A stretch of 64,000 nt of DNA from Oleiphilus messinensis (lineage in GTDB: Bacteria > Pseudomonadota > Gammaproteobacteria > Pseudomonadales > Oleiphilaceae): contig NZ_CP021425.1 in NCBI RefSeq assembly GCF_002162375.1, positions 5,953,276-6,017,275 of the forward strand. Reading direction: 5' to 3'. The notes beneath the pieces are model-generated. The model did no database searches, had not been told where the DNA came from, and was given only the letters and a program-made list of their open reading frames with translations. How positions within the stretch are numbered: the stretch's first letter is position 1; every line of letters starts with the position of its first letter. The position numbers and the translations under genes are program-made. Positions 1-64,000 of this stretch are shown here, piece by piece.

Positions 1-378
1 AACAATTGCCCCTGCATCCGTCAGGCGTTGCACGGCCTTGGCGGAGCCCGTTGGATAATAGTCCTTGAAATCCGGATTGCCTGATGTGCAGGGCATACCC
101 GGCACTTCATAAGAGTCTTTGATGGTCATGGGTAAACCCTGCAACGGCCCCAATGATTCACCCTGTTTGCGGGCTTTATCCGCCGCATCCGCCTGCCTTC
201 TGGCGGTATCCAGCTGGGTCGCAATCACCGCATTGACGGCGGGATTCCGGTCTTGCACTGTCTGGATGTAATGCTCCAGTAACGCCCGACTAGTGGTTTC
301 GCCCGTTTCAAGCTGGCGAACCTGTTCCAGCGCACTCATTTGTTCATACAACGGTTTTCCGTTTTTGGCCGACAACAT
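1..378 (-). CDS. amidase (amidase-signature family), N-terminal part only; gene continues past the window start
   Basis: Minus-strand translation from ATG at 376-378 (RBS GGAGGGG upstream) gives MLSAKNGKPLYEQ...GLPMTIKDSYEVPGMP, resembling the Gly/Ser-rich amidase signature N-region. Confidence 0.5.
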   Translation of the reverse strand, partial: MLSAKNGKPLYEQMSALEQVRQLETGETTSRALLEHYIQTVQDRNPAVNAVIATQLDTARRQADAADKARKQGESLGPLQGLPMTIKDSYEVPGMPCTSGNPDFKDYYPTGSAKAVQRLTDAGAIV

Positions 379-476
379 AACCCCTCCTGTTCATTCACGT
401 ATTGGGTGAATTCAGTCACACCCTCCGTAAAGTGTGCTTGAGACGAGCCGGTGCCGTGAGATAATTTCTGGACAGT

Positions 477-1571
477 ATGCTTGTCATTTTTGGCCATGCA
501 GTGATGGGTCACAGAGGTATCCCGATGAGTACGGAACAGCAGACACGTAATCGCTTGGTACGCTACCCGGCGTTGTTTTCCCGCACCTATTTGGCCGTTC
601 TCGCGTCATGGGGCGTCAATATCGAGGACTTTCTGAGTGCGTCGGATCTCCCGGCGGATACGGCGACTCGCAGCCTGGGGCTGACTCAGGAAGAATACCA
701 ACGCCTGCTGGATGCCGTTCACCAGCAATTTGCCGACCGGGGACCGGGTCTGGAAATGGGCTGGCAGTTACCGCCCACAGCCTTTGGCAGCCTCGGGCAG
801 GCCACGCTATCCAGCGCAACCTTTGGTGCGGCACTGGCAATATGTGAACGGTACTGGAACCTGTTTGGCATGGGCATGGCCTGCAACCTGAACATTGCGC
901 CGGAGCTGAGCCATATTGAAATCATGGCTTTGCCGGAGATACCCCATCGACACCATCACATGGTACTGGAATCAACGTTGACCAGTGTTTACCGGGGCTG
1001 CGTGGCCTTGCTGCCCGAAGTACAGGGCCAAACCATCACCGAATTCACCTTCGCCGAGCCGGTTTATGCCGGGAAAGCACGGCACTATCTGGGCACGGTC
1101 AGATACGCTCAATCCGGCTGCCGAATTTCCTTTCCGACAGCCTTGCTTGATCAGCCATTGATGATGGCAAACGCCTTCGCCTTGCAAACGGCATTGCTGC
1201 AATGTGAACAGGATCAGCAGCTGAATCAACACCCTGGCTTTGCCGGACGCATCCGTAAAGAACTGGTGCTCACACCTGAGGGCTACCCCAGCTTCGATCA
1301 ACTTGCAGACAAGCTGCATATGAGCCCGAGAACCCTGCGTCGCTATTTGCAGAATGAAGGGGCCAGTTTTCTGAAGTTATTAAACGATGCCCGGAAACGG
1401 GATGCCCAGAACCTGCTGGAAAGACCCGAATTGGCCATTCAAGACGTGGCCCAGCGGCTGGGCTACAATGACCCGGCCAACTTCACCCGCGCCTTTCGCC
1501 TCTGGCTCGGCCTGACGCCAAGCCAGTACCGCGAGCAAAAAAATAGCCCCCTGAGTATAAAACTCAAGTAA
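477..1571 (+). CDS. AraC/XylS-family transcriptional regulator
   Basis: 364-aa ORF; C-terminal double HTH (LADKLHMSPRTLRRYL...DVAQRLGYNDPANFTRAFRLWLGLTPSQYR) typical of AraC family; start may be a downstream Met (MSTEQQ). Confidence 0.85.
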   Translation: MLVIFGHAVMGHRGIPMSTEQQTRNRLVRYPALFSRTYLAVLASWGVNIEDFLSASDLPADTATRSLGLTQEEYQRLLDAVHQQFADRGPGLEMGWQLPPTAFGSLGQATLSSATFGAALAICERYWNLFGMGMACNLNIAPELSHIEIMALPEIPHRHHHMVLESTLTSVYRGCVALLPEVQGQTITEFTFAEPVYAGKARHYLGTVRYAQSGCRISFPTALLDQPLMMANAFALQTALLQCEQDQQLNQHPGFAGRIRKELVLTPEGYPSFDQLADKLHMSPRTLRRYLQNEGASFLKLLNDARKRDAQNLLERPELAIQDVAQRLGYNDPANFTRAFRLWLGLTPSQYREQKNSPLSIKLK

Positions 1572-3465
1572 TTGAGGCCGCAGAATTGTCTGCACCGAGC
1601 CATGCCGTGTGAATACAATCCCGCCCCTGGTGCTTGGAATGGTAGAGCTCGGTATCCGCTTTTTCCAGATACGCCTGTGTGGGGGTATCTCCTTGGGGTA
1701 TGCCGACACAACAGCCAATACTGACCGTAAGATTTACCGGCCCGCCCCGTGTGTTGATCGCCGTATCGGAAATGGCACGTCTGATGCGTTCGGCAACATC
1801 GCAGGCCCGTTTCGAGTCCGGCTCAAGCAGCACCACACAAAACTCCTCGCCACCGTAACGGGCCACCAGATCTGTTTCCCGCACAACCGTGCTGATCCGC
1901 AGGGCGACTTCCTGCAGACAGTCATCCCCGACCAGATGCCCCTGCTCGTCGTTAATGGTTTTGAAATGGTCAATATCAATGAGAAACACCGCCATCACAC
2001 GGCTATAGCGCACGGCCCGGGCAATTTCCCGACTCATGAAATGCTCCAGATAGCGCCGGTTGCCAAGCTGGGTTAACTGATCCGTATCACTCAGTGTTTG
2101 CAGCTTCTCGTTCGCCAGCTGCAACTCCCGCGTGCGGTCTGCCACCCGGGTTTCCAGCTCCAGCGTCGCCAGGCGCTGGATTTCCAGGGCCCGCTGCTGG
2201 GCGCGCAAGCGGAGTGCCCGCTCATTGGCTATCCGCTCCGCCAGGGCAAAGGACAGCAGGATCACCTCCAGTAAAATGCCAATCTGAATCGCAGAGTTGG
2301 TAAACCGGTTACTGGGGAGAAAACCGTATTTGCTCAATCCCAAAAGCAGTACACCACAGGCAAGAATACCCCACGACAATGTGTACCAGCGGGCTGCCGG
2401 GATTTTCCGATACCAGGCCACGACCCCGAGAAAAATGGCCCAGGCACTGACCGCAACAGAGAACACCACCACCCACTGAATCAGCTGCGCATAGTCAATC
2501 AGTAATGACAAGACAACCAATACGGCACTGACGGCAATGGCAATCGACTGCAACCGGTTCACCCGGTGACTCAGAAAGCGCACCACAAAGCGGGCTGAAA
2601 AGGCCATCCCAAAAAACAGCGTAAGCGTGAGCACAAACAAGAGTATCCGGTCATTCCAGAGCTGCTCCTCCGGCCACAGGTACTGATAGGCCCACCCGCC
2701 AATACCGGCACTGAACAGCGCCATGCAAATCACGTAACCCACATAAAACAAATACACCACATCTCTCAGGCCGAGAAACAGCAACAGGTTATACACCGCG
2801 ATGATGATCAAGGCACCGAAAAAGCCGCCCTGAAACCAGCTATTTCGTGCATCATCCTCAAAGAACGCTAACGGTTGCCAGAATGAAATCGGCACCTGGA
2901 TCGAGCTACTGGAGTGCACCCGGATCAGAAGTTGTACTTGCGCCTTTTCTGGCAGGAGGAAGGGCACAACAAAATTGCGATTTTCGACATTACGCTCGGC
3001 GAAGGGGTACTTATCCCCCAGCTGCCATTGATTGCGCACCTGGCCATCCACTACCTCGTAGATCTGAATGTCATCCAAAACCGGATAAGCAATCTGCAAT
3101 AACCAATCCGTTACCGGCCCGGCGTTATAGACCTGAAACCGAATCCACCACGCCGAGTCCGAATAGCCTTTGTTGACCACGTTGTCGGTATGAATTTGCC
3201 AGGGAATAGAGTACTGGGTCAGTTCCGATATTGTTAATTCGCCGGATGCATCTTCATACACTTCGACCTGTTGACCCACCTCAACACGCTTGAGCTCTGC
3301 ATTTAACAGAACAGCGGCAACGCTCTTACCCGCAACGCCTGCCAATATAAAGCCGAAACTCAGGTTGAAAATAATCCACAGCCAGGGTGCAGGCCTGCAT
3401 GCTTGACGGGAATTGAGCGTTTTACTGTTTGAATTGGTCAAGATCATCTCGGAAAACCAGATCAT
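1564..3465 (-). CDS. 7TMR-DISM sensor diguanylate cyclase (GGDEF)
   Basis: Periplasmic N-domain, about 7 TM helices, coiled coil, then GGDEF domain with RYGGEEF and DxLTGL motifs; ORF extends to 3636 but the signal-peptide-like start MIWFSEM at 3465 is more likely. Confidence 0.8.
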   Translation of the reverse strand: MIWFSEMILTNSNSKTLNSRQACRPAPWLWIIFNLSFGFILAGVAGKSVAAVLLNAELKRVEVGQQVEVYEDASGELTISELTQYSIPWQIHTDNVVNKGYSDSAWWIRFQVYNAGPVTDWLLQIAYPVLDDIQIYEVVDGQVRNQWQLGDKYPFAERNVENRNFVVPFLLPEKAQVQLLIRVHSSSSIQVPISFWQPLAFFEDDARNSWFQGGFFGALIIIAVYNLLLFLGLRDVVYLFYVGYVICMALFSAGIGGWAYQYLWPEEQLWNDRILLFVLTLTLFFGMAFSARFVVRFLSHRVNRLQSIAIAVSAVLVVLSLLIDYAQLIQWVVVFSVAVSAWAIFLGVVAWYRKIPAARWYTLSWGILACGVLLLGLSKYGFLPSNRFTNSAIQIGILLEVILLSFALAERIANERALRLRAQQRALEIQRLATLELETRVADRTRELQLANEKLQTLSDTDQLTQLGNRRYLEHFMSREIARAVRYSRVMAVFLIDIDHFKTINDEQGHLVGDDCLQEVALRISTVVRETDLVARYGGEEFCVVLLEPDSKRACDVAERIRRAISDTAINTRGGPVNLTVSIGCCVGIPQGDTPTQAYLEKADTELYHSKHQGRDCIHTAWLGADNSAASIT

Positions 3466-3879
3466 GCTCTGGGATGGGTAAAAAAACGCTTGTAAATAAC
3501 AAGCGCAAAGGCAAGAAAACACTCTGGATGGGATCACCCAAAGCAAGCGCGGAATCCCTTCCAAAAGGCTAACTGGAAGTACTGCCAAAACAAGCCTTCC
3601 GGAGCCTATTAAGCTATTTCTGGAACAAATAGTCATTGTTTAAACAGGAGCTGGCGTTGTGATTTTCGGAATAACATTGAATCTTGCTAGCCAGTGCACG
3701 AGACATTGTTTAATCGGAAGACCTGTTTACCCGGCAGATCTGTTTACCCGACAAACCCGCTCCGGCTGATCTACGCAGATCCGGTTTTCTTATCTACACT
3801 TTAAAGAATGGAAGTGATGCTGCCTTTAACGGGAGCGTGATACCATTAAGGTGACACCGGCATCAGAAAGAAGAATTAC

Positions 3880-4602
3880 GTGAAATATCAGAGCAGGCCC
3901 ATGACCACGCTATTCAATAAAGAAGACCGCATACTCAAACAGTATCGGGCTATTATCGAAACCACCGAGCATGAAGGGCATCCTCTGGTTCATGATTTGA
4001 CCGCGTTGCTAAGTCACTATGAAGAACTCTTGAGCAAGTTTGACCGGCTGACAAAAGTGAGTGATAAACAGCAAATATCACTCCATGAAATGGCGCGGGT
4101 TGATGGCCTGACCGGGTTGAATAACCGGAAATATCTGGAAGATTTTTTGAAATTCGAATGGAAGCGCGCATCGGATCTCGATGTGCCCATGGCCATGATC
4201 ATGGTCGATATCGACTACTTCAAGTTATATAACGATACTTACGGCCACCAGGCTGGGGATCGGTGCCTGAAACAAGTTGGCGAAGTGCTGGCGCAAACGG
4301 TTAAACGCTCATCGGACTTTGTTGCGCGCTATGGCGGCGAGGAATTCACCATTGTATTAACCGACTGTCGCCACCACTATGCGGTAGATCTGGCAGAAAA
4401 GATCCAGCGCGCCATCAGCACCGCAGAAATTCGCCATGCCGGTTCGAAGGTCAGTGAATATGTCACGCTGAGTATGGGCATTGCAGTCTATCAACCGGGC
4501 AAGGGCTCATCACCCTCAGCGCTGTTGAGCGCAGCCGATGAAGCACTCTACCGGGCCAAGGAAAGCGGGCGAAACCGGTTTCATCTGGGGCGCATCGACT
4601 AA
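3880..4602 (+). CDS. GGDEF diguanylate cyclase, SiaD-like (short coiled N-region plus GGDEF)
   Basis: 240 aa; DGLTGLNNRKY, RYGGEEF, intact I-site-like RxxD; small size and neighbourhood (SiaC/SiaB-like genes) fit SiaD. Confidence 0.75.
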   Translation: MKYQSRPMTTLFNKEDRILKQYRAIIETTEHEGHPLVHDLTALLSHYEELLSKFDRLTKVSDKQQISLHEMARVDGLTGLNNRKYLEDFLKFEWKRASDLDVPMAMIMVDIDYFKLYNDTYGHQAGDRCLKQVGEVLAQTVKRSSDFVARYGGEEFTIVLTDCRHHYAVDLAEKIQRAISTAEIRHAGSKVSEYVTLSMGIAVYQPGKGSSPSALLSAADEALYRAKESGRNRFHLGRID

Positions 4603-4617
4603 CCAGGACGCGGTATT

Positions 4618-5001
4618 CTAATCTGTTACCACCAGCTCGAAGGTGGCCTTGCGAACATCTTCGCGGAATTCTTCGCCAATTTCAGCCATGTAATCATCGT
4701 CTTCCGGATAAACCCACTTGATCACCACCCGGTTACCGGCACTTGCGGCTTCATCCATCAATTCCAGCAACTCCATCAGAATTCGTGCGGTGCTACTGTT
4801 GAAGTAGACAAACTCCAGCACCAATTCAATATCCGATGTGGATTGGGTTAACAGATGCGCTTGCAGCTTATCAACGGGCTCACGATAAAATTCCGTCACA
4901 TTCTCGGGATAGGACTCGCCCGAGATTCGGAAAACGTTATTTCCGAAGTCAAAATCAATTTCAGGTGTCCGGTCTGAACCCCTGATTTTTATCTGATCCA
5001 T
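4618..5001 (-). CDS. DUF1987 protein, SiaC-like phosphoprotein
   Basis: 127 aa; sequence MDQIKIRGSDRTPEIDFDF...ELVLEFVYFNSSTARILMELL typical of DUF1987/SiaC family; adjacent to SiaB-like gene. Confidence 0.65.
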   Translation of the reverse strand: MDQIKIRGSDRTPEIDFDFGNNVFRISGESYPENVTEFYREPVDKLQAHLLTQSTSDIELVLEFVYFNSSTARILMELLELMDEAASAGNRVVIKWVYPEDDDYMAEIGEEFREDVRKATFELVVTD

Positions 5002-5063
5002 ATCGTTTCCTTAGCTCGACGAATCCGTGCCCAAACAGGCACCATACACTTTGCGGAACCGCA

Positions 5064-5609
5064 TTATATATAAACCTTCAAATTATAAAATGCGCGCTTT
5101 TCGTCCAGCTCCACAAACCCGAAACTGAAATCCGATTTTGCACGCAGCGCAATCTCGATCAAGCCAACCCCCGCGCCTTTACTGCCATCCGGAATCGCCC
5201 CGTGGAGTCGTGACCGGTATTGGGCTTTCAGCTCGGGTCGATCCAGAGCCTGAATATCCTGCAATGCGGCGTCGATGCGCGCGACATCCGATATCGCAAC
5301 CGGATTTCCGCAATCGATATAAAACCGGTCACCCTCTTCCCCCATCGCGATCACACCACGGCCGAACTCAGTGCCATCATCGAGGGTACACCGCTCGAAG
5401 GAGTAATTCATAATATTCTGAATCTGTTCCACAAACAGCGCAAAGGCGGTTTGCCGGACTTTTTTATCCGCGTGGGCGAAAATGGCCGGTTTTTTCAACG
5501 CCTCCCCGACACTTAGCAACATTTGTTCGGTGATATAGCCGCTATAATAAAAATGCACACCGAGGTTCTGCATTTTCTGGTTAAGCGAATGGAGCGATAT
5601 AGACGACAT
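5064..5609 (-). CDS. SiaB-like serine/threonine kinase (RsbW/GHKL-like)
   Basis: Start MSSISLHS at 5609 with GGAGA RBS gives 181 aa; G-rich GSKGAGVGLIEIALR resembles GHKL G2 box; 4-gene context with DUF1987 and PP2C. Confidence 0.55.
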   Translation of the reverse strand: MSSISLHSLNQKMQNLGVHFYYSGYITEQMLLSVGEALKKPAIFAHADKKVRQTAFALFVEQIQNIMNYSFERCTLDDGTEFGRGVIAMGEEGDRFYIDCGNPVAISDVARIDAALQDIQALDRPELKAQYRSRLHGAIPDGSKGAGVGLIEIALRAKSDFSFGFVELDEKRAFYNLKVYI

Positions 5610-5740
5610 TCGTTCTCCGCCAGGGGATGGGTTAATACGATTGTTGAGATCGTTTTCAGCGCGAAAAAACCCCGGAACATTACCACAAATGCCTGAAGTT
5701 TTACCATACTTTACGCTATTGAGAGATTCGCAACCGATAA

Positions 5741-8536
5741 GTGATCCAGATAATGAAACAACCTGTCCATTTGGCAACAGTATGGCTACTCCTGCTACTT
5801 TTCTCCAGCTTTGGCCACACCACACCACCGCTGCAATTTGAGCACCTTACAACAGCCCATGGTTTGTCCAGCAATCTGGTCACCACGACCCTTCAAGACG
5901 CCCAAGGATTCCTTTGGGTGGGTACGGAAAACGGCTTGAACCGTTTCGACGGCTACGAGTTTCAAATTCACCGTCGCAACGCCGCCGCTTCAGAGACGTT
6001 GAATAGCAACCATATCACTCAACTTTTCCTGGATCAGTCCGGTCAACTCTGGGTCGGAACCGCTCGGGGTCTGAACCGGTATAACCGGTCACAAAACCGG
6101 TTTTCCACCATTCCGGCGTATCGCGATACAACCCCGGACTCGACGGTCGCCTTGAGCATCACCAGCCTGGCAGAATCTCAGGAACGGCTCTTTGTTGGGT
6201 CATCTCAGGGGCTGTTCCAGTTCAATCCCGACAAGCAGCAACTGGCACCCGTTTCTGCTCCCGAGCACATCGCCCCTGCACTGCTCGATTCCGAAGTCAG
6301 TGCGCTGTTGTTCGATAGCGATGGCTATTTGTGGGTGGGTACCCATGAGGGTTTACACCAATGGAACCCGGTGGAACAAACCCTGAAGACCTACAGGCAC
6401 GATGAGCAGGACGACGAACAAACAGTAGGTAAAAAGACAATAATCGATAATACCATTCAGGCATTGTATGAAGACCGAAAAGGTCAAATCTGGATCGGCA
6501 TAGATGGTGGCCTGTCCCGCCTGAATCCGGAGACAGGTGTGATCCGTAACTTCTACCATGGTGAGGACGGACACAGCCCGGAACTGGTCGGGGACGAGGT
6601 GACGAGTATTCTGGAAGATGCAAACGGTAATATCTGGATTGCAACAACAGAAGGCTTGACCCGCTACAACCCGGCGGACGAAACCTTCACTGCACTCATC
6701 CATGAACCGCAACTGGCGGACTCGCTCGCCCACAGCAAAACCCGCTCCCTGACCATCGATCGTTCGGGCATCCTCTGGGTTGGCACCCAGGGCGGTGGAA
6801 TCAGCCGCCTGAACCTTCAGCCCAAGGCATTCTACCGCGAACAACATCACCCGGAGCTGGAAGCGTCATTAGGTTACGACTCGGTTTTATCCTTTCATGA
6901 AGATCATGCCGGACGCATTTGGGTCGGCATGGAGGACGAGGGGTTCAACCGCTTTGATCCTCGCACCGGCACTTTTGAGCGTTTTGAGTATGAGGCTGAG
7001 GATTTTACGCTGGAAGAAACCACCGAGGGTATTTTTTATATCGACTCCGGTGGTATTCACAAAGATCGAGTGCGATCCATTCAATCGGACCAACGGGGAA
7101 ATCTGTGGATGGGCACCAGCGAAGGGTTGGAATACTTTGACGTTGAAAATATTCGCTTTCGCCACTTTCACCCCAAAGCCGGTCGGCCACATAGTCTCAG
7201 CCATGAAAATATTGGTGTTTTGCTACTCACGTCCGAAGATACATTGTGGATTGGGACGCAAGAGGGCGGTCTGAACAAGTTTAACCCTGAAACCTACGAA
7301 AACGAGATTTTTCGCTACCGGGAAAATGACCCGAACACACTGGGCAGCGACCGGATCACCGCACTCCTGCAAGATCAACAGGGTACGCTCTGGATTGGTA
7401 CAGAAGGCGGAGGTCTTAACCGCTTTGATGCCAAACAGGGTAACTTCCAACGCTTTGCCTTGCCGTTGAAAAATAATCAAGCTGCAGCGAGTAGCAATTC
7501 CATCTGGACAATTTACCAGGCAGAAGATCACCGCCTGTGGGTGGGCACCGATGAGGGGTTATACCAATTCAGTCCGGATTCCGGCACGTTCACCCCCTCA
7601 CCGCTCACGCTGAATGGCGAAGCAAACCGGGTGCTGGGTATTGTCGAGGATGATCACAGCAATCTCTGGTTAAGCAAGGAGAACGGCATTACCAAGTTCA
7701 CCCCCAGCTCCGGTGCGGTGCAGAATTTCAATGCGCGCAACGGCTTGCCCACTGACCAGTTTTTGCCCGGGGCGTACTATCGGAGCAAGGCGGGTGACAT
7801 CTATCTGGGTTCCAATCAAGGCATGATCCACTTCAAACCCCACGAGATTACCACTAACCAACACGTGCCGGATGTTGTCCTGACCAAGCTGGAAATTCTG
7901 AACAATGCGGTTACCCCTGCTAGCGACGACAGCCCATTGCAGGTTGATATCACACAGGCAGACAGACTCTCCCTCTCTTATCAGGATAAAGCCATCACCC
8001 TGACGTTTTCCGCCCTGGATTTTGCCAATCCGGAAAACAACCAATACGCCTACAAGCTTGAAGGTTTCGACCCTGACTGGAATTTCATCGGGCATCGACG
8101 GGTTGTGAGCTACACCAGCCTGCCGGGAGGGAATTACACATTCAAAGTCCGGGGCTCCAACAATGATCAGGTCTGGAATGAAGAAGGCATTAACCTGCCG
8201 ATATTTGTCGCCCCGCCCCCCTGGCTGACTTGGTGGGCCTACACCTTGTACGGTTTAACACTCATCGCGATCATCGCGGGTATTGCCCGCTACAGAACGC
8301 TGAAAATTGAACGGCAGTTAGTGGAGCAGGAAAAAGCGAACCGGATACTGGAGCACAAAGTTGCAGACCGCACCAAAGAACTAAACGTCAAGAACGAGCA
8401 ATTGTTCCGTTCCAATCAGAATATTTTGAGCAGTATTCGCTATGCCCAGAAAATCCAGCATTCCCTGCTACCCAACCAGTCCATGGTGCAACAGCTGTTT
8501 GGCGACTGTTTTATTGTTTGGGAACCGTTTTCATAA
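5741..8536 (+). CDS. SiaA-like sensor, N-terminal 931 aa: signal peptide, beta-propeller two-component-regulator repeats, Y_Y_Y domain, TM helix, coiled coil; truncated at entry to the PP2C domain by IS insertion
   Basis: Many repeats of the xWxGTxxGLxxxD Reg_prop motif, Y_Y_Y-like region ([35 protein letters not shown]), [20 protein letters not shown], then [16 protein letters not shown] typical of the first PP2C motif; ORF ends 3 codons after WEP. Confidence 0.8.
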
Positions 8537-8575
8537 ACCTGCTTAAACCTACTCAAGGTTTAAACGAGCCTATCC

Positions 8576-10231
8576 CTACAGCGCAGGGTGCGCGGAAAGC
8601 AGGGTTACGCTTTCCTGAATCAAGTCGGGACTCATGCCCGGTCTACCATCAAGGCGAGCCTCGACGGAGTAACTAACCCGATTCACACGACGAAAGTGAC
8701 GCCAGCCACTCAGAAAATCTAATGATTTTTCGAGTGGTTGGTACCAACGCTGAAGTTTGTTGTAATACTGATAATCCCCGAGCGCCATCCTTACAGGCGG
8801 ATGCTCGGTCTTAACGGTACCCTTCGCGTTAATACCAATGAGTTGTTTTGGCGGCTTTTCTTTAAAGCCATAATGCCGACGACCAATCACTAACGCGGCC
8901 GCGTGGTGATCTGAAAAACCGTGTCGATCGCGATACTTCATCCGCCCCAATAATGAGGTATAAGCCGGATTGACGTGATATAGGCGTATGCCGCGTTTAA
9001 TGCTTTGCGTTTCAATCAAGTCCTTGATCTTACCGTAAGCAAAGGCATTCAACATGCGGGCATACTGAGGATGATCCTGCTTTTGGTATTGCCGTTTCTT
9101 TTGCTGAAAATCCAGCTTTTCGATCACCACCGCTTTACCTTGCTGTGCGGCAAAGTCCATCAGGTCTCGTACGGCATCCCCAATAATAGCCGCTCGTTGA
9201 GCATCATTCTTATAGTGCAAAGGTAAGTCAAACGTTCGGTGTTGCAGTGGGTTACCGTTCCGATCCAGCTCGACGACCGCTAAGTGATCCGGGTTGACAT
9301 CCACACCAATGACACCTTGATCAGCATCGATCCACTCTGCTTGCGCTGTTGGTCCTGCCACTTCCACGCTAACGAGTAACCGCCAACCTTTTTTGTCTCG
9401 CTTAAATCGAAAACTCAGGGGTTGCCCTTTGATTGATTTATCGAGTTTTTTAACCTGATTCTGCCAGACGGCTTGGGCAATAGCCGCCTTACCATGCTTG
9501 AATTTCAGGCAATCAATGTTAATGGTCGTGCCGAACGTAGCGCGTAATTGATGGGGTACCAGGAGTTTTAGCTGGTAAGCATCATCTTGCTCACTGGGCG
9601 ATAGCTGGGCATTTTGACAGCCCCAGGATTCATCATGAGAACCCACCAATAGAAATTCGCGGTGTCGTGCTTCGTGCCAGCGTTGTTTCCAGCCTTCAAT
9701 GGCCGAACCCGTTTCTAACGCTTGACGCTCTTTCAGCAGCTTTCGACCGCCGAAACAAATGGGGGTTTTATTTGCCTGTTTTTCGGCCACCAAGGCGGCC
9801 TGCTTTTGCTGCCAACGATGCAGTTTCACTTCCTTCTGCCGTAGCGTGTTACGAAGTTGTTTTGCCTGTTGCGGGCAGCCTTTCTCTGCGACATGATCAC
9901 AGCGCTTCTTTAATTTGTTGAGCGTTTTCTCCAGCTGTTTGATTTTAACGTCCAGCGTCACCAATCGGTTGTTTCGATTGGTTTGGTAAGACTGGATTAA
10001 ACCTTTAATGCTTTGCCGGACGCCTTGAAACACCCGATAGCTGAACGGCATCCCCATTTCATGCATAAACTGGGTACGACTCAATTGCTGGGCTTTAGGC
10101 TTTTGTAAGTTAGCAAACCAACGAAACTTCACTTGATTCCACAGCTCGGCATAGTGGCACAATGCCGCATCCTGCTCATGAATCAAATTAAGCCGGGTTT
10201 CAAAGGTGAGTGTTTTCGTTAGCGTATCCAC
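8576..10231 (-). CDS. tnpB: TnpB (IS605/IS607 OrfB; RuvC-like RNA-guided nuclease family), 551 aa
   Basis: OrfB N-region, RuvC-like core, hallmark GIRLYHVNPAYTSLLG motif and C-terminal zinc-finger region. Confidence 0.85.
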   Translation of the reverse strand: MDTLTKTLTFETRLNLIHEQDAALCHYAELWNQVKFRWFANLQKPKAQQLSRTQFMHEMGMPFSYRVFQGVRQSIKGLIQSYQTNRNNRLVTLDVKIKQLEKTLNKLKKRCDHVAEKGCPQQAKQLRNTLRQKEVKLHRWQQKQAALVAEKQANKTPICFGGRKLLKERQALETGSAIEGWKQRWHEARHREFLLVGSHDESWGCQNAQLSPSEQDDAYQLKLLVPHQLRATFGTTINIDCLKFKHGKAAIAQAVWQNQVKKLDKSIKGQPLSFRFKRDKKGWRLLVSVEVAGPTAQAEWIDADQGVIGVDVNPDHLAVVELDRNGNPLQHRTFDLPLHYKNDAQRAAIIGDAVRDLMDFAAQQGKAVVIEKLDFQQKKRQYQKQDHPQYARMLNAFAYGKIKDLIETQSIKRGIRLYHVNPAYTSLLGRMKYRDRHGFSDHHAAALVIGRRHYGFKEKPPKQLIGINAKGTVKTEHPPVRMALGDYQYYNKLQRWYQPLEKSLDFLSGWRHFRRVNRVSYSVEARLDGRPGMSPDLIQESVTLLSAHPAL

Positions 10232-10827
10232 TAGGCGACGGCTCGTTGATTTTTACGACTACGTGAACCATGCAATCGCGCACTGAAGACCGTCATTAAC
10301 GCTAACACATCATGGCAAAGTTGCTGTTCAACGTTTTCTTCAACTTCCTCAAGAATGACAACCTCCGTACCGTAAAACTGGCAAAGCGCAAATAACAATT
10401 CAGCCCCAAATCGGAGTAAGCGATCTTTATGAACGATAACCAGTCGTTTTACCTTACGCTGACAAATCAACTTAATTAATCGCTTTAATCCCCGTTTTTT
10501 ATAGTTTAATCCTGAGCCAAGATCATCAATGGTTTCGACGGCTTCATAGCCAGCCTCTCTGGCATGCTTTTGCAAGCGAGCAATTTGCGTTTGCAAATCT
10601 TTTTTCTGATCATGAGAAGAGACGCGTGCATAACAGATTGTTCTGCGTTGCTCATTAGCAGTCGACTGACCGCAAAAGGCTAAAAGTTTATCAAGCGCGT
10701 AACGACGATGGCCACCAGGCGTACGGAAATCTGAGAAAAATCGTGATTCTTTTTCCCAGCGACGAAGGGTGGAAACGGCCACACCCAGAAGAAAAGCGGC
10801 AGCGCCTATCGATAGAAATTCAGCCAT
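10231..10827 (-). CDS. tnpA: IS607-type TnpA serine recombinase with N-terminal MerR-like HTH
   Basis: MAEFLSIGAAAFLLGVAVSTLRRWEKE (HTH) then RTICYARVSSHDQKKDLQTQ (catalytic Ser region), resolvase fold; GGAGGTG RBS 6 nt before ATG at 10827. Confidence 0.8.
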   Translation of the reverse strand: MAEFLSIGAAAFLLGVAVSTLRRWEKESRFFSDFRTPGGHRRYALDKLLAFCGQSTANEQRRTICYARVSSHDQKKDLQTQIARLQKHAREAGYEAVETIDDLGSGLNYKKRGLKRLIKLICQRKVKRLVIVHKDRLLRFGAELLFALCQFYGTEVVILEEVEENVEQQLCHDVLALMTVFSARLHGSRSRKNQRAVA

Positions 10828-10915
10828 GATCATCACCTCCATCCATGAGAAAACAATACTGTACAAGCTACTGTATATGAGTAGGTTTAGTCAAGTATTT
10901 CGTTAACTGTTAAAG

Positions 10916-11566
10916 CCCCGGGATATTGTGGGTGGCGATATCTACTACATCGACAAACTGGACAACAAAGTCATTGTGGCCGTAATAGACTGTACCGGTC
11001 ATGGTGTGCCGGGTGCGTTTATGACCATGCTGGCGTCATCCGGCTTGCGCCGAATTACCGTTGACGAGCACTGTCATGATCCCGCTGAGATTCTCGCTAA
11101 ACTGAACCGGATTGTGAAAAAGTCGCTGCAACAAGATACGGATCACGCCAGTTCCGACGATGGCATGGACGCGGCGGTGTGTGTCATTGATGAAGCAGAA
11201 AAAACCGTTAAATTTGCCGGGGCCAATTTACCCCTGACCTATATTCACGATGGCGAGATACACAGCATCAAGGGGGACAGGGAAAGTCTCGGCTACCGCC
11301 GCTCCGACGTTGAACACGACTTCAATAACCATGAAGTCAAAGCCCGGAAAGGCACCGTGTTTTATCTGTATACCGATGGCATAACCGATCAGTTGGGCGG
11401 CGAAAAAAGAAGAATGTACGGGAATCGACGTTTACGGGAGACCTTGCTCAAACACCATAATCACAACTCTGCAAAACAGAAAGAAAGCGTTATTGTTGAG
11501 TTTGAGCAATACCGTTCCGATAACGAAGTGCAGGATGACATCACCCTGATCGGTTTCAAGATGTAG
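10916..11566 (+). pseudogene. 3' fragment of the interrupted siaA-like gene: PP2C (SpoIIE-type) phosphatase domain
   Basis: In-frame KPRDIVGGDIYYID...AVIDCTGHGVPGAFMTM...YLYTDGITDQ...DDITLIGFKM are the conserved PP2C/SpoIIE motifs; no credible own start other than GTG 10928; continues the reading frame logic of 5741..8536. Confidence 0.75.
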
Positions 11567-11667
11567 AGCCTAATCCGGATAAGATCAACATTCGTCGATG
11601 ACGAATGTTGATCTCCTGTTGTTAGACTTTTAACAAGTTTGAGCCTGTCATCAATAACCACTGGCCA

Positions 11668-13077
11668 TTAGTTCTCACATCCCTCTGACGAGGCTGTTTT
11701 CGAAACATCCGCCGCATCCAGCCCGGTTGTAATCGTCGCTGCAAACGAACTTAAAAATTGGGTATTCAGGGTTGCAATACTCAACCCCGACAACTGAAGA
11801 CTCGCCGCGCCATCGGCAAATACGAGCTCAACCGGTTGATTTAACCCCAGAAACGACAGTGTTCCGGCCTCGGTACTGGTGATCTGGATACGGGTACCCT
11901 GAACTGAAAACTGGTAATCAGCCAACGCACCCGGCAGTTCAATACGCTCCACATTGGCATCCACCGTAATCGTGGGGTTACAGGAGACCAATAAGGTTTC
12001 CTGTTCCGCGTTACCATAAACCATTGTATCGGCCTGGCTGGTATAAAGATTACCGGCCCCTAAAAATGCCACGGACTCCGTCGCACCGGGTGTCGATTGT
12101 CCATCCGTGAACCGTTGCAATATGCCAGCGGTGTTGATGGTCCAGACATCGCCCGCTTCGGTATCCAGCGCCAGGCCACTGAAGGCCACATTCGTTACCG
12201 GTAACGCAATTTCCTGCACCAGTGACCCAGTCAGGGTCAGTTCCAGCATCGCCGCTTCGGCACTGCTGAGTACATATAAATTACCGTTGCTGCCCACCTC
12301 CAGGTCACCGGATACCACGTCGAAATCAGTGGCCACAGAAGCAAGCGCGATGCGGTTCAATATACTCCCGTCGGACGCGCTGATTTCCGCAATCACATTG
12401 GCATCGCTCGACACCGCTTCGTTATTTTGCAGCAGAAAAAACGAGCCCCGCTCTGGATGGTAAGCCCCACCGACCACAAAACCCTCGCCAAACGAGGTGG
12501 TCTGGCGTGAAACTTGGTTACCGGTCACCGGGTCAAATCCGTACATTATCGTAATGCCGCCTTCCCCTTCGAATACCAGTATTGATCCGGCGTCGATCTC
12601 CGCCCGACCCAACTGCAAGGCTTCAGGGGCAACACTGATATCCAAATGGCTTGAAACACTACTGCTCGGTAATTCAATACTGGACAGCACAGCCCCTTCC
12701 GGAGTCACCTGAATCAGTTGATCATTCTCATGGTCCTGCAGCCAGAGCGTGTTTGTCATCTCCGCATAAGCTACCCCGTATGCGCTTTGTGCCTCTGTCG
12801 CCAGGGTCTTGACCAGGTTCAAGGTGCTCTCTGCTGCCGCATCATGGCTGATCGAGATTCGCAGGTTATCAACCCGATTATCAATCAGGACGGCAGCATT
12901 ACCGGAATGCCGCCACCCGGTCACATAACCGAATTGCATTTCAGCACCGGAAAAATCCGGATGGAAATTTGCATTCATTTCCGCCGTTTCAAGGTCGATC
13001 ACCAGGCTGAAATCCGATTCCGTTAAACTCTGCATTTTCGCACGGTGCCAGGCATTTTCCTCAACGGGGGTGATCAT
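11668..13077 (-). CDS. hypothetical protein, probably secreted beta-propeller-like
   Basis: 469-aa ORF, Ser/Gly/Thr rich repeats; overlaps upstream ORF by ATGA. Confidence 0.45.
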   Translation of the reverse strand: MITPVEENAWHRAKMQSLTESDFSLVIDLETAEMNANFHPDFSGAEMQFGYVTGWRHSGNAAVLIDNRVDNLRISISHDAAAESTLNLVKTLATEAQSAYGVAYAEMTNTLWLQDHENDQLIQVTPEGAVLSSIELPSSSVSSHLDISVAPEALQLGRAEIDAGSILVFEGEGGITIMYGFDPVTGNQVSRQTTSFGEGFVVGGAYHPERGSFFLLQNNEAVSSDANVIAEISASDGSILNRIALASVATDFDVVSGDLEVGSNGNLYVLSSAEAAMLELTLTGSLVQEIALPVTNVAFSGLALDTEAGDVWTINTAGILQRFTDGQSTPGATESVAFLGAGNLYTSQADTMVYGNAEQETLLVSCNPTITVDANVERIELPGALADYQFSVQGTRIQITSTEAGTLSFLGLNQPVELVFADGAASLQLSGLSIATLNTQFLSSFAATITTGLDAADVSKTASSEGCEN

Positions 13078-13475
13078 ATGGCGATACTGGTAGTAGTTAC
13101 CCGCCTGCTGAATGAGGAGGTGCGCCCCCAGGACCCCAGCGTACCGCCCTCGACCGCGACCCAGCGATCCATGGACGCGCTAATGGTGTTGATGTTGCCC
13201 TGCGTGGCCGGATCCCACGAAAAATGGGAGTTGATAAAATAGTTTCTCGAGCTGTGATTCGGGTTATTGGCCGAGACTAACGTCATGTGGCCGATGGACG
13301 TCCCCGGATTCCCGGGGGAACTGTTCGACACGATTACCGTGGTGTCGCCACCATTGGAATGGCTTGCCACAACATAATCATCAAGATCAAAATCCCGATC
13401 AAGAAAAACAGAGCTGGCCTGGGTACTGCCAACCATTCCCACTAAACAAAGCGCAAAATACTGATTCTTTTTCAT
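13074..13475 (-). CDS. hypothetical secreted protein (signal peptide); possibly N-terminal part of the downstream ORF
   Basis: MKKNQYFALCLVGMVGSTQA signal peptide; 4-nt overlap with 11668..13077. Confidence 0.4.
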   Translation of the reverse strand: MKKNQYFALCLVGMVGSTQASSVFLDRDFDLDDYVVASHSNGGDTTVIVSNSSPGNPGTSIGHMTLVSANNPNHSSRNYFINSHFSWDPATQGNINTISASMDRWVAVEGGTLGSWGRTSSFSRRVTTTSIAI

Positions 13476-13699
13476 TGGTCACCTTCACTCCATGACATCA
13501 ATCCATGAAAACAGTCCATGGCAAAACACTTAGCGTTTTCGTTGTTGTACATCATATGTTCACTTTTGGTCAAATTTGTGTCACGAACAATTCCGCGGCG
13601 TTTTCGTTTATTCATTCTGAAGCGTTATAGTTTTTTTATTCTAGAAGCGAGGGCTAGGATTAACTGACTCGAACAATCCAACACGTTAAGGACTAAACC

Positions 13700-14065
13700 A
13701 TGGGTAAGCTCAGTTCATTGCAACAACAGGTTCAGGACAGCATCAACAACGCCATCAGCACATCCGAACGCACTTATTTCTCACTGACCGAGAAATCTGC
13801 GTCCTTCTGCAGCAAGTGGTATCAGCAACACAACTCATCTATTGCCAAGGCCTGCAATAGCTTGCGCGAATTCAATATCAAGTCCGGCGAAAAACTCGCT
13901 GCGGTTATCGCCAAAATCGAAAAGGAACCGACCACGGAAGACAAAGTGAAAGAAACCATCGACCAGGCCGCCGAGGCGACCAAAACCCTGGTTGAAAAAG
14001 CCGCCGAACAAGCCGCAAAACTCAACGAAAAAGCCAAAAAAGTGAAAGAAGACGTTTTGGCTTGA
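13700..14065 (+). CDS. phasin-like (PHA granule-associated) protein
   Basis: 121 aa, alpha-helical Ala/Lys/Glu-rich low-complexity C-terminal half (EKAAEQAAKLNEKAKKVKEDV) typical of phasin family. Confidence 0.55.
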   Translation: MGKLSSLQQQVQDSINNAISTSERTYFSLTEKSASFCSKWYQQHNSSIAKACNSLREFNIKSGEKLAAVIAKIEKEPTTEDKVKETIDQAAEATKTLVEKAAEQAAKLNEKAKKVKEDVLA

Positions 14066-14178
14066 AGTCATCGCTCTGAACAGATGAACAAACCTGAACG
14101 GATGAACAGCCCTGTAGTCTAAGCGGTCACAGGGCAATTACACTTCAGGTTTAACCCATTACTAACCAGTGGAGAGCG

Positions 14179-15375
14179 CTATATTTTGGCGTAAAACGTT
14201 TCACAAAACAGGCGGTAGTTATCCGCATTATCCAATGCCGTTGCGGTATCCGCTTGCGCCAGCGTTCGGCATAAATAATGTCCGTAGACCAGTTGATCAT
14301 GCTCTGCATAGACCCGGACAATATCGTTATTCGTGCCGATATTATAATTCTGCAAAACGCTGACATTGTTGTCGTCGGTATTCAACTTGGCGTGGGTCAA
14401 TTCATGAATGACCGTGCCACCAAAAGAGGCCACGGAATCGCTGTTGATCGTTTTCGATTTACTCTTGATTTGCTTGGTATGGTAGGCCTTGCGGGAATCC
14501 TGGAAGTAGCCACTGGTAATGCCGGAACGCTTTGCCATGTGCGACACAGTGCTGCTCAAGTCCCCTTTGGCTTTTTCATAGGAGGCCAGTTTGGGATAGC
14601 GTCCACAGGCACCGTCATTGAAGAAACTGCCCCCCAAGCCAATGGACACATCCATATCCGGGTAACTGTTACAGAAGTTACCACTGGTTTCTGCGTAGAG
14701 TGAGGCACTTAACGTGCCTTTTTTCGACGAGGGCTTGAACTTGATGGTGCGATTGGTCATGGTCTTACTCAGCAGCTGAATGTTGTTCTTCAGCGTTGTG
14801 ACGGTATTGTTATCCCGTGCACCAAACCAATACTCAACAGCACCTAACACTTTTTCTGACGGGCTGTTAAGTGCCCCCGCAACCACGCCCAGTAACGCCT
14901 TGGCATCGTTATAGCCGTACTCGATCTTTTTCAACTGCTCATCTGAAAACTCATAGCCGCCAAACTTAACAGTCTTGTACGAACCCGCGAAACTGAACGA
15001 CCCCAACACCTGCATGGGACGCTTTAGCGCCAGGTTAATAACATTTTCATTGCCATAACTGTTTTTCATATAGGCATCGCGCAGTTTTTTCACTTCACTG
15101 ATGGACTTGCGCCCATAGGTAGCCTCAAACAAAAGATACAAGCGAAGCTTGTTGCGAAAGGCCTTGTCGCCTGAAAACTTTTTAAACAGCCCGCTATGGC
15201 TCGAACTCCCCAGTGAAATGGCGTTGCCGACATTAGTCATGTTGGACTTGCCATCATTAAACCATTTCATGATCGCGATCTGCGCCCGCTGAGCAGCCTG
15301 CTGCCCGAATAACGGGGCAATTTCGGCAGGTATACTTTCAATGGTTTGGTAAATACGCTTGGCGGGTGATTTCAT
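14179..15375 (-). CDS. HEXXH zinc metallopeptidase, aspzincin (M35)-like
   Basis: VIHELTHAKL zinc-binding HEXXH plus downstream D/Y-containing segment (NADNYRLFCE); no N-terminal signal peptide. Confidence 0.55.
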   Translation of the reverse strand: MKSPAKRIYQTIESIPAEIAPLFGQQAAQRAQIAIMKWFNDGKSNMTNVGNAISLGSSSHSGLFKKFSGDKAFRNKLRLYLLFEATYGRKSISEVKKLRDAYMKNSYGNENVINLALKRPMQVLGSFSFAGSYKTVKFGGYEFSDEQLKKIEYGYNDAKALLGVVAGALNSPSEKVLGAVEYWFGARDNNTVTTLKNNIQLLSKTMTNRTIKFKPSSKKGTLSASLYAETSGNFCNSYPDMDVSIGLGGSFFNDGACGRYPKLASYEKAKGDLSSTVSHMAKRSGITSGYFQDSRKAYHTKQIKSKSKTINSDSVASFGGTVIHELTHAKLNTDDNNVSVLQNYNIGTNNDIVRVYAEHDQLVYGHYLCRTLAQADTATALDNADNYRLFCETFYAKI

Positions 15376-15694
15376 AGCTCGGAGCCCCTACTGCAGATCA
15401 GTTCAATTTCAGCGTGTTAATCAATTAACTGAGTATAGCGATAAAACGTTCTGCACCACCTCAAAAAAGTTAACAGATTGCCCCCCCATAGACAGCACAG
15501 ACCATTCCGACCTCACTTTTGTTAACCCATCTTTAACTCCCGTTTGCGTAATGTTCAAGAATTCAGCGATCGATGAACACGTAACCAGGCAAAACAAGAG
15601 GCCCTGATATGTACGAAAACGAGCAAGATTACATAACCCGTTTACCTTTCAGAAGGGTTGGTGCTGTCGCACTAAGACGACCAGGGGACAAGCA

Positions 15695-16897
15695 ATGAAT
15701 CTCAAAACAGTGTTTGCCCGGCGTAAAACCGGGCTTGTGATTCTTGCATTGATTGGCGTGATGGTGTGCCTTGTGGACTTCATTTTCACACCGGCGGAGA
15801 GCACTGAAGCAACACAGGTTTCTGCAATACAGGTTTCTGCAACACAGGTTTCTGCATCCCCGCCCTCGCTGCCGGTGGTTGAGGTGACGACCGTTTCGGC
15901 TCAGACGTATAGCACAGAAGTCATCGTGCGCGGGCAAACCCTACCGCGTTATCAAGTCGAGATCACCGCGCAAGTCGAAGGTGAAATAAGCGAAATTGTG
16001 AATGGGATTACCGGACAGCAGGTGGCCAAAGAAGACACGCTGATCACCATCGATAACCAGGCCTACCTCGATGCGGTGTCCGCAGCGCAACTGGAGTTGG
16101 CCTACGCCGAACTCAATCTGGCGGAAGAGCGCAGAGCGGTCAAGCAAGCCAAACAAGAGTGGGCGCACATGCAGCCCGGAAAGCAACCGGATTCACCGCT
16201 GGTTTGGCGCACGCCTCACTTCAATGTTGCCCAACAGCGACTCGCCCGCTCAGAATCACTGCTCGCTCTGGCCCGTCGAAATCTGGCGAACACCGAGGTT
16301 AAAGCACCGTTCTCCGGGGTGATCATCAACCGTTATGTCGCACCGGGTCGCTATGTTCAACAGGGCGATCCACTGGTTTCAATTTACGGTCGTGATCAAT
16401 TCGAAATGCGTGTTCTGTTATCCGAACAACAATGGCAATTACTCCCTGCCGAGCAGGACTTGATCCAGCTTCAGTGGCCAGTGGAACTGAGCCTGTTAAA
16501 TTCCCCGCCCCAGTGGTCAGGTTATATCAGCCGGGTAGAAAATCATATCGACGTCACAACCCGGCAACGGGCGCTCATCATTACCGTTGATGCGCCGTAT
16601 GAACAAACCCCGGTACTCCTGCCCGGCCGTTTCCTGGAGGCCCGTATTTCCGGGCTGGAACTGCCCGGGTTGTACAAACTTCCCGCCAGTGCCCTGACAC
16701 GAAATGGCTTCGTCTGGTATCTGGATGACGACAATCGCTTACAACGGATTGCCGCGACTCCGGTGTTTCAAAAACAGGGGGATGTCTATATCCGGCTGCC
16801 GGAACAAGACCATAAACGGGCCTGGCGGATACTCAGACATCCCCTGAGCCATTACCTCGTGAACACTCAGGTCCAGGCCAATGAGGCGCAAATATGA
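15695..16897 (+). CDS. RND efflux periplasmic adaptor (membrane fusion protein, HlyD family)
   Basis: N-terminal TM anchor, coiled-coil (LELAYAELNLAEERRAVKQAKQ), lipoyl/beta-barrel region; 4-nt overlap with RND pump gene. Confidence 0.85.
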   Translation: MNLKTVFARRKTGLVILALIGVMVCLVDFIFTPAESTEATQVSAIQVSATQVSASPPSLPVVEVTTVSAQTYSTEVIVRGQTLPRYQVEITAQVEGEISEIVNGITGQQVAKEDTLITIDNQAYLDAVSAAQLELAYAELNLAEERRAVKQAKQEWAHMQPGKQPDSPLVWRTPHFNVAQQRLARSESLLALARRNLANTEVKAPFSGVIINRYVAPGRYVQQGDPLVSIYGRDQFEMRVLLSEQQWQLLPAEQDLIQLQWPVELSLLNSPPQWSGYISRVENHIDVTTRQRALIITVDAPYEQTPVLLPGRFLEARISGLELPGLYKLPASALTRNGFVWYLDDDNRLQRIAATPVFQKQGDVYIRLPEQDHKRAWRILRHPLSHYLVNTQVQANEAQI

Positions 16898-19800
16898 GTG
16901 AAGGAGAAAAGTCAGGACTCATCGACTGGTTTGTGAACAATCCGGTCGCCGCCAATTTGCTGATGGCGTTTATTCTGATCGTCGGGCTTGTTACCGCAAA
17001 CGCCCTGCGCCAGGAAGGTTTTCCTCCTCTGCCCCCCAAATATATCACGGTCTCGGTGACGTTCGAGAGTGGTTCTGCGGCCCAGGCGGAAAAGGGTATT
17101 GCAATGAAAATTGAAGATGCCCTGCAAGGCCTTATCGGTGTGAAACAAATCATCTCCGAATCGACAGCACAGGGGAGTACAGTGACCATTGAAAAGCAGG
17201 GTGACTACCCGTTGTCCGAGCTGCTCACTGCGGTCAAAAACCGTGTCGATGCCATCGCCACCTTTCCAAGCCGGGCTGAAAAGCCCATCGTCTCCGCCGC
17301 GCAATGGCACGAACATGCACTGTGGGTTCAGCTTTTTGGCCCTGCCGATGAGACGACTTTGGCTACACTTGCCCGAGAGATTCGTCAGGCATTATTGCGC
17401 CAGCCCGCCATTCAGAAAGTCGCAGTGCATGGTTTGCGCAAACCGGAAATAGAGGTCACCGTTGACGAGCAGCAACTGCAGGCCTTTAATCTTTCGTTGC
17501 CGGACGTGGCGGAAGCCATTTCCGCTAACTCGGTCACTGAAGTTGCCGGGGAGATTCGCAATCCGCAAAGCACCGTGACCCTGAGTGCGAATCAACAACG
17601 GCAGCAAGAGCTTGATTTCGCCCACATACCACTGCTCAACACCCCCGATGGCGGGGAGCTTGTGCTTGGCGACGTCGCGCATATTCGCGACAGTTATACC
17701 CAGCGCACACGGCATTGGATGCGCTTTTCCGGGCAACCGTCTGTCGGCTTGCAGATTATCATGGATAATCGCTCGGACATTAACGCCATCACGGAACAGG
17801 CACACCAGACCATTCAGACCATTCGCGCCAGCGGTCGATTACCCATGGATGTGCAGATTGAGAGCTGGTATGACCAAAGCAAATTCATCCAGAGCCGCTT
17901 ATCCCTGATGATTGAAAACGGGGTGACCGGGATGGCACTGGTTTTTCTTGTGCTCGCTTTATTCCTGAATTTACGGATTGCATTTTGGGTTGCGATGGGA
18001 CTGCCGGTTTGTTTCGCGGGCACCTTTATTCTGATGAACGACACGCTGCTCGACCTTTCCCTGAACGAATTAACCAGCTTCGGACTGATCATCGCCCTCG
18101 GTCTGGTGGTTGATGATGCCGTGGTGGTCGGTGAAAGTGTCCATACTCACCACCAACGCTATGGCGCGCACCGCCAAAGCACCATTCAAGGCGTTAAACG
18201 GGTTGCGACCCCAACCCTGTTTGGCATACTGACAACCGTGGCCGCATTTTGGCCACTGGGTCTGGTGGCCGGAGAAATGGGTAAAATATTTGCGCAGTTT
18301 GCCGTTATTGTGGTGGTCTGCCTGAGCTTTTCATTACTGGAGTCCAAGCTGATTCTTCCCGCCCACCTCGCACCTGCCGCTCACCCGGAAAAGTCGCCTG
18401 GCACCGTTGCGAGACACCGGAATATCTGGAAAACCGTGCAAACAGGGGTATCACAAGGCCTCGAGGTATTCACCCGTTGGCTTTATTTGCCGGCACTCAA
18501 ACAGGCGCTCAGGTATCGCTATATTACCCTGCTGACCTTCATCGTGTTCTGGTTAGGCAGTATTGCGCTGCTTTCCAGCGGTACCGTGCGCTATGTATTT
18601 TTTCCGGATGTACCCGGCGATACCATCTCGGGTTATTTTATGCTGGAAGACGGGGCGGGGTATGGCCTGGCAGAACAACATACCGATCATATCGAGCAGG
18701 CAATAGTGCGGGTCAATCAGGCCATCATGGAAGCGTATAATCTCGACCAGCCTGTGATCGTCAAACGCCAGGCCTATCTGCAAAACGACTTGATCGGTGA
18801 AGTGACGGTTGAACTCAGCCCCCGTTCTGAACGCCCAATCAGTACAGAAGAAATTACCCAACGCTGGCGCGCCGCCGTTGGCAGTCTCGAAGCTACAGAT
18901 ATCCTGAAATTTGTCAGCAGTTGGGTGGGCGCGGAAGATCTGCGAATCGAACTTCTGGCAGACTCCACAGAAACTTTACGTACAGCAGGAGAAGCCATCA
19001 AAAATCACCTGCAAACGTTACCTGGCGTGACCGATATTCAGGACAATCTCAAGCCGGGTATTCCGCAAATTCAACTGACCCTATCTCCGGTCGGACGCAC
19101 GCTGGGTTTGACCCAGGCCGATTTGGCAAAACAGATTCAATACGCCTATCACGGTATTGAGGTGCAACAGTTCCAACGAGGAAGTCACGAGGTCAAAGTC
19201 TGGGTGCGCTACCCCGAGAGATTACGCGGTGATATCACCACACTCAGTGAGATGCGGATCAGGCTTCCCGATGCCCGTTTTGTTCCTCTGTCAGTGGTGG
19301 CAACCATTTCCGAAAGTTACGGCAACAGCTATATCACCCGGATAGATAATCAACGGGCTAACTTTATCGTGGCAAACGTTGATAAACAAATCACCTCCCC
19401 CAGTGCTATTATTAAAATTCTGGAAGACCATACTTTTCCTGCCCTGTTAGCGGCACACCCGGGGCTACATATCCAACTTGCCGGAGAGGCCAAAGAGGAT
19501 GCGGAGGCATCCGCATCGCTGATCAAGATATTCGGTCTGTCTTTGCTTCTGATTTATATTTTATTGGCGGTGCCGCTGAAATCCTACAGCCAACCCCTGC
19601 TGATTATGGCCGCTATACCCTTCGGGATTATGGGAGCGATTGTCGGCCACTGGATTCAGGGTCTTCCGGTAAGCCTGCTATCCTTGTTTGGCATACTCGC
19701 ATTAAGCGGCATTGTCGTGAACGACAGCCTGTTACTGGTGGTTCGCTATAATGAATCAAGAGCGCAGCATAAGCCGATTATCAGCGCACTTCTGGAAGCA

Positions 19801-20028
19801 GGGCACAATCGATTGAGAGCTATTTTATTGACATCACTCACGACATTTGTCGGCTTGTTGCCTCTCTTGAGGGAAACCTCAGAACAGGCCCAGTTTCTCA
19901 TTCCGACCGCGGTATCGCTGGCCTATGGCATTTTATTTGCGACCACAATCACCTTGATCCTGATACCGATACTCCTGGCAATACAGGAAGACTTTCTCCC
20001 CGACCGTCGAGGCGCTGACAGTATATGA
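16894..20028 (+). CDS. RND transporter permease (AcrB/AcrD/AcrF family)
   Basis: 1044 aa, 12-TM duplicated architecture with two large periplasmic loops. Confidence 0.9.
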   Translation: MSEGEKSGLIDWFVNNPVAANLLMAFILIVGLVTANALRQEGFPPLPPKYITVSVTFESGSAAQAEKGIAMKIEDALQGLIGVKQIISESTAQGSTVTIEKQGDYPLSELLTAVKNRVDAIATFPSRAEKPIVSAAQWHEHALWVQLFGPADETTLATLAREIRQALLRQPAIQKVAVHGLRKPEIEVTVDEQQLQAFNLSLPDVAEAISANSVTEVAGEIRNPQSTVTLSANQQRQQELDFAHIPLLNTPDGGELVLGDVAHIRDSYTQRTRHWMRFSGQPSVGLQIIMDNRSDINAITEQAHQTIQTIRASGRLPMDVQIESWYDQSKFIQSRLSLMIENGVTGMALVFLVLALFLNLRIAFWVAMGLPVCFAGTFILMNDTLLDLSLNELTSFGLIIALGLVVDDAVVVGESVHTHHQRYGAHRQSTIQGVKRVATPTLFGILTTVAAFWPLGLVAGEMGKIFAQFAVIVVVCLSFSLLESKLILPAHLAPAAHPEKSPGTVARHRNIWKTVQTGVSQGLEVFTRWLYLPALKQALRYRYITLLTFIVFWLGSIALLSSGTVRYVFFPDVPGDTISGYFMLEDGAGYGLAEQHTDHIEQAIVRVNQAIMEAYNLDQPVIVKRQAYLQNDLIGEVTVELSPRSERPISTEEITQRWRAAVGSLEATDILKFVSSWVGAEDLRIELLADSTETLRTAGEAIKNHLQTLPGVTDIQDNLKPGIPQIQLTLSPVGRTLGLTQADLAKQIQYAYHGIEVQQFQRGSHEVKVWVRYPERLRGDITTLSEMRIRLPDARFVPLSVVATISESYGNSYITRIDNQRANFIVANVDKQITSPSAIIKILEDHTFPALLAAHPGLHIQLAGEAKEDAEASASLIKIFGLSLLLIYILLAVPLKSYSQPLLIMAAIPFGIMGAIVGHWIQGLPVSLLSLFGILALSGIVVNDSLLLVVRYNESRAQHKPIISALLEAGHNRLRAILLTSLTTFVGLLPLLRETSEQAQFLIPTAVSLAYGILFATTITLILIPILLAIQEDFLPDRRGADSI

Positions 20029-20699
20029 CGTTACCGGTACTGCTGGTCGAAGATGATATTGATCTTGCGAATACACTGCTTCAGTTCCTTGAAATGGAGG
20101 GGATTAACTGTGACCATGCCGCCAATGGTCAATCCGGGTTAACGTTGGCGCAACAGAATACCTATGGAGTTATTCTACTGGATTTGAATCTGCCCAGAAT
20201 GAATGGTTTGACACTCTGTGAGCGCTTGCGCCAGTCCGGTCAGGACACCCCCGTGTTAATGCTCACCGCTCGAGACACCCTGGATGACAAACTCGCTGGC
20301 TTTCATGCAGGAACGGATGATTATCTGGTTAAACCCTTTGATCTGGATGAGGTTTTGGTACGTGTCCGGGCGCTTGCCAAGCGTCGAAGCGGGCAAGTAC
20401 GAAAGTTGCTCGCAGCAACGCTGGAGATGGATCTGGACAGAAAGGAAGTGTTGCGTGCCGGTACACTATTGAAGATATCCCCAAGCAGTTGGCGTCTTCT
20501 GGAAACGCTGATGCGTCATTTCCCGGCGGTGGTCAGTCGGCAGGAACTGGAAGCAGCACTTTGGGGAGATAATCTTCCCGACAGTAACAGCCTGAAAGTA
20601 CATCTGCACAATCTGCGTCAACAGCTTGATAAGGGATTCGAGACCGGGCTTGTAGAAACCGTTCCGGGTTTTGGTTTCAGACTCAAGGACTCAAATTAA
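20025..20699 (+). CDS. OmpR-family response regulator
   Basis: Receiver domain (LLVEDD..., D at VILLDLNLP, K in YLVKPF) plus winged-helix C-terminus. Confidence 0.9.
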   Translation: MTLPVLLVEDDIDLANTLLQFLEMEGINCDHAANGQSGLTLAQQNTYGVILLDLNLPRMNGLTLCERLRQSGQDTPVLMLTARDTLDDKLAGFHAGTDDYLVKPFDLDEVLVRVRALAKRRSGQVRKLLAATLEMDLDRKEVLRAGTLLKISPSSWRLLETLMRHFPAVVSRQELEAALWGDNLPDSNSLKVHLHNLRQQLDKGFETGLVETVPGFGFRLKDSN

Positions 20700-22006
20700 T
20701 GCTCGGCAAAAGTATTCGCCGCTTTGTAATGATCTACACCTGTACTCTTCTGTTGATTATTTCAGCAGGGTACTCACTGGTTGCCTTCTGGTTTATGTCC
20801 AAGGGCATGGACTCTGCGGAGCTATGGCAACTGGAAAAAATCAGCATTGGGTACGCCGCACAATATCAATCATCCTCTTCCACACCACTGCCAAACACCG
20901 AACATATCACTGCAACTCTTGAATTTGAGACCTTGCCAGATTTCGTTCGCCGCCATTTTCCGGTAACGGAACATCAGAATAAAACGCTGCTCTATCACGA
21001 GGAAGCCGAGCGCGTCTACTTTCTATTTCCCTACGACCTCCATGATGGCAAACGTCTGTATCTCCTTTCACAGTATGATCAGAACGATCTGAACGAAGCT
21101 ACGGAATTTTTCGTGCTACAAACCATCAATACCCTCTGGCCTGTCATGGCAATTTCCGTCGCACTTGCCATGCTGGCCGTGATCTATATGACTCACCAAT
21201 TGATCAAGCCGATTCGAAAACTGGAACGGTGGGCCACCCAGCTCAAACTGGATGATTTACACCAGCCGCCAAACCAGTTCACCTATCAGGAGCTGAATGC
21301 GGTTGCGGCTGAACTCTATCATGCACTGCAACGCATCCGCGGCATGGTGACCCGGGAACAGCAGTTTCTGCGTAACGCCAGCCATGAGCTGCGCACCCCC
21401 ATTTCGGTCGTCACCAGTAACATCACGCTGTTAAAACATATCCGCAAAGCAACGCCTTTCCCCGAGAAAACAGAACAACCCATTGCGCGAATTGAACGCG
21501 CCGGTCAGACCATGCGGGATCTGACAGAAACCCTGCTCTGGCTGAGCCGGGAACGTCCCGAGCCCGTGGAGCCGCATTCGGTCGCCATTGATGAACTCAT
21601 TCAGGAAATTGTGAATGACAATCAATATCTGCTACTGAACAAAACCGTTGAGTTACAATTGCAACTCAGCCCAACCCGAATTGAGATTGCGCCAACACCT
21701 TGCCGCATTGCTATCAGCAACCTGATCCGAAACGCCATGCAATATACCGAACAAGGCTTCATTTCGATCAAGGTTGAAACGGTTCCTGTTGCAGGGGATT
21801 GTGCACTTATTCAAGGCGTAAGGGTTCAAATTTGCAACAGTAACCAAGGCGATCTGGATATCACATCTGCAGCAGAATACGGATATGGTCTGGGACTGGC
21901 GCTGGTGGATCAGATCTCGGCGCGGATGGGGTGGCAACATCACACCGAGAACATTTCTGGAGGACGGCTTGCTGAAATCCAGTTTCCAGCCAAATACGAT
22001 AGTTGA
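20699..22006 (+). CDS. sensor histidine kinase (two TM helices, HAMP, HisKA H-box NASHELRTP, HATPase_c)
   Basis: Motifs read directly; start overlaps RR stop (TAATG). Confidence 0.85.
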   Translation: MLGKSIRRFVMIYTCTLLLIISAGYSLVAFWFMSKGMDSAELWQLEKISIGYAAQYQSSSSTPLPNTEHITATLEFETLPDFVRRHFPVTEHQNKTLLYHEEAERVYFLFPYDLHDGKRLYLLSQYDQNDLNEATEFFVLQTINTLWPVMAISVALAMLAVIYMTHQLIKPIRKLERWATQLKLDDLHQPPNQFTYQELNAVAAELYHALQRIRGMVTREQQFLRNASHELRTPISVVTSNITLLKHIRKATPFPEKTEQPIARIERAGQTMRDLTETLLWLSRERPEPVEPHSVAIDELIQEIVNDNQYLLLNKTVELQLQLSPTRIEIAPTPCRIAISNLIRNAMQYTEQGFISIKVETVPVAGDCALIQGVRVQICNSNQGDLDITSAAEYGYGLGLALVDQISARMGWQHHTENISGGRLAEIQFPAKYDS

Positions 22007-22013
22007 ATACGCC

Positions 22014-23114
22014 CTAACGGGTCTGGTGCTCCAGAAAATCCAGAATGACCGGCATCACCTCGGGTGCCAGCGCATCCTGCTGCCACCACATCAGCTTTAG
22101 CCAGCTCCACAGCCCGAATGTCTGCCCCTGAAAACGATTTGCCTTCAACAGCCCATGGGTCGCATTGGGGATCAGGCGTGGGGTGACTGGACTGGATTTT
22201 CGGGTCTGCCAGCGTTGGTACTCCGCACGGGCATCAACATTGGCGTCCTGATCACCCCAAAGTAGCAACACAGGCACTTCAATACGCTGATAGTCTGCAC
22301 TGGCATCCGCCCGATAATTACGGAGTACAAACCCGTAGCGCGCTTCATTCATTGCCTGAGCGCCTTTATATTGCCGATACACAGCATACTCGGGCGCTTT
22401 TTCAAACAATTCGACTTCTGCGGCAAAACCCGCCAGTGCTTGCTCGATTTCAGCCGCACTCGCCCCTTCAAACGCCAGCCGTTTTCGCGTGTAGTATTGC
22501 CCCTGCTGAATCCAATTGGCGGCAAAACCGATTCCGATAGCAAAGCCGATGTTGCTATCGCCACTCGCCAAGGCCGGAATCACCCATCCGGCCTGGCTGA
22601 AGCCAATCAAGCCGATACGGGACTCCGGAATCAGGTAACGTTGTTTTACTGCCCTGATTGCGGCACGCACTTCGCCTTGTCGATCTTGCATCGACTGTTG
22701 TAACCAGTTGCCTGAGGACTCCCCGACGCCGGGCTTGTCCCAACTGAAAACCCCATAGCCCTGGCGGCGCAAACGATCCCAGAAAACGTCATAATAACCT
22801 TCCGCATCATAAGTGAAAGCACCATCACCATGCACAAATAACAGTACCGCTTTCGGCGGCAAGTCTCTGACAGGGGCCAGATAATGCCCCATTAACTGAT
22901 GCTGACCGTGATGGAAGGTCAGCAACTCATCCTGCATCAATGTATCAGGAGTAGTCCCCTCGTCATGGGCGAGCCGGTGCTGATCTGCCTGAGCAGATCG
23001 CCCCGACAGACCAATCAAATTAACCACCATGACGATCATCACAGCTACAAGAAATTTCATTTTATTGATCTCGATTTTTCCAGTTTCCCAGGTCAATATC
23101 AGGGTTCGAAGCAA
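22014..23114 (-). CDS. alpha/beta hydrolase, secreted
   Basis: Signal peptide, GFSQAG nucleophile elbow (GxSxG), HGDGAF region. Confidence 0.7.
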   Translation of the reverse strand: MLRTLILTWETGKIEINKMKFLVAVMIVMVVNLIGLSGRSAQADQHRLAHDEGTTPDTLMQDELLTFHHGQHQLMGHYLAPVRDLPPKAVLLFVHGDGAFTYDAEGYYDVFWDRLRRQGYGVFSWDKPGVGESSGNWLQQSMQDRQGEVRAAIRAVKQRYLIPESRIGLIGFSQAGWVIPALASGDSNIGFAIGIGFAANWIQQGQYYTRKRLAFEGASAAEIEQALAGFAAEVELFEKAPEYAVYRQYKGAQAMNEARYGFVLRNYRADASADYQRIEVPVLLLWGDQDANVDARAEYQRWQTRKSSPVTPRLIPNATHGLLKANRFQGQTFGLWSWLKLMWWQQDALAPEVMPVILDFLEHQTR

Positions 23115-23116
23115 GC

Positions 23117-24163
23117 CTAATAAAAATAGGACAATCCGATGCCCGCCAGAATGGATTCTTCGTTATAGAACCGGATGTTCGAATGCTTCGCGTACAACTG
23201 GAATAGCCCGCTGACTCGCACCGATTTCCAGCCAAATGGTTCAATAAAGGCCAATTCGGATTGCACGGAAACACCTTCATCCTTTCTGACCCGATTGAAA
23301 ACCGGATGACGTTCCTCAAACCGCGCCACACTGTAATTCACCGTGACATCAAACTCCAATGTGTCCTGCTGATATAACAGCGTCACCGCAGAACCGGCTC
23401 GATCATAACGGAATGCTTTCCCCTGGGCATTGGCCCTGATGAACTGGAGACGGGGAACAATGAAGAACGATTCGCTCAACGGGACAACATAATCAACCTC
23501 AACACTGTGCTGATCCCCCGAACGCTTCAGCGCTGCCCGTGCCGAACGCTCCAGAGGCTCGAGCGCGGACTCGCCCGACCGTTCCTGCGAGACCTTTTCA
23601 TGGGTATATCCATAGTAAAATGACCAGGGACTGCCCATGAGCGTTTCAACCGCCAGCCTGACGCCCGCGGTCTCCAAATCCGTTTTCTGACGCTTGCGCT
23701 TAAGCTGGTAAGGATCCTGCCAGACCTGCCTGTTGAACAAAGACAATGGCGGAATGAGTCCTACATTAACATCCGTTCCGTTTTCAAAACGCTGCTTGAT
23801 GCCGATCCCGAAATAACTTGAGCGATCAGAGATTAACCCGGGAATCGATCCCAGATAAACAGCCGTTTGATCCTTGTTGAAGAAATAGCTTACCTCCCAA
23901 AACAATGCAGCGACTTCAGTGCGCTCCGCCTTTGCCGCCTGATTTAGAGATTGTATGGGTGTCCTGTGATCCGATACTTCAGTGAGTGATTTTGTCTCAC
24001 TGCCGCCCAACAGCAAATACAGATAACCTGAAATTGCAACATCCTCCGCATCTGCATGCTCTTCAGCCTGGGCCATGGAAATACAACTCATCAATACCCA
24101 GAATGCACCTTTTTTTGGCCACCTTATCCCGCTCGAACGGGCTTGTTTCGATCCATAATTCAT
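23117..24163 (-). CDS. MipA/OmpV-family outer membrane beta-barrel protein
   Basis: Signal peptide, alternating amphipathic strands, C-terminal GIGLSYFY aromatic terminus. Confidence 0.5.
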   Translation of the reverse strand: MNYGSKQARSSGIRWPKKGAFWVLMSCISMAQAEEHADAEDVAISGYLYLLLGGSETKSLTEVSDHRTPIQSLNQAAKAERTEVAALFWEVSYFFNKDQTAVYLGSIPGLISDRSSYFGIGIKQRFENGTDVNVGLIPPLSLFNRQVWQDPYQLKRKRQKTDLETAGVRLAVETLMGSPWSFYYGYTHEKVSQERSGESALEPLERSARAALKRSGDQHSVEVDYVVPLSESFFIVPRLQFIRANAQGKAFRYDRAGSAVTLLYQQDTLEFDVTVNYSVARFEERHPVFNRVRKDEGVSVQSELAFIEPFGWKSVRVSGLFQLYAKHSNIRFYNEESILAGIGLSYFY

Positions 24164-24380
24164 TATCGTTTACCCTCGTTTTCCTGTTCGTGGCCAAAGA
24201 CTACGGAAAGCGAGGTTAAGTCGGGGTTAACATCCTCAAGCGGATATTCCTGTGATGTTTTTTTTACGCTTTTGTCTTGGTTTACGGAGGCTTGCACAAC
24301 AACTCAGACACATACTGAGCCGTGTTCCGACACTGCTACATAAAAGCTTCGGTAATGTTCCAACAATAAAGATTAACAAC

Positions 24381-25547
24381 ATGAACAAAAACAGGATTAC
24401 TCAAATGAAGTTTACGCAATTGCTGCGCTGTGCAGCATTAATCCCGCTTATGGCGTTCGCGAGCATCACAACCGCCAACGACAACCTCTCTTCAAGCCTG
24501 CTTTCAATCTGGCACAAGTTTGCAGTGGGGGCGGTGTTCACCCAAACCAACGACAGCGAAGGCAACGAAGTGCTCATGTTCAGCCGACATGGCAATGGCA
24601 AATTACAGTTTTTGGATGCCTTTGCAACGGACGGGGTTGGCACCAGCGGCGGGCTTGGAAATCAGGGCGCACTGGCGCTGAGCAAGGACAATGATTTTTT
24701 GTTTGTGGTGAATGCCGGCAGCAATGAAATAACCACATTTTCGGTCCATAAACATGGTTTGAAATTGGTCGATAAGGTACCTTCCGGCGGTGAACGCCCG
24801 ATCAGTTTAAGCGTATTTCAGGATCGACTCTATGTTCTGAATACCGGCAGCGACAGTATCAACGGTTTTACCTTTGACCACGACGGCAAACTGACGCCAA
24901 TGGCCGAAGCCATTCGTTCACTCAGTGGCACCGAAACGTCTGCAGCTCAAATTCAAGTCAGCCCCTGGGGTGATGCTTTAGTTGTCACGGAACGCGCAAC
25001 CAATTTGATCGATGTATTCTGGCTGGATGACAACGGGATACCCGGTGAAGCGGTTATCAGCCCATCTGTCGGTACCACGCCATTTGGATTTGATTTTGAC
25101 CGCCGAGGTCACCTGGTTGTCTCGGAAGCCGCAGGTGGCGCAGACAATGCCAGCTCTGTATCGTCTTACAACATTCTTGAAACCGGGCAATTGGAGATCA
25201 TCAGCGGTGCGGTGCCCACAACCGAATCAGCTGCATGCTGGTTGATCACCACGCCGAATGGCCGCTTTGCCTACACGACCAATACCCGTTCCAGCTCAAT
25301 TTCCGGTTTCCGTATCGAACGAGATGGTTCTCTGAATTTGCTGGATCTTGATGGCGTAACCGGGAACACCGGTGAAGGCACCAATCCACTGGATATGGCA
25401 ATGAGCCGAAATGGCCGCCACCTCTATGCCATCAGCCCGGCAACTGAAGAAATTGTGGCGTTCCGCATCCGCGGCAACGGCAGCCTTAAAAACATCCAGT
25501 CTGTGACTGCCGCTGCCCCAAGAATCAACGGTTTGGCCGCCTACTAA
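24381..25547 (+). CDS. secreted 7-bladed beta-propeller lactonase-family protein
   Basis: Signal peptide MNKNRITQMKFTQLLRCAALIPLMAFA; repeated LYVxNxGSxSIxxF motifs of the Lactonase family; ORF from 24252 probably starts at 24381. Confidence 0.6.
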   Translation: MNKNRITQMKFTQLLRCAALIPLMAFASITTANDNLSSSLLSIWHKFAVGAVFTQTNDSEGNEVLMFSRHGNGKLQFLDAFATDGVGTSGGLGNQGALALSKDNDFLFVVNAGSNEITTFSVHKHGLKLVDKVPSGGERPISLSVFQDRLYVLNTGSDSINGFTFDHDGKLTPMAEAIRSLSGTETSAAQIQVSPWGDALVVTERATNLIDVFWLDDNGIPGEAVISPSVGTTPFGFDFDRRGHLVVSEAAGGADNASSVSSYNILETGQLEIISGAVPTTESAACWLITTPNGRFAYTTNTRSSSISGFRIERDGSLNLLDLDGVTGNTGEGTNPLDMAMSRNGRHLYAISPATEEIVAFRIRGNGSLKNIQSVTAAAPRINGLAAY

Positions 25548-25667
25548 TACAACCGGCCTGAATTACGCTGGATAAAGGTCACGTTATTGGCACCTTATCC
25601 AGCGCTCAACACCGGGAAAAACGGTTAACCTTGTACAAAAAGTACAGAGAACAAAAAAGAAAGTGGC

Positions 25668-26807
25668 TTATTCGAGCCTATCAATATAGAACACGGCATT
25701 TGCACTCTGAGACAGGGCGTATATTCGTGAGCCCATAACCCAGAACTGCCTCATTGCCAATTCGCTGTCCCCCAGCCGCTGCCAGCGCGCCCCTCGACTG
25801 AATGAAATCCAGACGCCGTTATCCGTAGCGATAACCAACCCCGTTGCTGCGTCTCCCTGCCAGGACGTGAGGGCAAATACTTCATTCGCATCACCCGGCA
25901 AAGTCAGCGTTTTCCAGTTCGCATTGGACTTGGAATCATTCATCAACAGTCTCGTTTTTTCCGCCATCACAAGGACACCGTCAGCCAGGATTGTTACAAC
26001 CGCAGTATCGACAAAAACCTCCCTTTGCGGAAATTCAAATGACCCGATTTCCTGAGTGGTCTCATTTTGATCCGTTGCCAGGGCCATAACCCTGACGTGA
26101 TTTTGATCCAACACATAGAATTCATTGGCATTGAATGGATTGATTATCGGAAAATCCCATGTCGAATAACCTCCGGAGTCCACCCGGCTCCAGGATTCAC
26201 CTTTATCCGCCGAATAGCTCACCCAATTTGAGTGATAAGAACGGTCTGCAACAAAGTAGGATTCGGCATTCACACCAAAGAAAAGCGACGGGCAGGCACT
26301 TATATCCTGTTCCCCCTCGGCTTCAATCACTGCAACTTTTTCCCAACTCTGACCTTCATTGTCAGTGCGATAAATACCACCGCCCAAATCCGGCCAGGCG
26401 TTACAGACCGTAAGATACCAATGGGCGCTCTCAGCTGGATCCGCATACACCTTGTCGATCCGGCCACTGCTCAGATCCGGCCCAGCTACCCCATTCCACT
26501 GATTTCCGGCATCGAATGAGGAGAACAACTGGTATTCATTCTCGGCATTCCGAAGCACAATATTTAATTTATTCTGATCAAAACGACCTTGAGCGATCCA
26601 CTTCAACTCGGCGATATCACCTTCCGGCAAGTTCAGCGCTTGCCATTCGTTGAACGATACATCCGGCTCAGTGATCGGCGCGTCACTGGAGCTGTCATTA
26701 CATGCTCCCAGTGCAGTAACACACATCGCTAAACCCAGTCTGCGCAGTAACCGGGATGTAATTAAACTGCCTTGTCGGTACAGACCTGGTTTCCTCACTC
26801 CTGACAT
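25668..26807 (-). CDS. BNR/Asp-box repeat lipoprotein (sialidase-like beta-propeller)
   Basis: Lipobox LGAC; four SxDxGxxW-type Asp-box motifs (SFDAGNQW, TDNEGQSW, SADKGESW). Confidence 0.6.
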   Translation of the reverse strand: MSGVRKPGLYRQGSLITSRLLRRLGLAMCVTALGACNDSSSDAPITEPDVSFNEWQALNLPEGDIAELKWIAQGRFDQNKLNIVLRNAENEYQLFSSFDAGNQWNGVAGPDLSSGRIDKVYADPAESAHWYLTVCNAWPDLGGGIYRTDNEGQSWEKVAVIEAEGEQDISACPSLFFGVNAESYFVADRSYHSNWVSYSADKGESWSRVDSGGYSTWDFPIINPFNANEFYVLDQNHVRVMALATDQNETTQEIGSFEFPQREVFVDTAVVTILADGVLVMAEKTRLLMNDSKSNANWKTLTLPGDANEVFALTSWQGDAATGLVIATDNGVWISFSRGARWQRLGDSELAMRQFWVMGSRIYALSQSANAVFYIDRLE

Positions 26808-26899
26808 CTTGCTTTCCCTCTGTTTTCCTTAACGGCTAATCGATATAACACAATGAACCGCCAACTGAGTGCACACTTGTTGACTGAAAATAAATTAAA

Positions 26900-27319
26900 G
26901 TGTACATTTGTACACATAAACAACCAACAAAGGTAAATCTCATGAGCGTTATCGTGATGAATGTAGTATTAGTGATATTGCTCGGTGTCGCAATGTGGTT
27001 ACTGAAAACAGTAAGCCGAATTGAAAACCACTATTTCATGGCATCTCAGGACTGGCTGAAGGACACGGCCAATGACTCCGAAACAACTCCCCACGCAAAT
27101 AATCCCGGAACAGTCGCAAAAAACATCAAACCCTTTATAACGGTTGAAGTCACCAACGCCTTCAGCCTTGCCGAACGAGAGTCTAAGCTCGCCCCTTATA
27201 TCGCCAAAATCGCCCCTTCATTAATCCAGGAAAAAGTCTACGAACAGGTTGTCGAGAATATGAGAATCGAGCTGGATAAAGAAGGCGTGGAACACAAAGT
27301 CCAATTGCTTTACCGGTGA
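26900..27319 (+). CDS. hypothetical membrane-anchored protein
   Basis: N-terminal TM helix then soluble domain; likely start MSVIVMN at 26942. Confidence 0.4.
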   Translation: MYICTHKQPTKVNLMSVIVMNVVLVILLGVAMWLLKTVSRIENHYFMASQDWLKDTANDSETTPHANNPGTVAKNIKPFITVEVTNAFSLAERESKLAPYIAKIAPSLIQEKVYEQVVENMRIELDKEGVEHKVQLLYR

Positions 27320-27320
27320 G

Positions 27321-27992
27321 GTGCAGAGTATGTGGCTATTAGCGAGTGAATGGTTATCTGTAATGCTGATATTGGCTTGTGGTGCGATATACAGCCACGC
27401 GGCAATTCGAATTGTTGACCTGCAAAAGCATGCCAGGCAACTGCAGACACAAAAGCGGCCCACCGCCCGGGAAAATCGGGAACAATTCCGAAAACAGGTG
27501 CGCATGGAAAAGCAGCAACTGGCGGAATGCACAATCGATAAAGGCACATCGACAGTGGAGATGATTCACCGGATCATTAGCAAAATCACCTTCGGTATTC
27601 TCGAGTGCATCCCCCCGATTCGTTATCCCTCGAAGCTGGTTCGCAAGGTTCATGATAAAACCAGTTCACAAGTGTACACATTAATAAGAGAAATCAACCG
27701 GGATATTGGTACAATTAGCCAACAATGGCAGCAGCAGAGCCAGACACCGGCATCTCGCCCAATCAGCACGACAAAAAAAGCTCCGAAACAACCGGAAGCG
27801 ACTGACAAACTTCCTGACCGGAGTACAGAAAACAGGGTTTTACATGCAGTAAACTTCGAGCAACCACAAATCCACATCGAAAAAATAAATAAGGGAATAC
27901 ATCCAAATGAAGAAAATAAATACAATAATCAACCTCTTTGGCGCAGCCACGCTGGCAACCAGCTCAGTGAATGCAGACGTTCTGGAACGTAA
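27321..27992 (+). CDS. hypothetical membrane protein
   Basis: Start 2 nt after upstream stop; N-terminal TM; 3' end overlaps next gene so true stop/start uncertain. Confidence 0.35.
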   Translation: MQSMWLLASEWLSVMLILACGAIYSHAAIRIVDLQKHARQLQTQKRPTARENREQFRKQVRMEKQQLAECTIDKGTSTVEMIHRIISKITFGILECIPPIRYPSKLVRKVHDKTSSQVYTLIREINRDIGTISQQWQQQSQTPASRPISTTKKAPKQPEATDKLPDRSTENRVLHAVNFEQPQIHIEKINKGIHPNEENKYNNQPLWRSHAGNQLSECRRSGT

Positions 27993-28914
27993 ATTCTGCA
28001 TTTTCGACCCGGTCGGCGCTAATGGGCCGATGTTCAACGTGATGAAATCGTCCAAACCTTCGGCACTCAAGTGGGGTGTGAACCTGGAGCTTGCAGCCTA
28101 TACGGATGAGAAGATTGCAGCAGAAGACCTGAAAGCAGGACAGTGCGACGCAGCACTGTTGACCAGCACCCGGGCAAGAGAATTCAATCGCTTTACCGGC
28201 TCCCTGGAAGCATTAGGGGCCATCACCAGTGATGAAGAAATGAAAATGGTTCTTGAAACCTTGAACCAGAGCAAAGCGGCCAAACTGCTGACCAGCGGCA
28301 AGTACGAAGTCGCCGGTATACTCCCTGCCGGAGCGGTTTATCTATTTTTACGGGACCGCACCGTTAACTCGGTCGAAAAGCTGCAGGGCAAAAAAATTGC
28401 GACCCTGGACTATGACCACGCGTCGTTAACCATGGTTCGCCACGTCGGAGCATCCGTGGTGGGTGCCACGTCTTCCAGCTTCGCCGGAAAGTTCAATAAT
28501 GGCAGCGTTGATGCCGCCTATGCTCCTGCTATCGCCTACACCCCCTTGGAACTCTACAAAGGCATCGGCACCAGCGGTGGCGTGTTTGACTACAAACTTG
28601 CTCAGTTCACCTTCCAAATCATCATTCAAAAAGACAAGTTCCCGGAAGACTTCGGCCAGAATGCACGAGATTACACGGCAAGCATATACGACGAAGCCCA
28701 CAAAATGGTCTCCAACGCCGAAGCGGAAATCAACCCGCAACACTGGATGCGCCCCACCAGAGATGAAGTCGCAGGCTACGACAACTTGCTCAGAGAAGTC
28801 CGCATCAGCCTGAAAGAAGAAGGCGTCTACGACCCCAAAGCACTCCGACTCATGCTGAAAGTACGCTGTAAAACCAATCCCGACAAAGCGGAATGTGTTG
28901 AGGGGCGGGAGTAA
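27907..28914 (+). CDS. hypothetical periplasmic protein (signal peptide)
   Basis: MKKINTIINLFGAATLATSSVNA cleavable signal peptide, 335 aa soluble domain. Confidence 0.5.
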   Translation: MKKINTIINLFGAATLATSSVNADVLERKFCIFDPVGANGPMFNVMKSSKPSALKWGVNLELAAYTDEKIAAEDLKAGQCDAALLTSTRAREFNRFTGSLEALGAITSDEEMKMVLETLNQSKAAKLLTSGKYEVAGILPAGAVYLFLRDRTVNSVEKLQGKKIATLDYDHASLTMVRHVGASVVGATSSSFAGKFNNGSVDAAYAPAIAYTPLELYKGIGTSGGVFDYKLAQFTFQIIIQKDKFPEDFGQNARDYTASIYDEAHKMVSNAEAEINPQHWMRPTRDEVAGYDNLLREVRISLKEEGVYDPKALRLMLKVRCKTNPDKAECVEGRE

Positions 28915-28925
28915 ATAACACAATT

Positions 28926-29435
28926 ATGCGACCTGAATCAGGCGCAACGAAAGGCGGGGCTGCGGCCCTGCCAGAGTTAGAGAAAATCGTATCAGAGGTG
29001 AAGTCGGGCAATCGAGTTATCCTCTTTGCTCCGGGCACTTCGAGCTTCATTCTCGGTCAGTTGATCGGTATTTCAGCATTTGTATTTCTCATCGGTTCGC
29101 TGGGAAAATTACTGGGATCACAGTTAACGACCGGTACAAGTGCAATGTTACAGCTAGGCTTAATCCTTGTGGCGGTAGCCTGTAACGTTTTCCCGGGAAT
29201 TATGCTCATCAGAGGCCATAAACAGTATCGTACTGGATTAATCTGGATTAGCCGCACATTAATCGTGCTGGCTTTAATTCTTATCTCAATCTGTAGCTGG
29301 TCTGAAGATTTTACTAGCACCAGTATCAAACCACTGATCATCAGCTCAGTTTTTGCCTTCTGCAGCGACTTTATTTACACGAGACCGAGTTTTATCGTGT
29401 TTTGTGAGTACTTTTATCTGATGAAACGAAACTAA
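28926..29435 (+). CDS. hypothetical integral membrane protein (about 4 TM)
   Basis: Hydrophobic segments; 12 nt after upstream stop. Confidence 0.4.
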   Translation: MRPESGATKGGAAALPELEKIVSEVKSGNRVILFAPGTSSFILGQLIGISAFVFLIGSLGKLLGSQLTTGTSAMLQLGLILVAVACNVFPGIMLIRGHKQYRTGLIWISRTLIVLALILISICSWSEDFTSTSIKPLIISSVFAFCSDFIYTRPSFIVFCEYFYLMKRN

Positions 29436-29530
29436 GTATAATTTTTAATACCAGTCAACACTCCATGTCCACCAGAGCCTGATTTGCCGAACGACATATC
29501 AGGCCATCATTGGATAAGCTCGCTAGCCTA

Positions 29531-30319
29531 TCAACAATAATTCGCAAACTTCATTTCTCGATCATTGTAATCGACCGGCATCATAGGTAATCGAATATAC
29601 GCCTTGATGATTGAAGTCGTTCTCTGCTTTCGTGCAACTACAGTACCTTCTCTGCTACCCGCCGCGTTTGTATTACCTTCTATCGTTGAGATCAGAGAGC
29701 CTTTGTTTTCCGTCACAATTCCGATATGTGAGAAAGTAAATACAACAATATCTCCCCGCATGGCTTTGGTAAATGTATCTTTTGGGGTAAACACCAAACA
29801 GTTTTTACGGGTTGCCCACTCATTTAGAAAACGCTGTACTGAAGGTTCTCTCGGCGGGATGAGTGAAGCATAGTAGGGAGACTGCGAACATAACTTCTGA
29901 ACACAAAGTGAAACGAAAGCAGCACACCACGGATAACCATCCGTCCTGCCATTGATAACTAAATCATCTGCCTTGAATATCTCCAACATTTTGGGACTAT
30001 TACCGGCTAGATTATTACCCGTTTCAGTGGTTCCGATATATTGTTCGGCAATGTCGGCCAATAAATGCTGAGGAAGCGAGTTTGAAAAATGAGGCAATGT
30101 TGCCTGAGACAATGCAAACCAAGTTCCACGTCCGACAATACCGTCAACAGATAGCTTAGCCTCAACTTGAAATCGCTTGACGGCTGCCACTGTCTGCGCG
30201 CCAAAGTCACCATCAACACTCAGGTTTGGTGAAGGTGAGAGCAATCGATTCAAGAGCTTTTGTAAGGTCATCACGTCAGCGCCACGGGAGCCTTTTCTGA
30301 TCGTTTTTTTCTGGGTCAT
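29531..30319 (-). CDS. peptidoglycan-binding (PG_binding_1) plus C-terminal Cys/His peptidoglycan hydrolase-like domain
   Basis: N-terminal GADVMTLQKLLNRL...DGDFGAQTVAAVKRFQ PG_binding_1 motif; C-terminal conserved Cys (YPWCAAFVS) and His (FSHIGIV) of CHAP/NlpC-like amidases. Confidence 0.55.
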   Translation of the reverse strand: MTQKKTIRKGSRGADVMTLQKLLNRLLSPSPNLSVDGDFGAQTVAAVKRFQVEAKLSVDGIVGRGTWFALSQATLPHFSNSLPQHLLADIAEQYIGTTETGNNLAGNSPKMLEIFKADDLVINGRTDGYPWCAAFVSLCVQKLCSQSPYYASLIPPREPSVQRFLNEWATRKNCLVFTPKDTFTKAMRGDIVVFTFSHIGIVTENKGSLISTIEGNTNAAGSREGTVVARKQRTTSIIKAYIRLPMMPVDYNDREMKFANYC

Positions 30320-30343
30320 ACTGGTCCTTCCTTGAACATGGGT

Positions 30344-30823
30344 CTATTTTTTCAGTCGATAATATATCCATAAATCTGAAGGGAGGCCTTCAACATTGGA
30401 AGACGACTCCAACAACAATACACCACCAACCACAAACTGCCCAGTTAAACCGGTGGCACTAAGGCGACCATCCTTCACGCAAAGGACATTGTATTGTTGA
30501 GTTTGAACCGGCAATCCGGGTTCAAAAAAACTACGAATAAGTGACGACTCACCATTGGTGGTACTCAATTTAACTGAAGCTGTCGCCCCACCAATTTCGG
30601 CATCAAACTCACTGCCTGATTGAGTATTTATAAATTCAAACGAGGTGCTGTCGACCACGTCAGTTCCCACCAAAATGCTTGATGTGGAAACGATGCTGGT
30701 CGCGTAAGAGGCTTCACAATGCCCATTTGATTGCTCAGCGGATACGCTTTGAGGGGTAAATGTACATGCAGGTATAAGTAAAGCAATTGAAGCCAGACTT
30801 ACAAATTTTCGAAGACTATCCAT
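30344..30823 (-). CDS. small lipoprotein, unknown function
   Basis: Signal peptide with lipobox LIPAC; directly upstream of the PG hydrolase gene. Confidence 0.45.
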   Translation of the reverse strand: MDSLRKFVSLASIALLIPACTFTPQSVSAEQSNGHCEASYATSIVSTSSILVGTDVVDSTSFEFINTQSGSEFDAEIGGATASVKLSTTNGESSLIRSFFEPGLPVQTQQYNVLCVKDGRLSATGLTGQFVVGGVLLLESSSNVEGLPSDLWIYYRLKK

Positions 30824-30910
30824 ATCTGTTTATCTCTATCCAACCAGCCATGAATTTCGGCTCGGATTTGTAGTATAAAGATAATTCAACCAGTTGCAAT
30901 TACTCATGCG

Positions 30911-31390
30911 TTGACAGGTTTGGAATCAATTGAGGCGACAATTATCCTGACACAGGGAGAAATGGTGAACCATTATTCAATAGCGGCAATCGGTTTTTTT
31001 ACTGCAACGTTCACTATTGCTGGTGAAAAAAACAGCAGCCCGGTTATACCGGTTTCAATTAATAGTGTGGAAACCCATCAGATAAGCGAAAACCTGGTTC
31101 GCATAATTCAATACAACATGGAGCTGGAACCAAAGCTTGATATCGAAATGTTTACTGCCCCGGGGATGGATTTCAAACAACTTCAATCTATTCAAGAGAT
31201 TGACTTGGGAAAAGAAAAGATCAATTTTGCAAACTCCAGTGGTACCTATATCGAAGGGATTTCAGTTGAAGATACAATGATTCACTTTGATATTGATCAT
31301 TACTATCTTGAGGGCGGGAGCATCGCTATAAGCTGTCAGATTAAAGTTGCGCAGGAAATTGGAACACCAAAGTGCGTGGAAAAAGAATAG
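30911..31390 (+). CDS. hypothetical protein
   Basis: 159-aa ORF, probable internal start with hydrophobic N-terminus. Confidence 0.3.
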   Translation: MTGLESIEATIILTQGEMVNHYSIAAIGFFTATFTIAGEKNSSPVIPVSINSVETHQISENLVRIIQYNMELEPKLDIEMFTAPGMDFKQLQSIQEIDLGKEKINFANSSGTYIEGISVEDTMIHFDIDHYYLEGGSIAISCQIKVAQEIGTPKCVEKE

Positions 31391-31421
31391 TCGCAATTAA
31401 TATCGGGGCCAACCCTGGCCC

Positions 31422-32579
31422 CTAATTTTTCACCGCTGTGGGTGCTTTACCGGTCAATCTCACCATATCATTCATCACGGAATCGAGGCCGCCATAAACA
31501 CTGATGTGATCGATTTTTTCAACCACTTTCTCCAGAGTTTCAAGTTCCTTGAGACGCAGGAGGGTGGCGTTGTTTTCCATCATTTTTGCCGTGTTGCTCA
31601 GGGAGCGTGTCGCGGCGGTTTCTTCCCGACGTTTGATCAGGTTTGCTTCTGCCGCTTTTTGCGCCTGTACAACCTGATTCAGGATTTCTTTCATTTCACC
31701 GGGCAGGATGATGTCCTTCACCCCCACTCGATCCAGAAAGATTCCGTAGTCTTTCAGTGATGCGTGGCACTCGTCATAGATGACGCTGGAAACAACATTT
31801 TTGTCGCTCAGAAGTTCATCCAGTGTCCGTGTACCAATCACTTCCCTCAGCGCAAGCTGCAGGCGTTTGTAGATGTAGTCCCCTACATTTTTCAGTTTTT
31901 GCGCAGCAACTTCCACATCCACCAATTGATAAACGGCATTCAAATTAACCCGCAGGCTCACCCGGTCTTTCGTCAGAATTTCCTGACCGGAAATTTCCAC
32001 CATTTGCAGTTTCAAATCGTATAACTGCACTTGCAGATCGCGGTTGAACAACCAGTAGCCGTAACGTCCTGGTTTCAGAGTCTGGATCCATTTTCCATTC
32101 TCATACAACAGCCCCACATAGCCATCCGGAACCAGCGCATTCAGGATCGTTTCAGCTCTCGCCGTACGATTCATCCCGGCACGGAGCAAGTGTGAAAGCA
32201 TGGGTTCTGCAATTGGCTGCAACACATCCAGCGAAAAGACTTTGACTTCCAGATTCAAACTATCCTTCCAGGTAACCAGACGCTCGCCGGGTTGCAGCAG
32301 CTGTTGAATTTTGTTGTCGAGATAAACGACACCGACTTCATTTTCCTGCATCATGACGCTATCAACATGGTTGGCAAATTCTTCTTTTTGCAACAACACG
32401 TCCAGCAACTCATGGGTAATACCAGAGCGCGTTACCGCCACAGAGAAAAATGAAAGCTTTTGCCCCATATCCCAGAAACGGTAAGTACCCGGTGTCAGAA
32501 CCTGTTGAAATTGTCTTTCCCTGTACATCAGTACGCGTTCATTATCTGCGACCAGTACTTTTCGTGTCATGCCGAACAT
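31422..32579 (-). CDS. SPFH/band-7 domain protein with extra N-terminal domain
   Basis: C-terminal half matches SPFH pattern (TKDRVSLRVNLNAVYQLVD...LALREVIGTRTLDELLSDKN...GIFLDRVGVKDIILPGEM...AEANL coiled coil). Confidence 0.6.
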   Translation of the reverse strand: MFGMTRKVLVADNERVLMYRERQFQQVLTPGTYRFWDMGQKLSFFSVAVTRSGITHELLDVLLQKEEFANHVDSVMMQENEVGVVYLDNKIQQLLQPGERLVTWKDSLNLEVKVFSLDVLQPIAEPMLSHLLRAGMNRTARAETILNALVPDGYVGLLYENGKWIQTLKPGRYGYWLFNRDLQVQLYDLKLQMVEISGQEILTKDRVSLRVNLNAVYQLVDVEVAAQKLKNVGDYIYKRLQLALREVIGTRTLDELLSDKNVVSSVIYDECHASLKDYGIFLDRVGVKDIILPGEMKEILNQVVQAQKAAEANLIKRREETAATRSLSNTAKMMENNATLLRLKELETLEKVVEKIDHISVYGGLDSVMNDMVRLTGKAPTAVKN

Positions 32580-32925
32580 GGCGTTACTCCTTGATTACAC
32601 GAAGCTCAATCATTGCTTCTATTTCAAATAAAACGGGTGAGGGGTAGCAGGGTCAACCGACATGCTTGAACGCCCTCTGATGATCCTCCCGATCTACTGC
32701 TTGGATCAACTTGCGGGACAGTTCCGCAGGGGCTCTACAACTCCCCCATTTGAAACACATTCCGTTATGCCAGGCGTAGCCTGATACGCTGCTCACCCGC
32801 GTTGGTACTACTGGCCGGACACGCAACCAACAACTTTGGTGCCCGGAATTCATACCGCTTTTGGGGCAAAGCCCCGTTCTCGTTAATGAGTCTAGGGAGT
32901 CGAACCCTAACCTTTCGGTTTACCG

Positions 32926-32999
32926 TGGCTTGTACAGGAGTTGAACCTGTGACCTATCAGTTATGAGCTGACTGCTCTATCCAACTGAGCTAACAAGCA
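32926..32999 (-). tRNA. tRNA-Met (anticodon CAU; elongator-like), acceptor 5' base irregular
   Basis: Reverse complement reads GCTTGTTAGCTCAGTTGGATAGAGCAGTCAGCTCATAACTGATAGGTCACAGGTTCAACTCCTGTACAAGCCA: D-arm GCTC/GAGC, anticodon loop CTCATAA, T-arm ACAGG-TTCAACT-CCTGT; the 5'-terminal acceptor position mismatches. Confidence 0.6.
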
Positions 33000-33319
33000 A
33001 GTGGTCGTGGAAGGACCATGCGAATACGTTTTGGCGGTACATCCGGTTTCAGAGAAACTGATGCCGGGCTGGGCTGTGAACCAGCACCCAGGGCCGTTTT
33101 GCATTCAACAGGGTTATTTCAAGAGCGGTGCCAATTCATCAATTCCTATCTGAAAATAGTTTTTATTAGCTTATTTTCAATTAGTTAAGATAATATTTGA
33201 GTTGGTCATGGGAATTCTGAAGCGGTAAATTACTGATAAAAAGTTATCAATCTGGATATAATTTTATCTAAAACGATTAATACATTTAGAGCACGTTCCA
33301 TTCTCGAGTTCTCCTGCCA

Positions 33320-33620
33320 AATTTAATAGTCCAGCGCTACGCTTAATGATTGCCGCCCTTGGAGATGCCAGCCAATTTGCAAATGGGTGGCAAATATCCG
33401 CGTGGCTTGGATTGACACTAAAACCAGTTGAGTGGATGCCTTCAACGAGTTACCGCTCGATTCATGATGCAAAACGGAATGTGAGTTACTTCCTGATGAA
33501 TTATTACAACTGGTAAAGACCGCATCAGTTCAATGATGGGCTACCACCGGTAAGCGCTGAAAAATTCGCTCAAAAAGTGTCCGGGTTTTATTGGCCACTA
33601 CAAAGAGCTTATTGATGATT
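33320..33620 (+). pseudogene. IS3-family transposase OrfB C-terminal remnant (frameshifted)
   Basis: Translations across frames give ...NIRVAWID... and YFLMNYYNWxRPHQFNDGLPPVSAEKF (IS3 OrfB C-terminal signature); no intact ORF. Confidence 0.5.
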
Positions 33621-33810
33621 ACCGGAAGAAACGTATGTTTCGGGCTCAAATGGATGGTTTTTTGGACATAGAGTCGCTTGAAGCGACTCTAACGGATATA
33701 AACACAACTAAACCAAGCAGAGATGACTAGCAGTGCCTGTCCCGGATTTACCCAGTCTCCGCTATTCTCGTTTCATATTGATCAGAGTAAAATCAATCTG
33801 CCTCTAAGTT

Positions 33811-34200
33811 TCAAGCCCCTTTAACTTTCAAAAGAGTATTTATTACATCCTCTGACGAACCAATATTTCTTGCATACTCAAGCACGCTTCTGCCATCATC
33901 ATTTTTTGAATTTACACGTGCCCCAGATCTTATTAACAACTCTAAAACCTTTGGATTGCCGCCTATTACTCCGTTGAATATAGGTGAACATCCATTGTCT
34001 CCTTTTGCGTTAACATCCGCTCCTGCATCTATTAAAATCCTCGCTGATTCGAGATCCCCCCACGAACAAACCGTATGTAATGGAGTATCATCCATGAGGT
34101 TTACACAATTGACTCCATTCAACTCGATGCCAAACCAAGATGCTGTATCTGAACAGCGTGCAAGTACACTGCTTAAGTCATTTTTCATAACTAAAAACAC
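33811..34200 (-). CDS. ankyrin-repeat protein, candidate immunity protein for upstream RHS-CT toxin
   Basis: Three ANK repeats (DDTPLHTVCSWGDLESARILIDAGADVNAKGDNGCSPIF...); 10-nt overlap with toxin gene end. Confidence 0.7.
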   Translation of the reverse strand: MFLVMKNDLSSVLARCSDTASWFGIELNGVNCVNLMDDTPLHTVCSWGDLESARILIDAGADVNAKGDNGCSPIFNGVIGGNPKVLELLIRSGARVNSKNDDGRSVLEYARNIGSSEDVINTLLKVKGA

Positions 34201-34886
34201 TCCTGCTTACAGTTTCGCTTAATATCTTCCACTGCATTGATTATTCGCTGCTTCACTTGTTGCAACTGACCCTGATGTTTGTTCCAAGCAGAACTTCCAG
34301 ACTCATCCCATTTATCTGACCAATTCTTCCGTAAGTCGTAACAAAGTTGAGCTTGATCTCGTTTTCTTTCTGCGTCTATACAAGGGTCGCCACTTGGAGG
34401 AGGTGGTGGCTGGTCACATATTTTGTGATACCTAGCATGCTGAGCATCCTTTCGTGCCGAATCTCCTGGCATGAGCGCAAGAGCTGCTATCCCTATACCG
34501 GCAGCAACATCCATAGGGCCAGGCACAGGAGAGTCAGACAATGCTAAAGCGATAGCAGCTTCAGCATCTAATCCATAAGGATCGACATAAATTACCGGGT
34601 TTTGATTTGCGTACCCATAAGTATTGATCCCGCCCCCTAGGCCAACAGGATCACTTTGCAAATACCGGCCTAACGTGGGATCGTAATCCCGATAGTAATT
34701 GTAGTAATACCCGGTCTCCCGATCATGATATTGCCCAGGAAAGCGAATATCCTGTCCGATGGTGTTGACCACTTCGGTGACTTCGCCGAAGGGGGTGTAT
34801 TCGCCTTTCCACACCACATTTTGATTTTGATCTGTAAGCACCTGAAGGGTACCCAGGTGGTCTGTGTGGACGAAGTAGAGTTTGAT
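34191..34886 (-). CDS. orphan RHS-core C-terminal toxin module (5'-truncated, no signal peptide or proper start)
   Basis: Frame reads IKLYFVHTDHLGTLQVLTDQNQNVVWKGEYTPFGE...[43 protein letters not shown] (RHS repeat-associated core, TIGR03696-type) then a unique 100-aa tip; upstream in-frame stop at 34887; homology to 38861..39739 breaks at 34893. Confidence 0.65.
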   Translation of the reverse strand: MKLYFVHTDHLGTLQVLTDQNQNVVWKGEYTPFGEVTEVVNTIGQDIRFPGQYHDRETGYYYNYYRDYDPTLGRYLQSDPVGLGGGINTYGYANQNPVIYVDPYGLDAEAAIALALSDSPVPGPMDVAAGIGIAALALMPGDSARKDAQHARYHKICDQPPPPPSGDPCIDAERKRDQAQLCYDLRKNWSDKWDESGSSAWNKHQGQLQQVKQRIINAVEDIKRNCKQECF

Positions 34887-34971
34887 TCAGCATGCGCTAA
34901 TCCGCATCACCCACCGACTCTTAGTTCTCGGACTAATTAGGCAGAGTGTCTTACCCTGTGGTTAGAAAAGA

Positions 34972-35460
34972 TTAAGCAAAATTAAAGCGCACCCGATCGC
35001 CTATTTCTAAATCAAGAGCATCCAAATTGTCTTTCACCTTTAAGTCACCATCGATAGAGAAACAATTAATCCGACAAAGATTGTTAAATACTTCCAATTC
35101 TGCTTGGAAACAAAATCCTTCTTTAAATTCGGATGCCAAGAGTAATTTATCGTTTAATAAGACTTCTGTTCTGATGACTTGTACAGGATGAACTATACGC
35201 TTGTCTCCTTGACTTAGCTCTAAAGGAACATCAGAAGGTAAAATATTTGGTGGGCCTATCGTAATATCCAAAAAATCACCTTTCTGAAAGTTTTCATGAA
35301 TCCACATTCCACCTCTTCCATCAACTAACTTAAATGAGCAGGCAAAATTCACTGATCTGTCGGCATTGCTGATCAAAAGAGCTTTTAAGCTACCACTTGG
35401 CCCAGTGACTAGAACCTGCTCATCAAATTTACTGGACGAAACTATAAAGGAGTTGATCAC
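34972..35460 (-). CDS. hypothetical protein, candidate immunity for CT module 35461..36006
   Basis: 162-aa ORF starting immediately after toxin stop, same strand. Confidence 0.4.
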   Translation of the reverse strand: MINSFIVSSSKFDEQVLVTGPSGSLKALLISNADRSVNFACSFKLVDGRGGMWIHENFQKGDFLDITIGPPNILPSDVPLELSQGDKRIVHPVQVIRTEVLLNDKLLLASEFKEGFCFQAELEVFNNLCRINCFSIDGDLKVKDNLDALDLEIGDRVRFNFA

Positions 35461-36006
35461 TCAATGGCTCCAGGGGTTTACTGTCGGAACTTTTGGTAGA
35501 TTGGGATTAGTTTTATTAAATTCGTTCACTTTCCTGTTGTGCTGTTTAACATAATCCAAATAATTTTTGTTGCCGTGATCTTTATTGAATACATCCGGTC
35601 CTTTTTTCAAGTAATCGCTAATTTCATTCAATTCTTTGGCTTGGATGTCTACATCACCAAGGTGCCTTTTCAGGATGTCATCGAGAGCGTTGTATGGAAT
35701 ATCGCTCGCTCCAAAGGGATCATTTGCGGCTTCGTCGCTATATATTTTTCTTAAGTCCGGACAATGGTTCAGTTTTGGAAGCTTAAATTTCCATGGGCCG
35801 GGAAATATGTCTATCGGATTAATTGCATCAGGATGGTCAGGAACTGGATCTTGCGGCAATCCTGCAACAGTTAATAATGCTCCAGCCCCCCACAACAATA
35901 GCACTGGTACGGCTTCGCCAGTTGGATCTGTATACTTAACAGGGTTTTGAAATGTATATCCATAGGTATTTAGACCCCCAGCCAACCCAATAGGATCACT
36001 TTGCAA
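35461..36006 (-). CDS. orphan RHS-type C-terminal toxin module (starts inside the DPxGL motif)
   Basis: Begins [31 protein letters not shown] then unique 150-aa tip; only about 5 codons of core homology upstream (GRY), then in-frame stop. Confidence 0.55.
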
Positions 36007-36216
36007 ATACCGCCCTACTCAGAAGTCGGTTAGAATTCTGATCCAAATAACAAATCAATCATTATTCCAAAGCCACCCAATGCAAGCAGCCACAACAATA
36101 CAACCGGTGCTTGCATAAATCAGTAACACATCACCAATTAGACCTGCCCAGTAAGTGCCACCAATCACTAAAACGATGCCAAATAAAATTCTGTAGAGTG
36201 TTGCAGCCTTCAAAAT

Positions 36217-36606
36217 TTAGTAACCACAAGCAAAGTTTGGATTACTTGACCTGCAACTGAATGCACACGCAGCTGTTGATAGTCCTACATAACCAGCTGA
36301 AGCTGCACCACACATTTTCCCAGCCCCTTGTGAGATTAGACCTGAATTCTCACCAACAAATAACGCTGCACCTCCCCAACTTAGCTCTGCAGTATTAGTG
36401 GCGCCCATACATGCAGTCAAGCATGAGTAATAAGAATCTTCACACCGCCAATCATGTTTCGAGCCAGTTCCATTATTCATTGCACACTCCGCAGTAGCAC
36501 ACTCTTTTCTGTTATCTGTATCGCCACTGTTGCACATCGCTCCATTTGGTAACCCCATTTCTGCTGGACACGGCTCAGGCTTCAACCCTCGGCCTTTGTG
36601 GATCAC
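36217..36606 (-). CDS. Cys-rich (19 Cys/129 aa) putative toxin tip, preceded by frameshifted DPIGL core remnant
   Basis: Upstream 36640-36700 encodes [15 protein letters not shown] in another frame; junction contains G7 and C7 homopolymer runs. Confidence 0.35.
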   Translation of the reverse strand: MIHKGRGLKPEPCPAEMGLPNGAMCNSGDTDNRKECATAECAMNNGTGSKHDWRCEDSYYSCLTACMGATNTAELSWGGAALFVGENSGLISQGAGKMCGAASAGYVGLSTAACAFSCRSSNPNFACGY

Positions 36607-37180
36607 TATAGATAAGGGGGGGTTCCTAAAACATAAGTATTAATCCCCCCCGCCAACCCAATAGGATCACTTTGCAATTACAGTCCGCCTAGGCGAAATT
36701 CTAGCTATATCTGGCTACAATCCCAACGCATTCAATTACTTAAAAACCTCAAAACCCAACATTCTTTCACTCTAGCAGCTCACAATCCCCGACGCACTTT
36801 TTCCCTTAACTTTTATCATCGTCCGACTTGGTTTTTGCTCTTACGAACATGATTAAACAGACACTATTTGTCACTGTCGCGATATTCTCAATCCCAACCA
36901 TTCTTATTAATTCGATTATTTGTTCCATTATTCCTGTCCCCTTTTTTTAGACGACCCTTATTCTGTAGTCTGCTCAGATAATGCAAACAAGTAACCTGAC
37001 CATAGGTTTGGGCAGGTTAAATTTGGGCTTGCATCTGCTGACATTTTGATAAAGTCTGCCTAGCGGATCATTAGTTAAAGGGTCATCGGTCGGTGACCCT
37101 TTAACTCTTATAAGGAATAACGTGGGGGATTTAGGGCTTTTCTGAAGGGAAACAGGAGGCCAAAACCTCCTGATATTTAG

Positions 37181-37411
37181 TTAAGACTGGATAAGATGGA
37201 AGTAATGTTGAAAGATTTTGATGTAACGCTGCCAGCTATCTAACCGCTCCCAGGCTTCAATGACGGTATAACCTGCCGGTAAAAACTCCATGCGGTCGAG
37301 TACAAAGGCTGCCGCTATTTGTTCTCCGGTACTGGCTCCCCTGCTGCCACGGTTTTGTAGTTCGTTTGCCACATCGATGATCTTTTCAATTTCCCATTTC
37401 ATTTTATTCAC
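37181..37411 (-). CDS. hypothetical small protein (76 aa)
   Basis: ORF only; hairpin AGGAGGCCAAAACCTCCT just downstream of stop. Confidence 0.3.
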   Translation of the reverse strand: MNKMKWEIEKIIDVANELQNRGSRGASTGEQIAAAFVLDRMEFLPAGYTVIEAWERLDSWQRYIKIFQHYFHLIQS

Positions 37412-37699
37412 TCCTGTTAGTTTTATCGTTCGGGATCAAACCCGCTTCCGCTGTTGTATTGAGCCAGCAGCATCGCGCGCAGCCCCGTCAAGGGGGCTTT
37501 TCAGCGTAGCGGCCCTTGACGGGGCGAGCACGGTGCCACAATGCGCGAGCAACAGAGGGAGCCTTTAACGAAGCCGGGTACCCCTGCCCCCCAGCGGGGG
37601 CAAGGGGAGAAACAAAGGTTTTAAAGTGCGCTTGCGCCAGCCTTAGTTGTTCCCCTTGGGGCTAGGGGTAAACAAACCACCGCGGAGCTACGACATCCG

Positions 37700-38545
37700 A
37701 ACGCCAATACGCGTGAATGGGCTGGCACCAAGGCCAGTTTAATACGGCACTATTGGCCCACTTTTTAGCCGCCTTTAAGCAGGGCAAGCGTATTGGTGGG
37801 CGGGGGAGGAGCGGGAGAGGTGGAAGCTGCGCGCTCTATTGGCTTACCTGCAGCGACATCGTGATCAAGAAGGAACAGGAAGGCTAGGGGCGCTCTGTGA
37901 TTGAGCAATTGGCAAAGTATTTATCGAGCGAATTCCCTGGTGTGCAGGGCTTTTCCGCGCGGAATTTATGGCGGATGCGGGCATTTTACCAAGCTTATCC
38001 CAAAGCGCCTGAATTTCTGCCACAAGCTGTGGCAGAAACCGGGACAGAACCCAGTCTACCCGCCCAAATCACGCTATCACCCTGGGGACACCTGATCACC
38101 TTGATCGAGAAGGTCAAAGTCCCAGTCGTTCGACAATGGTACGCCCAAGCCGCTCTGGAATACCGTTGGTTTGGGGCCATACTGGTCCATCAGATCGAAT
38201 CACGGCTATATGACCGGCATGGCAATGCAGTCACCAACTTTACACATACTTTATATCGACCTCCTGTTTTATCACCTCAAGCTACGCTGCTATGTCGTGA
38301 TTGATCTCAAGATACAGGACTTCAAGCCAGAGTTTGCCGGCAAGATGAACTTTTATCTGTCCGCTGTGGATGATTTGTTACGGCACCCAACCGACAACCC
38401 AGCATATGCTTGGTTCTATGTAAATCCAACAACCGCATCGTGGCCGAGTATGCCCTGCGGGATGTGAACAAGCCGGTGGGCGTGGCCACCTATTTGACTG
38501 AGGCTTGCCGGACGCATTGCGTTCCAGTTTGCCAGATATTGAGTC
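37700..38545 (+). pseudogene. DUF1016 (YhcG-like, PDDEXK nuclease-like) gene, inactivated by in-frame stop and frameshifts
   Basis: Pieces ALYWLTCSDIVIKKEQEG*G-RSVIEQLAKYLSSEFPGVQGFSARNLWRMRAFY, DLLFYHLKLRCYVVIDLKIQDFKPEFAGKMNFYLSAVDD, IVAEYALRDVNKPVGVATYLTEA lie in three frames. Confidence 0.6.
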
Positions 38546-38600
38546 ATTGGAGGCCACGCTGGCGAAGACTGATAAACCGAAATAGACATAAGTGCCTGTC
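38345..38600 (+). repeat. direct repeat copy 1 (3' end of DUF1016 gene), about 90 percent identical to 40100..40330 with a 24-nt indel
   Basis: Alignment by eye: ccggcaagatgaacttttatctgtccgctgtggatgatttgttacggcacccaaccgac... recurs at 40100. Confidence 0.75.
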
Positions 38601-38621
38601 CCCACTGGTTTGTTTGCGTTC

Positions 38622-38864
38622 TTATTTTTTTCTCATTAAGAAAAGATTATACAAAACCAGAATCACAATAATCACAGGCCATGATACTAAGAACACAGTA
38701 TAAGCCATGCTCCCTGGTGTCCACCCATCTACATAGTTTCTCTCGTAAACCAACATCAGCAACCAATCTACCGGATACACTATTATGCCTGGAGCAACTA
38801 TAACTAATAAATACACAACAACCAGAGTAAAAAGAAGCCTTCTGGGGAACTTTCTTTTATTCAT
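38622..38864 (-). CDS. small two-TM membrane protein, candidate immunity for 38861..39739
   Basis: 80 aa, two hydrophobic helices, 4-nt overlap with toxin gene stop. Confidence 0.4.
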   Translation of the reverse strand: MNKRKFPRRLLFTLVVVYLLVIVAPGIIVYPVDWLLMLVYERNYVDGWTPGSMAYTVFLVSWPVIIVILVLYNLFLMRKK

Positions 38865-39739
38865 GGAATCGGTACCGTTGGACTGACATTCCGTAAATTA
38901 TTCCGGTTCAAATAATACGCTGAATCTATTTGATTCTTCAGATTATTTGAGTAAGAAATACCGCCCCCAGAAAGATTACCTATGTCTGGTAAACCAGCTC
39001 CACCCGCGTTTAGAACTCCAGTTGCAGCGTCAACACAATTTCCCCATGATCCCCTGTATTTGTCATTGTTTAACTGATTCTTTGCTTGTCTATCGGCAGC
39101 AGCTTCATTGGGTAAATCTACATAAACAGCATAATCGGGAGGACGGCCATATAAATCAACATCTTGATCATAGGAGCGATACTTAGAGTCAAACGGGTTC
39201 GCTCCTTGCTTGTCGGGATGATGACTAACATAAGTTCCATCATTTGTAAGAACCGCTGCATGCCCGTAAGCAGAATCATAGTTATTCCCCGAAGCGTTAG
39301 TGTAGCGCCCAGGCTTCCAAACATACAATGTGGCTAAACCATGTGGGTCAATATTGGTCAATGGATTTTGGAGAACATATCCATAAGTATTCAGACCGCC
39401 TCGCAAGCCAACAGGATCACTTTGAAAATATCTTCCTAACGTGGGATCGTAATCCCGATAGTAATTGTAGTAATACCCAGTCTCCCGATCATGGTATTGA
39501 CCGGGAAAGCGAATATCCTGTCCGATGGTATTGACCACTTCGGTGACTTCGCCGAAGGGGGTGTATTCACCTTTCCAAACCACATTTTGATTTTGATCTG
39601 TAAGGACCTGAGGGGTACCCAGGTGGTCGGTGTGGACGAAGTAGAGTTTTGATTCAGCATTCGCGGTGCCGGACAGCATGGCTAAGGAAACAGTCAGCAG
39701 GCAGGCGATGTTTTGTAAGATGTCTTTCAGATTTTTCAT
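38861..39739 (-). CDS. secreted RHS repeat-associated core domain protein with C-terminal toxin tip (signal peptide, no Rhs shell)
   Basis: MKNLKDILQNIACLLTVSLAMLSGTANA signal peptide; ESKLYFVHTDHLGTPQVLTDQNQNVVWKGEYTPFGE...[43 protein letters not shown]; unique 155-aa tip; AAGGA RBS. Confidence 0.75.
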   Translation of the reverse strand: MKNLKDILQNIACLLTVSLAMLSGTANAESKLYFVHTDHLGTPQVLTDQNQNVVWKGEYTPFGEVTEVVNTIGQDIRFPGQYHDRETGYYYNYYRDYDPTLGRYFQSDPVGLRGGLNTYGYVLQNPLTNIDPHGLATLYVWKPGRYTNASGNNYDSAYGHAAVLTNDGTYVSHHPDKQGANPFDSKYRSYDQDVDLYGRPPDYAVYVDLPNEAAADRQAKNQLNNDKYRGSWGNCVDAATGVLNAGGAGLPDIGNLSGGGISYSNNLKNQIDSAYYLNRNNLRNVSPTVPIP

Positions 39740-39749
39740 GACAATGTCC

Positions 39750-40105
39750 TTATTGTGCCAAGGCTAATATTTCTGCGGAATTCAGGCTGCTGCCGTCGGC
39801 AAACTCAATAAATTCAATACGGTAGACTGTATAAATAACGGCGTGCAATATCGTAATACGATCTCCACTAAGTTCCCCTTGCGCGTCCAGTAAATCTATC
39901 TGGATATGTGCGCCGACCTTACTAAACACCAATTGTTCAGGTGTGATCCCTTCACCGAATACGATTTTATCAGTTTGCCCCCGGTAATTATCGTTGTCAC
40001 GAATGGTGTCAATGCCATCCCCCCGTTCAAAGTAGTAGGTATCAGCACTCGCAAATTCAATCAGGGTGCCATCACCCGGGCCACCGGTAATTTGCTGGCA
40101 AGGTG
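39750..40105 (-). pseudogene. fragment of a T1SS-secreted (RTX-type) protein C-terminal secretion domain
   Basis: ITGGPGDGTLIEFASADTYYFERGDGIDTIRDNDNYRGQTDKIVFGEGITPEQLVFSKVGAHIQIDLL...DRITILHAV...IEFADGS matches GDGxDTI...DxIxF..GI...L.F type I secretion C-terminal target pattern; N-terminal 80 codons of the ORF are antisense of the DUF1016 repeat (not real). Confidence 0.5.
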
Positions 40106-40330
40106 AACTTTTATTTGTCCGCTGTGGATGATTTGTTACGGCACCCAACCGACACCCCAGCATAGGCTTGATTCTATGTAAATCCAACAACCGCATCGTG
40201 GCCGAGTATGCCTTGCGGGATGTGAACAAGCCGGTGGGTTGGCCACCTATTTGACTGAGGCCTTGCCGGATATTGAGTTGTTGGAGGCCACGCTGGCGAA
40301 GACTGATAAACCGAAAGAGACATAAGTGCC
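40100..40330 (+). repeat. direct repeat copy 2 (isolated 3' end of DUF1016 gene)
   Basis: See copy 1; encodes ...NRIVAEYALRDVNKPVG...LTEALPDIELLEATLAKTDKPKET* with a frameshift. Confidence 0.75.
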
Positions 40331-40403
40331 TGTCCCCATTGTCTTGCGTCAAGAATTATGTTGATGCGTTTTACGCATTACGTTACATTCGCTATAAATA
40401 CTT

Positions 40404-40601
40404 ATGTCAAGGCGTACTCCGAACATAGGCATGCACATACCACTTATTGAGAAGCTGATACAACTCAGCGATATTCTGGGAGTTTCGCTGGATTATCTGG
40501 TAACCGGCAACAAACCAACGGCTAAGGAGGTTATTCGCTATGACGATTCCAGAGCAAAACGCGCAGTCCTTGTTGGAGAAGATTCAATCATTACCGCTTG
40601 A
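40404..40601 (+). CDS. XRE-type HTH C-terminal fragment (truncated regulator/antitoxin)
   Basis: IQLSDILGVSLDYLVTG resembles last helices of XRE HTH; no N-terminal half. Confidence 0.3.
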   Translation: MSRRTPNIGMHIPLIEKLIQLSDILGVSLDYLVTGNKPTAKEVIRYDDSRAKRAVLVGEDSIITA

Positions 40602-40767
40602 TCGTATCGCAGAAGAGGAAGACTTCGTGGATTTTTTAAAGGAACGGGCCAAGTCGCACACAACCACCCATCAAGACGTATTGGATTTTCCAGTGGACGA
40701 CCTCGGCCCCTGGCCGGAGGGATTGAGCTTACGCAGAGAAGATATGTATGGCGATGACGGACGTTAA
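40540..40767 (+). CDS. putative antitoxin-like small acidic protein
   Basis: 75 aa; immediately precedes PIN remnant; weak. Confidence 0.3.
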   Translation: MTIPEQNAQSLLEKIQSLPLDRIAEEEDFVDFLKERAKSHTTTHQDVLDFPVDDLGPWPEGLSLRREDMYGDDGR

Positions 40768-40897
40768 ACCGCTATTCATAGATACCAACATCGTCGCCAC
40801 CATGCTGGCTTATGGTATTCCCTCTGTGCTGACGCACAACAGTGCGGATTTTAAACGCTTCGAGTCCATCATTAAAATTGAGGGAATTGGCCCATAA
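40748..40897 (+). pseudogene. vapC (PIN-domain toxin) remnant with internal deletion
   Basis: MAMTDVKPLFIDTNIV (PIN motif 1) joined directly to SVLTHNSADFKRFESI (PIN C-terminal motif); only 49 codons. Confidence 0.45.
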
Positions 40898-41029
40898 CAC
40901 AAAGCCCAGCCAAGTGCTGGGCTTTTCAAACAGCGGTGTAGCAATTACATAAGCAGGATAGTAACAGGCAGTATCGGGAGTCAGCCAAATTAAACCATTC
41001 GACTCGTTCACTATTTCCAAGAGATCGGG

Positions 41030-41491
41030 TCAAGCTTGCGCACGCTTGCATTGATCACAAATGCAGTCCAGTTCCAGCTGGGAGTTCAGGAGATGGTAAC
41101 CTGCTTCTTCAACGTTAACCTGAAGTGTCTTCACGATCTCACTGGAAATGGCAATTTCCTTTACGCGCCGACATTGACGACAAATCAGGAATTGCGGTAC
41201 TTGATGATCATGGCGACAGAGTATGTGGGAACAAGCGACAAACTTGTTCTCCGAAGAGAGTTTGTGCACTAACTGCTCGGAAATGAGAAAATCGAGAATA
41301 CGATAAGCGGACATGGGCGGCATTGACTTCTCCGCATTCGCATTATAGCGATCTACAATTTCGTATGCGGAAAGCGGGCCCTGTGTATCAACCAGTATTG
41401 ACAATATTTGCGCACGCTTCTCAGTCAGTCGACTACCACTCTTCGTGCATTTTTCAGCTGCACGTTTGATTACTTCTTGGGTGTGCTCCAT
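41030..41491 (-). CDS. zur: Fur-family regulator, Zur-like
   Basis: 153 aa; HHxxH region and two CxxC pairs (CRQCRR, CDQCKR); adjacent to znu genes. Confidence 0.8.
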   Translation of the reverse strand: MEHTQEVIKRAAEKCTKSGSRLTEKRAQILSILVDTQGPLSAYEIVDRYNANAEKSMPPMSAYRILDFLISEQLVHKLSSENKFVACSHILCRHDHQVPQFLICRQCRRVKEIAISSEIVKTLQVNVEEAGYHLLNSQLELDCICDQCKRAQA

Positions 41492-41549
41492 CGTTTTGTT
41501 TCACTTTGTTCTCAGGATTCTGAGCGCTATTGTAGCAACCTTTACGCAA

Positions 41550-42332
41550 TCACACAGTCCCTGATAAAAATTGACTTCGATTGCGCTGGTTTTGCAGCAA
41601 TAGCGTTACACTCACGCTGATCAGCACGATAGCGACCACAACTACCGCACCAGCCGGCCAGTCGAAGATTGCAGACCCGCACAGCCCGGCAACATGGCCG
41701 GTAAAACTGACAACAATCGCCAAGGCGGTCCGGGATCCGCGCAGATGACATAACAACAGCGGGGCAACAATCAGGGTTGCAAACACGACGTAAATACCCG
41801 CCAAATCCACGGCCAGTGTCACCACCAAAGCAAATAGCGGCAAAAACAGTTTAGCGCGCAATTGCGGAACACCAATGCCACACCATAGCAGCACCAGAAC
41901 TGCGGAGAGTACAAGGGGGATAAGATGTTGTTTGGAAGTCCACAGCAAATCACCGTTCATCGCCGTTGCTAACAGTTGTGCGCCGTGAGGATCCTGACTG
42001 ACCACCAGCGTTGACAGGCTGGCAGCAAACACGTAGAGAATACCGATCATGGCTTCCCGGTATGCGGGCACCGCTCGTACAATTATTTTGATGCCGAAGG
42101 CACAAATCAGGGCGGAAAGCAGCCCAAGCACGGGCAGTGGCTGAATAAGCGACAGCCAGTGGGCAGACCATTGGCTTTGCACAATTACACCTAACGCTGC
42201 CCACTGTGCGATAGCGATGTCAGCAAACACCACACCGCGCGTTAATACCTGTCGTCCGAGTGGTACCAATGCAATACACAACAACAAACTGGCGGTGCAA
42301 GGCAGCCAGAGCCAGAGCATTGTCGTAATCAT
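41550..42332 (-). CDS. znuB: metal (zinc) ABC transporter permease, ZnuB-like
   Basis: 260 aa, about 8 TM, ABC-3 family profile. Confidence 0.75.
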   Translation of the reverse strand: MITTMLWLWLPCTASLLLCIALVPLGRQVLTRGVVFADIAIAQWAALGVIVQSQWSAHWLSLIQPLPVLGLLSALICAFGIKIIVRAVPAYREAMIGILYVFAASLSTLVVSQDPHGAQLLATAMNGDLLWTSKQHLIPLVLSAVLVLLWCGIGVPQLRAKLFLPLFALVVTLAVDLAGIYVVFATLIVAPLLLCHLRGSRTALAIVVSFTGHVAGLCGSAIFDWPAGAVVVVAIVLISVSVTLLLQNQRNRSQFLSGTV

Positions 42333-43273
42333 CTGCTGTCTTGCTCTCTCGCCTTGAACAGCTGTTCAACAATAACCGTGATCAGCTCATCCAACTGGTC
42401 TGTATCCGCTTGTGTTGTGACTGTACCGGGTACCACCGTCACCGCAATGCCAGCCCGAGACGACAACCATTGCGCAGGCTGCGGATCCTGATGTTGCGCA
42501 ATAAGAATGGTTGCGGTGGTGCTCAGATTCGGACTCTCCAGAAGCTGATTCAAATGGCGAACACTGGGCGGCAATCCGGGCTTCGGCTCCAGGTCGATTG
42601 CGACCTTCACTCCCAAATAGTGCAACAAATAATGGAATGCAGAGTGCTGCACAACAACCGACATTCCGGCCAGCTTGCTACGGGCCTGTTTCCATCGGAT
42701 TTGCGCCTTGTTCCAACGAACTTTCCATTGCAGATGACGCAGGGCAATACGATTCGCCTCTTCGGGCTGCAACGAAACCAGACGATCAACAAGCCCTTGC
42801 ATAATGGCCGGAATTGAATCGGGATCCAGCTGGATATGGGGATTCCCCTCCGGGTGAACGTCTCCCATACTGCGATCAACATGGTCATGGGGTTGATGCA
42901 ATTCCGCCAATTTCGCGGCATAGAAAACCCCGGTTTCCGGATGATTTAACTGCGGATTTGCCGCACTGGCCAGAAGCGCAGGTAACCATCCGACCTCCAG
43001 AGATGCACCGGTGCAAATCACAAAATCCGCCCGGTTCATCGCGGCGATCAAACTGGGTCGCGCCTCGATGTAGTGGGGATCCTGCCAGGCGTTGGTTGCC
43101 ACGGTAATATCGGCCTCCGGCAATAGCACCTTTACCAGAGAGGCCCATTCCGGTTCACAAGCAAATACCGATAAGGCCCCATAGCTCAGAGAACTGAGGC
43201 TGAAACAGCCAAAGAGGAGGAGTGCTCGCAATGTCGTCAGCAACTTAAAATTCATGGGCACCATGATCTCCAA
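42329..43273 (-). CDS. metal ABC transporter substrate-binding protein, ZnuA-like
   Basis: Signal peptide; DPHYIEARPS and ADFVICTGASLEVGWL match ZnuA/TroA cluster-9 SBP motifs; start probably downstream Met (overlaps upstream gene). Confidence 0.6.
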   Translation of the reverse strand: MEIMVPMNFKLLTTLRALLLFGCFSLSSLSYGALSVFACEPEWASLVKVLLPEADITVATNAWQDPHYIEARPSLIAAMNRADFVICTGASLEVGWLPALLASAANPQLNHPETGVFYAAKLAELHQPHDHVDRSMGDVHPEGNPHIQLDPDSIPAIMQGLVDRLVSLQPEEANRIALRHLQWKVRWNKAQIRWKQARSKLAGMSVVVQHSAFHYLLHYLGVKVAIDLEPKPGLPPSVRHLNQLLESPNLSTTATILIAQHQDPQPAQWLSSRAGIAVTVVPGTVTTQADTDQLDELITVIVEQLFKAREQDSR

Positions 43274-44417
43274 AGCTCATCACATATTGCAAAACCAGTG
43301 TATCGTCCGTGTTCTCAAAGCCTTCTCCGTCCTGATGACTAAACTGCAAGCGCAGTGTAGAAAAGTGCGAATGCTGATAAGCCACCATGAAGTCTGCCTC
43401 TTCCAGTGCTTGATCATGGAAATGGTCACCATGGGGCTGACTGACATCCAGTTCACCGTAGCGGGCTCCGATTGACCATTGGGGTGTAAAGCGATAGACC
43501 GCGGAGGCATACCAACCTTCATGAATATCATCGTCCGAGGCATATTCATTAGGATCTGTCGCCCGGATATACTCACCACTAATTACAACCTGCTGCTGGC
43601 GAACGTTCCCTTCAGGAGACCATTTCCACACCAGATCCACCCCGTAGGTGTGTTTTCCGGTATAGGCAATACTGTGGGAATGTCCGGCATGATCGTGATC
43701 CCCATGCGCTTGATCAGTATGGTCATGCCCGGAGTGATCGGCGCCTGCCTCATCCGGCACTGCAGTTTGTCGATTGTGCAAATAGCTCACGCCCAATTGC
43801 CAGCTCGATCCCACGGAAAGGTCACCACCCCACTCACTGCGGGCGGTGAATACCCCCACGTCCTCATTGCCTTCACTCAGCCGGTCACCATTTAACGCTT
43901 CCACCCCCACCTGCCAGTACAGCGGGGTCGGTAACAGCAGATTCAACTGCACACCATCATCGTAATAGTGGCTGCCAAACAATGCCCGGTATACCGCGGG
44001 TCGACTGGAAAAATGATCACTGTGGGTGTGGCGACTATTCAGATACCCGAATTGAGAAAGAAAACGCCCTCCCCGTGCGGTGAGGTTGTACGAAAGCCCA
44101 ACGGTTTGTACAAAGGCCTCCTCAAGATTCACTTCCGTTTCACCTTCGTGATCTTCCAACACCGTCGTTAACCGACCCACAAATAAGTCATCAACAGGGG
44201 CCGAGAGCGTCAACTCATTATGGCCCACTGCAAAACCGGACTCGCTATGCCCGAGCGCCCCTTCATTTTGCTGGTACCGCCCATCTAACACGACACTGAT
44301 ATTCGGGTTAAATTCAGTGGCGGACAGTTCACCCACACAGATCAGCACCGAAACGGCACCAATCAGTGTGGTCCGCGCAACCCGGACGGTGCGCGGCGCA
44401 TTCCTTTGAAATATCAT
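43245..44417 (-). CDS. His-rich outer-membrane beta-barrel protein (putative Zur-regulated porin)
   Basis: Signal peptide, HSGHDHTDQAHGDHDHAGHSHS tract, C-terminal aromatic terminus (AHEF). Confidence 0.5.
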   Translation of the reverse strand: MIFQRNAPRTVRVARTTLIGAVSVLICVGELSATEFNPNISVVLDGRYQQNEGALGHSESGFAVGHNELTLSAPVDDLFVGRLTTVLEDHEGETEVNLEEAFVQTVGLSYNLTARGGRFLSQFGYLNSRHTHSDHFSSRPAVYRALFGSHYYDDGVQLNLLLPTPLYWQVGVEALNGDRLSEGNEDVGVFTARSEWGGDLSVGSSWQLGVSYLHNRQTAVPDEAGADHSGHDHTDQAHGDHDHAGHSHSIAYTGKHTYGVDLVWKWSPEGNVRQQQVVISGEYIRATDPNEYASDDDIHEGWYASAVYRFTPQWSIGARYGELDVSQPHGDHFHDQALEEADFMVAYQHSHFSTLRLQFSHQDGEGFENTDDTLVLQYVMSFGDHGAHEF

Positions 44418-44426
44418 GACTCGCTC

Positions 44427-45755
44427 CTAATCGTGACTGTGATCGTCACCCTGTTCATGATCTTCGATGCCCATCCAGGCCAGTCCTTGAGCAGAGAAGT
44501 CCAGTGCAAAACGTTGATGCACAGACAATTCATGAGTATCAATCACCACGACCTCCTGCTTGGCAGGGTCGAGTAAAATCAGCGTCTCATTATGATTGGA
44601 AGCCACTACACTGGGTGCCACAGCTTCGGCTGTGAGCGGATCAATCACCTGTAACTGGCCCACTTCCTGCCAGTCACTTTGGGGATCAAACAAACGCAAA
44701 ATACCGTCGTCACCAAGGATGTAAAAACGTTCACCTTCTTTCGCGAACCCTTGCGCTACAGAAGAAACACCCTCCGCTAAAGACAACAGTGGATAGTTGT
44801 CATCCGAAGCACTTGGTGACACCACAAAAAACTGATTACCGGCTCGACCAATCAAATCGGCCACATCATGATGACCATAGACCGTTCCAATTCGGGAATC
44901 CGCTTCAAGTTCAGCAGGGTTTGGTCGCTTTGAGGCAGGTAATTCCGGTTGGGTCAGATCAACCACTAACAGCCCATCACTGCAGCCAAATGCCAGCATG
45001 GATTCATTGTAACCCGCCCCGTGCAACCGAGGGCATGCAGTATCATAACGGGTTTCGAGTTGCAGGTTACCGTCATTAAAAGCGTAACGTTCAACTTCAG
45101 CGGGCAGGGTTGTATCTGTGATCGCTGCATCGCGATAGGTTACATAAACTTTGTCATCGATCAGCTTGGCGACACCATGCATCCGGTTTTCCAGCCCCAT
45201 CGAGGCCAATTCCTGGCCTACGTTCAAGCTTGAATCACTGAATATCGATATTGAAGCCTGGGCGTTATCCGAGCCATCAAAGAAGATAATAGCAACATTG
45301 CCCTGGCCAGATTCATTCACCGTGTAATGGGTCGGCTTGCTGGCACTTAAAAACAGGCTCTGGAGCTGAGGCGTTTCTGCGTAATCATGTAAATGATCGC
45401 CGTGATCCTCAGTATACAACCCCCCGTCGATAAAGCTGACCCGGTCCTCATCCCGCTGAATAACCACGCTGTAGCGATAATCCGGGCTGCTGTAGAGTCT
45501 GGGTGTGGAGCCTGGCAAAGCAACAGAGTGAAGGGTCTGACCATTATCCAGACTCAGCACTTTGACGGCTTGAGCCTCAGCATCATAAACGGCAATCCTG
45601 CCCTCACTCTCAATATGAGTATCGGTATGTGTTGTTTCTGATTTATCGTCGTCTCCTCCACAACCCGCCAGTGTCATAACGGTCATTACAGTGAAGGCAC
45701 CTATCCAGCGCGGTTTATTCTTTCCTGAACTGTCGAATCGAGGCGATACTATCAT
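44427..45755 (-). CDS. lipoprotein with beta-propeller-like repeats and His-rich motifs (HGDHLHDY, EQGDDHSHD)
   Basis: Lipobox LAGC; His/Asp clusters suggest metal binding. Confidence 0.45.
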   Translation of the reverse strand: MIVSPRFDSSGKNKPRWIGAFTVMTVMTLAGCGGDDDKSETTHTDTHIESEGRIAVYDAEAQAVKVLSLDNGQTLHSVALPGSTPRLYSSPDYRYSVVIQRDEDRVSFIDGGLYTEDHGDHLHDYAETPQLQSLFLSASKPTHYTVNESGQGNVAIIFFDGSDNAQASISIFSDSSLNVGQELASMGLENRMHGVAKLIDDKVYVTYRDAAITDTTLPAEVERYAFNDGNLQLETRYDTACPRLHGAGYNESMLAFGCSDGLLVVDLTQPELPASKRPNPAELEADSRIGTVYGHHDVADLIGRAGNQFFVVSPSASDDNYPLLSLAEGVSSVAQGFAKEGERFYILGDDGILRLFDPQSDWQEVGQLQVIDPLTAEAVAPSVVASNHNETLILLDPAKQEVVVIDTHELSVHQRFALDFSAQGLAWMGIEDHEQGDDHSHD

Positions 45756-45816
45756 TAATAAAACTCCATATAAGATACGTTACACTATATCATTTGTTAC
45801 TTAAATTACGGTCCGA

Positions 45817-46551
45817 CTAAAGCCAGTCGAGACCTAAAATCAGTCGCGTGTCTTCAGTAGAAGCAGGAGGAGAGCGGTGAACAATGCCATGGGCTTCATT
45901 GCCTATCCAGGCAGACCCTTTCAAAAGAGCTACCGAACCTGTAGGAACCGATTGAATCTGTGCCGGGCTCGTAATTTGCTCCGGCAGGCGAGCATCAGGC
46001 TCATCCGGACGAACCACACTGGACTCTTCGAGCCATTGCGTACCCAATCCTCCATAGGTACAAAGCAAGCGCACAGGGACACGATCAACATGAAAGCGTG
46101 GACACATCGCACGATCCACAATATGCAGCCGAAGACCAACCATCTTCGGCTCAAACAGGCAGCAGTACATATCCATCAGCAAGGTGATGTCATCCAGCCA
46201 GGCTTGGAACCCGTGTAATGAAACAAATTCAGTTGGCAGGCCACTTGAAACCTGCAACGCCATGTCCTCGGGGCGGGTTACAGATAAATATTGCATCGTA
46301 GAGTATTCCGTACGAAGACCTAACAAATCGGTCACAAACCGGGAGATCTCGGCATCCAGATTTCTGTGCCAAACGGCTAAATTCACATGATCTCGCAAAA
46401 TAGATGTGAGGCATTCCGGTTCATTTGCTTCAACTGCTCTGGAGGCAGCGAACGATTGTGAAACTTCAGGTTGTATTGCAATACTCGCCTTCACAAGATA
46501 CTCCTTACATTCAGAGGTCATCGAGAGAGGTAAAATATTATGATACATCAT
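45817..46551 (-). CDS. hypothetical protein (possibly DUF1826-like)
   Basis: 244-aa ORF, weak recollection only. Confidence 0.3.
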   Translation of the reverse strand: MMYHNILPLSMTSECKEYLVKASIAIQPEVSQSFAASRAVEANEPECLTSILRDHVNLAVWHRNLDAEISRFVTDLLGLRTEYSTMQYLSVTRPEDMALQVSSGLPTEFVSLHGFQAWLDDITLLMDMYCCLFEPKMVGLRLHIVDRAMCPRFHVDRVPVRLLCTYGGLGTQWLEESSVVRPDEPDARLPEQITSPAQIQSVPTGSVALLKGSAWIGNEAHGIVHRSPPASTEDTRLILGLDWL

Positions 46552-46782
46552 ATCTTTTGTAAAGACATAAAATAATAATCTCTACATACGGCCTGAGGGT
46601 CAGTCCAGATTCGCCATCTCGACCAATCTTGATACTGTGCCGGAAATTGGTGGGAAGAGCGGGCGATTGCCCGCGATGGATAACGGGCTAATTTTCTCAT
46701 TTATTGCACATTTTTTCCCTATTTAATGCAAATGAAGCCTGCATACTTTTTACGGTACAACTCGTATCGGAATCGGCAATAA

Positions 46783-47100
46783 ATGGTGGTAAGGAGAGAA
46801 TTGGTGGACAGCCCAATTGACCTGCGCGCACAGGTTGTTAATAAACCAGCCTATCAATGGTCACCAGTGACAATCTTATTGATGGAACTCTATGATTTTA
46901 TCGAAAAGTTCCATTTTATGGATCGGAAAAGCCAGTGGCATTGGGCTGTTGCGTACAAAATCAAGCAAATCATACGACGCCTTGCGAATATGGAGTCTGT
47001 TCGCATTCATGATATCCAGACAATACGAATCATCGTGCTCGAAAGCGCACCCGCTCATCTGCATGATGTCGATGCCGCGTTTGAACGCTATTTTCAGTGA
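46783..47100 (+). CDS. hypothetical protein
   Basis: 105-aa ORF. Confidence 0.3.
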   Translation: MVVRRELVDSPIDLRAQVVNKPAYQWSPVTILLMELYDFIEKFHFMDRKSQWHWAVAYKIKQIIRRLANMESVRIHDIQTIRIIVLESAPAHLHDVDAAFERYFQ

Positions 47101-47117
47101 AATGAAATCCAGTCGCC

Positions 47118-47903
47118 TCAGGAATTGCCTTGATAAACCACCGCGCTTTCAGCCTGAAAACCACCGCGTCCGGACTCGACCCGGTCAAACTCAATCACGG
47201 CGTTACTGGAGGCCAGCGTCGAAAAGCGGTCGTTGGTGATATTGACCCCATCTTCGGTCAATTGGGAAATATGGCAGAAAATGCCGGACTCAATATCCGT
47301 CACGTGATAACCCGTTCGAATCGACAGGAACCCGTAACCTTTTTCATCATTAACATAGTCCAGTACACCGCGCACTCTGCGCTTTTGCGCGTTATGTTTG
47401 ATCGGCAACAGTTTTGGAATAATGGCACCGGGGAAGTAATAGTCCACCTCCCGACGCAGGTCGCCGCTGACATTGTTAAACGCAATCGCATCAACCCGTT
47501 TGCCTTTATTCTGCAGCGCCCGGACCAAACGTAAAAAGTCACCGTCCCCGCTGCCGATCATAATGTAATCCAGATTCTCGGCTTGCAACAGCGCATCCAC
47601 CGCCATATCCAGATCTGCATTCGCTTTCACCGTCTCGGTACCATCGGAGTTACGGTAGCGTTTGATTTCCTTTTCAACGATATGAAAACCGGCTAGACGC
47701 ATCTTTTCCCGGCGATTCTGCGCTTTCTCCTTATACTCGTAATCCCGCATTTCCCGACTCGTATCCACCGCTACGTAGGCATTGGCCCGCAATACCGTAG
47801 TCCCCTGAGCCTCCACCAGCTCCTTGATCACCTCATACCGCATCCCCCAGCCACCATTCATATTCAGGTTTTCCATATCCAGAAATATACCAGCTTTCAG
47901 CAT
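47118..47903 (-). CDS. NYN (LabA-like) nuclease domain fused to C-terminal cold-shock domain
   Basis: N-terminal GIFLDMENL...IMIGSGDGDFLRLVRALQNKGKRV (NYN/LabA); C-terminal GVLDYVNDEKGYGFLS (CSD RNP-like). Confidence 0.65.
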   Translation of the reverse strand: MLKAGIFLDMENLNMNGGWGMRYEVIKELVEAQGTTVLRANAYVAVDTSREMRDYEYKEKAQNRREKMRLAGFHIVEKEIKRYRNSDGTETVKANADLDMAVDALLQAENLDYIMIGSGDGDFLRLVRALQNKGKRVDAIAFNNVSGDLRREVDYYFPGAIIPKLLPIKHNAQKRRVRGVLDYVNDEKGYGFLSIRTGYHVTDIESGIFCHISQLTEDGVNITNDRFSTLASSNAVIEFDRVESGRGGFQAESAVVYQGNS

Positions 47904-48112
47904 TTCTTATCCTCTGCGTACAAACACGTACAAATTTTGCGTTGATTTCGGTGAATGAAGCGATGCTCTTGAATCACCAATTCCGAGCCTTTATGCAGCA
48001 TAGCCAAGGTGCCGTATTGAATGCAAACATTGAGAACCCGCGGATAGTTAAACAGATTCCAGCTTTGATTCTATACTCTGTCAATCTCGGTATACTATTT
48101 CAGGCCTCAAAA

Positions 48113-49018
48113 ATGACAAGCATTGAACAGTACAAAGGTTGCTTTTTAGGACTCGCGATGGGCGATGCATTTGCCGCCCCCTTTGAAGGTGGCCCTATCG
48201 AACGACTACTTTGGCGAGCAATCGGGCACACATCGACCGGTGAAAGACGATTTACCGATGACACTCAAATGGCAATTGATTTAACCAAGTCATTTCTCCA
48301 TAACCACAGGATTGACCAAGACCATCTGGCACAGCAATTTGCTCAAAGCTATCGATGGTCAAGGGGCTACGGCCCTTCCACCTCGAACCTGTTAAAACGT
48401 ATCAAAAAGGGTAACTGCTGGCGAGAGATCAACAAAAAAAAGTTTAAAGGCGGATCCTTCGGAAATGGAGCCGCAATGCGAGCGCCAATACTGGCCCTGT
48501 GCTTCCCGCAAGATACTCAACGTCTACTTGAAAGTACTATTAGAAGCGCAGAGATTACCCATGCGCACCCATTAGGCATAGAAGGCGCTAAACTCATCGC
48601 GCTTGTAACACAAAAGGCCTTAGCCAAATCACCGAACGAAACAGTTTTGAAGGAGATGCTTCATCTTTGCGAATCGGAAACGTTCGTCGATAAAACAATG
48701 TATTGTCAGTCTGCACTGAGACAAGCGACACTGGAACCCAGAACCATTCGAATTCATCTCGGAAATGGCATAGCCGCCACAGACTCATGCGTAACCGCCA
48801 TTTACTTCGCGTTGAAATTCCGAGATCTGGATTTTGATATCATGCTCGGTCAAATCATCAAACTAGGTGGTGATACCGATACAATAGGTGCCATGGCTGG
48901 TGCGATTTGGGGGGCATTCAACGGTAGCGCAACACTCGAGCCGAAGATAAGCAAGCTCGAGCGAGGCCAGGATATTATCTCGTATGCTGAGCAGTTATTT
49001 CAGCATCAGAGTCTGTAA
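48113..49018 (+). CDS. ADP-ribosylglycohydrolase family protein
   Basis: YKGCFLGLAMGDAFAAPFEG...FTDDTQMAI...GGDTDTIGAMAGAIWGA motifs; ORF from 47942 but start MTSIEQ at 48113 fits family N-terminus. Confidence 0.65.
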   Translation: MTSIEQYKGCFLGLAMGDAFAAPFEGGPIERLLWRAIGHTSTGERRFTDDTQMAIDLTKSFLHNHRIDQDHLAQQFAQSYRWSRGYGPSTSNLLKRIKKGNCWREINKKKFKGGSFGNGAAMRAPILALCFPQDTQRLLESTIRSAEITHAHPLGIEGAKLIALVTQKALAKSPNETVLKEMLHLCESETFVDKTMYCQSALRQATLEPRTIRIHLGNGIAATDSCVTAIYFALKFRDLDFDIMLGQIIKLGGDTDTIGAMAGAIWGAFNGSATLEPKISKLERGQDIISYAEQLFQHQSL

Positions 49019-49020
49019 TG

Positions 49021-49998
49021 TTATCCTGCATTAATCATATCAAGCATTTCGATTGATGCTTCAACTTCTGCTTTTCGGACGGCAACGCTTTCGATGTTGC
49101 AGCCGATGGGAATATTCTTTTCGGCTGCATAGGCTCTGAGTTCCTTGTAACTTTGAACTGAAAACTCCACGGATTTCTGCAGAATATCTTCGGAGTGGAC
49201 TAATTCATTTTCCAGCCAACGGGGTATCTCGATCCCCAGCCACTTCATAAATTCCAGTGTTTTTCGGGAACCACAGGGGGTCAAGGTGAAGATGATCGGA
49301 GCCAGTTCAATGCCGTTTTCCTGGCCGTAGAAATAGTAATCCGATAAAAAGTTTTTGGAGGCATTTACGTCATACACGCCTTGTGAGACGAAAAACGAAC
49401 AGCCTTGCTGCATCTTGCTGAATACGCGCATGTGCTCGTCAAGCTTGGTCAGGTGTCGCTCGGGAATCGTCACACCACCGACCAAAAGCTCTGGATTGAG
49501 TTGTGAGCGCAATGCGTACGCTTCACGCATGGTCATCGTGACATCTTGATCCATGGACGATGCTCCCACGAACACGCTGAGTTCTTTCTCCGTATCAACG
49601 GCCTGAATGAACTGAGACAACGTATCCTTTGTGTATTTACCAACAGAACGATAAATGATCTTGGGCACATCTAACGCGGACAGGTACTCTCTGCTGTAGC
49701 GAAAGGAGTCCAGCGTTTCCATAAACGGGAATGGTCTTTTTTCACTGGTTCGGGACGATTCGTCCTGAATATCATATAACACCATGCCATCAATCGAGCG
49801 GCCTTTCAGGCGAGACATCTGCAACTCGGAAATTTCGCGGACCCGTTCCGGATCTGTGTCTTTTTTGGGCGGAACTATCCCGTAAAACACAATGCCGTCT
49901 TCACGATTCAAAATCTTGTTTCTGAGCATGCTTTCACCTGCGTAATTTTTTGACCAGAGTAGTGCTAATATAGATTCCAAAACGGAGCCATCGTACAA
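49021..49998 (-). CDS. methylenetetrahydrofolate reductase-like (MetF family) protein
   Basis: TIM-barrel MTHFR-like pattern (GIVFYGIVPPKKDT...); weak. Confidence 0.45.
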   Translation of the reverse strand: MYDGSVLESILALLWSKNYAGESMLRNKILNREDGIVFYGIVPPKKDTDPERVREISELQMSRLKGRSIDGMVLYDIQDESSRTSEKRPFPFMETLDSFRYSREYLSALDVPKIIYRSVGKYTKDTLSQFIQAVDTEKELSVFVGASSMDQDVTMTMREAYALRSQLNPELLVGGVTIPERHLTKLDEHMRVFSKMQQGCSFFVSQGVYDVNASKNFLSDYYFYGQENGIELAPIIFTLTPCGSRKTLEFMKWLGIEIPRWLENELVHSEDILQKSVEFSVQSYKELRAYAAEKNIPIGCNIESVAVRKAEVEASIEMLDMINAG

Positions 49999-50053
49999 GG
50001 ATGCCCCGGTAATTGAAACGGCTATTGAGAGAAATTTTAGTAACGCATTCCAG

Positions 50054-50947
50054 CTACTCCACTACAAATGGATTAGGCTGATTATGAATAAAATAGTCCC
50101 GATAGACTTTCTCATACACTTTATTGTCAGTATCCCACTCCTGACGATAATTGAGGTAAGCTTCAAAAAGCTCATCGCCCATCAGGCTGTTGAACTTTTC
50201 AATCACGGTATGGCCCAGTTTCGTATTTGAACAGGCTGCAGCGACCTGCTTGTAAGTCATCCCCTCATCAAGGTAATAGAAGCGGTATTGATCTGGCCGC
50301 TTTTTGATTTTTAATTCGGTGTAGTGCGTAATGCGCTGGCGAATAATGTAATCGACTCGTCCCCTGTCCAAGTACTCCACACTCATTTCATTCCGGCTAT
50401 TGCTGAATTCCTTTATATTTCCATTATTCATGCGCGCAAGCAGTGTGCTTTTAAGCTGGGGGTATCGGGAGTTATCCGTCCCCTGGATCATTAATGGCAG
50501 CATTCCCACTTGAAAGTCGGTGTCATCCAGCAATGCCTTTAAAGATACACTTTCTTTGTCCGCATATCGTTTTGCCAATTCAGAATCACGTTGTGTGACA
50601 ATGCCGAATCTGGGAGTGAAGCCATAGGGCTTGGAATAGAGAATTTTATCAGGCCAGTAGCCCAGCCAGAGATGAACGGTACAAACGTTTCCAGAATCCC
50701 AGGAACGGTCTAATCGGCTTATGGATTGAAATTCAGTGGAGTGGGCATACTCAGGGAAGCGCTTTATCGTATCGGCCAGGAATTTATCGAGGTAACCTTG
50801 GTTGGCAAATTCACCGTCCTCAATATATTCGGGTACCAGTTTCCATTTTACCCAGAGAATTTTTTCTTTCGCCATCACGCCAGAACTAAAGCTGAGGATC
50901 ACCAATACGATGGGTAACACCAATTGTAGGAAGACTGGTCGCTTCAT
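50054..50947 (-). CDS. hypothetical secreted protein
   Basis: Signal peptide MKRPVFLQLVLPIVLVILSFSSGVMA. Confidence 0.4.
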   Translation of the reverse strand: MKRPVFLQLVLPIVLVILSFSSGVMAKEKILWVKWKLVPEYIEDGEFANQGYLDKFLADTIKRFPEYAHSTEFQSISRLDRSWDSGNVCTVHLWLGYWPDKILYSKPYGFTPRFGIVTQRDSELAKRYADKESVSLKALLDDTDFQVGMLPLMIQGTDNSRYPQLKSTLLARMNNGNIKEFSNSRNEMSVEYLDRGRVDYIIRQRITHYTELKIKKRPDQYRFYYLDEGMTYKQVAAACSNTKLGHTVIEKFNSLMGDELFEAYLNYRQEWDTDNKVYEKVYRDYFIHNQPNPFVVE

Positions 50948-51205
50948 CTATTCTCTGAATGCATGGCTATCGCCTTTATTTTACTGAACGCTGCACAACA
51001 ATGTTCTCCGTATACTCTGAAGTATAGACCAAACGCTATTGAGTTTGGCTGACATGAAGTTGAGTTACTCGACAGGCGTCAAATTGGCAACAGGACGGAA
51101 CCAAGTCAGTGCCGCGTTGAGCTTACATCAGTTGCTACAGATAGTATGACAGTCGAATACTTCCGAATCGGCTGCCATACTACTGAAAACGCGACAGAAA
51201 ATGTG

Positions 51206-52393
51206 TTAGAAGGCATCACCGGGGATACGAACCCAGCCTTCCATGAGGATGCGGGCACTACGGCTCATGATGGCCTTGGTCACCGTCCACTCACCTTCAA
51301 CCTGTTTGGCCTCTGCACCCACTTTCAACGTACCGGAAGGGTGGCCAAAGCGAACGGATTCCCGATCTCCACCACCTGCAGCCAAATTAACCAATGTACC
51401 GGGTATCGCCGCTGCAGTACCAATGGCGACCGCTGCGGTCCCCATCATGGCATGGTGTAACTTGCCCATGGACAAGGCACGAACCAAAAGATCCACATCA
51501 CTCGCGGCTACGGTTTTACCGCTGGAGGAGGTGTAATCCTGAGCCGGCGCAACAAACGCGACCTTGGGTGTATGCTGGCGACCCGCGGCCTCTTCAATGG
51601 ACTTGATCAATCCCATTTTAACCGCACCGTGGGCACGAATGGTTTCAAACATCTCTAATGCCTTGGCATCGTTATTAATCGCATCCTGCAGCTCGGTACC
51701 GGTGTAGTTGATGTCCGAAGCATTGACGAAGATCGTCGGGATGCCCGCATCGATCAGCGTTGCTTTCAGGGTTCCAACACCCGGCACGTCCAGGTCATCC
51801 ACCAGGTTGCCGGTGGGGAACATGGAACCGCCACCTTCGTCATCCGCAGCAGGATCCATAAATTCCAACTGGACTTCCGCCGCCGGGAAGGTTACGCCAT
51901 CCAACTCGAAATCACCGGTTTCCTGCACTTCGCCTGCGGTCATCGGCACCTTGGCAATAATGGTTTTGCCGATGTTCGCCTGCCAGATACGCACAGTAGC
52001 AACCCCGTTTTCCGGGAGATTCGCCGCATCCACCAGACCGCTGCTGATCGCGAATGAACCCACTGCCGCAGACAGGTTGCCACAATTACCACTCCAGTCA
52101 ACAAATGCCTTGTCGATTGACACCTGGCCAAATAGATAATCAACATCGTGATCCGGTTGACTGCTCTTGGACAATATTACGGTTTTACTGGTACTTGAGG
52201 TCGCCCCGCCCATACCATCGATTTGCTTGCCATAGGGGTCGGGACTGCCGATCACACGTAACAGTATGGCATCTCGGGCTGCACCGGGTGCCTGTGCAGC
52301 TTCCGGCAAATCCTGCAGTCGAAAGAATACGCCTTTACTGGTCCCGCCACGGATATAAGTCGCAGGAATTTTAATTTGAGGTACATGAGTCAT
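51206..52393 (-). CDS. prpF: 2-methylaconitate cis-trans isomerase PrpF
   Basis: MTHVPQIKIPATYIRGGTSKGVFF is the PrpF N-terminus; ORF extends to 52420 but that start abuts a hairpin. Confidence 0.8.
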   Translation of the reverse strand: MTHVPQIKIPATYIRGGTSKGVFFRLQDLPEAAQAPGAARDAILLRVIGSPDPYGKQIDGMGGATSSTSKTVILSKSSQPDHDVDYLFGQVSIDKAFVDWSGNCGNLSAAVGSFAISSGLVDAANLPENGVATVRIWQANIGKTIIAKVPMTAGEVQETGDFELDGVTFPAAEVQLEFMDPAADDEGGGSMFPTGNLVDDLDVPGVGTLKATLIDAGIPTIFVNASDINYTGTELQDAINNDAKALEMFETIRAHGAVKMGLIKSIEEAAGRQHTPKVAFVAPAQDYTSSSGKTVAASDVDLLVRALSMGKLHHAMMGTAAVAIGTAAAIPGTLVNLAAGGGDRESVRFGHPSGTLKVGAEAKQVEGEWTVTKAIMSRSARILMEGWVRIPGDAF

Positions 52394-52424
52394 AGACAAA
52401 ACACCTGAAGAGAAAAACATGACA

Positions 52425-52456
52425 CAACAACCCGGGCAGACATACCCGGGTTGTTG
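52425..52456 (-). terminator. intra-operon hairpin between acnD and prpF (12-bp perfect stem CAACAACCCGGG, 8-nt loop) followed by U-rich tract on the transcript
   Basis: Read directly; on minus-strand transcript the hairpin is followed by UGUCAUGUUUUUCUCUU. Confidence 0.4.
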
Positions 52457-52496
52457 TAGAGACAGCAGTTTGGCTTAATAGAGCATCGTACTCTGA

Positions 52497-55088
52497 TTAA
52501 GCTGACTCAGCTTCCAAAAAGTCCTGGGCAAAGCGCTGGAGCACACCACCCGCTTCGTAAATGGAAACTTCTTCCGCTGTGTCCAGACGACAGGTGACTG
52601 GAACTTCAACCTGCTCACCGTTTTGACGATGAATAACCAAGGTCAGTGTTGCACGTGGATTGCGTTCACCGATAACGTCATAGGTCTCAGTGCCATCCAG
52701 TTCCAGCGTATTGCGGTTGGTGCCGTCCTGGAATTGCAAAGGCAATACCCCCATACCGATCAGGTTGGTACGGTGAATACGCTCAAATCCTTCGGCAACA
52801 ATCGCCTCAACCCCTGCCAGACGCACCCCTTTCGCAGCCCAGTCCCGGGAAGAGCCTTGACCATAGTCCGCACCGGCTACCACAATCAGCGGCTGCTTGC
52901 GTTCCATATAGGTCTCGATCGCTTCCCACATTCGGGAAACCTGACCTTCCGGTTCTACACGAGCCAGAGAGCCCTGTTTGACTGCACCACTTTCGTCGCG
53001 CACCATCTCATTCAGCAATTTCGGGTTTGCCAGCGTCGCCCGCTGTGCAGTCAAGTGGTCACCACGGTGAGTCGCATAGGAGTTAAAGTCTTCTTCCGGC
53101 AGGCCCATTTTCGCCAGGTATTCGCCTGCGGCACTGCTGGCCAGAATCGCATTGGAAGGAGACAGGTGATCGGTTGTAATGTTATCACCCAAAACCGCCA
53201 GTGGTCGCATGCCTTTCAGGGTACGTTCTGCGGCCAGAGCGCCTTCCCAGTAGGGTGGTCGACGAATGTACGTGCTTTGTGGGCGCCAGTCATACAACGG
53301 GCTTTCTGCGCGCTCGATTGCCCCCAGATCAAACATCGGAATGTAAACATCACGGAACTGCTGAGGTTTAACGTATTCGCCGACAATTGCATCGATTTCT
53401 TCGTCGGAGGGCCAGATATCTTTCAAGGTGATCGGGTTACCTTCACTATCGGTACCCAAAACATCTTTTTCAATATCGAACCGTACCGTACCCGCAATCG
53501 CATAGGCCACGACCAGCGGTGGTGATGCCAAAAATGCCTGCTTGGCGTACGGGTGAATTCGACCGTCAAAGTTACGGTTGCCCGAAAGTACGGCTGTCGA
53601 ATAAAGATCCCGATCAATGATTTCTTGCTGAATCTTCGGATCCAATGCACCACTCATACCGTTACAGGTGGTACAGGCAAAGGCCACAATACCAAAGCCC
53701 AGTTTTTCCAGATCAGCCAGCAGATTTGACTCTTTAAGATACAACTCTGCTACTTTGGAGCCCGGTGCGAAAGACGACTTAACCCATGGCTTGCGAATCA
53801 GACCCAGTTCGTTGGCTTTCCGTGCCAAAAGGCCAGCGGCAACCACGTTACGAGGGTTACTGGTGTTGGTACAGGAGGTAATTGCAGCAATAATTACTGC
53901 ACCATCCGGCATTTCGCCTTCTTTCTCTTCCCAACTACCGGCGATGCCTTTGGAGGCCAGATCTGAAGTGGCGACCCGTGCATGGGGGTTGGATGGTCCC
54001 GCAATGTTACGGACAACTGCAGACAAATCAAAGCTCAATACCCGCTCGTATTCTGCACCTTGCAAACTGTCAGCCCACAGGCCGGTCTCTTTGGCGTAGT
54101 TTTCAACCAGTTCTACCTGTGCCGGCTCACGTCCAGTCAGTTTCAGGTAATCAATCGTTTGTTCGTCGATGTAGAACATGGCTGCGGTTGCACCATACTC
54201 CGGAGTCATATTGGAAATGGTTGCCCGATCTCCAATAGTCAGACTGGATGCGCCTTCGCCGAAGAATTCCAGGTAAGCACCCACAACGCGCTCTTTACGC
54301 AGGTATTCGGTCAACGCCAGGACAATATCCGTGGCCGTAATACCGGGCTGGCGCTTGCCTTTCAGTTCAACACCCACAATGTCCGGCAGACGCATCATGG
54401 ACGCGCGACCCAGCATAACCGTCTCGGCTTCCAGACCGCCCACGCCCACAGAAATAACCCCCAGGGCATCAACGTGAGGCGTGTGGCTATCGGTGCCCAC
54501 ACAGGTATCCGGGAATGCAATACCATCGCGGGATTGCACAACAGGTGACATTTTCTCCAGATTAATCTGGTGCATGATGCCATTACCGGCCGGAATCACA
54601 TCCACATTTTCAAATGCGGTTTTAGTCCATTCAATAAAGTGGAAACGGTCTTCGTTGCGGCGCTCTTCGATTTCACGGTTCTTGGCAAACGCATCAGGGT
54701 CAAAACCGCCGCACTCAACGGCCAGGGAGTGATCCACAATCAATTGCGTCGGCACCACAGGATTTACTTTGGAGGGGTCGCCACCTTTTTCAGCAATGGC
54801 GTCTCGCAGACCTGCCAGGTCCACCAGTGCGGTCTGGCCCAGAATGTCATGACAAACAACACGCGCGGGATACCATGGAAAGTCCAGATCACGTTTGCGT
54901 TCGATTAACTGGGTCAGGGAGTCAGTCAGCTTTTCCGGTTCACAACGTCGCACCAACTGTTCAGCCAGGATGCGGGAGGTGTACGGCAGGCCATCATAGG
55001 CTCCGGGTTTTATCGCATCAACCGCGGCACGGGTGTCAAAATAATCCAGATTGCTGCCCGGGAGGGATTTACGGTATTCAGTATTCAT
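52497..55088 (-). CDS. acnD: Fe/S-dependent 2-methylisocitrate dehydratase AcnD (aconitase family)
   Basis: Aconitase A-like 860+ aa with Cys ligands (CTNTSNP, ACTTCNG); start MNTEYRK at 55088 preferred over 55112. Confidence 0.9.
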   Translation of the reverse strand: MNTEYRKSLPGSNLDYFDTRAAVDAIKPGAYDGLPYTSRILAEQLVRRCEPEKLTDSLTQLIERKRDLDFPWYPARVVCHDILGQTALVDLAGLRDAIAEKGGDPSKVNPVVPTQLIVDHSLAVECGGFDPDAFAKNREIEERRNEDRFHFIEWTKTAFENVDVIPAGNGIMHQINLEKMSPVVQSRDGIAFPDTCVGTDSHTPHVDALGVISVGVGGLEAETVMLGRASMMRLPDIVGVELKGKRQPGITATDIVLALTEYLRKERVVGAYLEFFGEGASSLTIGDRATISNMTPEYGATAAMFYIDEQTIDYLKLTGREPAQVELVENYAKETGLWADSLQGAEYERVLSFDLSAVVRNIAGPSNPHARVATSDLASKGIAGSWEEKEGEMPDGAVIIAAITSCTNTSNPRNVVAAGLLARKANELGLIRKPWVKSSFAPGSKVAELYLKESNLLADLEKLGFGIVAFACTTCNGMSGALDPKIQQEIIDRDLYSTAVLSGNRNFDGRIHPYAKQAFLASPPLVVAYAIAGTVRFDIEKDVLGTDSEGNPITLKDIWPSDEEIDAIVGEYVKPQQFRDVYIPMFDLGAIERAESPLYDWRPQSTYIRRPPYWEGALAAERTLKGMRPLAVLGDNITTDHLSPSNAILASSAAGEYLAKMGLPEEDFNSYATHRGDHLTAQRATLANPKLLNEMVRDESGAVKQGSLARVEPEGQVSRMWEAIETYMERKQPLIVVAGADYGQGSSRDWAAKGVRLAGVEAIVAEGFERIHRTNLIGMGVLPLQFQDGTNRNTLELDGTETYDVIGERNPRATLTLVIHRQNGEQVEVPVTCRLDTAEEVSIYEAGGVLQRFAQDFLEAESA

Positions 55089-55160
55089 TTTACTCGCTCT
55101 TAATAACGACATCAGGCTGCCCGTTCAGCAGCCTGATAAATAGCATCAAATCGACAGGGA

Positions 55161-56282
55161 TTATCGTGCGCTGATTGGCGTAACGGTGCGGAAATCTTCT
55201 CCCACGTATTCGGCACTGGGTCGAATAATGCGGTTATCTGCACGTTGCTCCATCACATGAGCAGCCCAGCCGGTCAGTCGGCTGCAAACGAAAATCGGCG
55301 TGAACAATTTGGTTGGAATACCCATGTAGTTGTATGCCGATGCATGGAAAAAGTCTGCATTACAGAACAATTTTTTCTCACGCCACATAACCGCTTCACA
55401 ACGAACCGAAATGTCATACAACGAACTGTTGCCATTTTCTGCCGCCAGTTTCTCAGACCATCCCTTGATAACAGCGTTACGTGGATCGGATTCGCTGTAA
55501 ATGGCGTGTCCGAAGCCCATGATTTTTTCTTTGCGCTCCAGCATGCCCATTAACTTTTGTTCTGCATCTTCAGGGTCGTTCATTCCCTCGATCAGTTCCA
55601 TTGCCGCTTCGTTAGCACCGCCGTGCAATGGTCCGCGCAGAGAGCCAATCGCTCCGGTGATACAGGAGTGGATATCACTCAGGGTTGAAGCACAAACGCG
55701 CGCGGTAAAGGTTGACGCATTAAACTCATGCTCGGCATAAAGAATCAACGACGCATGCATGACTTTGGTGTGCAGCTCGGATGGTTTCTTACCGTGCAAT
55801 GTCCACAGGAATTGCTCCGCCAGAGATTCTGCACCGGTCTCAACCTCAATACGCTCATTGTTATGGCTGAAGTTGTACCAGTAGTTGATCATACCGGGGA
55901 ATGCGGCCAGCATACGATCGGTAGCGTCTTGCTGTTCACTGAAATCGTTTTCTGTTTCCAGGTTACCCAGCATGGAACAACCGGTACGCATGACATCCAT
56001 CGGGTGTGCAGATGCAGGAATACGCTCCAGAACCTCTTTCAATGGCTGTGGCAACGCTCGCATGCTTTTCAATTTTGCCTTGTATGCATCCAGTTCGGCT
56101 TGATTGGGTAAATTACCTTTCAAAACCAGATAGGCCACTTCTTCAAACTCACAGTTGGCCGCCAGATCCTTAACATCGTAACCCCGATAGGTTAGACCCG
56201 ATCCTTCTTTACCTACTGTTGATAATGCTGTTTTTCCCGCTACCTGACCACGCAGTCCTGCGCCACTCAACTGTTTTGCCAT
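55161..56282 (-). CDS. prpC: 2-methylcitrate synthase PrpC
   Basis: Citrate synthase family motifs (GPLHGGANE, MGFGHAIY). Confidence 0.9.
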   Translation of the reverse strand: MAKQLSGAGLRGQVAGKTALSTVGKEGSGLTYRGYDVKDLAANCEFEEVAYLVLKGNLPNQAELDAYKAKLKSMRALPQPLKEVLERIPASAHPMDVMRTGCSMLGNLETENDFSEQQDATDRMLAAFPGMINYWYNFSHNNERIEVETGAESLAEQFLWTLHGKKPSELHTKVMHASLILYAEHEFNASTFTARVCASTLSDIHSCITGAIGSLRGPLHGGANEAAMELIEGMNDPEDAEQKLMGMLERKEKIMGFGHAIYSESDPRNAVIKGWSEKLAAENGNSSLYDISVRCEAVMWREKKLFCNADFFHASAYNYMGIPTKLFTPIFVCSRLTGWAAHVMEQRADNRIIRPSAEYVGEDFRTVTPISAR

Positions 56283-56398
56283 TACTTCTCTCCCGTGTTT
56301 CGCATATCAATTTAGTTCGACCAGTATGCTTTGAACACACGCACAATCGACGTATATCCACTATCGACGCCTGTCCAGCATACTCACGTTGCGCAGTA

Positions 56399-57286
56399 TT
56401 ATTTGTTTTTGCCTTCCGCAAACAAGGCATCCAGTTTCTGTTCGAAATCGTGATAGTTCAGATAATCATACAATTCCATGCGGGTTTGCATCAGGTCAAC
56501 GACATCTTTTTGATCGCCTTTCTCCAGAATGCTGGAGTAAACCATCTCAGCCGCTTTGTTCATCGCCCGGAAAGCACTCAATGGATACAGCACCATCGCC
56601 GCGCCCCATTCACCCAGCTGCTCACGATTCCACAGCTCAGTTTGGCCGAATTCTGTGATATTCGCCAAGATCGGTACGCTCAGAGCCTCGGAAAATGCGC
56701 GGTAATGCTCTTCCGTCTTGATGGCTTCTGCAAAAATACCATCGGCTCCTGCTTCAACACAGGCCTGTGCACGCTCGATTGCCGCATCCAGTCCTTCCTG
56801 GGCAAAGGCATCGGTTCTTGCCATGATAAAGAAACTTTCATCCTGACGTGCATCTACCGCCGCTTTGATACGATCAACCATTTCCTGTTGGGAAACAATT
56901 TCCTTGTTGGGTCTGTGGCCGCAACGCTTTTGCGCGACCTGATCTTCCAGGTGCACTGCTGCTGCACCGGCCTTTTCCATTTGCTGAATGGTGCGTGCAA
57001 TATTAAACGCACCACCCCAACCGGTATCAATATCAACCAGCAATGGCAGCGTTGTTGCGGAAGTAATGCGACGAACATCCTCTACAACATCATTCAGCGA
57101 AGTCATGCCCAGATCAGGCAAACCGTATGAGGCATTGGCCACACCACCACCGGAGAGATAGATTGCTTTGTGCCCGATGCGCTCGGCCATCATCGCCGCA
57201 TAAGCATTGATGGTGCCTACAATTTGCAAAGGTTTGTTTTCTTCCAGCGCTTGGCGAAAGCGCTGGCCTGGTGACTGCTGTGACAT
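56399..57286 (-). CDS. prpB: 2-methylisocitrate lyase PrpB
   Basis: PEP mutase/ICL family, KRCGH catalytic motif, EDQV. Confidence 0.9.
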
Positions 57287-57310
57287 GGGTTAGGCCTCCC
57301 GTTGATTGGT

Positions 57311-57976
57311 TCAAATTTCCTGAAAACGTTTCTCGATGTTTGTCCGTGCCGAAGCAATATGGCGACGCATTAACATTTCGGCCAATTCCGGATCACGGTT
57401 TTCGATGGCATCGAGGATTTGAGTGTGTTCTTTAAGGGCTTTTTGTGGACGTCCCTCGGATGTACTGAAACGGCATCGATACATGCGGATGAGATGGTAC
57501 AAGTCGCCAAAAAGCAGATTCATTAATTTCTGGTTTCCGGCACCTTGGGCGATGCGGTAGTGAAAGTCGAGATTACCTTCTTCCTGATAATAGACCTGCC
57601 CTTCTGAAGCATTTATTTCCCGAGCGTGCTGTTCCAGAAGTAAACGTAAATTGTCGATGTCCGCCTGTGGCATATGCTGCGCCGCCAATCGGCAGGCCAT
57701 ACCTTCAAGGGCCTCGCGAACAAAGTAAATTTGCAACAGCTCATCAATCCCCAAACTGACAACTGTAATTCCAACATGGGGCTTTTTGATCAGTAATCCG
57801 CGCCCCTCAAGACGGCGCACGGCATCCCGAAGCGGTGCACGACTGACGCCAAACATCGTCGCTAATTCTGACTCACTGACCCGCTGCCCAGCGGCAAACT
57901 TGCCCTCCACAATCGCATTTTGCAATTGCTCAAAAACTTCATCAGAGCGGGTTCGACTTGTCGCGTTCGGTATCAT
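57311..57976 (-). CDS. prpR: GntR-family (FCD) regulator of the methylcitrate operon
   Basis: wHTH (SESELATMFGVSRAPLRDAVRRLE) plus FCD domain; palindromic operator 6 nt upstream of the start proposed at 57976 (ORF could extend to 58012). Confidence 0.75.
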   Translation of the reverse strand: MIPNATSRTRSDEVFEQLQNAIVEGKFAAGQRVSESELATMFGVSRAPLRDAVRRLEGRGLLIKKPHVGITVVSLGIDELLQIYFVREALEGMACRLAAQHMPQADIDNLRLLLEQHAREINASEGQVYYQEEGNLDFHYRIAQGAGNQKLMNLLFGDLYHLIRMYRCRFSTSEGRPQKALKEHTQILDAIENRDPELAEMLMRRHIASARTNIEKRFQEI

Positions 57977-57981
57977 CTGAC

Positions 57982-57993
57982 ATTGTATACAAT
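57982..57993. promoter_or_regulatory. perfect palindrome ATTGTATACAAT, putative GntR/PrpR operator (site 1)
   Basis: 12-bp palindrome immediately upstream of prpR start; identical copy at 58055-58066. Confidence 0.5.
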
Positions 57994-58054
57994 TAGTTAA
58001 AAGTGGTGCCAATAATAGTCTTCACAGCGTAATTGTCAACTTTTCAACCAATTT

Positions 58055-58066
58055 ATTGTATACAAT
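58055..58066. promoter_or_regulatory. perfect palindrome ATTGTATACAAT (site 2)
   Basis: Second identical copy 73 bp from site 1 in the prpR / substrate-binding-protein divergent region. Confidence 0.5.
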
Positions 58067-58511
58067 TAATTTGAACACACTACTCACAATACAATATAGA
58101 TGTAGTGTTTTGGTCAAAAAACAATGCTAGACTAAGTTTAAGAAAGCGAATAAGCGATAAGGAAGTCAACTGCGTTTGAGTCCGAGTAGCTTATGTTCGG
58201 GTGACAGATTCCTGTTATACCTATCAGTGTTTATGCTACCAGTGTTCATGCTATTAATGTCCATATAACCGATGTCCGTGCAAACAATGTGCGCACTGAA
58301 AGCTCCCGTCTTGGGTAACAGTCATACCGTAACGCCCATTGATAAAAAATTGGATCATTAACAGTACTGGCCAAAATTTAAATGTAAGCAAATGTTAAAT
58401 CTCGGGGTTTTGCGTGGTAATGCAAATGCTCAAACAGCTGCATCGCTATTTATTTCCACCCCAATCTGGGACAATTGTGCACATTAAATGCTGTCACTGT
58501 CCGAGGAGTAA

Positions 58512-59408
58512 GTGCGCATGCCATACATCGAAAAAATGGGTTTAAGTTATCTTGCACTGATTCTGTTTTGCATCGCAAATCTGGCCCATGCATCCTGCTC
58601 GAAAACAATTGTGGTGAATCAGGCCAGCTGGAAACCGTATATGTACACTGATCTGTCAGGCAAACATGCTGGCCTGGATCATGAACTGGTTAAGCATATT
58701 CTGACATTGGCAGGCTGCGACTTTGAGTTTGTGGAGTTTCCTTCCCGTCGCGCACTGTTCGAGTTGGAGAAAGGCCGAATCGATATGGTTGCTGGCGCAT
58801 CAATTACGCCAGAACGGGAAATCTATGGGCGGTTTACCACCAGTTATCGTGATGAAACGATGGTAATCTTCATTCGCAGACAGAATCAGGGTCATTTCCC
58901 GGCGGTAAATCTGGAACAAATGCTCGATACCCATCAAATTATCATGGGTGCGGTCATTGGTGCTTACTATGGTGAGCAATTCTCCCGGCTAAACCAGAAA
59001 AAACTTACCCAGAATAATCAATTGATTCTGATGAAGAACAATAAAAACCTGCTTTCGCTGCTGTCCCTCAATCGAATTGATGCCGCAGTTGGCGACAAGA
59101 TCAGTCTCAGCGTAATGGCAAATGAGATGGGCATCGGAGAAGATTTTGCGGTTCATGACCTCATACTCAATCAGGATTTCGTCCACCTACTGCTGAGCAA
59201 ACGATCAACCACAGTAGAAGACCTGCACAAAATCAACAAGGCCATCGAAGTATTCACCCAGTCAGATGTGTATACAGACTTGCTGAGCCGTTACGGGTTG
59301 CAGCGGAATCGCGGACAAAACCGAGAAGAACTGAAGCTCGGCGATGATGCGCTGGGATATATTTATTCTCCTGCGCATCATTCTGGATCCAGCATAGGAT
59401 CATTCTGA
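58512..59408 (+). CDS. periplasmic substrate-binding protein, family 3 (amino-acid ABC type)
   Basis: Signal peptide; SBP_bac_3-like pattern. Confidence 0.7.
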   Translation: MRMPYIEKMGLSYLALILFCIANLAHASCSKTIVVNQASWKPYMYTDLSGKHAGLDHELVKHILTLAGCDFEFVEFPSRRALFELEKGRIDMVAGASITPEREIYGRFTTSYRDETMVIFIRRQNQGHFPAVNLEQMLDTHQIIMGAVIGAYYGEQFSRLNQKKLTQNNQLILMKNNKNLLSLLSLNRIDAAVGDKISLSVMANEMGIGEDFAVHDLILNQDFVHLLLSKRSTTVEDLHKINKAIEVFTQSDVYTDLLSRYGLQRNRGQNREELKLGDDALGYIYSPAHHSGSSIGSF

Positions 59409-59457
59409 GCAAACGGGCAAGACAGTCCGGTTTCTTACTGACCCGTATTAAGGCCCA

Positions 59458-60897
59458 CTAGCCTGCCTTTCGACGACGCTTCACGGTTTTGACCGCACTG
59501 TCCTTGGTCAACAGCTGCCGCAACTCAACCAGCGCCTCTCCGGAATAAACTGCCAGATTCTGCATACTGGGCAACGTATCCCGACAGCCGGTATAGCCAA
59601 AATTCAACGACCCCGAATAACTCAGACAGGTGATATTCAAGGCACCGCCGTGGGCAATCAATGACACCGGGTACATCGCTTCAAGTTTGGCACCATTATA
59701 ATAAAGACTCTCCGCAGGCCCGGGGACATTGGAGATCGTAATATTAAACGCCGGACGCATTCTGCCCCCCAGTCCCGTAAGCAACTGCAGGATATAAGGT
59801 GACATCATAAGCATCGTGTAATAATTCAACGCATTTCTGGGCAGGCTCTGGAGGTGTTCCTTGGCGGTTCGGGTTGATTCTTTGATCGTTTCCAGTCGCG
59901 CCAGAGGATCCGCGACATCCGTTGCCAGGCTGGCGATCATGAAACTTATCGCCGTTCCGGTGCCATCGTCATCTGCAGGTCGAATATTTACCGGAATACC
60001 TGCCGTCAGCGGGTGATCGGGCAAACAGTTACGCTCGCTCAAAAAGCGGCGCAAGGCTGAGCCACAAAGATACAGCACAATATCATTTAATGAGGCATCC
60101 ACCTCTTTGGCCAGCGCTTTGATATCGTCCAACGCGTATTGCTGAGTTGCAAACCGGCGTTGCGCTTCAACCCGTTTATTCAATACCGATTGCGGGCCTA
60201 CAAATGGTGCGGCAAGCTCGTCACGCTCCTGAGTCGCAGCACTCACCAGACGCCCTAATGCACCTGCCAGTTTAGGTACTGAAGATGCCTGCGCCCGCAC
60301 TGCATCCACCGCCTGAAGAATCGCGCCCTGCATGGTTGGAACATGGTCGTCAGCGAGACCCAATGGTCGTTTTTTGGGGCCGATAGACCATGGCGCCTGC
60401 ATTTCTTTTTTATTGGGATCGTTTGAGAGAATACGTTGCAGCAATCTCACGCCACTGATGCCATCAATCAGGGAGTGGTGCATTTTGGTGTACATCGCAA
60501 ACCGGTTATTTTCCAGCCCTTCGATGATGTGGCATTCCCAAAGGGGGCGTTTGAAGTCGAGGTGATTCGAGTGTAACCGGGAAATCAACACCCCGAGCTC
60601 GCGCTCACCGCCGGGTTTAGGTAAAGCGGAATGCCTTACGTGGTAGTCCAGGTCAATATTCTCATCCACAACCCAGGCAGGCGCAAGAATCCGGGCCAGT
60701 CGACTGGATTTGGCTAACTTCAGGTTCCAGGGCGGCACCACTTCGCAGGCCGCCTTCATCCTCGCAACTTCATCCCGCAGGTATGTGACCGGAGCCCCTT
60801 CTGGCATGGAGAAAATCTGCAGATTGCCCACATGCATCGGGGTGTCTTCAGAGTCCACTGCCAGCCATGAGGCATCAAGTATATTCATTCTTTTCAT
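59458..60897 (-). CDS. wax ester synthase/diacylglycerol acyltransferase (WS/DGAT)
   Basis: HHSLIDGISG (HHxxxDG active-site motif), 479 aa, family-typical N-terminus MHVGNLQIF. Confidence 0.85.
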   Translation of the reverse strand: MKRMNILDASWLAVDSEDTPMHVGNLQIFSMPEGAPVTYLRDEVARMKAACEVVPPWNLKLAKSSRLARILAPAWVVDENIDLDYHVRHSALPKPGGERELGVLISRLHSNHLDFKRPLWECHIIEGLENNRFAMYTKMHHSLIDGISGVRLLQRILSNDPNKKEMQAPWSIGPKKRPLGLADDHVPTMQGAILQAVDAVRAQASSVPKLAGALGRLVSAATQERDELAAPFVGPQSVLNKRVEAQRRFATQQYALDDIKALAKEVDASLNDIVLYLCGSALRRFLSERNCLPDHPLTAGIPVNIRPADDDGTGTAISFMIASLATDVADPLARLETIKESTRTAKEHLQSLPRNALNYYTMLMMSPYILQLLTGLGGRMRPAFNITISNVPGPAESLYYNGAKLEAMYPVSLIAHGGALNITCLSYSGSLNFGYTGCRDTLPSMQNLAVYSGEALVELRQLLTKDSAVKTVKRRRKAG

Positions 60898-61186
60898 AAT
60901 CCGATCCTTCCTTGAGTGATTTTTAGTTGTAATAAGTGTCTGTCAAATTGGCAGTTTCGATTGCACTGCAGATTATCACTGACTGTGCACACCAGTAGGT
61001 TCACTGCAAATAAACCCTGCCAATCTCTGAACGTAATCATTTGTTACAAAGCCTGAGCATTATAAAGATGTCAGTTTAAATTCCTACGACCTGGATCATG
61101 GGATTCGGACTTCGTTAACAAAAATGACGCCTAATTCACAAACAACCTCACTCGTACTGTGCCGTTAACAACAAAAATGCCTGCCA

Positions 61187-64000
61187 TCAGAAGTCCGCGT
61201 TCACCGAAGCAGGCGGTGGCGTTGGTGTTTCATTTCTCATTCCGCCGGAAAAAGAACATTGAACACTGATGTTGAAAATATCAGCAGAGGATACCGTCCC
61301 CGTCCCGTTAAACACCGAACAGAATTGATCATCAGGGGGCAGAAACACCTGAACATTGTAGGATTCCCCTGATTTAAGCTCATTGGAGAATTTGAAGCTA
61401 CCATTGCCAAAGGTTTCCGGGGAGCCGTTCAAGGACAGTGTCACCAGGTCACCATTATCAGTCGTAATTCCACCACCGATACTGTATGTGGTGGGCGCAC
61501 AGGTCACCTGGATACTCGTTACATTCCCCCCCGCAACGGTGCCCTGCCCACCGGATACAGTACAATTTTGTTCTGTTTGTTGACTCACAGTAACACTGTA
61601 GCTTTCACCATTTGCAATTGTCTGCGAAAACTGAAAACCACCATTACTGAAAAAAGAGGGCCCCTGACCATTGAGCAACAACGGTACCTGGGTGATTGCA
61701 CCACTAATACTACCGCCCACAACAAATTGCGCGTTTACTGCCTCACACACAATACTGACAGTCACATTCCCCCCGGAAATAACCCCACTGCTATTCGATA
61801 AAGAGCAGGACTGATCAGCTCCTGAACTTAAAAGATCTACTGAGTAGCTCGTTCCATCTTGCAACAGTTCAGCGAACTGGAACGAACCACTTCCAGTCGT
61901 CGTCGCGCTACCGCCATTCAGTGACAATTCAATCGGCTGGGTTGCCCCACTCACATTGACAAGTACCGCGTAGGAAGACACCGTTTGCTCACAGACCACT
62001 TGAATATTGGTTATGTTTGCTCCACTCACTACACCAGAGCCGTTGCTTACAGAGCAGGAGTAGTCCTGAGAAACATTCACGACACTTACTGAATAATTGG
62101 CGCCGTCCGCAAGCTGCTCACTGAAGGTAAATGCGCCCGTAGCTGCAGAAACCGTATCTGTACCATTCAGTCCCAGAATCAGGCCGGAAACTGGACCGGA
62201 AACCGTTCCACCGACTGAAAATGTTGACGCTTGTTCCACACAGCTGATTTGCACATTGGCAATGTTCGCACCCGCAATCACACCACTGCCATTCAGTACC
62301 GAGCAGCTGAAACCTTGAGGCACACTGCCAAGACTCACAGTGTAACTCTCTCCCTCGGCCAGCAACTGACTGAACGTAAATGAACCGCCGGAGGTGGTCA
62401 ATGTTTCCTGACTATTGAGAGCAATAACCAATCCAGTTACAGCCCCGGAAACCGTACCACTCACTGAGAAACCGGAAGGTTCTTCGATCGTGACACAGGA
62501 GACAGACACCAGCACATCACTGCCAGCGATTTGTCCTGAACCATTACTCACAGAACAGACCTGATTGTCTGGCGGAGTTGCAACACTCACACTGTAACTG
62601 GAGCCATCGACCAGCGCTACCGGAAACGAGCTGATACCGTTTGACACGGTTATCTGGCTGGCACTATTCAAGGAAAGCACAACGGACCCGGTCACACCTG
62701 AAACACTCACATCGACGTCATAGTCGTTCGCTGGAGTAACACAGGTCACGTTCACGCTCGTCACATTCGCAGTCTGAATCACGCCGGTGCTATTCGATAT
62801 TGAACATTGCTGGGTACCTGCAACATTGCTCAACACGACACTGAAACTGTCACCTGAGCTCAACACACTGGGGAATTGGAACGCACCGTTGGTGATGGTC
62901 ACGGTATAGTTACCGTTCAAGGTAAGCGTCAATGCCGAGTTGGAGCCCGAGACGGTTCCACCCACAGCATACGTCTGCTCGGTTGGTGTAATACAGGTAA
63001 CGCTTACGCTGGATATATCACTATTCGAGATTGACCCGCTACCGCCCGAAAGCGAGCATTCCTGAGTGCTCGGGCTGGACACGATTTGTACCGAATAGGC
63101 TGAGCCTGCAGGCAGCGAATCCGGGAACTGGAAGGATTGATTGCCCGTCAGCGTCAAGGTACTTTGACCGTTAAGCGACAATTGCAGCGTTCCATTCAGG
63201 CCGGAGACACTGCCACCAACGCTAAATTCGAGTGATGCGGTGTCTTCACAAGTAATCGCGAGATCGGTAACGTCGGTGTTCGATATAGTACCGGTACCAT
63301 TGTTTACGGTACAGGTCTGACCGGTGGGCGATGAAATCAGCGTAACGGTATAAGACGCGCCATTTGTTAACTCGCTGGAGAAGACAAATGACCCATTACT
63401 GAAGACATTGGCTATCCCACCGTTCAAACGCAGCCCGATTTGCCCGTCCGCACCAGAAATTTGACCGCCGACGGTAAAGGATGAAGGCTGATCTTCACAA
63501 TTGACCTGGATATCCGCCACATCCGAACCACTGACTGTGCCGGACGCGGAGGAAAGCGCACAAGATTGGCCATTTGGCGCGGTGATCAAACTGACTGAGT
63601 AGGTCTGTCCATTTTGCAGCTGAACGGTAAACTGGCCAATGCCATTGCTGAAAAGCTCAGTGGACGCACCATTGAGGCTCAGGCCAACCTGATCACTGGC
63701 GCCCTGCACCAATACCGAAACATTAAAGCCGGTTTCATCCTGGCAAACAATTGCGATATTGGTAATCGATGCATCCGAGATGGTGCCTTGGTTATTGGCA
63801 ATCTGACAGGTTTGTCCTGCGGGTGTATCGGTCAATTCAACCTGATAGGTTTCTCCAGTCAACAATTGCGTACTGAAGCTGAACGTTCCTGAAGCTGTGG
63901 AAATTTCTTCTGCGCCATTCAATTGTACCGATACACTTCCGGCGATACCCGTTGCAGTACCGGAAACCGTGTACGACTGTTGAATATTGGGCAAGGTTTC
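61187..64000 (-). CDS. giant repetitive surface/secreted protein, C-terminal 935+ aa (5' end beyond window); at least 11 tandem roughly 90-aa Ig-like repeats each with two Cys
   Basis: Repeating unit ...F.V.G.VSG......L.LNG....T..G.F.F...L..G.SY.V.......Q.C.V.NG.G.I....V..V.V.C; open to window edge. Confidence 0.7.
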   Translation of the reverse strand, partial: ETLPNIQQSYTVSGTATGIAGSVSVQLNGAEEISTASGTFSFSTQLLTGETYQVELTDTPAGQTCQIANNQGTISDASITNIAIVCQDETGFNVSVLVQGASDQVGLSLNGASTELFSNGIGQFTVQLQNGQTYSVSLITAPNGQSCALSSASGTVSGSDVADIQVNCEDQPSSFTVGGQISGADGQIGLRLNGGIANVFSNGSFVFSSELTNGASYTVTLISSPTGQTCTVNNGTGTISNTDVTDLAITCEDTASLEFSVGGSVSGLNGTLQLSLNGQSTLTLTGNQSFQFPDSLPAGSAYSVQIVSSPSTQECSLSGGSGSISNSDISSVSVTCITPTEQTYAVGGTVSGSNSALTLTLNGNYTVTITNGAFQFPSVLSSGDSFSVVLSNVAGTQQCSISNSTGVIQTANVTSVNVTCVTPANDYDVDVSVSGVTGSVVLSLNSASQITVSNGISSFPVALVDGSSYSVSVATPPDNQVCSVSNGSGQIAGSDVLVSVSCVTIEEPSGFSVSGTVSGAVTGLVIALNSQETLTTSGGSFTFSQLLAEGESYTVSLGSVPQGFSCSVLNGSGVIAGANIANVQISCVEQASTFSVGGTVSGPVSGLILGLNGTDTVSAATGAFTFSEQLADGANYSVSVVNVSQDYSCSVSNGSGVVSGANITNIQVVCEQTVSSYAVLVNVSGATQPIELSLNGGSATTTGSGSFQFAELLQDGTSYSVDLLSSGADQSCSLSNSSGVISGGNVTVSIVCEAVNAQFVVGGSISGAITQVPLLLNGQGPSFFSNGGFQFSQTIANGESYSVTVSQQTEQNCTVSGGQGTVAGGNVTSIQVTCAPTTYSIGGGITTDNGDLVTLSLNGSPETFGNGSFKFSNELKSGESYNVQVFLPPDDQFCSVFNGTGTVSSADIFNISVQCSFSGGMRNETPTPPPASVNADF

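Follow-up and report, generated by a model that had tools for sequence, protein, structure and literature searches.

A Probable SiaABCD-Type Partner-Switching Module with a Bacteroides-Type Sensor, Likely Switched Off by an IS607-Family Insertion in Oleiphilus messinensis

The stretch of DNA analyzed here (the window, 64 kb of the Oleiphilus messinensis genome) holds, at positions 3880 to 11566 including an insertion sequence, what we read with a probability of about three in four as a partner-switching module of the SiaABCD type in control of a diguanylate cyclase, with its siaA-like gene split by an IS607-family element and the switch off. Judged from sequence, the four genes of the module are related to those of SiaABCD, the c-di-GMP biofilm switch of Pseudomonas, and the module is fitted with a large periplasmic sensor of the Bacteroides type. 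An initial annotation had envisaged a working Sia sensing pathway. Because the siaA-like gene is interrupted by the IS607 element, the pathway is most likely non-functional in this genome.

Results and Discussion

Gene calls in the window gave the layout that had been proposed beforehand. A siaD-like gene converges on the siaC-like gene, the siaB-like gene adjoins the latter on the same strand, and the siaA-like gene diverges from siaB, unlike the co-directional siaA-B-C-D operon of P. aeruginosa (PA0172-PA0169). The assignment of the first three as GGDEF, DUF1987 and SiaB-family genes was likewise correct; the proposal hinged on DUF1987 membership of 4618..5001 and SiaB similarity of 5064..5609, and both were found. 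The divergent intergenic region between siaB and siaA (5610..5752) presumably holds promoters, judging by its layout, and a promoter scan of it returned sites no more numerous than expected by chance.

The siaC-like phosphoprotein (4618..5001, minus strand) matches DUF1987 (PF09345, E = 6e-38) and, in the PDB, the P. aeruginosa SiaC structures 6kko/6kkp/7e6g (E = 2e-18). Since its NF038265 score of 91.6 bits lies below the equivalog cut-off of 150, it is, as far as model scores tell, a family-level member of DUF1987 and not a SiaC orthologue. The N67-T68-S69 loop of P. aeruginosa SiaC (PMC8457831) aligns to N68-S69-S70, and the residue aligned with the phospho-acceptor is thus Ser, not the Thr of P. 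aeruginosa. The siaB-like kinase (5064..5609, minus strand, 181 aa; orthologues 180–190 aa) scores 153 bits with the subfamily model NF038262 SiaB_fam_kinase (cut-off 85) but only 76.5 bits with the SiaB equivalog NF038264 (cut-off 225). It also matches PF19788 (DUF6272, E = 4.9e-34) and P. aeruginosa SiaB (6kko_A, E = 1e-13). A longer siaB-like reading frame reaching 5828 was rejected as an upstream over-extension.

The siaD-like diguanylate cyclase (3880..4602, plus strand; PF00990, E = 8.5e-55) consists of a helical stalk of about 70 residues followed by a GGDEF domain. Translation probably starts at the ATG at 3901, which gives 233 aa and matches the call in a related MAG. GGEEF and the RxxD I-site are both intact. 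The NF038266 SiaD score is 171.6 bits against an equivalog cut-off of 290, and WspR is a closer relative of the GGDEF domain than P. aeruginosa SiaD is. The stalk carries one apparent copy, R56..V60-S61-D62-K63-Q64-Q65, of the SiaC-binding motif that occurs twice in P. aeruginosa SiaD (PMC8457831). This copy aligns to both P. aeruginosa motifs, ..RIARISDGFQ.. and ..KVARISDRYQ.., with equal S/Q spacing, in an alignment that is itself weak (domain E 22–31). Relative to P. aeruginosa SiaD, its offset to the GGDEF domain differs by 7 residues, that is one heptad, and the helical register is kept. Across three orthologues that are otherwise 53–54% identical the motif is mostly invariant, with Q65 replaced by His in one of them (locus L006); the stalk consensus (F/L)(D/E)R(L/I/V)TKVSDKQ(Q/H) is nearly invariant.

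The siaA-like gene was found in two pieces. Its 5′ fragment (5753..8526, plus strand) encodes a signal/anchor, 14 Reg_prop blades (PF07494, E = 4.7e-60), Y_Y_Y (PF07495, E = 5.9e-19), a transmembrane helix, a coiled coil and only the first approximately 60 residues of a PP2C domain. The blade motifs, 12 canonical and 2 degenerate, amount to two 7-bladed propellers, and the periplasmic domain matches that of BT4663 (PDB 4a2l) with E = 7.6e-102. Hydrophobic peaks lie at aa 9–27 and 831–849, the latter being the transmembrane segment (approximately 831–849); Reg_prop and Y_Y_Y thus stand between signal/anchor and membrane helix, as in an HTCS-type sensor domain. The 3′ fragment (10918..11566, plus strand) is the PP2C/SpoIIE catalytic core (PF07228, E = 1.8e-30), and its sole PDB match is the PP2C domain of P. 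aeruginosa SiaA (6k4e, E = 7.9e-35). Sixteen nucleotides past its stop a terminator-like hairpin follows (11582..11614, plus strand; 15-bp stem, weak T tail). The initial annotation had taken 5741..8536 for the whole gene. Its Reg_prop and Y_Y_Y domains stand, but the gene is incomplete there: the reading frame runs three codons into the insertion sequence, stops at 8536, and the PP2C core lies 2.4 kb beyond that end, at 10928..11566.

The locus lacks an intact orthologue of SiaA, the membrane PP2C phosphatase, as judged by the full-length equivalog model NF038263, with which the two fragments score 42 and 173 bits (cut-off 700). Together they match only positions 384–657 of this 658-position model. 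Residues 868–929 of the 5′ fragment correspond to positions 384–445 and the 3′ fragment to 450–657, the two segments being separated by tnpB and tnpA. This confinement supports the proposal of a Sia-type partner switch in which an HTCS-type propeller/Y_Y_Y input replaces the SiaA N-terminus: a double propeller plus Y_Y_Y of about 790 aa occupies the place of the unmatched model positions 1–383, which hold a small periplasmic domain and HAMP. Since all four proteins stay below the equivalog cut-offs of the NCBIfam SiaA, SiaB, SiaC and SiaD models, they are paralogue-level relatives of the Sia proteins.

The two pieces are parted by an IS607-family element of about 2.39 kb (8527..10919, minus strand), inserted at a GGGG stretch of the PP2C-coding sequence. 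GG is present at both junctions (..GAACC|G.. and ..CC|CCGGG..; rebuilt target on the element strand CCCGG-GG-TTCCC), with neither target duplication nor terminal inverted repeats; a GG target without duplication has been reported for IS607 (PMC6188088). Excision at the GG junctions in silico is scarless. Joining 8526 to 10918 reads ..FIVWEP|RDIVGGDIYY.., which needs no indel to fit FxLxxPxDIVSGDFYW, the consensus of the family, and restores an in-frame protein of 1140 aa that is collinear with the intact orthologues P0002 and P0003 and covers 99% of them.

As in IS607 of H. pylori and IS1535, a serine transposase with MerR-type HTH precedes a putative tnpB, the accessory gene for an RNA-guided nuclease in this family, and insertion is at GG. 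The transposase gene tnpA (10231..10827, minus strand) reaches 198 bits with NF033518 transpos_IS607 (cut-off 110), and its MerR-like HTH and resolvase domains are also reflected in matches to PF00376 and PF00239. The sequence suggests the ATG at 10827, preceded by GGAGG, as its start, the mechanical reading frame beginning at 10866. In contrast to these elements, the putative tnpB (8576..10231, minus strand) is unusually long (551 aa) and divergent. It scores just under the cut-off of NF040570 guided_TnpB (98.3 bits against 100), exceeds that of TIGR01766 (38.5 against 32) and has no Pfam match at E < 0.01. A sub-terminal 12-bp motif, TAAACCTACTCA at 8544..8555, recurs as its exact reverse complement at the other end (10878..10889), and each copy is unique in the window. 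The tnpB 3′ end and right end of the element (8527..8760, minus strand) are strongly structured and form a candidate omega-RNA scaffold. The fold of 8505..8760 (minus strand, including 22 nt of the flanking gene) has −91.8 kcal/mol and z = −4.9, and none of 200 shuffles was as stable. This region matches no Rfam family, and a plasmid collection contained no close DNA relative of the element.

The four-gene module is, by comparison of loci, real and conserved, since two orthologous loci (L006 and L007, 55–57% identity) hold the same four genes, GGDEF, SiaC, SiaB and an intact Reg_prop-PP2C gene, with siaA divergent in both. The 7TMR-DISM GGDEF and AraC genes adjoin the module, as had been pointed out beforehand; they are not members of it, because they are missing from both orthologous loci. 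The initial annotation had also regarded the inverted gene organization as a distinctive trait, which did not hold up: siaD is convergent in L006, co-directional with siaBC in L007, and more distant SiaBC modules show yet other arrangements.

Like P. aeruginosa SiaABCD, the module combines four types of protein: a membrane phosphatase of the PP2C type, a kinase of the SiaB family, a phosphoprotein of the DUF1987 family that has an N-(T/S)-S loop, and a short cyclase whose GGDEF domain follows a stalk with an S-D-x-x-Q motif. The P. aeruginosa proteins themselves are the PDB matches for three of the four proteins (SiaC, SiaB and the PP2C core). It differs in siaA being divergent and IS607-disrupted. 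The 14 blades, Y_Y_Y and single transmembrane helix are those of Bacteroides HTCS sensors (BT4663, PDB 4a2l/4a2m; 3v9f; 3ott/3va6). There, however, the output is a chain of histidine kinase, receiver and AraC DNA-binding domain, whereas here a PP2C domain would feed a partner switch. Unlike in the HTCS systems no polysaccharide-utilization locus is adjacent, and neither glycan-utilization nor exopolysaccharide genes were found in the neighborhood of the module. The reconstructed protein shares its overall architecture and length with Reg_prop-Y_Y_Y-SpoIIE proteins (‘ligand-binding sensor / RsbU-type serine phosphatase’, approximately 1100 aa; 30–38% full-length identity). These are common in Bacteroidota, Acidobacteriota and Ignavibacteriota and uncharacterized. 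The architecture is common, but its pairing with SiaB/SiaC was rare: among about 15 full-length genes with flanks from GTDB species representatives and 3 metagenomic ones, a single gene (L017, Bacteroidia) adjoined SiaB/SiaC. Outside the clade, the SiaC proteins most similar to this one (54–58% identity) occur in SiaB-SiaC-(GAF-HD-GYP)-(REC-SpoIIE) operons, e.g. in Desulfamplus magnetovallimortis. In these a DUF6272 kinase and a PP2C phosphatase also adjoin SiaC, but the input is a receiver domain, the candidate output an HD-GYP phosphodiesterase instead of a cyclase, and all genes are co-directional.

Such operons bear on the question whether the GGDEF gene is a mere neighbor, with SiaB/SiaC and the propeller phosphatase regulating another target and no c-di-GMP module being present. 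SiaB-SiaC pairs do accompany other outputs, namely GAF-HD-GYP genes at three loci (L093–L095) and, at L017, a 286-aa protein without Pfam match and no GGDEF gene; moreover, the orientation of the GGDEF gene differs between the orthologous loci. Against this, a stalk-GGDEF gene of about 235–240 aa directly adjoins siaC at all three orthologous loci despite unrelated flanks, and the motif in its stalk, nearly invariant, matches the one by which P. aeruginosa SiaD binds SiaC, so that we consider this explanation unlikely. That the split gene still works is also quite unlikely. Here translation of the 212-aa PP2C fragment (10928..11566) would start at a GTG, which supposes transcription reading out of the left end of the element, and would yield a soluble phosphatase free of regulation. 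SiaC would then carry no phosphate, and the cyclase would be constitutively active. The fragment indeed starts exactly at the VGGD metal-binding motif, retains every family-invariant Asp/Gly residue and the catalytic motifs, and its frame runs uninterrupted up to the natural stop, with the original hairpin behind it. On the other hand, its alignment to 6k4e begins at chain position 92 and model positions 384–445 lie on the other fragment, so the N-terminal 60–90 or so residues of the fold are missing. In addition, no recognizable Shine-Dalgarno sequence precedes 10928, no outward promoter was found, and transcription of tnpA runs the other way.

An assembly or binning artefact, in which a chimeric join hides an intact siaA-like gene, appears highly improbable. 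Short-read assemblies are often broken or mis-joined by insertion sequences, and the related MAG has this region in fragments. Yet the same siaA-like/IS junction exists in that independent MAG (GCA_022361325.1, approximately 2% diverged), whose contig JAKSBC010000610.1 (L005) covers siaB and the sensor without a break, enters the same element at the same nucleotide and extends 164 bp into it. Both junctions also show the GG core expected of IS607, and removing the element restores the frame exactly. A word-indexed search of a collection of 5.8 billion protein clusters returned no uninterrupted siaA-like protein more than 57% identical, the only near-identical match being a truncated 927-aa form.

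Conclusion

We therefore return to the SiaABCD-type module with a disrupted siaA-like gene. In P. aeruginosa, SiaA removes the phosphate from T68 of SiaC and SiaB attaches it, and SiaC in the phosphorylated state is unable to bind SiaD (PMC7278518). In its ancestral intact form the module would work similarly: a membrane phosphatase, built from N-terminal signal/anchor, periplasmic double 7-bladed Reg_prop propeller with Y_Y_Y, one transmembrane helix, coiled coil and cytoplasmic PP2C domain, would sense a periplasmic ligand, possibly a polysaccharide by analogy with the sensor family, and would remove the phosphate from the SiaC-like protein, presumably at Ser69. The unphosphorylated protein would then bind the one S-D-x-x-Q motif in the stalk of the SiaD-like protein and turn c-di-GMP synthesis on, and re-phosphorylation by the SiaB-like kinase would turn it off. 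A free PP2C fragment with all catalytic motifs and a possible GTG start, or another phosphatase of the genome, could also dephosphorylate SiaC, which would speak against an off state. In O. messinensis the insertion parts the sensor, transmembrane helix, coiled coil and the first 60 or so phosphatase residues from the catalytic core. By analogy with P. aeruginosa, no functional phosphatase would then be available, so that the SiaC-like protein should keep its phosphate and the cyclase should remain inactive.

Results and Discussion

The full extent of the module is 3880..11566. Its siaD-like gene (3880..4602, + strand) encodes a 240-aa protein composed of a helical N-terminus of ~70 aa and a GGDEF cyclase domain (PF00990, E 8.5e-55), with intact GGEEF active site and RxxD I-site. 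It converges on the siaC-like gene for the DUF1987 phosphoprotein (4618..5001, − strand; PF09345, E 6e-38). The stop codons of these genes lie 15 bp apart (4602..4618), with no terminator-like hairpin between them. The siaB-like kinase gene (5064..5609, − strand) scores 153 bits against NF038262 (cut-off 85) and also matches PF19788; a longer mechanical ORF starting at 5828 was judged over-extended because the orthologues comprise 180–190 aa. Divergent from it, the siaA-like 5′ ORF (5741..8536, + strand; start at 5753 in an independent annotation) matches Reg_prop (E 4.7e-60) and Y_Y_Y (E 5.9e-19). ORF listing and HMM scans therefore bear out the GGDEF, SiaC/DUF1987, SiaB kinase and Reg_prop/Y_Y_Y gene calls of the initial annotation as well as the orientations it described, including the SiaB likeness of 5064..5609 and the assignment of 4618..5001 to DUF1987. 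The number of sites returned by a promoter and terminator scan of 3400..11700 was not above chance.

The initial annotation had also taken 5741..8536 for a complete siaA-like gene. The sensor part of this assignment stands, the completeness does not, as the PP2C core sits at 10928..11566 (+ strand). In the NCBIfam SiaA model, which has 658 positions, the final 62 residues of the 5′ ORF correspond to positions 384–445 and are followed by a stop; the 3′ ORF covers positions 450–657 of the model with 173 bits and matches PF07228 (SpoIIE) with E 1.8e-30. Both halves are separated by an IS607-type transposase gene and tnpB on the minus strand. Joining 8526 to 10918 yields ..FIVWEP|RDIVGGDIYY.. within an uninterrupted 1140-aa protein from the Met at 5753. 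The rejoined junction fits the family consensus FxLxxPxDIVSGDFYW without indel, and the protein reaches 99% coverage of intact homologues; the predicted empty-site 28-mer of an uninterrupted allele is TTGTTTGGGAACCCCGGGATATTGTGGG. We conclude that a single gene, split by the IS, gave rise to the "sensor" ORF and the "SpoIIE" ORF downstream of it. An artefact of a single assembly was rejected, since contig JAKSBC010000610.1 (MAG GCA_022361325.1, "Pseudomonadales bacterium"), which is ~98% identical to the window and spans the siaB-like gene, the sensor and then 164 bp of the IS, enters this element at the identical nucleotide. In a word-indexed search of a 5.8-billion-cluster protein collection, the sole near-identical protein was the truncated 927-aa form, and an exact-sequence look-up of the PP2C fragment found no record. 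Directly downstream of the siaA-like gene are two overlapping ORFs of 469 aa (11668..13077, − strand) and 133 aa (13074..13475, − strand), neither with a Pfam match at E ≤ 1e-5.

For the reconstructed protein, the two nearest intact orthologues were analysed together with their flanking DNA. P0002 (57% identical, 1120 aa) is found in locus L006 with the order GGDEF (+), SiaC (−), SiaB (−), SiaA-like (+), exactly that of the window. At L007, the locus of P0003 (55% identical, 1136 aa), the GGDEF gene is co-directional with siaC–siaB and the siaA-like gene is again divergent. Of the proposed "inverted organisation", the divergence of siaA thus recurs at both loci, whereas the orientation of siaD is variable. 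Because the surrounding genes are unrelated across the window, L006 and L007, the four genes form a genuine and conserved unit. As described in the initial annotation, a 7TMR-DISM (DISMED2 + 7TM) GGDEF cyclase gene (1564..3636, − strand) and an AraC-family regulator gene with an Arabinose_bd domain (477..1571, + strand) adjoin the module. Both are found in the MAG and missing from L006 and L007, and were therefore rejected as module members. Their convergent 3′ ends overlap by 8 bp. The sole Rfam or ARAGORN match in the 64-kb window is a tRNA-Met (CAT) at 32925..32999 (− strand).

The periplasmic part of the sensor (aa ~28–825) is homologous to Bacteroides hybrid two-component sensors (4a2l/BT4663, E 7.6e-102; also 3v9f and 3ott), which together with the Pfam matches and the blade motifs agrees with the Reg_prop and Y_Y_Y input proposed before. 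With 12 canonical and 2 degenerate blade motifs, two 7-bladed propellers are predicted. Hydrophobic segments occur at aa 9–27 and 831–849. Past the second one, a coiled coil of ~50 residues precedes the PP2C domain, and no Pfam family, HAMP included, was detected in this linker at E ≤ 0.01. Polysaccharide sensing by the propeller domain may be proposed by analogy only. Glycan-utilisation or exopolysaccharide genes are absent among the neighbours up to 25 kb, which encode RND efflux, an OmpR/histidine-kinase pair, hydrolases and a lactonase, and such a genomic context was accordingly rejected. A further relative, P0004 (1157 aa), is 53% identical over the sensor part only and carries C-terminal HATPase domains, not PP2C, so that another genome has the same sensor lineage coupled to a histidine kinase.

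The best PDB matches of the siaC-like protein are the P. aeruginosa SiaC structures 6kko, 6kkp and 7e6g (E 2e-18). The siaB-like protein and the PP2C core each have a sole PDB match, P. aeruginosa 6kko_A (E 1e-13) and P. aeruginosa SiaA 6k4e (E 7.9e-35), respectively. In P. aeruginosa SiaC, the loop N67-T68-S69 holds the phospho-acceptor and touches the SiaD stalk (PMC8457831); it aligns with N68-S69-S70 here, and the predicted phospho-acceptor is therefore a Ser (S69). The GGDEF domain of the siaD-like protein is nearer to WspR than to SiaD. Its N-terminus contains the stalk motif GHPL..(21 aa)..R-L-T-K-V-S-D-K-Q-Q, which aligns, in a statistically weak manner, with both repeats by which P. 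aeruginosa SiaD binds SiaC (..RIARISDGFQ.., ..KVARISDRYQ..). The motif is nearly invariant in three orthologues that are otherwise 53–54% identical (Q65 is His in L006), its S-to-Q spacing is the same as that of S82/Q86 in P. aeruginosa SiaD, and its distance to the GGDEF domain is exactly one heptad shorter than for the proximal motif of P. aeruginosa. In contrast to P. aeruginosa SiaD with two SiaC-binding sites per stalk, one is predicted here. From the PDB matches, the loop alignment and the stalk motif we infer by analogy that the module follows the P. aeruginosa logic (PMC7278518). The SiaA-like phosphatase would strip phosphate from the SiaC-like protein, which in its phosphate-free form would bind the cyclase stalk and activate the cyclase; the SiaB-like kinase would reverse both steps.

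Within the inserted element, tnpA (10231..10827, − strand) encodes an IS607-type serine transposase (NF033518, 198 bits, cut-off 110) and has a GGAGG ribosome-binding site. The unusually long tnpB (8576..10231, − strand; 551 aa) scores above the cut-off of TIGR01766 and just below that of NF040570, with no Pfam match at E < 0.01 and no record in an exact-sequence look-up of TnpB. On the element strand the junctions read CCCGG-GG-CTTTAAC.. and ..ATGAAAAC-GG-TTCCC, both with a GG core within a GGGG target and without target duplication or terminal inverted repeats. They are consistent with IS607, for which the same features were reported (PMC6188088). The exact reverse complement of a 12-bp motif at 8544..8555 is found again at 10878..10889, each copy being unique in the window. 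Further copies of the IS were not found in the window, and a plasmid collection gave a single match of 186 bp (69% identical) to a Microcystis IS607 transposase. The tnpB 3′ end together with the IS right end is much more stably folded than shuffled sequences (z = −4.9), as expected of an omega-RNA scaffold; it matches no Rfam family and is a candidate only, at 8527..8760 (− strand). By analogy, the guide would come from the flanking siaA sequence (predicted at 8526→8508) and be aimed at the uninterrupted allele.

The IS cuts the PP2C fold past its first ~60 residues, and the alignment to 6k4e begins at chain position 92. In P. aeruginosa, SiaC is kept phosphorylated by the kinase and SiaD is off unless SiaA acts (PMC7278518). 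By analogy, the split fold most likely leaves the Sia-type switch of this genome in the "off" state. Rescue by IStron-type splicing was rejected, since Rfam models detected no group I intron (nor a known omega-RNA family) in the IS or at either junction and the element is also antisense to the siaA-like gene. A free, unregulated phosphatase made from the 212-aa 3′ fragment is disfavoured as well: the VGGD motif marks the start of the fragment and none of the invariant catalytic residues is lost, but the N-terminal part of the PP2C fold is missing, no ribosome-binding site is visible and the scan of 3400..11700 did not detect a promoter directed outwards from the left end of the IS. Between window and MAG, the sensor fragment has a pN/pS of 0.094 (neighbouring genes 0.09–0.12), a sign of purifying selection that could speak for a truncated sensor that is still functional.

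This explanation is not preferred in view of the distribution of differences between window and MAG. There are 71 in 5247..8134, comprising siaB-like gene and sensor (~2.5% of positions), and none in 8135..8691, a tract of 557 bp across the gene/IS junction (393 bp at the end of the siaA-like gene fragment plus the initial 164 bp of the IS); elsewhere, difference-free stretches reach 237 bp at most. Together, identity tract and pN/pS are suggestive of divergence built up with the siaA-like gene intact and of a younger IS-bearing segment, shared by recombination or homing, with local divergence ranging from 0.8 to 2.5% and MAG consensus sequences being potential mosaics. With an insertion younger than the strain divergence, the purifying-selection signal would pre-date it. 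That the insertion represents a scarless, potentially reversible knock-out allele which moved between diverged strains appears rather improbable to us. Such an allele would enter a previously intact siaA-like gene by recombinational transfer or by TnpB/omega-RNA-driven homing, and either route would leave an identity tract of this kind. Since excision by the serine recombinase leaves an exact GG target, the module could switch back on; TnpB would oppose reversal to the intact allele.

Reg_prop–Y_Y_Y–SpoIIE proteins of ~1100 aa are common, with dozens among the best 120 matches (Bacteroidota, Acidobacteriota, Chloracidobacterium and others), and the name "ligand-binding sensor domain/serine phosphatase RsbU" is already in use for them in several sources. 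Their pairing with SiaB and SiaC was investigated in ~15 full-length examples of GTDB species representatives, each with 6-kb flanks, and by three SiaC-based and three SiaA-based context look-ups. Among the ~15, only L017 from a Bacteroidia MAG has SiaB and SiaC beside the phosphatase gene. There (5956..11187), genes for a Reg_prop–Y_Y_Y–PP2C protein, a 286-aa protein, SiaB-like and SiaC-like proteins are all co-directional and a GGDEF gene is lacking; the 286-aa protein, encoded between the phosphatase and the SiaB-like kinase, has no Pfam match and is a candidate for an alternative output. The three next-closest relatives (P0005, P0013, P0019) have neither a SiaB nor a SiaC gene nearby. The pairing is uncommon in the loci sampled. 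The closest SiaC relatives outside the clade (54–58% identical), including that of Desulfamplus magnetovallimortis, are located in SiaB–SiaC–(GAF-HD-GYP)–(REC-SpoIIE) operons (L093, 6416..13491; L094, 6422..10862; L095, 6347..10980), an arrangement suggestive of a Sia-type switch that targets a c-di-GMP phosphodiesterase. L094 and L095 also have a large gene for a cNMP-binding/Apyc1-like metallo-beta-lactamase nearby. Joined to differing partners, SiaB/SiaC is a portable core, with HAMP-type, receiver or propeller phosphatases as inputs and a cyclase, a phosphodiesterase or an unknown protein as output.

Conclusion

The locus carries a disrupted copy of a genuine Sia-type module that is conserved and has an HTCS-type sensor. 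Within the full-text library searched, no paper described a propeller-input version of Sia. Neither input-domain swapping nor IS disruption is out of the ordinary. In practical terms, the annotation of this genome needs correcting: as the two ORFs are one IS-split gene, the pathway has to be counted as disrupted. The signal activating P. aeruginosa SiaA was described as unknown (PMC7278518). The HTCS sensor family has solved ligand complexes, which would make a Sia-type switch with such a sensor a more tractable system, and the intact orthologues at L006 and L007 are suitable material that could serve to study ligand control of a phosphatase. This raises the questions of how a PP2C partner-switch phosphatase is controlled by ligand binding in the periplasm and whether extracellular glycans can drive c-di-GMP via a Sia-type route. 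Alongside the REC-PP2C/HD-GYP variants and that of Bacteroidia, the locus presents the SiaB/SiaC core as a portable cassette that takes varied inputs and outputs.

Follow-up and report, generated by a model that had tools for sequence, protein, structure and literature searches.

A single gene for a periplasmic-sensor/PP2C phosphatase is cut in two by a 2,391-bp element of the IS607 family, which occupies positions 8527-10917 of the window (the whole 64-kb stretch of DNA analysed). In the reading that we hold with high confidence, this is a recent antisense insertion by which the phosphatase has most likely been lost, and exact restoration of the gene by the transposase TnpA would be possible in principle. 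The event would then be an ordinary gene knockout, probably recent and of a known kind, in a biofilm-signalling phosphatase.

Structure of the interrupted gene

The gene and the element that divides it comprise the following features.

5753..8526, plus strand: sensor-PP2C (SiaA-like) gene, 5' part (Reg_prop, 192 bits; Y_Y_Y, 68 bits; PDB code 4A2L, E 1e-101)
8527..10917, minus strand: IS607-family insertion sequence (2,391 bp, a single GG/CC core copy counted)
10918..11566, plus strand: sensor-PP2C gene, 3' part, from RDIVGGD to the stop codon (Pfam SpoIIE, SiaA model, PDB code 6K4E)
11582..11614, plus strand: terminator-like hairpin with a 15-bp stem, 3' of the sensor-PP2C gene

The 5' part encodes a signal peptide, an HTCS-type Reg_prop double β-propeller, a Y_Y_Y domain, a transmembrane helix, a coiled coil and the first PP2C strand (...FIVWEP). 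Its open reading frame (5741..8536, plus strand, 931 aa) has its likely real start at ATG 5753, as annotated for P0001, and runs two codons into the element to a stop at 8534-8536. It ends in the first PP2C motif, as the earlier note had read it. In the 3' part the PP2C metal-binding motifs are all intact (GGD, DCTGHG, YTDGITD and QDDIT). Because of an in-frame GTG at 10928, this part looks like a separate 212-aa ORF (10928..11566, plus strand), which reads GGDIYYID...CTGHGVPGAFMTM...YTDGITDQ...DDITLIGFKM and spans positions 2-189 of the 192 in Pfam SpoIIE. The PP2C motifs thus continue in the second half as had been proposed, but the resumption point of 10916 needs correction: host sequence restarts at 10918, and of the “KPRDIV” previously assigned to the gene, the “K” and some of the “P” belong to the element.

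Taken separately, the two halves match the NCBIfam SiaA model at positions 384-445 and 450-657. When 8527-10917 is removed they match it as one stretch (384-657, 245 bits) and yield a single unbroken alignment to the P. aeruginosa SiaA-PP2C structure (PDB code 6K4E, E 3e-50), which confirms the suspicion that one SiaA-type gene had been split. Excision in silico restores the reading frame (...FIVWEP/RDIVGGD..., the slash marking the join), and the resulting WEPRDIVGGD reproduces the motif VW(R/Q)PRDIVGGD of the uninterrupted orthologues P0002 and P0003, the comparison that had been recommended; these proteins are 55-57% identical to the reconstructed one. Within the PP2C domain, the insertion point is a Pro-Arg codon pair that falls between the first β-strand and the metal-binding GGD motif. 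From the architecture anticipated for the spliced protein, Reg_prop-Y_Y_Y-HAMP/coiled-coil-SpoIIE, the contiguous PP2C domain and the coiled coil were recovered, whereas a HAMP domain was not detected in the protein, which has only a transmembrane segment and the coiled coil at that place. Neither half shows a frameshift, a stop or the loss of a motif. No polar effect is expected, because the next gene after the hairpin lies on the opposite strand.

The IS607-family element

Within the element we located two genes, a pair of sub-terminal repeats and a structured right end.

8537..8555, no strand assigned: sub-terminal imperfect inverted repeat, right-end arm (19 nt, 84% complementary to 10878-10896)
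10878..10896, no strand assigned: sub-terminal imperfect inverted repeat, left-end arm (pairs with 8537-8555)
10231..10827, minus strand: tnpA, IS607-family serine transposase (Resolvase, 75 bits; MerR, 35 bits; NF033518)
8576..10231, minus strand: tnpB-like gene, 551 aa, divergent TnpB clade (guided_TnpB score, conservation and predicted fold)
8527..8746, minus strand: right end of the element with a predicted structured RNA overlapping the tnpB 3' end (consensus structure, fold)

The ends were fixed by two independent copies from other metagenomes. One of these (L005) is 95% identical, has different flanks and carries an internal 442-bp deletion in tnpA, and the other (L006) is 82% identical. 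The element lies antisense to the host gene; in its own orientation its termini are GG/CTTTAACAG...GAAAAC/GG, and the second copy of the core dinucleotide is host 8525-8526. The junctions in the window and in both copies have a GG dinucleotide target, GG at both termini and no target-site duplication, which is the rule for IS607 (PMC6188088). The roughly 2.4 kb of insertion sequence with tnpB and a serine-recombinase tnpA that had been placed between the halves is therefore the 2,391 bp given here, one 2-bp core copy included, and the absence of a duplication, likewise anticipated, holds for everything beyond the shared CC/GG core.

TnpA consists of an N-terminal MerR-type HTH and a C-terminal resolvase catalytic domain, as judged by Pfam, and scores 198 bits on the NCBIfam model NF033518 (cutoff 110; model positions 3-187 of 187). 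Its ORF is 10231..10866, with a probable start at 10827, as annotated in L035, and a possible upstream start at 10866; the gene overlaps the start of tnpB by 1 nt. The transposase, the GG target and the downstream tnpB-type gene all fit, and the element is a member of the IS607 family. That the element may transpose or excise is suggested only indirectly, by copies in different flanks (L005) and by identical copies in two diverged strains. A search of the plasmid collection returned no close relative.

The TnpB-like protein scores just below the cutoff of the NCBIfam guided_TnpB model (NF040570; 98.3 bits, E 6e-28, cutoff 100), reaches 16.5 bits on the IS607_TnpB model (cutoff 350) and has no Pfam hit, OrfB included. 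Its predicted fold matches Cas12e/f/m, ISFba1 TnpB, Fanzor2 and RuvC. RuvC-I Asp311 and RuvC-II Glu371 are present and invariant, and an invariant His442 stands, by motif comparison, at the place of the third Asp of canonical TnpB; this third position is His in 177 of the 186 family members scored. The CxxC...CxxC zinc finger sought between RuvC-II and RuvC-III, after a P-A-Y-T-S motif, occurs in none of 236 family members. The protein belongs to a divergent clade that has a D-E-H triad and lacks the zinc finger. Since a His replaces the third catalytic Asp and the zinc finger is missing, any nuclease or homing activity is putative.

A consensus structure of the right end, computed from only three sequences, has 77 predicted pairs, of which 4 are compensatory and 1 is broken. 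The RNA, ending in ...AACGG, is a candidate omega/reRNA scaffold, and its candidate guide would run on, along the minus strand, into host positions 8526 to about 8507. Conservation is poor and modelling confidence low for the last ~50-90 aa of the TnpB-like protein, which are coded in this right end.

A Sia-type partner-switch neighbourhood

Three genes upstream of the interrupted one resemble components of the Sia signalling module.

5064..5600, minus strand: SiaB-family protein kinase gene (DUF6272; PF19788, 119 bits; NF038262, 155 bits, cutoff 85)
4618..5001, minus strand: SiaC-family phosphoprotein gene (DUF1987; PF09345, 130 bits; PDB codes 6KKO/6K4F, E 2e-18)
3880..4602, plus strand: SiaD-like diguanylate cyclase gene, GGDEF domain (NF038266, 172 bits, below the cutoff of 290)

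The SiaC homologue has a Ser at the position of the phosphorylated Thr68 of P. aeruginosa SiaC (LLYLN-T-SS versus FVYFN-S-ST in the alignment with 6KKO). The cyclase has a GGEEF active site and an RSSD sequence that fits the RxxD pattern of an I-site. The sensor-PP2C gene is divergent from siaB-siaC and does not form one operon with them. The reconstructed phosphatase reaches 245 bits against the SiaA equivalog cutoff of 700 bits, with a match confined to the coiled coil and PP2C domain (384-657). Because genes for a SiaB-family kinase, SiaC and a GGDEF protein adjoin it in the window as well as at the orthologous loci L002 and L003, we regard the phosphatase, on sequence grounds, as a SiaA analogue with a different sensor, not as a SiaA orthologue. 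The synteny supports its assignment as the SiaA-type input of a partner-switch module made up of SiaB (kinase), SiaC (phosphoprotein) and the GGDEF protein.

Age of the insertion

The same insertion, with both junctions, is carried by GCA_022361325.1, a metagenome-assembled genome about 2% diverged; since both junctions recur in this second assembly, the split is not an assembly artefact. The element ends show 0 differences in 444 bp between the two strains, whereas both gene halves and siaB have dS values of 0.067-0.078. At equal rates, zero divergence next to a neighbouring dS of about 0.07 has P of about 2e-5. As the element ends are identical while the gene halves differ, the insertion is probably younger than the strain split, and the halves are undecayed; their dN/dS against the sister strain is 0.09. 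Part of this identity in the sister genome may come from the assembly of a multi-copy repeat into a consensus.

How one element came to occupy one site in both strains might be explained by RNA-guided homing. A host tract of 392 bp without differences is found only on the guide (right-end) side of the element. The pattern could be a natural homing footprint, an interpretation that we consider tentative and rather unlikely. If it were true, the TnpB relative would have cut empty alleles in other strains, which would then have received the allele bearing the element by copying, and the divergent D-E-H clade lacking the zinc finger would be active as a guide-RNA nuclease despite its non-canonical active site.

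The same data bear on whether the insertion is instead old and fixed and the gene a decaying pseudogene, perhaps with an intact paralogue elsewhere. Both known genomes of the species-level group carry the insertion, and an intact close allele is not known in the collections searched. The undamaged state of both halves and the zero divergence of the element ends beside a dS of about 0.07 nevertheless speak against this reading, and the 64-kb window holds no paralogue or second intact copy of the gene. An intact second copy, which the earlier note had named as damaging to its case, may exist elsewhere in the genome. We consider an old insertion quite improbable.

Probable consequences for the phosphatase

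In the favoured reading, an autonomous IS607-family element has integrated antisense at a GG/CC dinucleotide inside the PP2C region of a membrane sensor phosphatase. This would leave a sensor-transmembrane-coiled-coil protein that lacks its catalytic domain, and a 3' fragment that lacks a promoter. With two products of which neither is whole, loss of the phosphatase is most likely. If the module works as in P. aeruginosa, where the pathway logic of SiaC phosphorylation and the cyclase has been worked out (PMC7278518, PMC7647112), SiaB would then keep SiaC phosphorylated, the cyclase would not be activated and the c-di-GMP output of the module would be lower. Another PP2C protein elsewhere in the genome could substitute, our view being one of 64 kb. 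What the sequences show directly is the layout, the limits of the element, the in-frame repair, the synteny and the presence of the insertion in both strains, whereas the functional loss, the effect on signalling, excision and homing are inferred.

Serine recombinases excise conservatively, and TnpA could for that reason return the gene to its exact original form; homing by TnpB and its guide RNA, if the divergent protein has such activity, would oppose reversion. Both scarless excision by IS607 TnpA and TnpB-driven retention have been described (bioRxiv 10.1101/2023.11.20.567912). A step further, the insertion could be a reversible switch, as had been suggested; in the fuller form considered here, the switch would be selected, and excision and re-insertion by TnpA would toggle the phosphatase and biofilm signalling in the population. 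In such a switch the empty site would read ...GGGAACC/CCGGGAT... and the circle junction ...GAAAACGGCTTTAAC.... Cutting at the mapped GG cores gives back the exact ORF, tnpA looks intact and both halves are undecayed. An IS607-family TnpA excises scarlessly at percent-level frequency in E. coli (bioRxiv 10.1101/2023.11.20.567912), so that a switch is feasible as a mechanism. None of the collections searched, however, yielded an empty-site allele, which gives the switch no support in these data; 5.8 billion proteins contained just one close relative, itself truncated in the same way, and a search of metagenome contigs with the left flank found nothing. The undecayed halves are explained by a recent insertion, as seen in the 444 bp of identical element ends, and because IS607 recognises little more than GG in its targets, a return to the same site would call for homing, not ordinary transposition. 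A selected switch is in our view highly doubtful.

The 3' fragment, with a whole Pfam SpoIIE domain and an in-frame GTG, may keep residual, unregulated phosphatase activity. That the split is tolerated or even functional, with the 212-aa ORF expressed alone as a free PP2C protein that still dephosphorylates SiaC, would accord with the SpoIIE coverage, the full set of catalytic motifs, the dN/dS of 0.09 and the NCBI label of the sister copy as serine/threonine phosphatase. Yet the plus strand upstream of the fragment has no promoter-like site and nothing more than a weak Shine-Dalgarno-like GGGA; missing from the fragment are the first strand (FIVWEP) and the helix before it, which both align to residues of the 6K4E crystal construct; and the low dN/dS reflects divergence older than the insertion. 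We therefore judge a functional split to be most improbable. Splicing of an IStron-like element out of the host mRNA, which would keep the gene functional and is performed by group I introns in some IS607-family elements, is effectively refuted by the antisense orientation and by a scan of both strands of 3000-14000 that gave no Rfam match, group I intron included, with E <= 1.

Comparison with known systems

The element resembles IS607 of Helicobacter pylori and its family in its MerR-like HTH and resolvase TnpA, with an overlapping tnpB-type gene downstream, in insertion at GG (preferentially (G)GG), in GG termini with imperfect sub-terminal repeats only, and in the absence of a duplication. 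It differs from IS607 in being longer (2,391 bp) and in its second gene, which encodes a 551-aa divergent TnpB relative with D-E-H and no zinc finger that falls below the NCBIfam cutoff. As in CboIStron (bioRxiv 10.1101/2023.11.20.567912), the right end takes in the tnpB 3' end and has a predicted RNA structure. The Cbo pair of element TCGG and TAM TGGG is paralleled by a right end ACGG and a left flank plus core RGGG, a parallel drawn from three copies (GGGG, AGGG, AGGG). Unlike CboIStron, the element has no group I intron and a His for Asp in its nuclease active site, and its TAM, guide and cleavage are candidates only.

With SiaABCD of Pseudomonas aeruginosa (PA0172-PA0169) the locus shares the PP2C output (6K4E, E 3e-50), a SiaB-family kinase, a SiaC protein with a phosphorylatable residue at the Thr68 position and a GGDEF cyclase with a helical N-terminus. 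It departs from that system in several respects: the sensor is an HTCS-type double β-propeller with Y_Y_Y in place of the SiaA periplasmic domain and HAMP, the phosphatase gene is divergent from siaB-siaC and the cyclase gene convergent, and the scores stay below the equivalog cutoffs for SiaA, SiaC and SiaD. The sensor has its counterpart in the Bacteroides BT4663 hybrid two-component sensor (PDB codes 4A2L/4A2M, E 1e-101), which likewise combines Reg_prop propellers with Y_Y_Y, but its output here is a PP2C phosphatase and not a histidine kinase, receiver and AraC domain.

A sensor-phosphatase gene in two halves

A new IS607-family element interrupts a SiaA-type phosphatase gene, and the earlier note was right in this, its main claim. 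The locus comprises the following features:

3880-4602 (+), GGDEF cyclase (SiaD-like) gene, neighbour of the sensor-PP2C gene
4618-5001 (-), SiaC-family gene (Pfam, 130 bits)
5064-5600 (-), SiaB-family kinase gene (155 bits, cutoff 85)
5741..8536 (+), ORF of the 5' half of the sensor-PP2C gene, with the likely start at ATG 5753 as annotated in the near-identical protein P0001
8576-10231 (-), tnpB-like ORF, 551 aa (NCBIfam RNA-guided TnpB, 98.3 bits, E 6e-28, cutoff 100)
within 8527-10917 (-), tnpA-bearing ORF, 211 aa, with MerR-type HTH and Resolvase domains (NCBIfam IS607-family, 198 bits, cutoff 110)
10928..11566 (+), ORF of the 3' half of the sensor-PP2C gene, beginning (V)GGDIYYID
11582-11614, terminator-like hairpin after the sensor-PP2C gene

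The 5' ORF encodes a signal peptide, ~14 Reg_prop repeats (192 bits), a Y_Y_Y domain (68 bits), a transmembrane helix and a coiled coil, and the 3' ORF spans positions 2-189 of the 192 in the Pfam SpoIIE/PP2C model. When 8527-10917 is deleted in silico, the sequence reads ...TGG GAA CCC CGG GAT ATT... and translates as ...FIVWEPRDIVGGD...; at this junction the nearest intact homologues of the reconstructed protein, P0002 (57% identity, 1,120 aa) and P0003 (55% identity, 1,136 aa), read FIVWRPRDIVGGD and FIVWQPRDIVGGD, respectively. The reconstructed protein of 1,140 aa matches the NCBIfam SiaA model in a single continuous stretch (positions 384-657 of 658, 245 bits), the halves taken separately scoring 42 and 173 bits, and it aligns without gaps over the junction to the SiaA-PP2C crystal construct 6K4E (E 3e-50). 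The break falls between the first PP2C strand and the GGD metal-binding motif. The restored frame, the orthologue motif and the single alignment thus bear out one gene split by the element. Two details of the earlier note need correction: host sequence resumes at 10918 instead of 10916, and the domain search detected no HAMP domain in the sensor-PP2C protein. Neither a second sensor or PP2C gene nor a further copy of the element was found within the 64-kb window. A single interrupted gene, instead of two separate proteins, is the proper annotation of the locus; the present NCBI names in a sister MAG are phosphatase for the 3' piece and hypothetical protein for the 5' piece.

Exact ends of the element

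Two independent copies from other metagenomes, L005 and L006, were recovered via homologues of the tnpB-like protein. L005 is 95% identical to the element and has unrelated flanks; L006 is 82% identical and lies on a contig that consists almost wholly of the element. The alignments to the two copies begin and end at the same bases, and the junctions read, in element orientation, flank-GG / CTTTAACAG...TATGAAAAC / GG-flank. The element therefore extends over 8527-10917, or 2,391 bp with one copy of the 2-bp core counted in. It contains an imperfect sub-terminal inverted repeat of 19 nt, and a target duplication is absent at the junctions. The mapped junctions and the family match of the recombinase confirm what had been proposed, an IS607 element with a tnpB-like gene and a serine-recombinase tnpA inserted without target duplication. 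This cleanly delimited element was previously undescribed, and a search of a plasmid collection with it returned only a weak 186-bp match to a Microcystis IS607 tnpA. The L005 copy (ENA ERZ27314230) has lost 442 bp inside tnpA at positions of about 366-374. With its tnpB-like gene and both ends retained, it represents a non-autonomous derivative.

Age and spread of the insertion

Both junctions are also present in the sister MAG GCA_022361325.1 (Pseudomonadales), split over two short contigs, each of which breaks off within the element: L001, 97.9% identical to window positions 5247-8691, and L035, 98.6% identical to 10639-11576. Between the window and the MAG, dS is 0.078 for the 5' half of the sensor-PP2C gene, 0.067 for the 3' half and 0.068 for siaB (partial), with dN/dS values of 0.09, 0.09 and 0.11. 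The strains differ by ~2% elsewhere, and there are zero differences in the 444 bp of element sequence compared (165 + 279 bp; P about 2e-5 at the flank rate). Host DNA at the right end, the candidate guide side, which faces the 5' gene half, is likewise free of differences over 392 bp (8135-8526; P about 7e-5), and on the other side over only 90 bp (10918-11007), the first difference lying 91 bp from the junction.

These alignments are most simply explained if the insertion arose after the strains split and the IS-bearing allele was passed between them, with the caveat that only two genomes are compared and that a MAG contig ending in a repeat may show a consensus there. Either ordinary homologous recombination or homing of the TnpB type could have carried the allele. 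The asymmetry of 392 against 90 bp would be consistent with co-conversion as the insertion allele spread by recombination or homing, and it could also be an effect of chance or assembly. Because the element ends are identical, the divergence would predate the insertion, and the low dN/dS would reflect the time before it; we therefore reject low dN/dS as a sign of post-insertion selection on the fragments. Past the stop codon, no similarity is detectable between the window from 11577 onward and L035 938-1295. The sister MAG carries a different gene there, a strain-level break in synteny.

The SiaABCD-type module and the expected effect of the insertion

Intact orthologues at two other loci, L002 and L003, are flanked by the same trio of SiaB-family kinase, SiaC and GGDEF genes, and the SiaC-family protein has a Ser at the aligned position of Thr68, the phosphorylated residue in P. 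aeruginosa SiaC. We class the module, from its sequences, as SiaABCD type. The sensor-PP2C protein itself is, by its model score, not a SiaA orthologue, since its 245 bits compare with an equivalog cutoff of 700 and the match is restricted to the coiled coil and PP2C. The description of the gene as SiaA-like thus holds for the PP2C part and the neighbouring genes and does not extend to orthology. The GGDEF gene (3880-4602, +) converges on siaB-siaC, as it does in L002, and its counterpart in L003 (6044-6760) is co-directional with siaB-siaC, like the P. aeruginosa operon; by these gene orders the cyclase gene appears inverted in part of the lineage.

In P. aeruginosa, SiaD is activated by the unphosphorylated form of SiaC, which the phosphatase SiaA generates and SiaB phosphorylates again; loss of SiaA leads to poor aggregation (PMC7278518, PMC7647112). 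The insertion would leave the sensor without its catalytic domain. An in-frame GTG is present in the 3' fragment, no promoter-like site or outward promoter was found on the + strand upstream of it, and it lacks the first PP2C strand and the helix before it, two segments for which the 6K4E construct has aligned residues. With such a sensor and such a fragment, we expect by analogy that SiaC would stay phosphorylated and the cyclase unstimulated. The insertion is thus likely a knockout, on the P. aeruginosa model, of the signal-input phosphatase in a c-di-GMP/biofilm partner-switch module. A polar effect is not expected, as the terminator-like hairpin at 11582-11614 follows the gene and the next gene is on the opposite strand.

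Reversibility

In the IS607 family, TnpA releases the element in circular form and joins the donor ends again without a scar; TnpB, directed by its guide RNA, cleaves the rejoined site in that system and so promotes copying of the element back in (bioRxiv 10.1101/2023.11.20.567912). Reversion is possible in principle here, because tnpA appears intact and, in silico, cutting out the element at the mapped cores brings back the exact ORF. The predicted empty site is ...TTTGGGAACC / CCGGGATATT... and the predicted circle junction ...TATGAAAACGGCTTTAACAG....

No empty site was found among 5.8 billion proteins, where the only close relative has the same truncated form. Metagenome contigs gave 0 matches to the left host flank, which would show empty and occupied sites alike, and 0 matches to the conserved right end of the element. 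Among genome contigs, the reconstructed protein found only relatives of <=34% identity, with no close genome and no empty site. Exact look-ups of the tnpB-like protein and the 3' fragment returned no record, so that the source genome is absent from that protein collection. Of the suggested reversible switch, the capacity to revert would rest on the seemingly intact tnpA and the exact restoration in silico, but an empty site appeared in no collection searched, and a selected on/off switch is unsupported. An Rfam search of 3000-14000 returned nothing at E <= 1, neither a group I intron nor a known guide-RNA family. IStron-like rescue at the RNA level was rejected, the element being antisense to the gene and no group I intron having matched in that region.

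A TnpB-related clade and a candidate guide RNA

Pfam matched nothing on the 551-aa tnpB-like ORF. About 2,300 cluster representatives make up its family at E <= 1e-3, and 1,469 remain at E <= 1e-10; members (P0121-P0240, P0361-P0504) are typically 500-560 aa long. The RuvC-I Asp (GVDVN, D311) and RuvC-II Glu (VIEKLDF, E371) are kept. The CxxC...CxxC zinc finger after the PAYTS motif is present in 0 of 236 members, and a His (H442) occupies the place of the third catalytic Asp of canonical TnpB in 177 of 186, as placed by our own comparison of the motifs H-x-A-A-A-L-x-I and D-x-N-A-A-x-N-I. A PDB sequence profile of the family returned only coiled-coil noise, and a fold search was needed for placement: the AlphaFold model (mean pLDDT 78) is matched by Foldseek to Cas12e, Cas12f, Cas12m, ISFba1 TnpB, Fanzor2 and RuvC. 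A literature search on zinc-finger-less TnpB turned up nothing relevant and no report of activity in the clade. The distant members at L036, L037 and L038 stand alone, without tnpA, among primase, thymidylate synthase, thymidylate kinase, ligase and methylase genes, a context that suggests phage or other mobile DNA.

The C-terminal ~50-90 residues are poorly conserved and modelled with low confidence, and the DNA encoding them is unusually conserved between element copies. A predicted consensus RNA structure from only three sequences has 77 pairs there, of which 4 show compensatory changes and 1 is broken. A guide-RNA scaffold that overlaps the 3' end of the tnpB-like gene would be expected to have this appearance. 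The right end of the element finishes in ACGG, and across the three copies the left flank and core together give GGGG, AGGG and AGGG.

Comparison with known systems

These results leave current understanding standing and overturn nothing. They add the exact ends of the element, evidence for a recent insertion that provides an example of an allele common to diverged strains, and an unusual TnpB relative that points to a moderately sized clade without zinc finger and with His at the third catalytic position. The module resembles SiaABCD of P. aeruginosa in that the PP2C domain aligns to 6K4E and the SiaB-family kinase, SiaC and GGDEF genes adjoin. It differs from SiaA in its periplasmic sensor, a homologue of the sensors in Bacteroides hybrid two-component systems (PDB 4A2L, E 1e-101), and in the divergent transcription of the sensor-PP2C gene from siaB-siaC. 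Canonical TnpB has the third RuvC Asp, whereas the clade described here has His and is without the zinc finger. The TCGG/TGGG distinction of self from target in CboIStron (bioRxiv 10.1101/2023.11.20.567912) is paralleled, in three copies only, by ACGG against GGGG/AGGG. IS607 inserts at GG, preferably (G)GG, with GG at its termini and no duplication (PMC6188088), and in GG insertion, terminal GG and absent target duplication the present element matches that family exactly.

Follow-up and report, generated by a model that had tools for sequence, protein, structure and literature searches.

The rhs loci of E. coli and Salmonella contain orphan toxin/immunity cassettes that arise by C-terminal displacement, and WapA of Bacillus is a Sec-dependent polymorphic toxin whose YD shell is made from a single polypeptide. 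Rhs orphan toxin/immunity cassettes were treated by Zhang et al. 2012 (PMC3482391), bacterial teneurin-like proteins have been described as Sec-dependent YD-shell polymorphic toxins (PMC13018210), and in the Tc toxin of Yersinia entomophaga, orphan TcC subunits are loaded in trans (PMC11067744). Here we compare with these systems a locus of Oleiphilus messinensis that lies within the window, the whole 64-kb stretch of DNA that was analyzed, and that we regard, with a probability of about 70%, as the decaying remnant of a Sec-dependent split-Rhs polymorphic-toxin locus.

As in the Rhs orphan cassettes, the locus is composed of serial, co-oriented, 5'-truncated cores, whose tips all differ and are followed by small immunity genes. 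The four Rhs-core segments all lie on the minus strand, and modules A, B, and C are located downstream of the complete gene, D, in the same orientation. A 55-nt repeat of the DPxGL region occurs four times (34616-34670, 35961-36015, 36632-36686, and 39382-39436) with 78 to 100% identity. The profile TIGR03696 (Rhs_assc_core) was found at full length in module D (38861-39739; 89 bits; 1.7e-25) and in module A (34191-34841; 90 bits; 8.7e-26) and in part, at profile positions 46 to 75, in module B (35461-36006), with 32.8 bits just above the cutoff of 32.5. Repeats, profile matches, and open reading frames (ORFs) thus bear out the original prediction of four Rhs-core modules with distinct tips and small genes, as did the profile search it had proposed; its description of the cores as ending in DPxGL fails for module B, which ends in DPTGE. 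Core homology breaks at 34897 (A), 36017 (B), and about 36681 to 36690 (C), and alignment placed these points within a few bases of those predicted (34893, 36012, and about 36700). The homology of A to D (34897-34612 versus 39664-39378) covers 286 nt, is 92% identical apart from a single 1-nt gap, and ends abruptly at the tip junction, as is also seen at the core/tip junction of Rhs orphan cassettes, and this is the signature expected of past recombinational tip replacement. The array itself is ordinary, and its reading as orphan cassettes, with toxin tips and downstream immunity genes beside one complete gene, is partly supported.

Module A contains a complete, 5'-truncated core with a 1-nt deletion, preceded by ~5 codons from the end of a signal peptide (34569..34897). 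Homology to D begins inside the c-region of this signal peptide, and a cut at such a position points to derivation from a short gene like D. The 125-aa tip (34194..34568) has relatives elsewhere (P0050, P0111, P0109, and L083) and no Pfam or PDB match, and it is followed by a putative immunity protein of 129 aa with ankyrin repeats (33811..34200; Pfam Ank_2, 1.8e-14). Ankyrin proteins of 127 to 128 aa are found directly 3' of tip-A relatives at two other loci (L087 and L088), and an ankyrin-like match is found 3' of the relative at L083, so that, judged by gene neighborhood, the pairing of tip A with an ankyrin protein is conserved.

Of module B, only the last ~34 core codons are left (35914..36017). 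Its 150-aa tip (35464..35913) has a hydrophobic N-terminal stretch, lacks Pfam and PDB matches, and is a singleton, retrieving itself and only two weak matches among 1.84 billion representative proteins. The 162-aa ORF that begins right after the B stop codon (34972..35460) has no family or PDB match and is an immunity candidate by position only. Neither A nor B has a start codon or leader. The tip reading frames of both are still open.

Module C is a pseudogene. Its core remnant (36632..36690), recognized through the 55-nt repeat family, three-frame translation, and alignment with B and D, contains an in-frame TAA and frameshifts; a TAT-to-TAA change places a stop just upstream of the remnant, and at least two frameshifts sever the core from the Cys/Gly/Ala-rich 129-aa tip ORF (36217..36606), for which there was no Pfam match and only insignificant matches to solved structures. 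A hydrophobic small ORF had been predicted at about 36050 to 36213; it is present as a 52-aa ORF (36055..36213) and is an immunity candidate by hydropathy, its putative partner being this pseudogene. All four small downstream ORFs of the array are intact.

In contrast to Rhs orphan cassettes, where the complete gene is a PAAR/VgrG-linked rhs encoding ~1,400 aa, gene D encodes 292 aa, in which a Sec signal peptide is joined to the C-terminal ~105 aa of Rhs and to a His-Cys toxin; the supposed intact, full-length Rhs therefore proved to be a short protein with a signal peptide and without a YD shell. The Sec-type signal peptide (MKNLKDILQNIACLLTVSLAMLSGTANA; 39656..39739) combines a basic n-region with a hydrophobic h-region and an A-N-A site, and AF2 predicts a helix over residues 2 to 24. 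Residues 29 to 135 (39335..39655) form the putative plug and autoprotease core, which ends in DPVGL-(18)-DPHGL, matches PF03527 (4e-14), and in Foldseek resembles the C-terminal cores of RhsP, RhsA, Tse15, and TccC3 at 35 to 43% identity; when the cartridge is modeled by itself, AF2 confidence is low in the DPxGL region. The 157-aa toxin tip (38864..39334) has a permuted papain-like His-Cys fold (NlpC/P60-LRAT) related to that of MARTX RID, TseH, and YiiX, from which it differs in having only ~22% identity, no Pfam match, and an integral membrane protein as its immunity partner. Its chemistry could be acyl transfer or peptidoglycan or lipid hydrolysis. Gene D is fully open and keeps its leader, its core motifs, and the catalytic His/Cys pair. 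The start codon of the 80-aa immunity candidate (38622..38864), which has two hydrophobic segments as predicted transmembrane (TM) helices, overlaps the toxin stop codon. A relative of tip D in another genome (P0002, at L086) has directly downstream an 86-aa two-TM ORF with 40% identity (E = 4e-20) to this candidate, and on such comparison the pairing of tip D with a two-TM gene is likewise conserved. The claim that the downstream ORFs are conserved partners is thus sustained for A and D, whose partners recur with the tips in other genomes.

The short gene belongs to a family. Nearly all of the 120 best homologs of D are 190 to 330 aa long, and in 84 a Met start is combined with a hydrophobic leader that lies fewer than 75 aa upstream of the core, signal peptides being called provisionally through a heuristic based on hydrophobicity and by visual inspection instead of with a trained predictor. 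A full shell gene is located directly upstream of the short gene at seven loci (L002, L004, L005, L009, L015, L023, and L060), and at an eighth (L016) the short gene directly follows the 3' remnant of one; wherever the flanking sequence is sufficient, the short gene comes directly after a shell gene or shell remnant. The shells of intact relatives are ~800 to 1,800 aa long, with their own signal peptides, YD repeats, in many cases an N-terminal DUF6531, and variable C-terminal extensions of the Ig, TSP3, Golvesin_C, CBM, or RTX/HCBP type. They end exactly at the strand '...YLNGVPVAVLV', which in fused Rhs proteins precedes 'xLYFVHTDHLGTPQ', so the split point is exactly the domain-insertion site of the fused forms. 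The cartridges (190 to 330 aa) comprise a signal peptide, the final ~105 Rhs residues, and a variable tip, with an immunity gene following. The ~105 residues contain PF03527 strands and the TIGR03696 plug with its autoprotease motif DPxGL-(18)-DPxG[L/E], and the first ~60 mature residues correspond to shell beta-hairpins (PF25023/PF03527). The tips of the family are Cys rich (3.2% Cys; at least 4 Cys in 43 of 96), which fits with an extracytoplasmic route. At the level of sequence, this layout and the placement of cartridge genes next to shell genes show the family to be a split Rhs. No description of a split, separately exported Rhs architecture was found in the literature searched.

Like TcB/TcC, split Rhs would form its YD/Rhs shell from two separately encoded polypeptides, of which the second bears the autoproteolytic core together with the variable toxin, and other loci encode alternative toxin subunits. 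In contrast to TcB/TcC, the split point lies far nearer the C terminus, so that the cartridge contains only the last hairpins and the plug; shell and cartridge each have a Sec leader; neither TcA nor SpvB nor a beta-propeller was seen with split Rhs; and immunity genes accompany the cartridges, pointing to an antibacterial role and not an insecticidal one. With WapA and the teneurin-like proteins, split Rhs would share signal-peptide export, a YD shell around a polymorphic C-terminal toxin, adjacent immunity genes, and the lack of a dedicated injection machine, but those are single polypeptides, whereas here a second gene, with a leader of its own, encodes the plug and toxin. It also departs from the Rhs orphan cassettes in that its orphans can be complete genes that could be translated and exported independently, as at L004, where three more complete short genes, all equipped with leaders, lie several kilobases from the shell gene.

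In O. messinensis, a segment with a C-terminal RTX/HCBP_related module (39753..40091, minus strand; Pfam HCBP_related, 3.9e-06) has its stop codon 10 nt upstream of gene D. It has only two database relatives. It resembles the HCBP module in the shell extension of an Oleiphilaceae MAG (L015; 33% identity; E = 2e-9), and its end aligns coterminally with that of shell protein P0137 (27% identity; E = 5e-12). These matches give moderate support for its being the 3' end (~113 codons) of a lost shell gene, at 27 to 33% identity within a widespread RTX/HCBP module; what had been read as RTX debris is an HCBP_related fragment and probably this shell end. Its reading frame runs upstream into a DUF1016 repeat on the plus strand. 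The 3' part of a DUF1016/YhcG pseudogene (38333..38612; YhcG_C, 3.9e-21) and a second 3' fragment (40091..40346), which abuts the truncation point of the shell gene, form a direct repeat that brackets module D, with 92 to 95% identity between the copies (two repeat families). An ORF survey found no shell-sized, VgrG-like, or PAAR ORF within the 64-kb window, and no protein of the 6.38-Mb O. messinensis replicon was among the 120 best matches to the Oleiphilaceae shell. This departure from Rhs orphan cassettes, the lack of a shell gene in cis able to use a switched tip, leaves the proposal that the tips are kept for tip switching without support.

In the flanks, the DUF1016 N- and C-terminal fragments, a Zur gene near the array, and a tRNA-Met gene (32925-32999, minus strand) were confirmed. 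The IS3 and vapBC debris was only partly recovered: the IS remains (33346-33516) and a PIN-like fragment are recognizable by eye and have no Pfam match, and the vapBC-like remnant gave a weak DUF2281 match. A tRNA-linked island is not borne out, as the array is located 5' of the tRNA gene, and neither an integrase nor a direct repeat of at least 25 nt, the search threshold, was found; low G+C is the sole island-like trait. The O. messinensis locus tags OLMES_5266 and OLMES_5273 belong to this region.

In the split-Rhs reading, the toxin would consist of two polypeptides, shell and cartridge, with separate signal peptides. Sec would export them separately, and they would assemble in trans outside the cytoplasm, as TcB and TcC form one cocoon; the plug would then cleave itself off and enclose the tip. 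The displaced cartridges A to C would have been produced by recombination within the conserved core. What the window retains would be a shell reduced to its last ~113 codons, an intact cartridge D with its two-TM immunity gene, C as a pseudogene, B cut in the core, and A cut in the signal peptide.

It is possible, though doubtful, that the locus is now a purely defensive immunity island, whose toxins are neither expressed nor delivered and whose four small genes alone are under selection, as protection against the cartridges of neighbors. The loss of the shell, the state of A, B, and C, the four intact small ORFs, the surrounding mobile-element debris, and a search for promoter-like sites that gave none convincing and fewer than in shuffled sequence all agree with this; against it, gene D is fully open with its leader, core motifs, and catalytic residues, the A and B tip frames are open, and relatives are lacking for tip B and its partner, which would leave perhaps no external threat to guard against. 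Open gene D, the B and A frames, and the four small genes could also mean ongoing selection instead of decay.

It is unlikely that the short proteins act as toxins on their own, leaving the cell through Sec and then T2SS or outer-membrane vesicles with no need of a shell. The ~105-aa core would then be a self-cleaving pro-domain or a recombination handle, and D would be fully functional in the strain. Such a toxin would explain why D is intact despite the lost shell gene, as at L016, and why L004 holds its distant leader-bearing genes, and the core does contain the whole DPxGL-(18)-DPxGL protease motif, but the position directly after a shell or its remnant at every locus with sufficient flanking sequence and a split point at the domain-insertion site are left unaccounted for, and without a shell the first ~60 mature residues, being shell beta-hairpins, would have no structural context. 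A classical T6SS-type array, in which all modules are displaced ends of PAAR/VgrG-linked Rhs and the start of the 292-aa ORF is fortuitous, agrees with the Rhs core profiles, the graded 5' truncations, the immunity-like genes after each tip, and the 35 to 43% identity to T6SS Rhs cores of solved structure, but it is very improbable, being largely refuted by the canonical Sec leader of D with its equivalent in 84 of 120 divergent homologs, the coreless shells or remnant with their own signal peptides upstream at eight other loci, the signal-peptide end kept by module A, and the lack of VgrG, PAAR, and T6SS genes in the window.

For O. messinensis, the split-Rhs reading leaves room for a shell elsewhere in the genome that may act in trans, in which case gene D may be functional. 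Because no cognate shell gene is nearby, the locus today would chiefly provide immunity genes and a substrate for recombination.

The minus strand of the Oleiphilus messinensis window carries all of the relevant genes of the array, which comprises four modules (A to D), each with an Rhs core, a variable C-terminal toxin tip, and a small downstream ORF. A 55-nt segment encoding the first DPxGL motif is present in four copies (39382-39436, 36632-36686, 35961-36015, and 34616-34670), and the NCBIfam model TIGR03696 (Rhs_assc_core) matches at full length both the 292-aa ORF of module D (gene D, 38861-39739, minus strand; 100% identical to OLMES_5273), with 89 bits, and the 216-aa ORF of module A (34191-34841, minus strand; OLMES_5266), with 90 bits. 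Module B matches this model partially, over the last 30 positions (32.8 bits; cutoff, 32.5), and the core of module C is reduced to a 15-residue remnant, with a TAT-to-TAA stop upstream of it and at least two frameshifts between it and a Cys/Gly-rich ORF (36217-36606). A predicted aspartyl autoprotease motif of the form DPxGL-(18)-DPxG[L/E] is found in D (DPVGL-18-DPHGL), A (DPVGL-18-DPYGL), and B (DPIGL-18-DPTGE) and is broken by frameshifts in C. Each tip is followed by a different minus-strand ORF, namely, an ankyrin protein after tip A (33811-34200), a 162-aa ORF after tip B (34972-35460), a 52-aa hydrophobic ORF after tip C (36055-36213), and an 80-aa two-transmembrane (two-TM) ORF after tip D (38622-38864).

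By pairwise alignment, homology starts on the 5' side at 34897 in A, 36017 in B, and about 36681 to 36690 in C, within a few bases of the breakpoints given in the original prediction. The four-module Rhs array which it described, with a distinct small ORF after every tip, is real and far beyond chance, as judged from the repeat copies, the TIGR03696 matches, and the alignments. Modules A to C are 5'-truncated core fragments, co-oriented with and homologous to a complete upstream gene, and the array itself is an ordinary object, a set of orphan Rhs toxin/immunity cassettes. The A and D cores share 92% identity over 286 nt, and their similarity ends at the junction of core and tip; the recombinational tip switching for which the orphans had been thought to be kept would be visible here as a historical trace only.

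Between modules D and C, a 76-aa minus-strand ORF (37181-37411) has a good Shine-Dalgarno sequence and no family match and lies beside a strong terminator hairpin (37153-37172); it may represent a stray antitoxin or immunity gene. The stretch 37500-37900 has a G+C content of 57%, compared with 38 to 51% in the adjacent array, and contains neither a convincing ORF nor an Rfam match. A promoter scan of the array returned fewer sites than shuffled sequence.

The proposal that the array forms an island linked to tRNA-Met was not supported. The 5' end of this tRNA gene (32925-32999, minus strand) faces the array, there is no integrase-sized ORF in the 33- to 41-kb region, and the searches found neither inverted repeats nor tRNA-derived direct repeats at the threshold of 25 nt or more. 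An Rfam scan recovered the tRNA only. The G+C content is 38 to 48% over most of 33.0 to 37.5 kb and 38.5 to 40 kb, compared with 50 to 55% in the zur/znu flank, and mobile-element debris is present around the array. The sole usable syntenic relative from the metagenome scan (L090) is distant, its Band_7 neighbor being 69% identical; there, tRNA-Met adjoins Band_7 and an rtcR-like gene lies beyond the tRNA, and the locus is too distant to place zur as the ancestral neighbor. Just 3' of tRNA-Met, at 32890-32920, is a sequence resembling a T arm (minus strand, GGGTTCGACTCCCTAGAC), which ARAGORN did not call; it may represent the tRNA remnant of an integration event on the other side of the tRNA. 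Also on that side is a protein with PG_binding_1 and CHAP domains (cell wall amidase/peptidase; 29531-30319), with a co-oriented 159-aa lipoprotein-like ORF immediately upstream (30344-30823); the two could be an envelope-targeting toxin/immunity pair, or the former a cell wall enzyme.

An Rhs toxin is usually pictured as a single giant polypeptide that encloses its own toxin and travels on a T6SS spike, and spare tips are usually regarded as silent DNA awaiting recombination. Gene D, taken in the original prediction for the intact gene of the array, is not a full classical Rhs. Its product begins with MKNLKDILQNIACLLTVSLAMLSGTANA/ES, a predicted canonical Sec leader, which leads straight into KLYFVHTDHLGTPQ (PF03527; 4e-14) and then into the plug/autoprotease core, with a 157-aa tip after the last DPHGL. 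Only the 28-aa leader precedes the last shell strands, no RHS_repeat domain was detected with Pfam, and a T6SS loading module (PAAR or a VgrG-binding N terminus) is absent. The AF2 model of D has a confident N-terminal helix, beta-hairpins over residues 34 to 92, and low confidence in the DPxGL region, and Foldseek aligned the hairpins with the C-terminal cores of RhsP, RhsA, Tse15, and TccC3. The ORF survey of the 64-kb window (Pfam on selected ORFs) revealed no ORF longer than 1044 aa and no T6SS-like cluster, nor did the window contain any shell-sized, VgrG-like, or PAAR-like ORF.

The 120 best relatives of D, mainly from marine Gammaproteobacteria (Hahella, Marinobacter, Oceanicoccus, Halioxenophilus, and Granulosicoccaceae), are nearly all 190 to 330 aa long. 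By a simple hydrophobicity test, 84 of them bear a leader, and 8 others are long or fused forms; the N termini that we read consist of diverse n-region/h-region/AxA leaders directly before the conserved core. The Sec leader of D and the equivalent leaders of these relatives led us to reject the reading of D as an accidental ORF within a truncated Rhs gene of the classical type.

In three loci fetched via individual relatives (L002, L004, and L005, the last from Hahella), the short gene lies directly 3' of a large RHS-repeat gene without a core, which also carries DUF6531 where its N-terminal part is present. The shell gene spans 5723-9424 in L002 and 766-4557 in L004, where the short gene starts at 4560, and in L005 the shell pieces end at 9986, with the short gene starting at 10001. 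The shell proteins have signal peptides of their own and end just past the strand "...YLNGVPVAVLV," after which a variable extension follows. A profile scan with one genome per species yielded at least 80 loci of both fused and short architectures; among the listed loci, fused Rhs proteins have 700 to 2000 in-frame residues upstream of the core, where the short forms carry a leader. Four additional short-form loci (L009, L015, L023, and L060) combine sufficient flanking sequence with an intact upstream gene, and in every one of them the short gene immediately follows the end of a shell gene. Fused forms contain Golvesin_C or Ig-type insertions exactly where the split forms divide. Because the shell gene lies directly upstream of the short gene in these relatives and both carry leaders, we infer that the family is a two-gene Rhs, composed of a Sec-exported shell and a Sec-exported plug-toxin cartridge.

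Spare copies in this family also differ from bare tips. L004 encodes three additional complete short proteins, all with leaders, and a small ORF lies downstream of every one of their genes; L016 has a stump starting "...DGEPLAMWRD" (repeat domain) directly before an intact short gene (9298-10627 of that locus), a state of shell stump and intact short gene that is independent of the window. Since stumps precede complete short genes in both L016 and L004, the displaced unit in the short-cartridge family seems to include the whole cartridge and the end of the shell gene. At 11362-12395 of L004, a 59-aa CBM_6 fragment precedes one of the three additional cartridge genes.

A comparable remnant lies next to gene D. 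The ORF that ends 10 nt upstream of D carries an HCBP_related module in its last 113 codons (39753-40091). In the 1378-aa shell protein of L015, from an Oleiphilaceae MAG, the YD repeats are followed by He_PIG, RTX-nonapeptide, and two HCBP_related modules; one of the latter is 33% identical to this fragment (E value, 2e-9), and the 838-aa shell protein P0137 ends in the same module and aligns co-terminally with it (E value, 5e-12); the fragment has only two database relatives. What the original prediction had called RTX debris is, on these alignments, indeed an RTX/HCBP-type fragment but probably not unrelated debris, and we read it as the putative 3' stump of a shell gene. Upstream of the stump, the frame enters the 3' portion of a DUF1016/YhcG pseudogene, present here as a 256-nt copy (40091-40346); a second copy, 92 to 95% identical to it, closely follows the D immunity gene (38333-38612), so that the stump, D, and the D immunity gene (about 1.5 kb) are bracketed by direct repeats. 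Such an arrangement suggests that the remainder of the shell gene was lost through a duplication or deletion. The homology between A and D begins in the last five leader codons (GCGaATGCTGAATC), with a 1-nt deletion in A, and because it starts inside the leader, module A is evidently descended from a short gene of the D type. The best 120 matches to the Oleiphilaceae shell included no O. messinensis protein, which is an absence at that depth only; no O. messinensis locus was among the matches listed in the profile scan of genome contigs, and a look-up of gene D toward a shell gene led only to a 1.4-kb metagenome contig.

The downstream ORFs are conserved partners for two of the tips. In L087 and L088, relatives of tip A are followed by ankyrin proteins of 127 to 128 aa whose starts overlap the toxin genes, and L083 has an ankyrin-like match downstream of its tip A relative. 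The gene after P0002, a relative of tip D with 46% identity, encodes an 86-aa two-TM protein that shares 40% identity with the D immunity gene product (E value, 4e-20). The partnership that had been proposed for all modules is thus borne out for A and D and is putative for B and C. For tip B (35464-35913), a search of 1.84 billion representative proteins yielded essentially no homolog; the reading frames of tip B and its 162-aa downstream ORF are intact. In L086, the toxin preceding a tip D relative is followed by a 273-aa ankyrin protein (locus positions 1180-2001) with an N-terminal hydrophobic leader or anchor, and therefore ankyrin immunity proteins of these systems can be extracytoplasmic.

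Searches with tips A to D against Pfam at E values of up to 10 returned nothing. Among PDB sequences there was no match with tip A, B, or C, and the immunity candidate of module B matched neither Pfam nor PDB entries. His25 and Cys100 of tip D are shared by all eight relatives compared, and a profile of these relatives matched the RID structure of the Vibrio vulnificus MARTX toxin (5xn7; E value, 2.6e-7), pairing "ATLYVWKP...GHAAV" and "NC" of tip D with RID segments. On the strength of the invariant residues and the profile match, tip D is assigned as a permuted papain-like His-Cys hydrolase or acyltransferase; as in the RID type, its papain-like fold bears a conserved His followed along the sequence by a conserved Cys. 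Foldseek returned no match with tip D. Its membrane-embedded partner suggests that it acts at the envelope. The tips of the family are unusually rich in Cys (3.2%, with at least 4 Cys in 43 of 96 tips from the P0001-P0120 set of relatives), which would fit an oxidizing, extracytoplasmic route. In many tips, including A and B, the cleavage motif is immediately followed by a hydrophobic segment rich in Gly and Ala.

In a bolder reading, to which we give a probability of roughly 0.35, the short proteins would be interchangeable cartridges that are exported alone and dock outside the cytoplasm into a reusable, separately exported Rhs shell. In our main reading, which we consider likely, shell and cartridge would each leave via Sec and would assemble outside the cytoplasm, as with TcB/TcC, followed by autoproteolysis of the plug and enclosure of the tip. 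Modules A to C would have arisen by past recombination within the core, and the locus would at present be used mainly for immunity. The closest functional precedent for a split Rhs is the Tc complex of Yersinia entomophaga, in which TcC toxins from separate loci are packaged (PMC11067744). As in the TcB/TcC cocoon, shell and plug-toxin are encoded by adjacent separate genes (L002, L004, L005, L009, L015, L023, and L060); in contrast to it, the seven split-Rhs shell proteins consist of RHS_repeat, DUF6531, and Ig/TSP3/RTX modules (Pfam), with no TcA partner, SpvB, or beta-propeller. Single-chain, Sec-dependent YD-shell toxins are known (PMC13018210; PMC3482391), and we found no description of a split, doubly Sec-targeted Rhs in the literature searched, which misses most subscription journals. 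Gene D, the main gene of the array, belongs to a so far undescribed split Rhs variant, of which this locus is a degraded example.

For the window itself the meaning is more modest: its toxin/immunity array is degraded and belongs to a genome with many mobile elements. If the cartridge reading is true, the window would be the end state after shell loss, leader-keeping "orphans" such as those of L004 would be live ammunition and not silent spares, and toxin diversity would be generated by protein combination and not by DNA recombination; because the shell would be reusable and separate, one shell gene could deploy every complete cartridge of a genome at once. The locus and its relatives point to shell and small plug-toxin as separate Sec proteins, a split route mostly of marine Gammaproteobacteria with a few matches in other phyla, in which the gene for a spare plug-toxin can be complete. 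Should the parts assemble after export, this would explain the use of Rhs by Gram-negative bacteria without T6SS-linked Rhs, would offer a simple two-plasmid system for toxin loading into an Rhs cage, and would call for reannotation of the short "RHS repeat-associated core domain" proteins that now look like fragments.

Follow-up and report, generated by a model that had tools for sequence, protein, structure and literature searches.

How did the 3' end of a DUF1016 gene come to lie on both sides of a toxin cassette in Oleiphilus messinensis? We analyzed a stretch of 64,000 nucleotides (hereafter the window) in which a preliminary description had reported such a pair of direct repeats, at 38345-38600 and 40100-40330. 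Self-BLAST of the entire window bore out the pair, with both members on the plus strand (38333-38607 versus 40091-40341, E=5e-93). A repeat search resolved three blocks, namely 38333-38480 versus 40091-40238 (95%), 38483-38504 versus 40240-40261 (100%) and 38529-38612 versus 40263-40346 (92%). Copy 1 (38333..38612, 280 nt) consists of the 3' end of a DUF1016/YhcG pseudogene and about 27 nt past its stop, and copy 2 (40091..40346, 256 nt) is an isolated DUF1016 3' fragment. The earlier coordinates were in the right place and slightly too narrow. The copies lie on one replicon in the same orientation, 1758 bp apart from start to start. Their global alignment contained 241 matches, 14 substitutions and 26 gap columns, which corresponds to an identity of 94.5% excluding gaps and 85.8% including gaps, so that the identity of about 90 percent estimated by eye was fair. 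Perfect runs of 41, 39, 36 and 25 nt occurred within the alignment. The substitutions were distributed evenly over the repeat and left no long tract of identity, which argues against a recent in-situ duplication or gene conversion. A metagenome contig of 1440 bp (L001) was 100% identical to window positions 38820-40259 and spans the junction between the RTX fragment described below and copy 2, indicating that the junction did not arise as an assembly error in a single data set. Chance origin or assembly artefact of the repeat was ruled out by the self-BLAST E value and this contig. L001, the only contig available besides the genome, has the arrangement of the genome. A local history in two steps, tandem duplication and then deletion and decay, yields an identical structure.

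The gene from which the repeat derives is a DUF1016/YhcG (PD-(D/E)XK nuclease) pseudogene at 37720..38585 on the plus strand, delimited by domain matches and comparison with homologues. It had been described as a frameshifted YhcG-like DUF1016 gene; the DUF1016_N and YhcG_C domains were indeed matched on separate frames (PF17761 at 4e-22 and PF06250 at 3.9e-21), and its end was placed at about 38585 instead of 38545. The reconstructed product was 66-96% identical, in pieces, to the homologue P0121. Its N-terminus is decayed, an in-frame stop occurs at about 37885, and about 55-70 codons are deleted between NFTHTL and YIDLLFYH relative to P0121, P0125, P0122, P0124 and P0128. Comparison with intact homologues revealed at least three frameshifts overall and at least two in the 3' part. 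These stops, frameshifts and the deletion leave no intact reading frame of about 355 aa at 37720..38585.

One of the lesions is common to both copies. DNA alignment with homologues revealed a 1-nt deletion, GAC[G]AA, at 38395..38396 in copy 1 and at the equivalent position 40153/40154 in copy 2, which is absent from three intact homologues and is a shared derived frameshift. Because the same nucleotide is missing and the site is not a homopolymer, both copies come from one gene that was already dead, and the duplication was later than the inactivation of the gene. Other lesions are private. Copy 1 has a 1-nt deletion at GC[C]TTG (approximately 38507), and copy 2 has a 1-nt deletion at approximately 40239 and a 24-nt (8-codon) deletion between the short repeats TTGCCGGA and TTGCCAGA. 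The 24-nt difference had been taken as an extra insert in copy 1, which reverses its polarity. Copy 1 retains the eight codons (DALRSSLP, 38511-38534), and all five intact homologues carry them as protein (LPDxLRxSLPD), three of them as DNA, so that the difference represents a loss in copy 2. Both ends of copy 2 are breakpoints. Its left end (40090/40091) abuts a 5'-truncated RTX/HCBP unit and its right end (40346/40347) abuts a 5'-truncated HTH gene; these truncated genes indicate that the joints are illegitimate and are not element termini.

The repeats flank a 1.5-kb block (38613-40090) with the content given in the preliminary description, an RTX fragment, an SP-RHS-CT gene and an ORF with two predicted transmembrane segments; the domains were matched. 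The SP-RHS-CT gene (OLMES_5273, 38861..39739, minus strand; Pfam RHS, TIGR03696) is intact and encodes 292 aa. Its N-terminus resembles a Sec-type signal (…SGTANA/ESK), followed by a complete RHS-associated core at aa 59-135 (DPHGL; TIGR03696 Rhs_assc_core matched 1-76/76) and a C-terminal domain of about 150 aa. The cassette had been called active; the toxin gene is intact, and activity was unsupported, as the window is without a YD-shell Rhs gene. The presumed immunity gene (38622..38864, minus strand) encodes 80 aa with two hydrophobic helices, overlaps the toxin gene stop by 4 nt and matched no family in domain searches. On the other side, the 5'-truncated RTX/HCBP_related fragment (39750..40090, minus strand; domain matches) stops 10 nt ahead of the SP-RHS-CT start and equals one unit of about 105 aa, RTX-nonapeptide plus HCBP_related, of giant RTX-like proteins. 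Its best match was 49-50% identical, and neither O. messinensis nor other sources yielded a close relative, which is consistent with imported DNA. The idea that the fragment represents the end of a split-Rhs shell gene, comparable to the CBM-like remnant in metagenome contig L005, was unsupported, since it equals one RTX/HCBP unit. None of five tested relatives had an RHS domain; a source in a shell gene with a C-terminal extension of RTX type is conceivable. A promoter and terminator scan of 37000-41000 gave no more sites than shuffled sequence, and an Rfam search of 30000-44000 matched a tRNA alone.

The cassette belongs to a degenerate orphan Rhs-type toxin array (OLMES_5266-5273) with no YD-shell gene in the window, where no ORF exceeded 1044 aa and tblastn with the shell proteins of contigs L005 and L006 found no match. 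Orphan unit A (33811..34897, minus strand) comprises RHS-core-CT1 (34191-34897, OLMES_5266), which has lost its signal peptide and has a stop ahead of IKLYFVHTDHLG, and a putative ankyrin-repeat immunity ORF (33811-34200, minus strand) that overlaps the CT1 gene by 10 nt. TIGR03696 was also matched at 1-76/76 in 34191-34841 and partially in 35461-36006. The core-end motifs IDPHGL and VDPYGL, read in the sequence, are of the DPxGL type and are followed by a variable CT. Small ORFs, putatively for immunity, follow other CTs at 34972-35460 (directly abutting) and 36055-36213 (3-nt gap). Self-BLAST revealed a further direct repeat on the minus strand, formed by the RHS core of unit A (34612..34897) and that of the SP-RHS-CT gene (39378..39664), with 91.6% identity over 287 nt and weaker matches at 35939-36017 and 36632-36681. 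Sequence comparison brought a third piece of DUF1016 3' end to light (33664..33740, with homology at 33664-33729, plus strand), which represents another allele and lies immediately past the presumed ankyrin immunity gene of RHS-CT1. It encodes DIESLEATLTDINTNKPSRDD followed by a stop and is 91% identical to L003:11011-11076; the motif AGTGCCTGTCCC comes after the stop, as it does in copies 1 and 2. Downstream of copy 2, segment B (40347..40897, plus strand) was read from ORFs and domains as a 5'-truncated XRE-type HTH fragment (40404-40601), a DUF2281-like ORF of 75 aa (40540-40767) and a PIN-like remnant (40748-40897).

DUF1016 ends recur beside RHS-CT/immunity pairs. In an unrelated metagenome contig (L003), an intact DUF1016 gene and a homologous SP-RHS-CT/immunity pair, whose cargo differs, converge in the order intact DUF1016, 16 nt, 121-aa ORF and 302-aa SP-RHS-CT gene. 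At copy 1, 37 nt separate the DUF1016 stop from the convergent immunity stop; this is the same tight convergent layout, and the context of copy 1 looks native. Three units have both flanks in common and carry unrelated CT and immunity cargo, namely A (33664-34897), B (38333-39664) and L003:11011-12251. Among them, the RHS core was 79-92% identical and the DUF1016 3' end 83-91%. In contigs L005 and L006, SP-RHS-CT genes lie directly behind a DUF6531/YD-shell gene of about 1250 aa; their architecture, that of the window's 292-aa gene, was found in at least 27 of 30 homologues. The orphan neighbours of the window cassette resemble the orphan strings in L005, whereas an RTX/HCBP fragment stands ahead of the cassette in the window instead of the tail of a YD-shell gene. 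DUF1016 is missing from the arrays of L005 and L006, which belong to the same toxin class. Self-comparisons of L003 and L005 revealed direct repeats of 200-600 bp between modules, with 84-97% identity, and arrays of this toxin class normally carry such inter-module repeats.

As a negative control, a metagenome scan with a DUF1016 subfamily alignment yielded 80 loci, whose relatives were at most 62% identical and included no orthologous locus, and none of the 80 had an RHS core near its generic DUF1016 gene. The settings of close DUF1016 homologues were varied: an F-type tra operon, elements with integrase and primase genes, and a plain site on the chromosome. DUF1016 and RHS cassettes are not regularly associated, and since generic DUF1016 genes have no RHS core nearby, the role of DUF1016 as an anchor rests on three units in two genomes. 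A reading of HTH-DUF1016 as one integrative-element backbone with toxin cargo was partly true (L088, L089); other homologues lie in the tra operon and the chromosome. In the plasmid collection, blastn revealed generic DUF1016 domain matches at 66-72% identity only, among the matches listed. A search of the genome collection for an orthologous locus via Zur (41030-41491) gave a single match, 52% identical and non-syntenic. Neither a donor nor an empty-site genome turned up in the genome and metagenome scans, whose matches were distant relatives.

We regard the repeat as a recombination scar, left by a one-sided insertion, either by homology-facilitated illegitimate recombination (HFIR) or of Campbell type, that used DUF1016 as its anchor in a decaying toxin island, and we give this explanation about an even chance. 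The DUF1016 gene offers the anchor, and at the 40090/40091 joint the RTX unit and DUF1016 are both cut short. From these features we infer the order of events, a foreign donor and the mechanism as follows. A DUF1016 gene convergent to a toxin/immunity slot would already have been dead by the 1-nt deletion when a segment arrived from a related lineage that had the same pseudogene and other cargo, namely an immunity gene, an SP-RHS-CT gene and the tail of an RTX-like gene. One end of the incoming DNA would have paired with DUF1016 in a RecA-dependent manner, and the other, inside the RTX-like gene, would have undergone illegitimate joining with the resident DUF1016, at the point that corresponds to 38333. 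The same topology would follow if a circularised fragment had been inserted by a single crossover (Campbell type). The resulting order would be the DUF1016 5' part, the incoming 3' end (copy 1), the immunity gene, SP-RHS-CT, the truncated RTX gene, copy 2 and the old downstream DNA, with copy 2 as the displaced 3' end of the resident DUF1016. The 5.5% divergence between the copies would mostly be the difference between donor and recipient, and the private indels would be later decay.

We consider an origin in situ less likely. Illegitimate unequal exchange or template switching within one genome would have duplicated the DUF1016 3' end, one route being a tandem duplication of 38333-40090 with subsequent loss of the second cargo; in-place divergence would then account for the 5.5% difference between the copies. 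The shared frameshift is expected if a pseudogene was duplicated, both copies have decayed privately, and rhs loci often duplicate (PMC3967940). Against this, at least two rearrangements are needed, the second ending exactly at the homology boundary. Identical repeats of about 280 bp only 1.5 kb apart would also have had to gain 14 substitutions and 4 indels without deletion or conversion, and the alignment holds no recent conversion tract. It is unlikely that the DUF1016 3' end is instead a maintained, functional downstream arm which, together with the RHS core, forms a two-anchor slot for swaps of SP-RHS-CT/immunity pairs, copy 2 being left over from a single-crossover swap. Such a slot is favoured by three units that have common flanks and different cargo in two unrelated contexts, and by the contrast with the 80 generic DUF1016 loci. 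The sample is small, however, and the three units may descend from one ancestral block; the DUF1016 copies of the window are pseudogenes or fragments, the L005 and L006 arrays dispense with DUF1016, and other close DUF1016 genes have unrelated neighbours. The wider proposition, that the 3' end of this DUF1016 subfamily is a recurrent and perhaps selected arm in two-anchor cassette exchange for split Rhs toxins, seems quite unlikely; if true, copy 2 would be the footprint of a single-crossover cassette capture.

We consider it very improbable that the copies are attL/attR-like remnants of a site-specific element which targeted the DUF1016 3' end and brought a replacement 3' end. Many islands insert in this way at the 3' ends of tRNA or protein genes. 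The topology fits, with the 5' part of the gene followed by an element-borne 3' end, cargo and a displaced 3' fragment, and close DUF1016 homologues lie beside integrase and primase genes (L088, L089). In those loci, however, DUF1016 is a passenger inside the element and not its target; no integrase or recombinase occurs in or adjoining the 1.5-kb block, the block is bounded on one side by a truncated RTX repeat unit instead of an element end, and no inverted repeats were found in 36000-42500. Target-site duplication by a transposon was ruled out by the length of the repeat (256-280 bp against the expected 2-14 bp), by the same lack of inverted repeats in 36000-42500 and by the absence of a transposase from the block.

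For the favoured insertion at a DUF1016 anchor, HFIR with a conserved anchor has been proposed as the route by which effector-immunity modules are gained in V. cholerae and in Rhs loci (PMC5361080). The sequentially displaced T6SS effector-immunity modules of Kirchberger et al. 2017 (PMC5361080) resemble the present locus in their conserved anchor, illegitimate non-homologous end, gene remnants and orphan modules. In that model the anchor precedes the effector, and older immunity genes are displaced downstream. In the window, by contrast, the proposed anchor lies downstream and is convergent, and its duplicated fragment, the scar, is found upstream of the added cassette. As in Campbell integration and the attL/attR of islands, imperfect direct copies of the 3' part of the target flank the insert, one contiguous with the gene body and the other displaced. 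Unlike those cases, neither an integrase nor an element backbone is present, the inserted DNA amounts to 1.5 kb of gene fragments with one toxin/immunity pair, and the target was already a pseudogene.

Recombination between the repeats had been suggested to excise or duplicate the cassette. The minimum for RecA-dependent exchange is usually quoted as about 25 bp. The perfect runs of 41, 39 and 36 nt exceed this length, so that such exchange is mechanistically plausible, and judging from the alignment it may feasibly delete or tandemly duplicate the 1.76-kb unit. No product of deletion or duplication was found within a narrow reach, consisting of one identical contig (L001), exact-protein look-ups, in which four of five window ORFs had no match (the DUF1016_N, DUF2281 and immunity ORFs and Zur), and genome and metagenome scans with distant relatives. 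Such events would be infrequent owing to the divergence of the copies, and loss of immunity by deletion is probably selected against. In Salmonella LT2, a 522-bp rhs repeat of 95% identity has been proposed to undergo recombination in evolved lineages, and Southern blots and PCR were used as tests (PMC3967940). The Rhs locus of Salmonella Typhimurium LT2, with its recombination between main and orphan repeats (Koskiniemi et al. 2014, PMC3967940), is similar in having direct repeats of a few hundred bp and about 95% identity in a polymorphic-toxin array, whose recombination can delete or duplicate toxin/immunity modules; the RHS-core pair of the window (91.6%) is exactly of this kind. The DUF1016 repeat differs in its source, an adjacent pseudogene that is unrelated and lies on the other strand, instead of the conserved toxin 5' region, and exchange at it would remove the entire cassette rather than swap toxin tips.

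The repeat is best read as an ordinary recombination scar from the addition of a cassette to a decaying toxin-gene island, and the finding carries little weight on its own. The recurrent adjacency of DUF1016, immunity and SP-RHS-CT genes, and the split organisation into shell gene and SP-RHS-CT gene in related contigs, are possibly of wider note. The shared frameshift gives a relative timing, the death of the gene and then the duplication, and the repeat marks a 1.76-kb unit that may be open to loss or amplification. For orphan polymorphic-toxin arrays, the scar would represent one more assembly route, in which a neighbouring pseudogene, and not the conserved region of the toxin, serves as the anchor and is partly duplicated.

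A repeat search revealed three collinear direct-repeat blocks, 38333-38480/40091-40238 (95% identity), 38483-38504/40240-40261 (100%) and 38529-38612/40263-40346 (92%), which make up two plus-strand copies of the 3' end of a DUF1016/YhcG pseudogene, copy 1 (38333-38612) and copy 2 (40091-40346). Self-BLAST of the whole 64-kb window aligned 38333-38607 with 40091-40341 (E=5e-93), and the only other long repeat detected was an RHS-core pair at 34612-34897/39378-39664 (287 bp, 91.6% identity). Global alignment of copy 1 (280 nt) and copy 2 (256 nt) gave 241 matches, 14 substitutions and 26 gap columns, corresponding to 94.5% identity without gaps and 85.8% with gaps, and contained uninterrupted identical runs of 41, 39, 36 and 25 nt. 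These three analyses established that the direct repeats placed at 38345-38600 and 40100-40330 in the preliminary description are real. Over its 1440 bp, contig L001, assembled independently from a metagenome, was 100% identical to window 38820-40259 and crossed the point where the RTX fragment meets copy 2; the structure is therefore not an assembly artefact.

The bracketed genes are all on the minus strand. The toxin gene OLMES_5273 (38861-39739, 292 aa) encodes a signal-peptide-like N-terminus, a Pfam RHS match with a complete Rhs_assc_core (TIGR03696) and a C-terminal toxin domain (CT), an architecture termed SP-RHS-CT here. An 80-aa ORF with two hydrophobic helices (38622-38864), the presumed immunity gene, overlaps its stop by 4 nt, and the RTX fragment (39750-40090) matched HCBP_related. 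Reading of the sequence showed that the cassette ORFs are intact, with an AAGGA Shine-Dalgarno sequence 5' of the ATG. Comparison with five intact homologues (334-358 aa) and tblastn with P0121, the intact DUF1016 protein of the metagenome contig L003, placed the DUF1016 pseudogene at approximately 37720 to 38585. Its DUF1016_N (37897-38304, plus strand) and YhcG_C (38171-38467) Pfam matches lie in different frames, and its lesions comprise an in-frame stop, an internal deletion of ~55-70 codons (NFTHTL|YIDLLFYH) and several frameshifts. The earlier gene identifications in and around the block were therefore correct according to Pfam, TIGR03696 and homologue comparison.

An exhaustive search revealed that the RTX fragment corresponds to a single ~105-aa unit, of which giant proteins (1,000-7,000 aa) have 5-31 copies; the five of these that were checked contained HemolysinCabind and HCBP_related and no RHS domain. 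Neither among the O. messinensis proteins nor elsewhere did the fragment have a close relative, the best match being 49-50% identical. The C-terminal ~150 aa of OLMES_5273 (window 38861-39300) had no Pfam or NCBIfam match; this CT was 49% identical to that of P0002, a JGI Rhs fragment. Related CTs (P0004, P0026, P0083 and P0085) have a common His…Asn-Cys pattern, which presumably recalls permuted papain-like peptidases.

The homology begins at TTTGC(C/T)GGCAAG, which in copy 2 adjoins an RTX nonapeptide (…ITGGPGDG, minus strand). Truncation of the RTX unit as well as of DUF1016 at this edge marks it as an illegitimate joint. The homology ends ~27 nt past the DUF1016 stop. At copy 1, the stop of the convergent immunity ORF lies 10 nt beyond this edge. 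Downstream of copy 2 come, in order, an XRE-type HTH fragment truncated at its 5' end, a DUF2281-like ORF and a PIN remnant. These last three elements form a decayed addiction-module remnant (window 40404-40897), in which the 75-aa DUF2281-like ORF overlaps the 49-aa PIN-like remnant, itself apparently internally deleted.

The polarity of the differences between the copies was set by DNA alignment with three intact homologues (contigs L003, L088 and L089) and by the protein sequences of intact homologues. A single nucleotide, GAC[G]AA, is missing from both copies (38395/38396 and 40153/40154) at a site that is not a homopolymer, and its loss is a shared derived frameshift. The duplication, or the split of the two alleles, therefore postdates the death of the gene. 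Twenty-four nucleotides found in copy 1 only (38511-38534) had been described as an insert; they encode DALRSSLP, matching the LPDxLRxSLPD motif that intact proteins conserve, so the difference is instead a deletion from copy 2, located between two short repeats, TTGCCGGA and TTGCCAGA. Each copy also has a private 1-nt deletion, GC[C]TTG in copy 1 and GGG[C]GTGG in copy 2. The 14 substitutions are scattered over the full length of the repeat and thus give no sign of recent gene conversion.

Window ~33000-40900 consists of minus-strand RHS-CT/immunity modules in varied states of decay and is a degenerate orphan array. Besides the intact OLMES_5273, it contains RHS-CT1 (OLMES_5266, 216 aa) with an ankyrin ORF (33811-34897), in which the signal peptide is lost and a stop lies 5' of the core, a CT tip (35461-36017) with a 162-aa ORF, and a frameshifted CT (~36217-36681) with a 52-aa ORF. 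ORF sizes and tblastn with the shell proteins of contigs L005 and L006 revealed no full-length Rhs shell (YD-shell) gene within the 64-kb window. A minus-strand tRNA-Met(CAT) gene borders the island, followed by IS110-like and IS3-like transposase fragments (window 32925-33600). A GC-rich (~55-57%) segment of ~300 nt (37430-37730), whose position in relatives is occupied by an XRE HTH gene, lies between a 76-aa ORF and the DUF1016 pseudogene. It contains perfect long hairpins (GCCCCGTCAAGGG…CCCTTGACGGGGC and CCCCTGCCCCC-AGC-GGGGGCAAGGGG) and folds as RNA at -138.6 kcal/mol on the plus strand (z=-4.0; minus strand, z=-2.7), with no Rfam match and no second copy in the window, L003, L088 or L089.

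A third DUF1016 3' fragment, of a different allele, sits just past the ankyrin immunity ORF. It encodes (33664-33729) DIESLEATLTDINTNKPSRDD followed by a stop, the same as the P0121 C-terminus (20/21 residues in the tblastn alignment), its DNA is 91% identical to L003, and it has (33664-33740) the post-stop motif AGTGCCTGTCCC in common with copies 1 and 2. The fragment also adjoins the end of the IS3-like fragment (~33346-33603) and some sequence without an assignment. In the unrelated contig L003, a convergent 121-aa ORF lies 16 nt beyond the stop of the intact DUF1016 gene. Next comes a 302-aa SP-RHS-CT gene, whose RHS core is 79-82% identical in DNA to the window cores; the CT and immunity parts are unrelated, and L003 and the window have no further sequence in common beyond the DUF1016 3' end and the RHS core. 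Together with the third fragment, this layout gives three units with the same two flanks and three different cargos. L003:5447-12675 is also an orphan array. The toxin-antitoxin modules ParDE, BrnT and MazEF are interspersed there among SP-RHS fragments and recurring 3' remnants of a YD/TSP3 gene, and its repeats measure 596 bp (97% identity) and 414 bp (90%).

Of the 30 toxin homologues read, at least 27 are 190-305 aa long and combine a signal-peptide-like N-terminus with an RHS-associated core and a variable CT, and the toxin is a member of a widespread class. The remaining three (P0002, P0085 and P0107) have no signal-peptide-like N-terminus, P0002 being a fragment of a longer Rhs protein. 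A split organisation was observed at L005:766-5396 and L006:5723-10714, where a ~1250-aa signal-peptide, DUF6531 and YD-shell gene without the RHS-associated core is followed by a separate 237-278-aa SP-RHS-CT gene, with no intervening ORF in L005 and one of 132 aa in L006. More SP-RHS-CT/immunity orphans lie downstream in L005, and a remnant of the shell gene tail (59 aa) precedes one of them. Self-comparison showed that L003 and L005 are rich in 200-600-bp direct repeats (84-97% identity). Cassette-bracketing repeats are the norm for such arrays, and only the source of the repeated DNA, a neighbouring pseudogene, makes the present pair unusual.

No RHS core was found near generic DUF1016 genes in 80 loci (508 kb), and the association is not general for DUF1016. 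Close subfamily members adjoin primase, integrase and HTH genes in L088 and L089, lie inside an F-type tra operon in L090 and occupy a plain chromosomal site in L091-L094. In L089, DUF1016 is followed by a convergent 405-aa/165-aa gene pair. The 76-aa window ORF (37181-37411, minus strand), which has no family match, is 59% identical to a 78-aa ORF of L089 (8432-8668, minus strand) and may be an accessory gene conserved at toxin loci of this kind. The 78-aa ORF lies upstream of the 405-aa/165-aa pair that neighbours the intact HTH-DUF1016 module, primase and integrase.

The order of gene body, 3' end, insert, displaced 3' end and old downstream DNA is the product expected of a single homologous crossover. 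Such a crossover could have inserted a circular fragment (Campbell type) or, by homology-facilitated illegitimate recombination, a linear fragment anchored in DUF1016 with its other end joined illegitimately; the latter mechanism has been proposed for effector-immunity module addition in V. cholerae and Rhs loci (PMC5361080). With moderate confidence, we favor insertion by single crossover from a related-lineage donor that had inherited the same pseudogene and carried different cargo. This origin fits the frameshift common to both copies, the evenly spread 5.5% divergence, the RTX fragment without a close relative and the native-looking convergent layout at copy 1.

The main rival, in-situ duplication followed by deletion and long decay, requires more events and the persistence of initially identical repeats without recombination, and we regard it as rather unlikely. 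A dedicated two-anchor cassette slot, which overlaps the single-crossover explanation, is suggested by three units only and seems more doubtful still. Derivation of the repeats from a site-specific element is very improbable, as there is no recombinase and the block boundary is a truncated gene.

Exchange between copies 1 and 2, earlier proposed as homologous recombination that excises or duplicates the cassette, is feasible, since identity is uninterrupted over stretches of 41, 39 and 36 nt. The outcome would be loss or tandem duplication of a 1.73-1.76-kb unit, which lacks functions for replication or integration. Such exchange should probably be rare because of the 5.5% divergence, and deletion would be counter-selected if kin cells express the toxin, since the immunity ORF goes too. 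For Salmonella, a model in which a 522-bp rhs repeat of 95% identity recombines in evolved lineages has been put forward, and Southern blotting and PCR were used to test it (PMC3967940). Exchange between the RHS-core pair would remove 4.77 kb, with the DUF1016 pseudogene and two decayed orphan modules among the lost DNA, and fuse the OLMES_5273 signal peptide and core to the orphan CT1/ankyrin-immunity pair. This is the classical orphan-activation route, and of the two repeat pairs the RHS-core one has the greater biological significance. The locus is absent from the ME102 genome paper, whose only Rhs mention is of Rhs proteins in GI4. Three side findings may deserve attention of their own, namely the strongly folding GC-rich segment 5' of the pseudogene, the repeated occurrence of DUF1016 beside such cassettes and the division between shell and SP-RHS-CT genes. 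The repeat pair itself is a fresh instance of the direct-repeat scars known from polymorphic-toxin orphan arrays.
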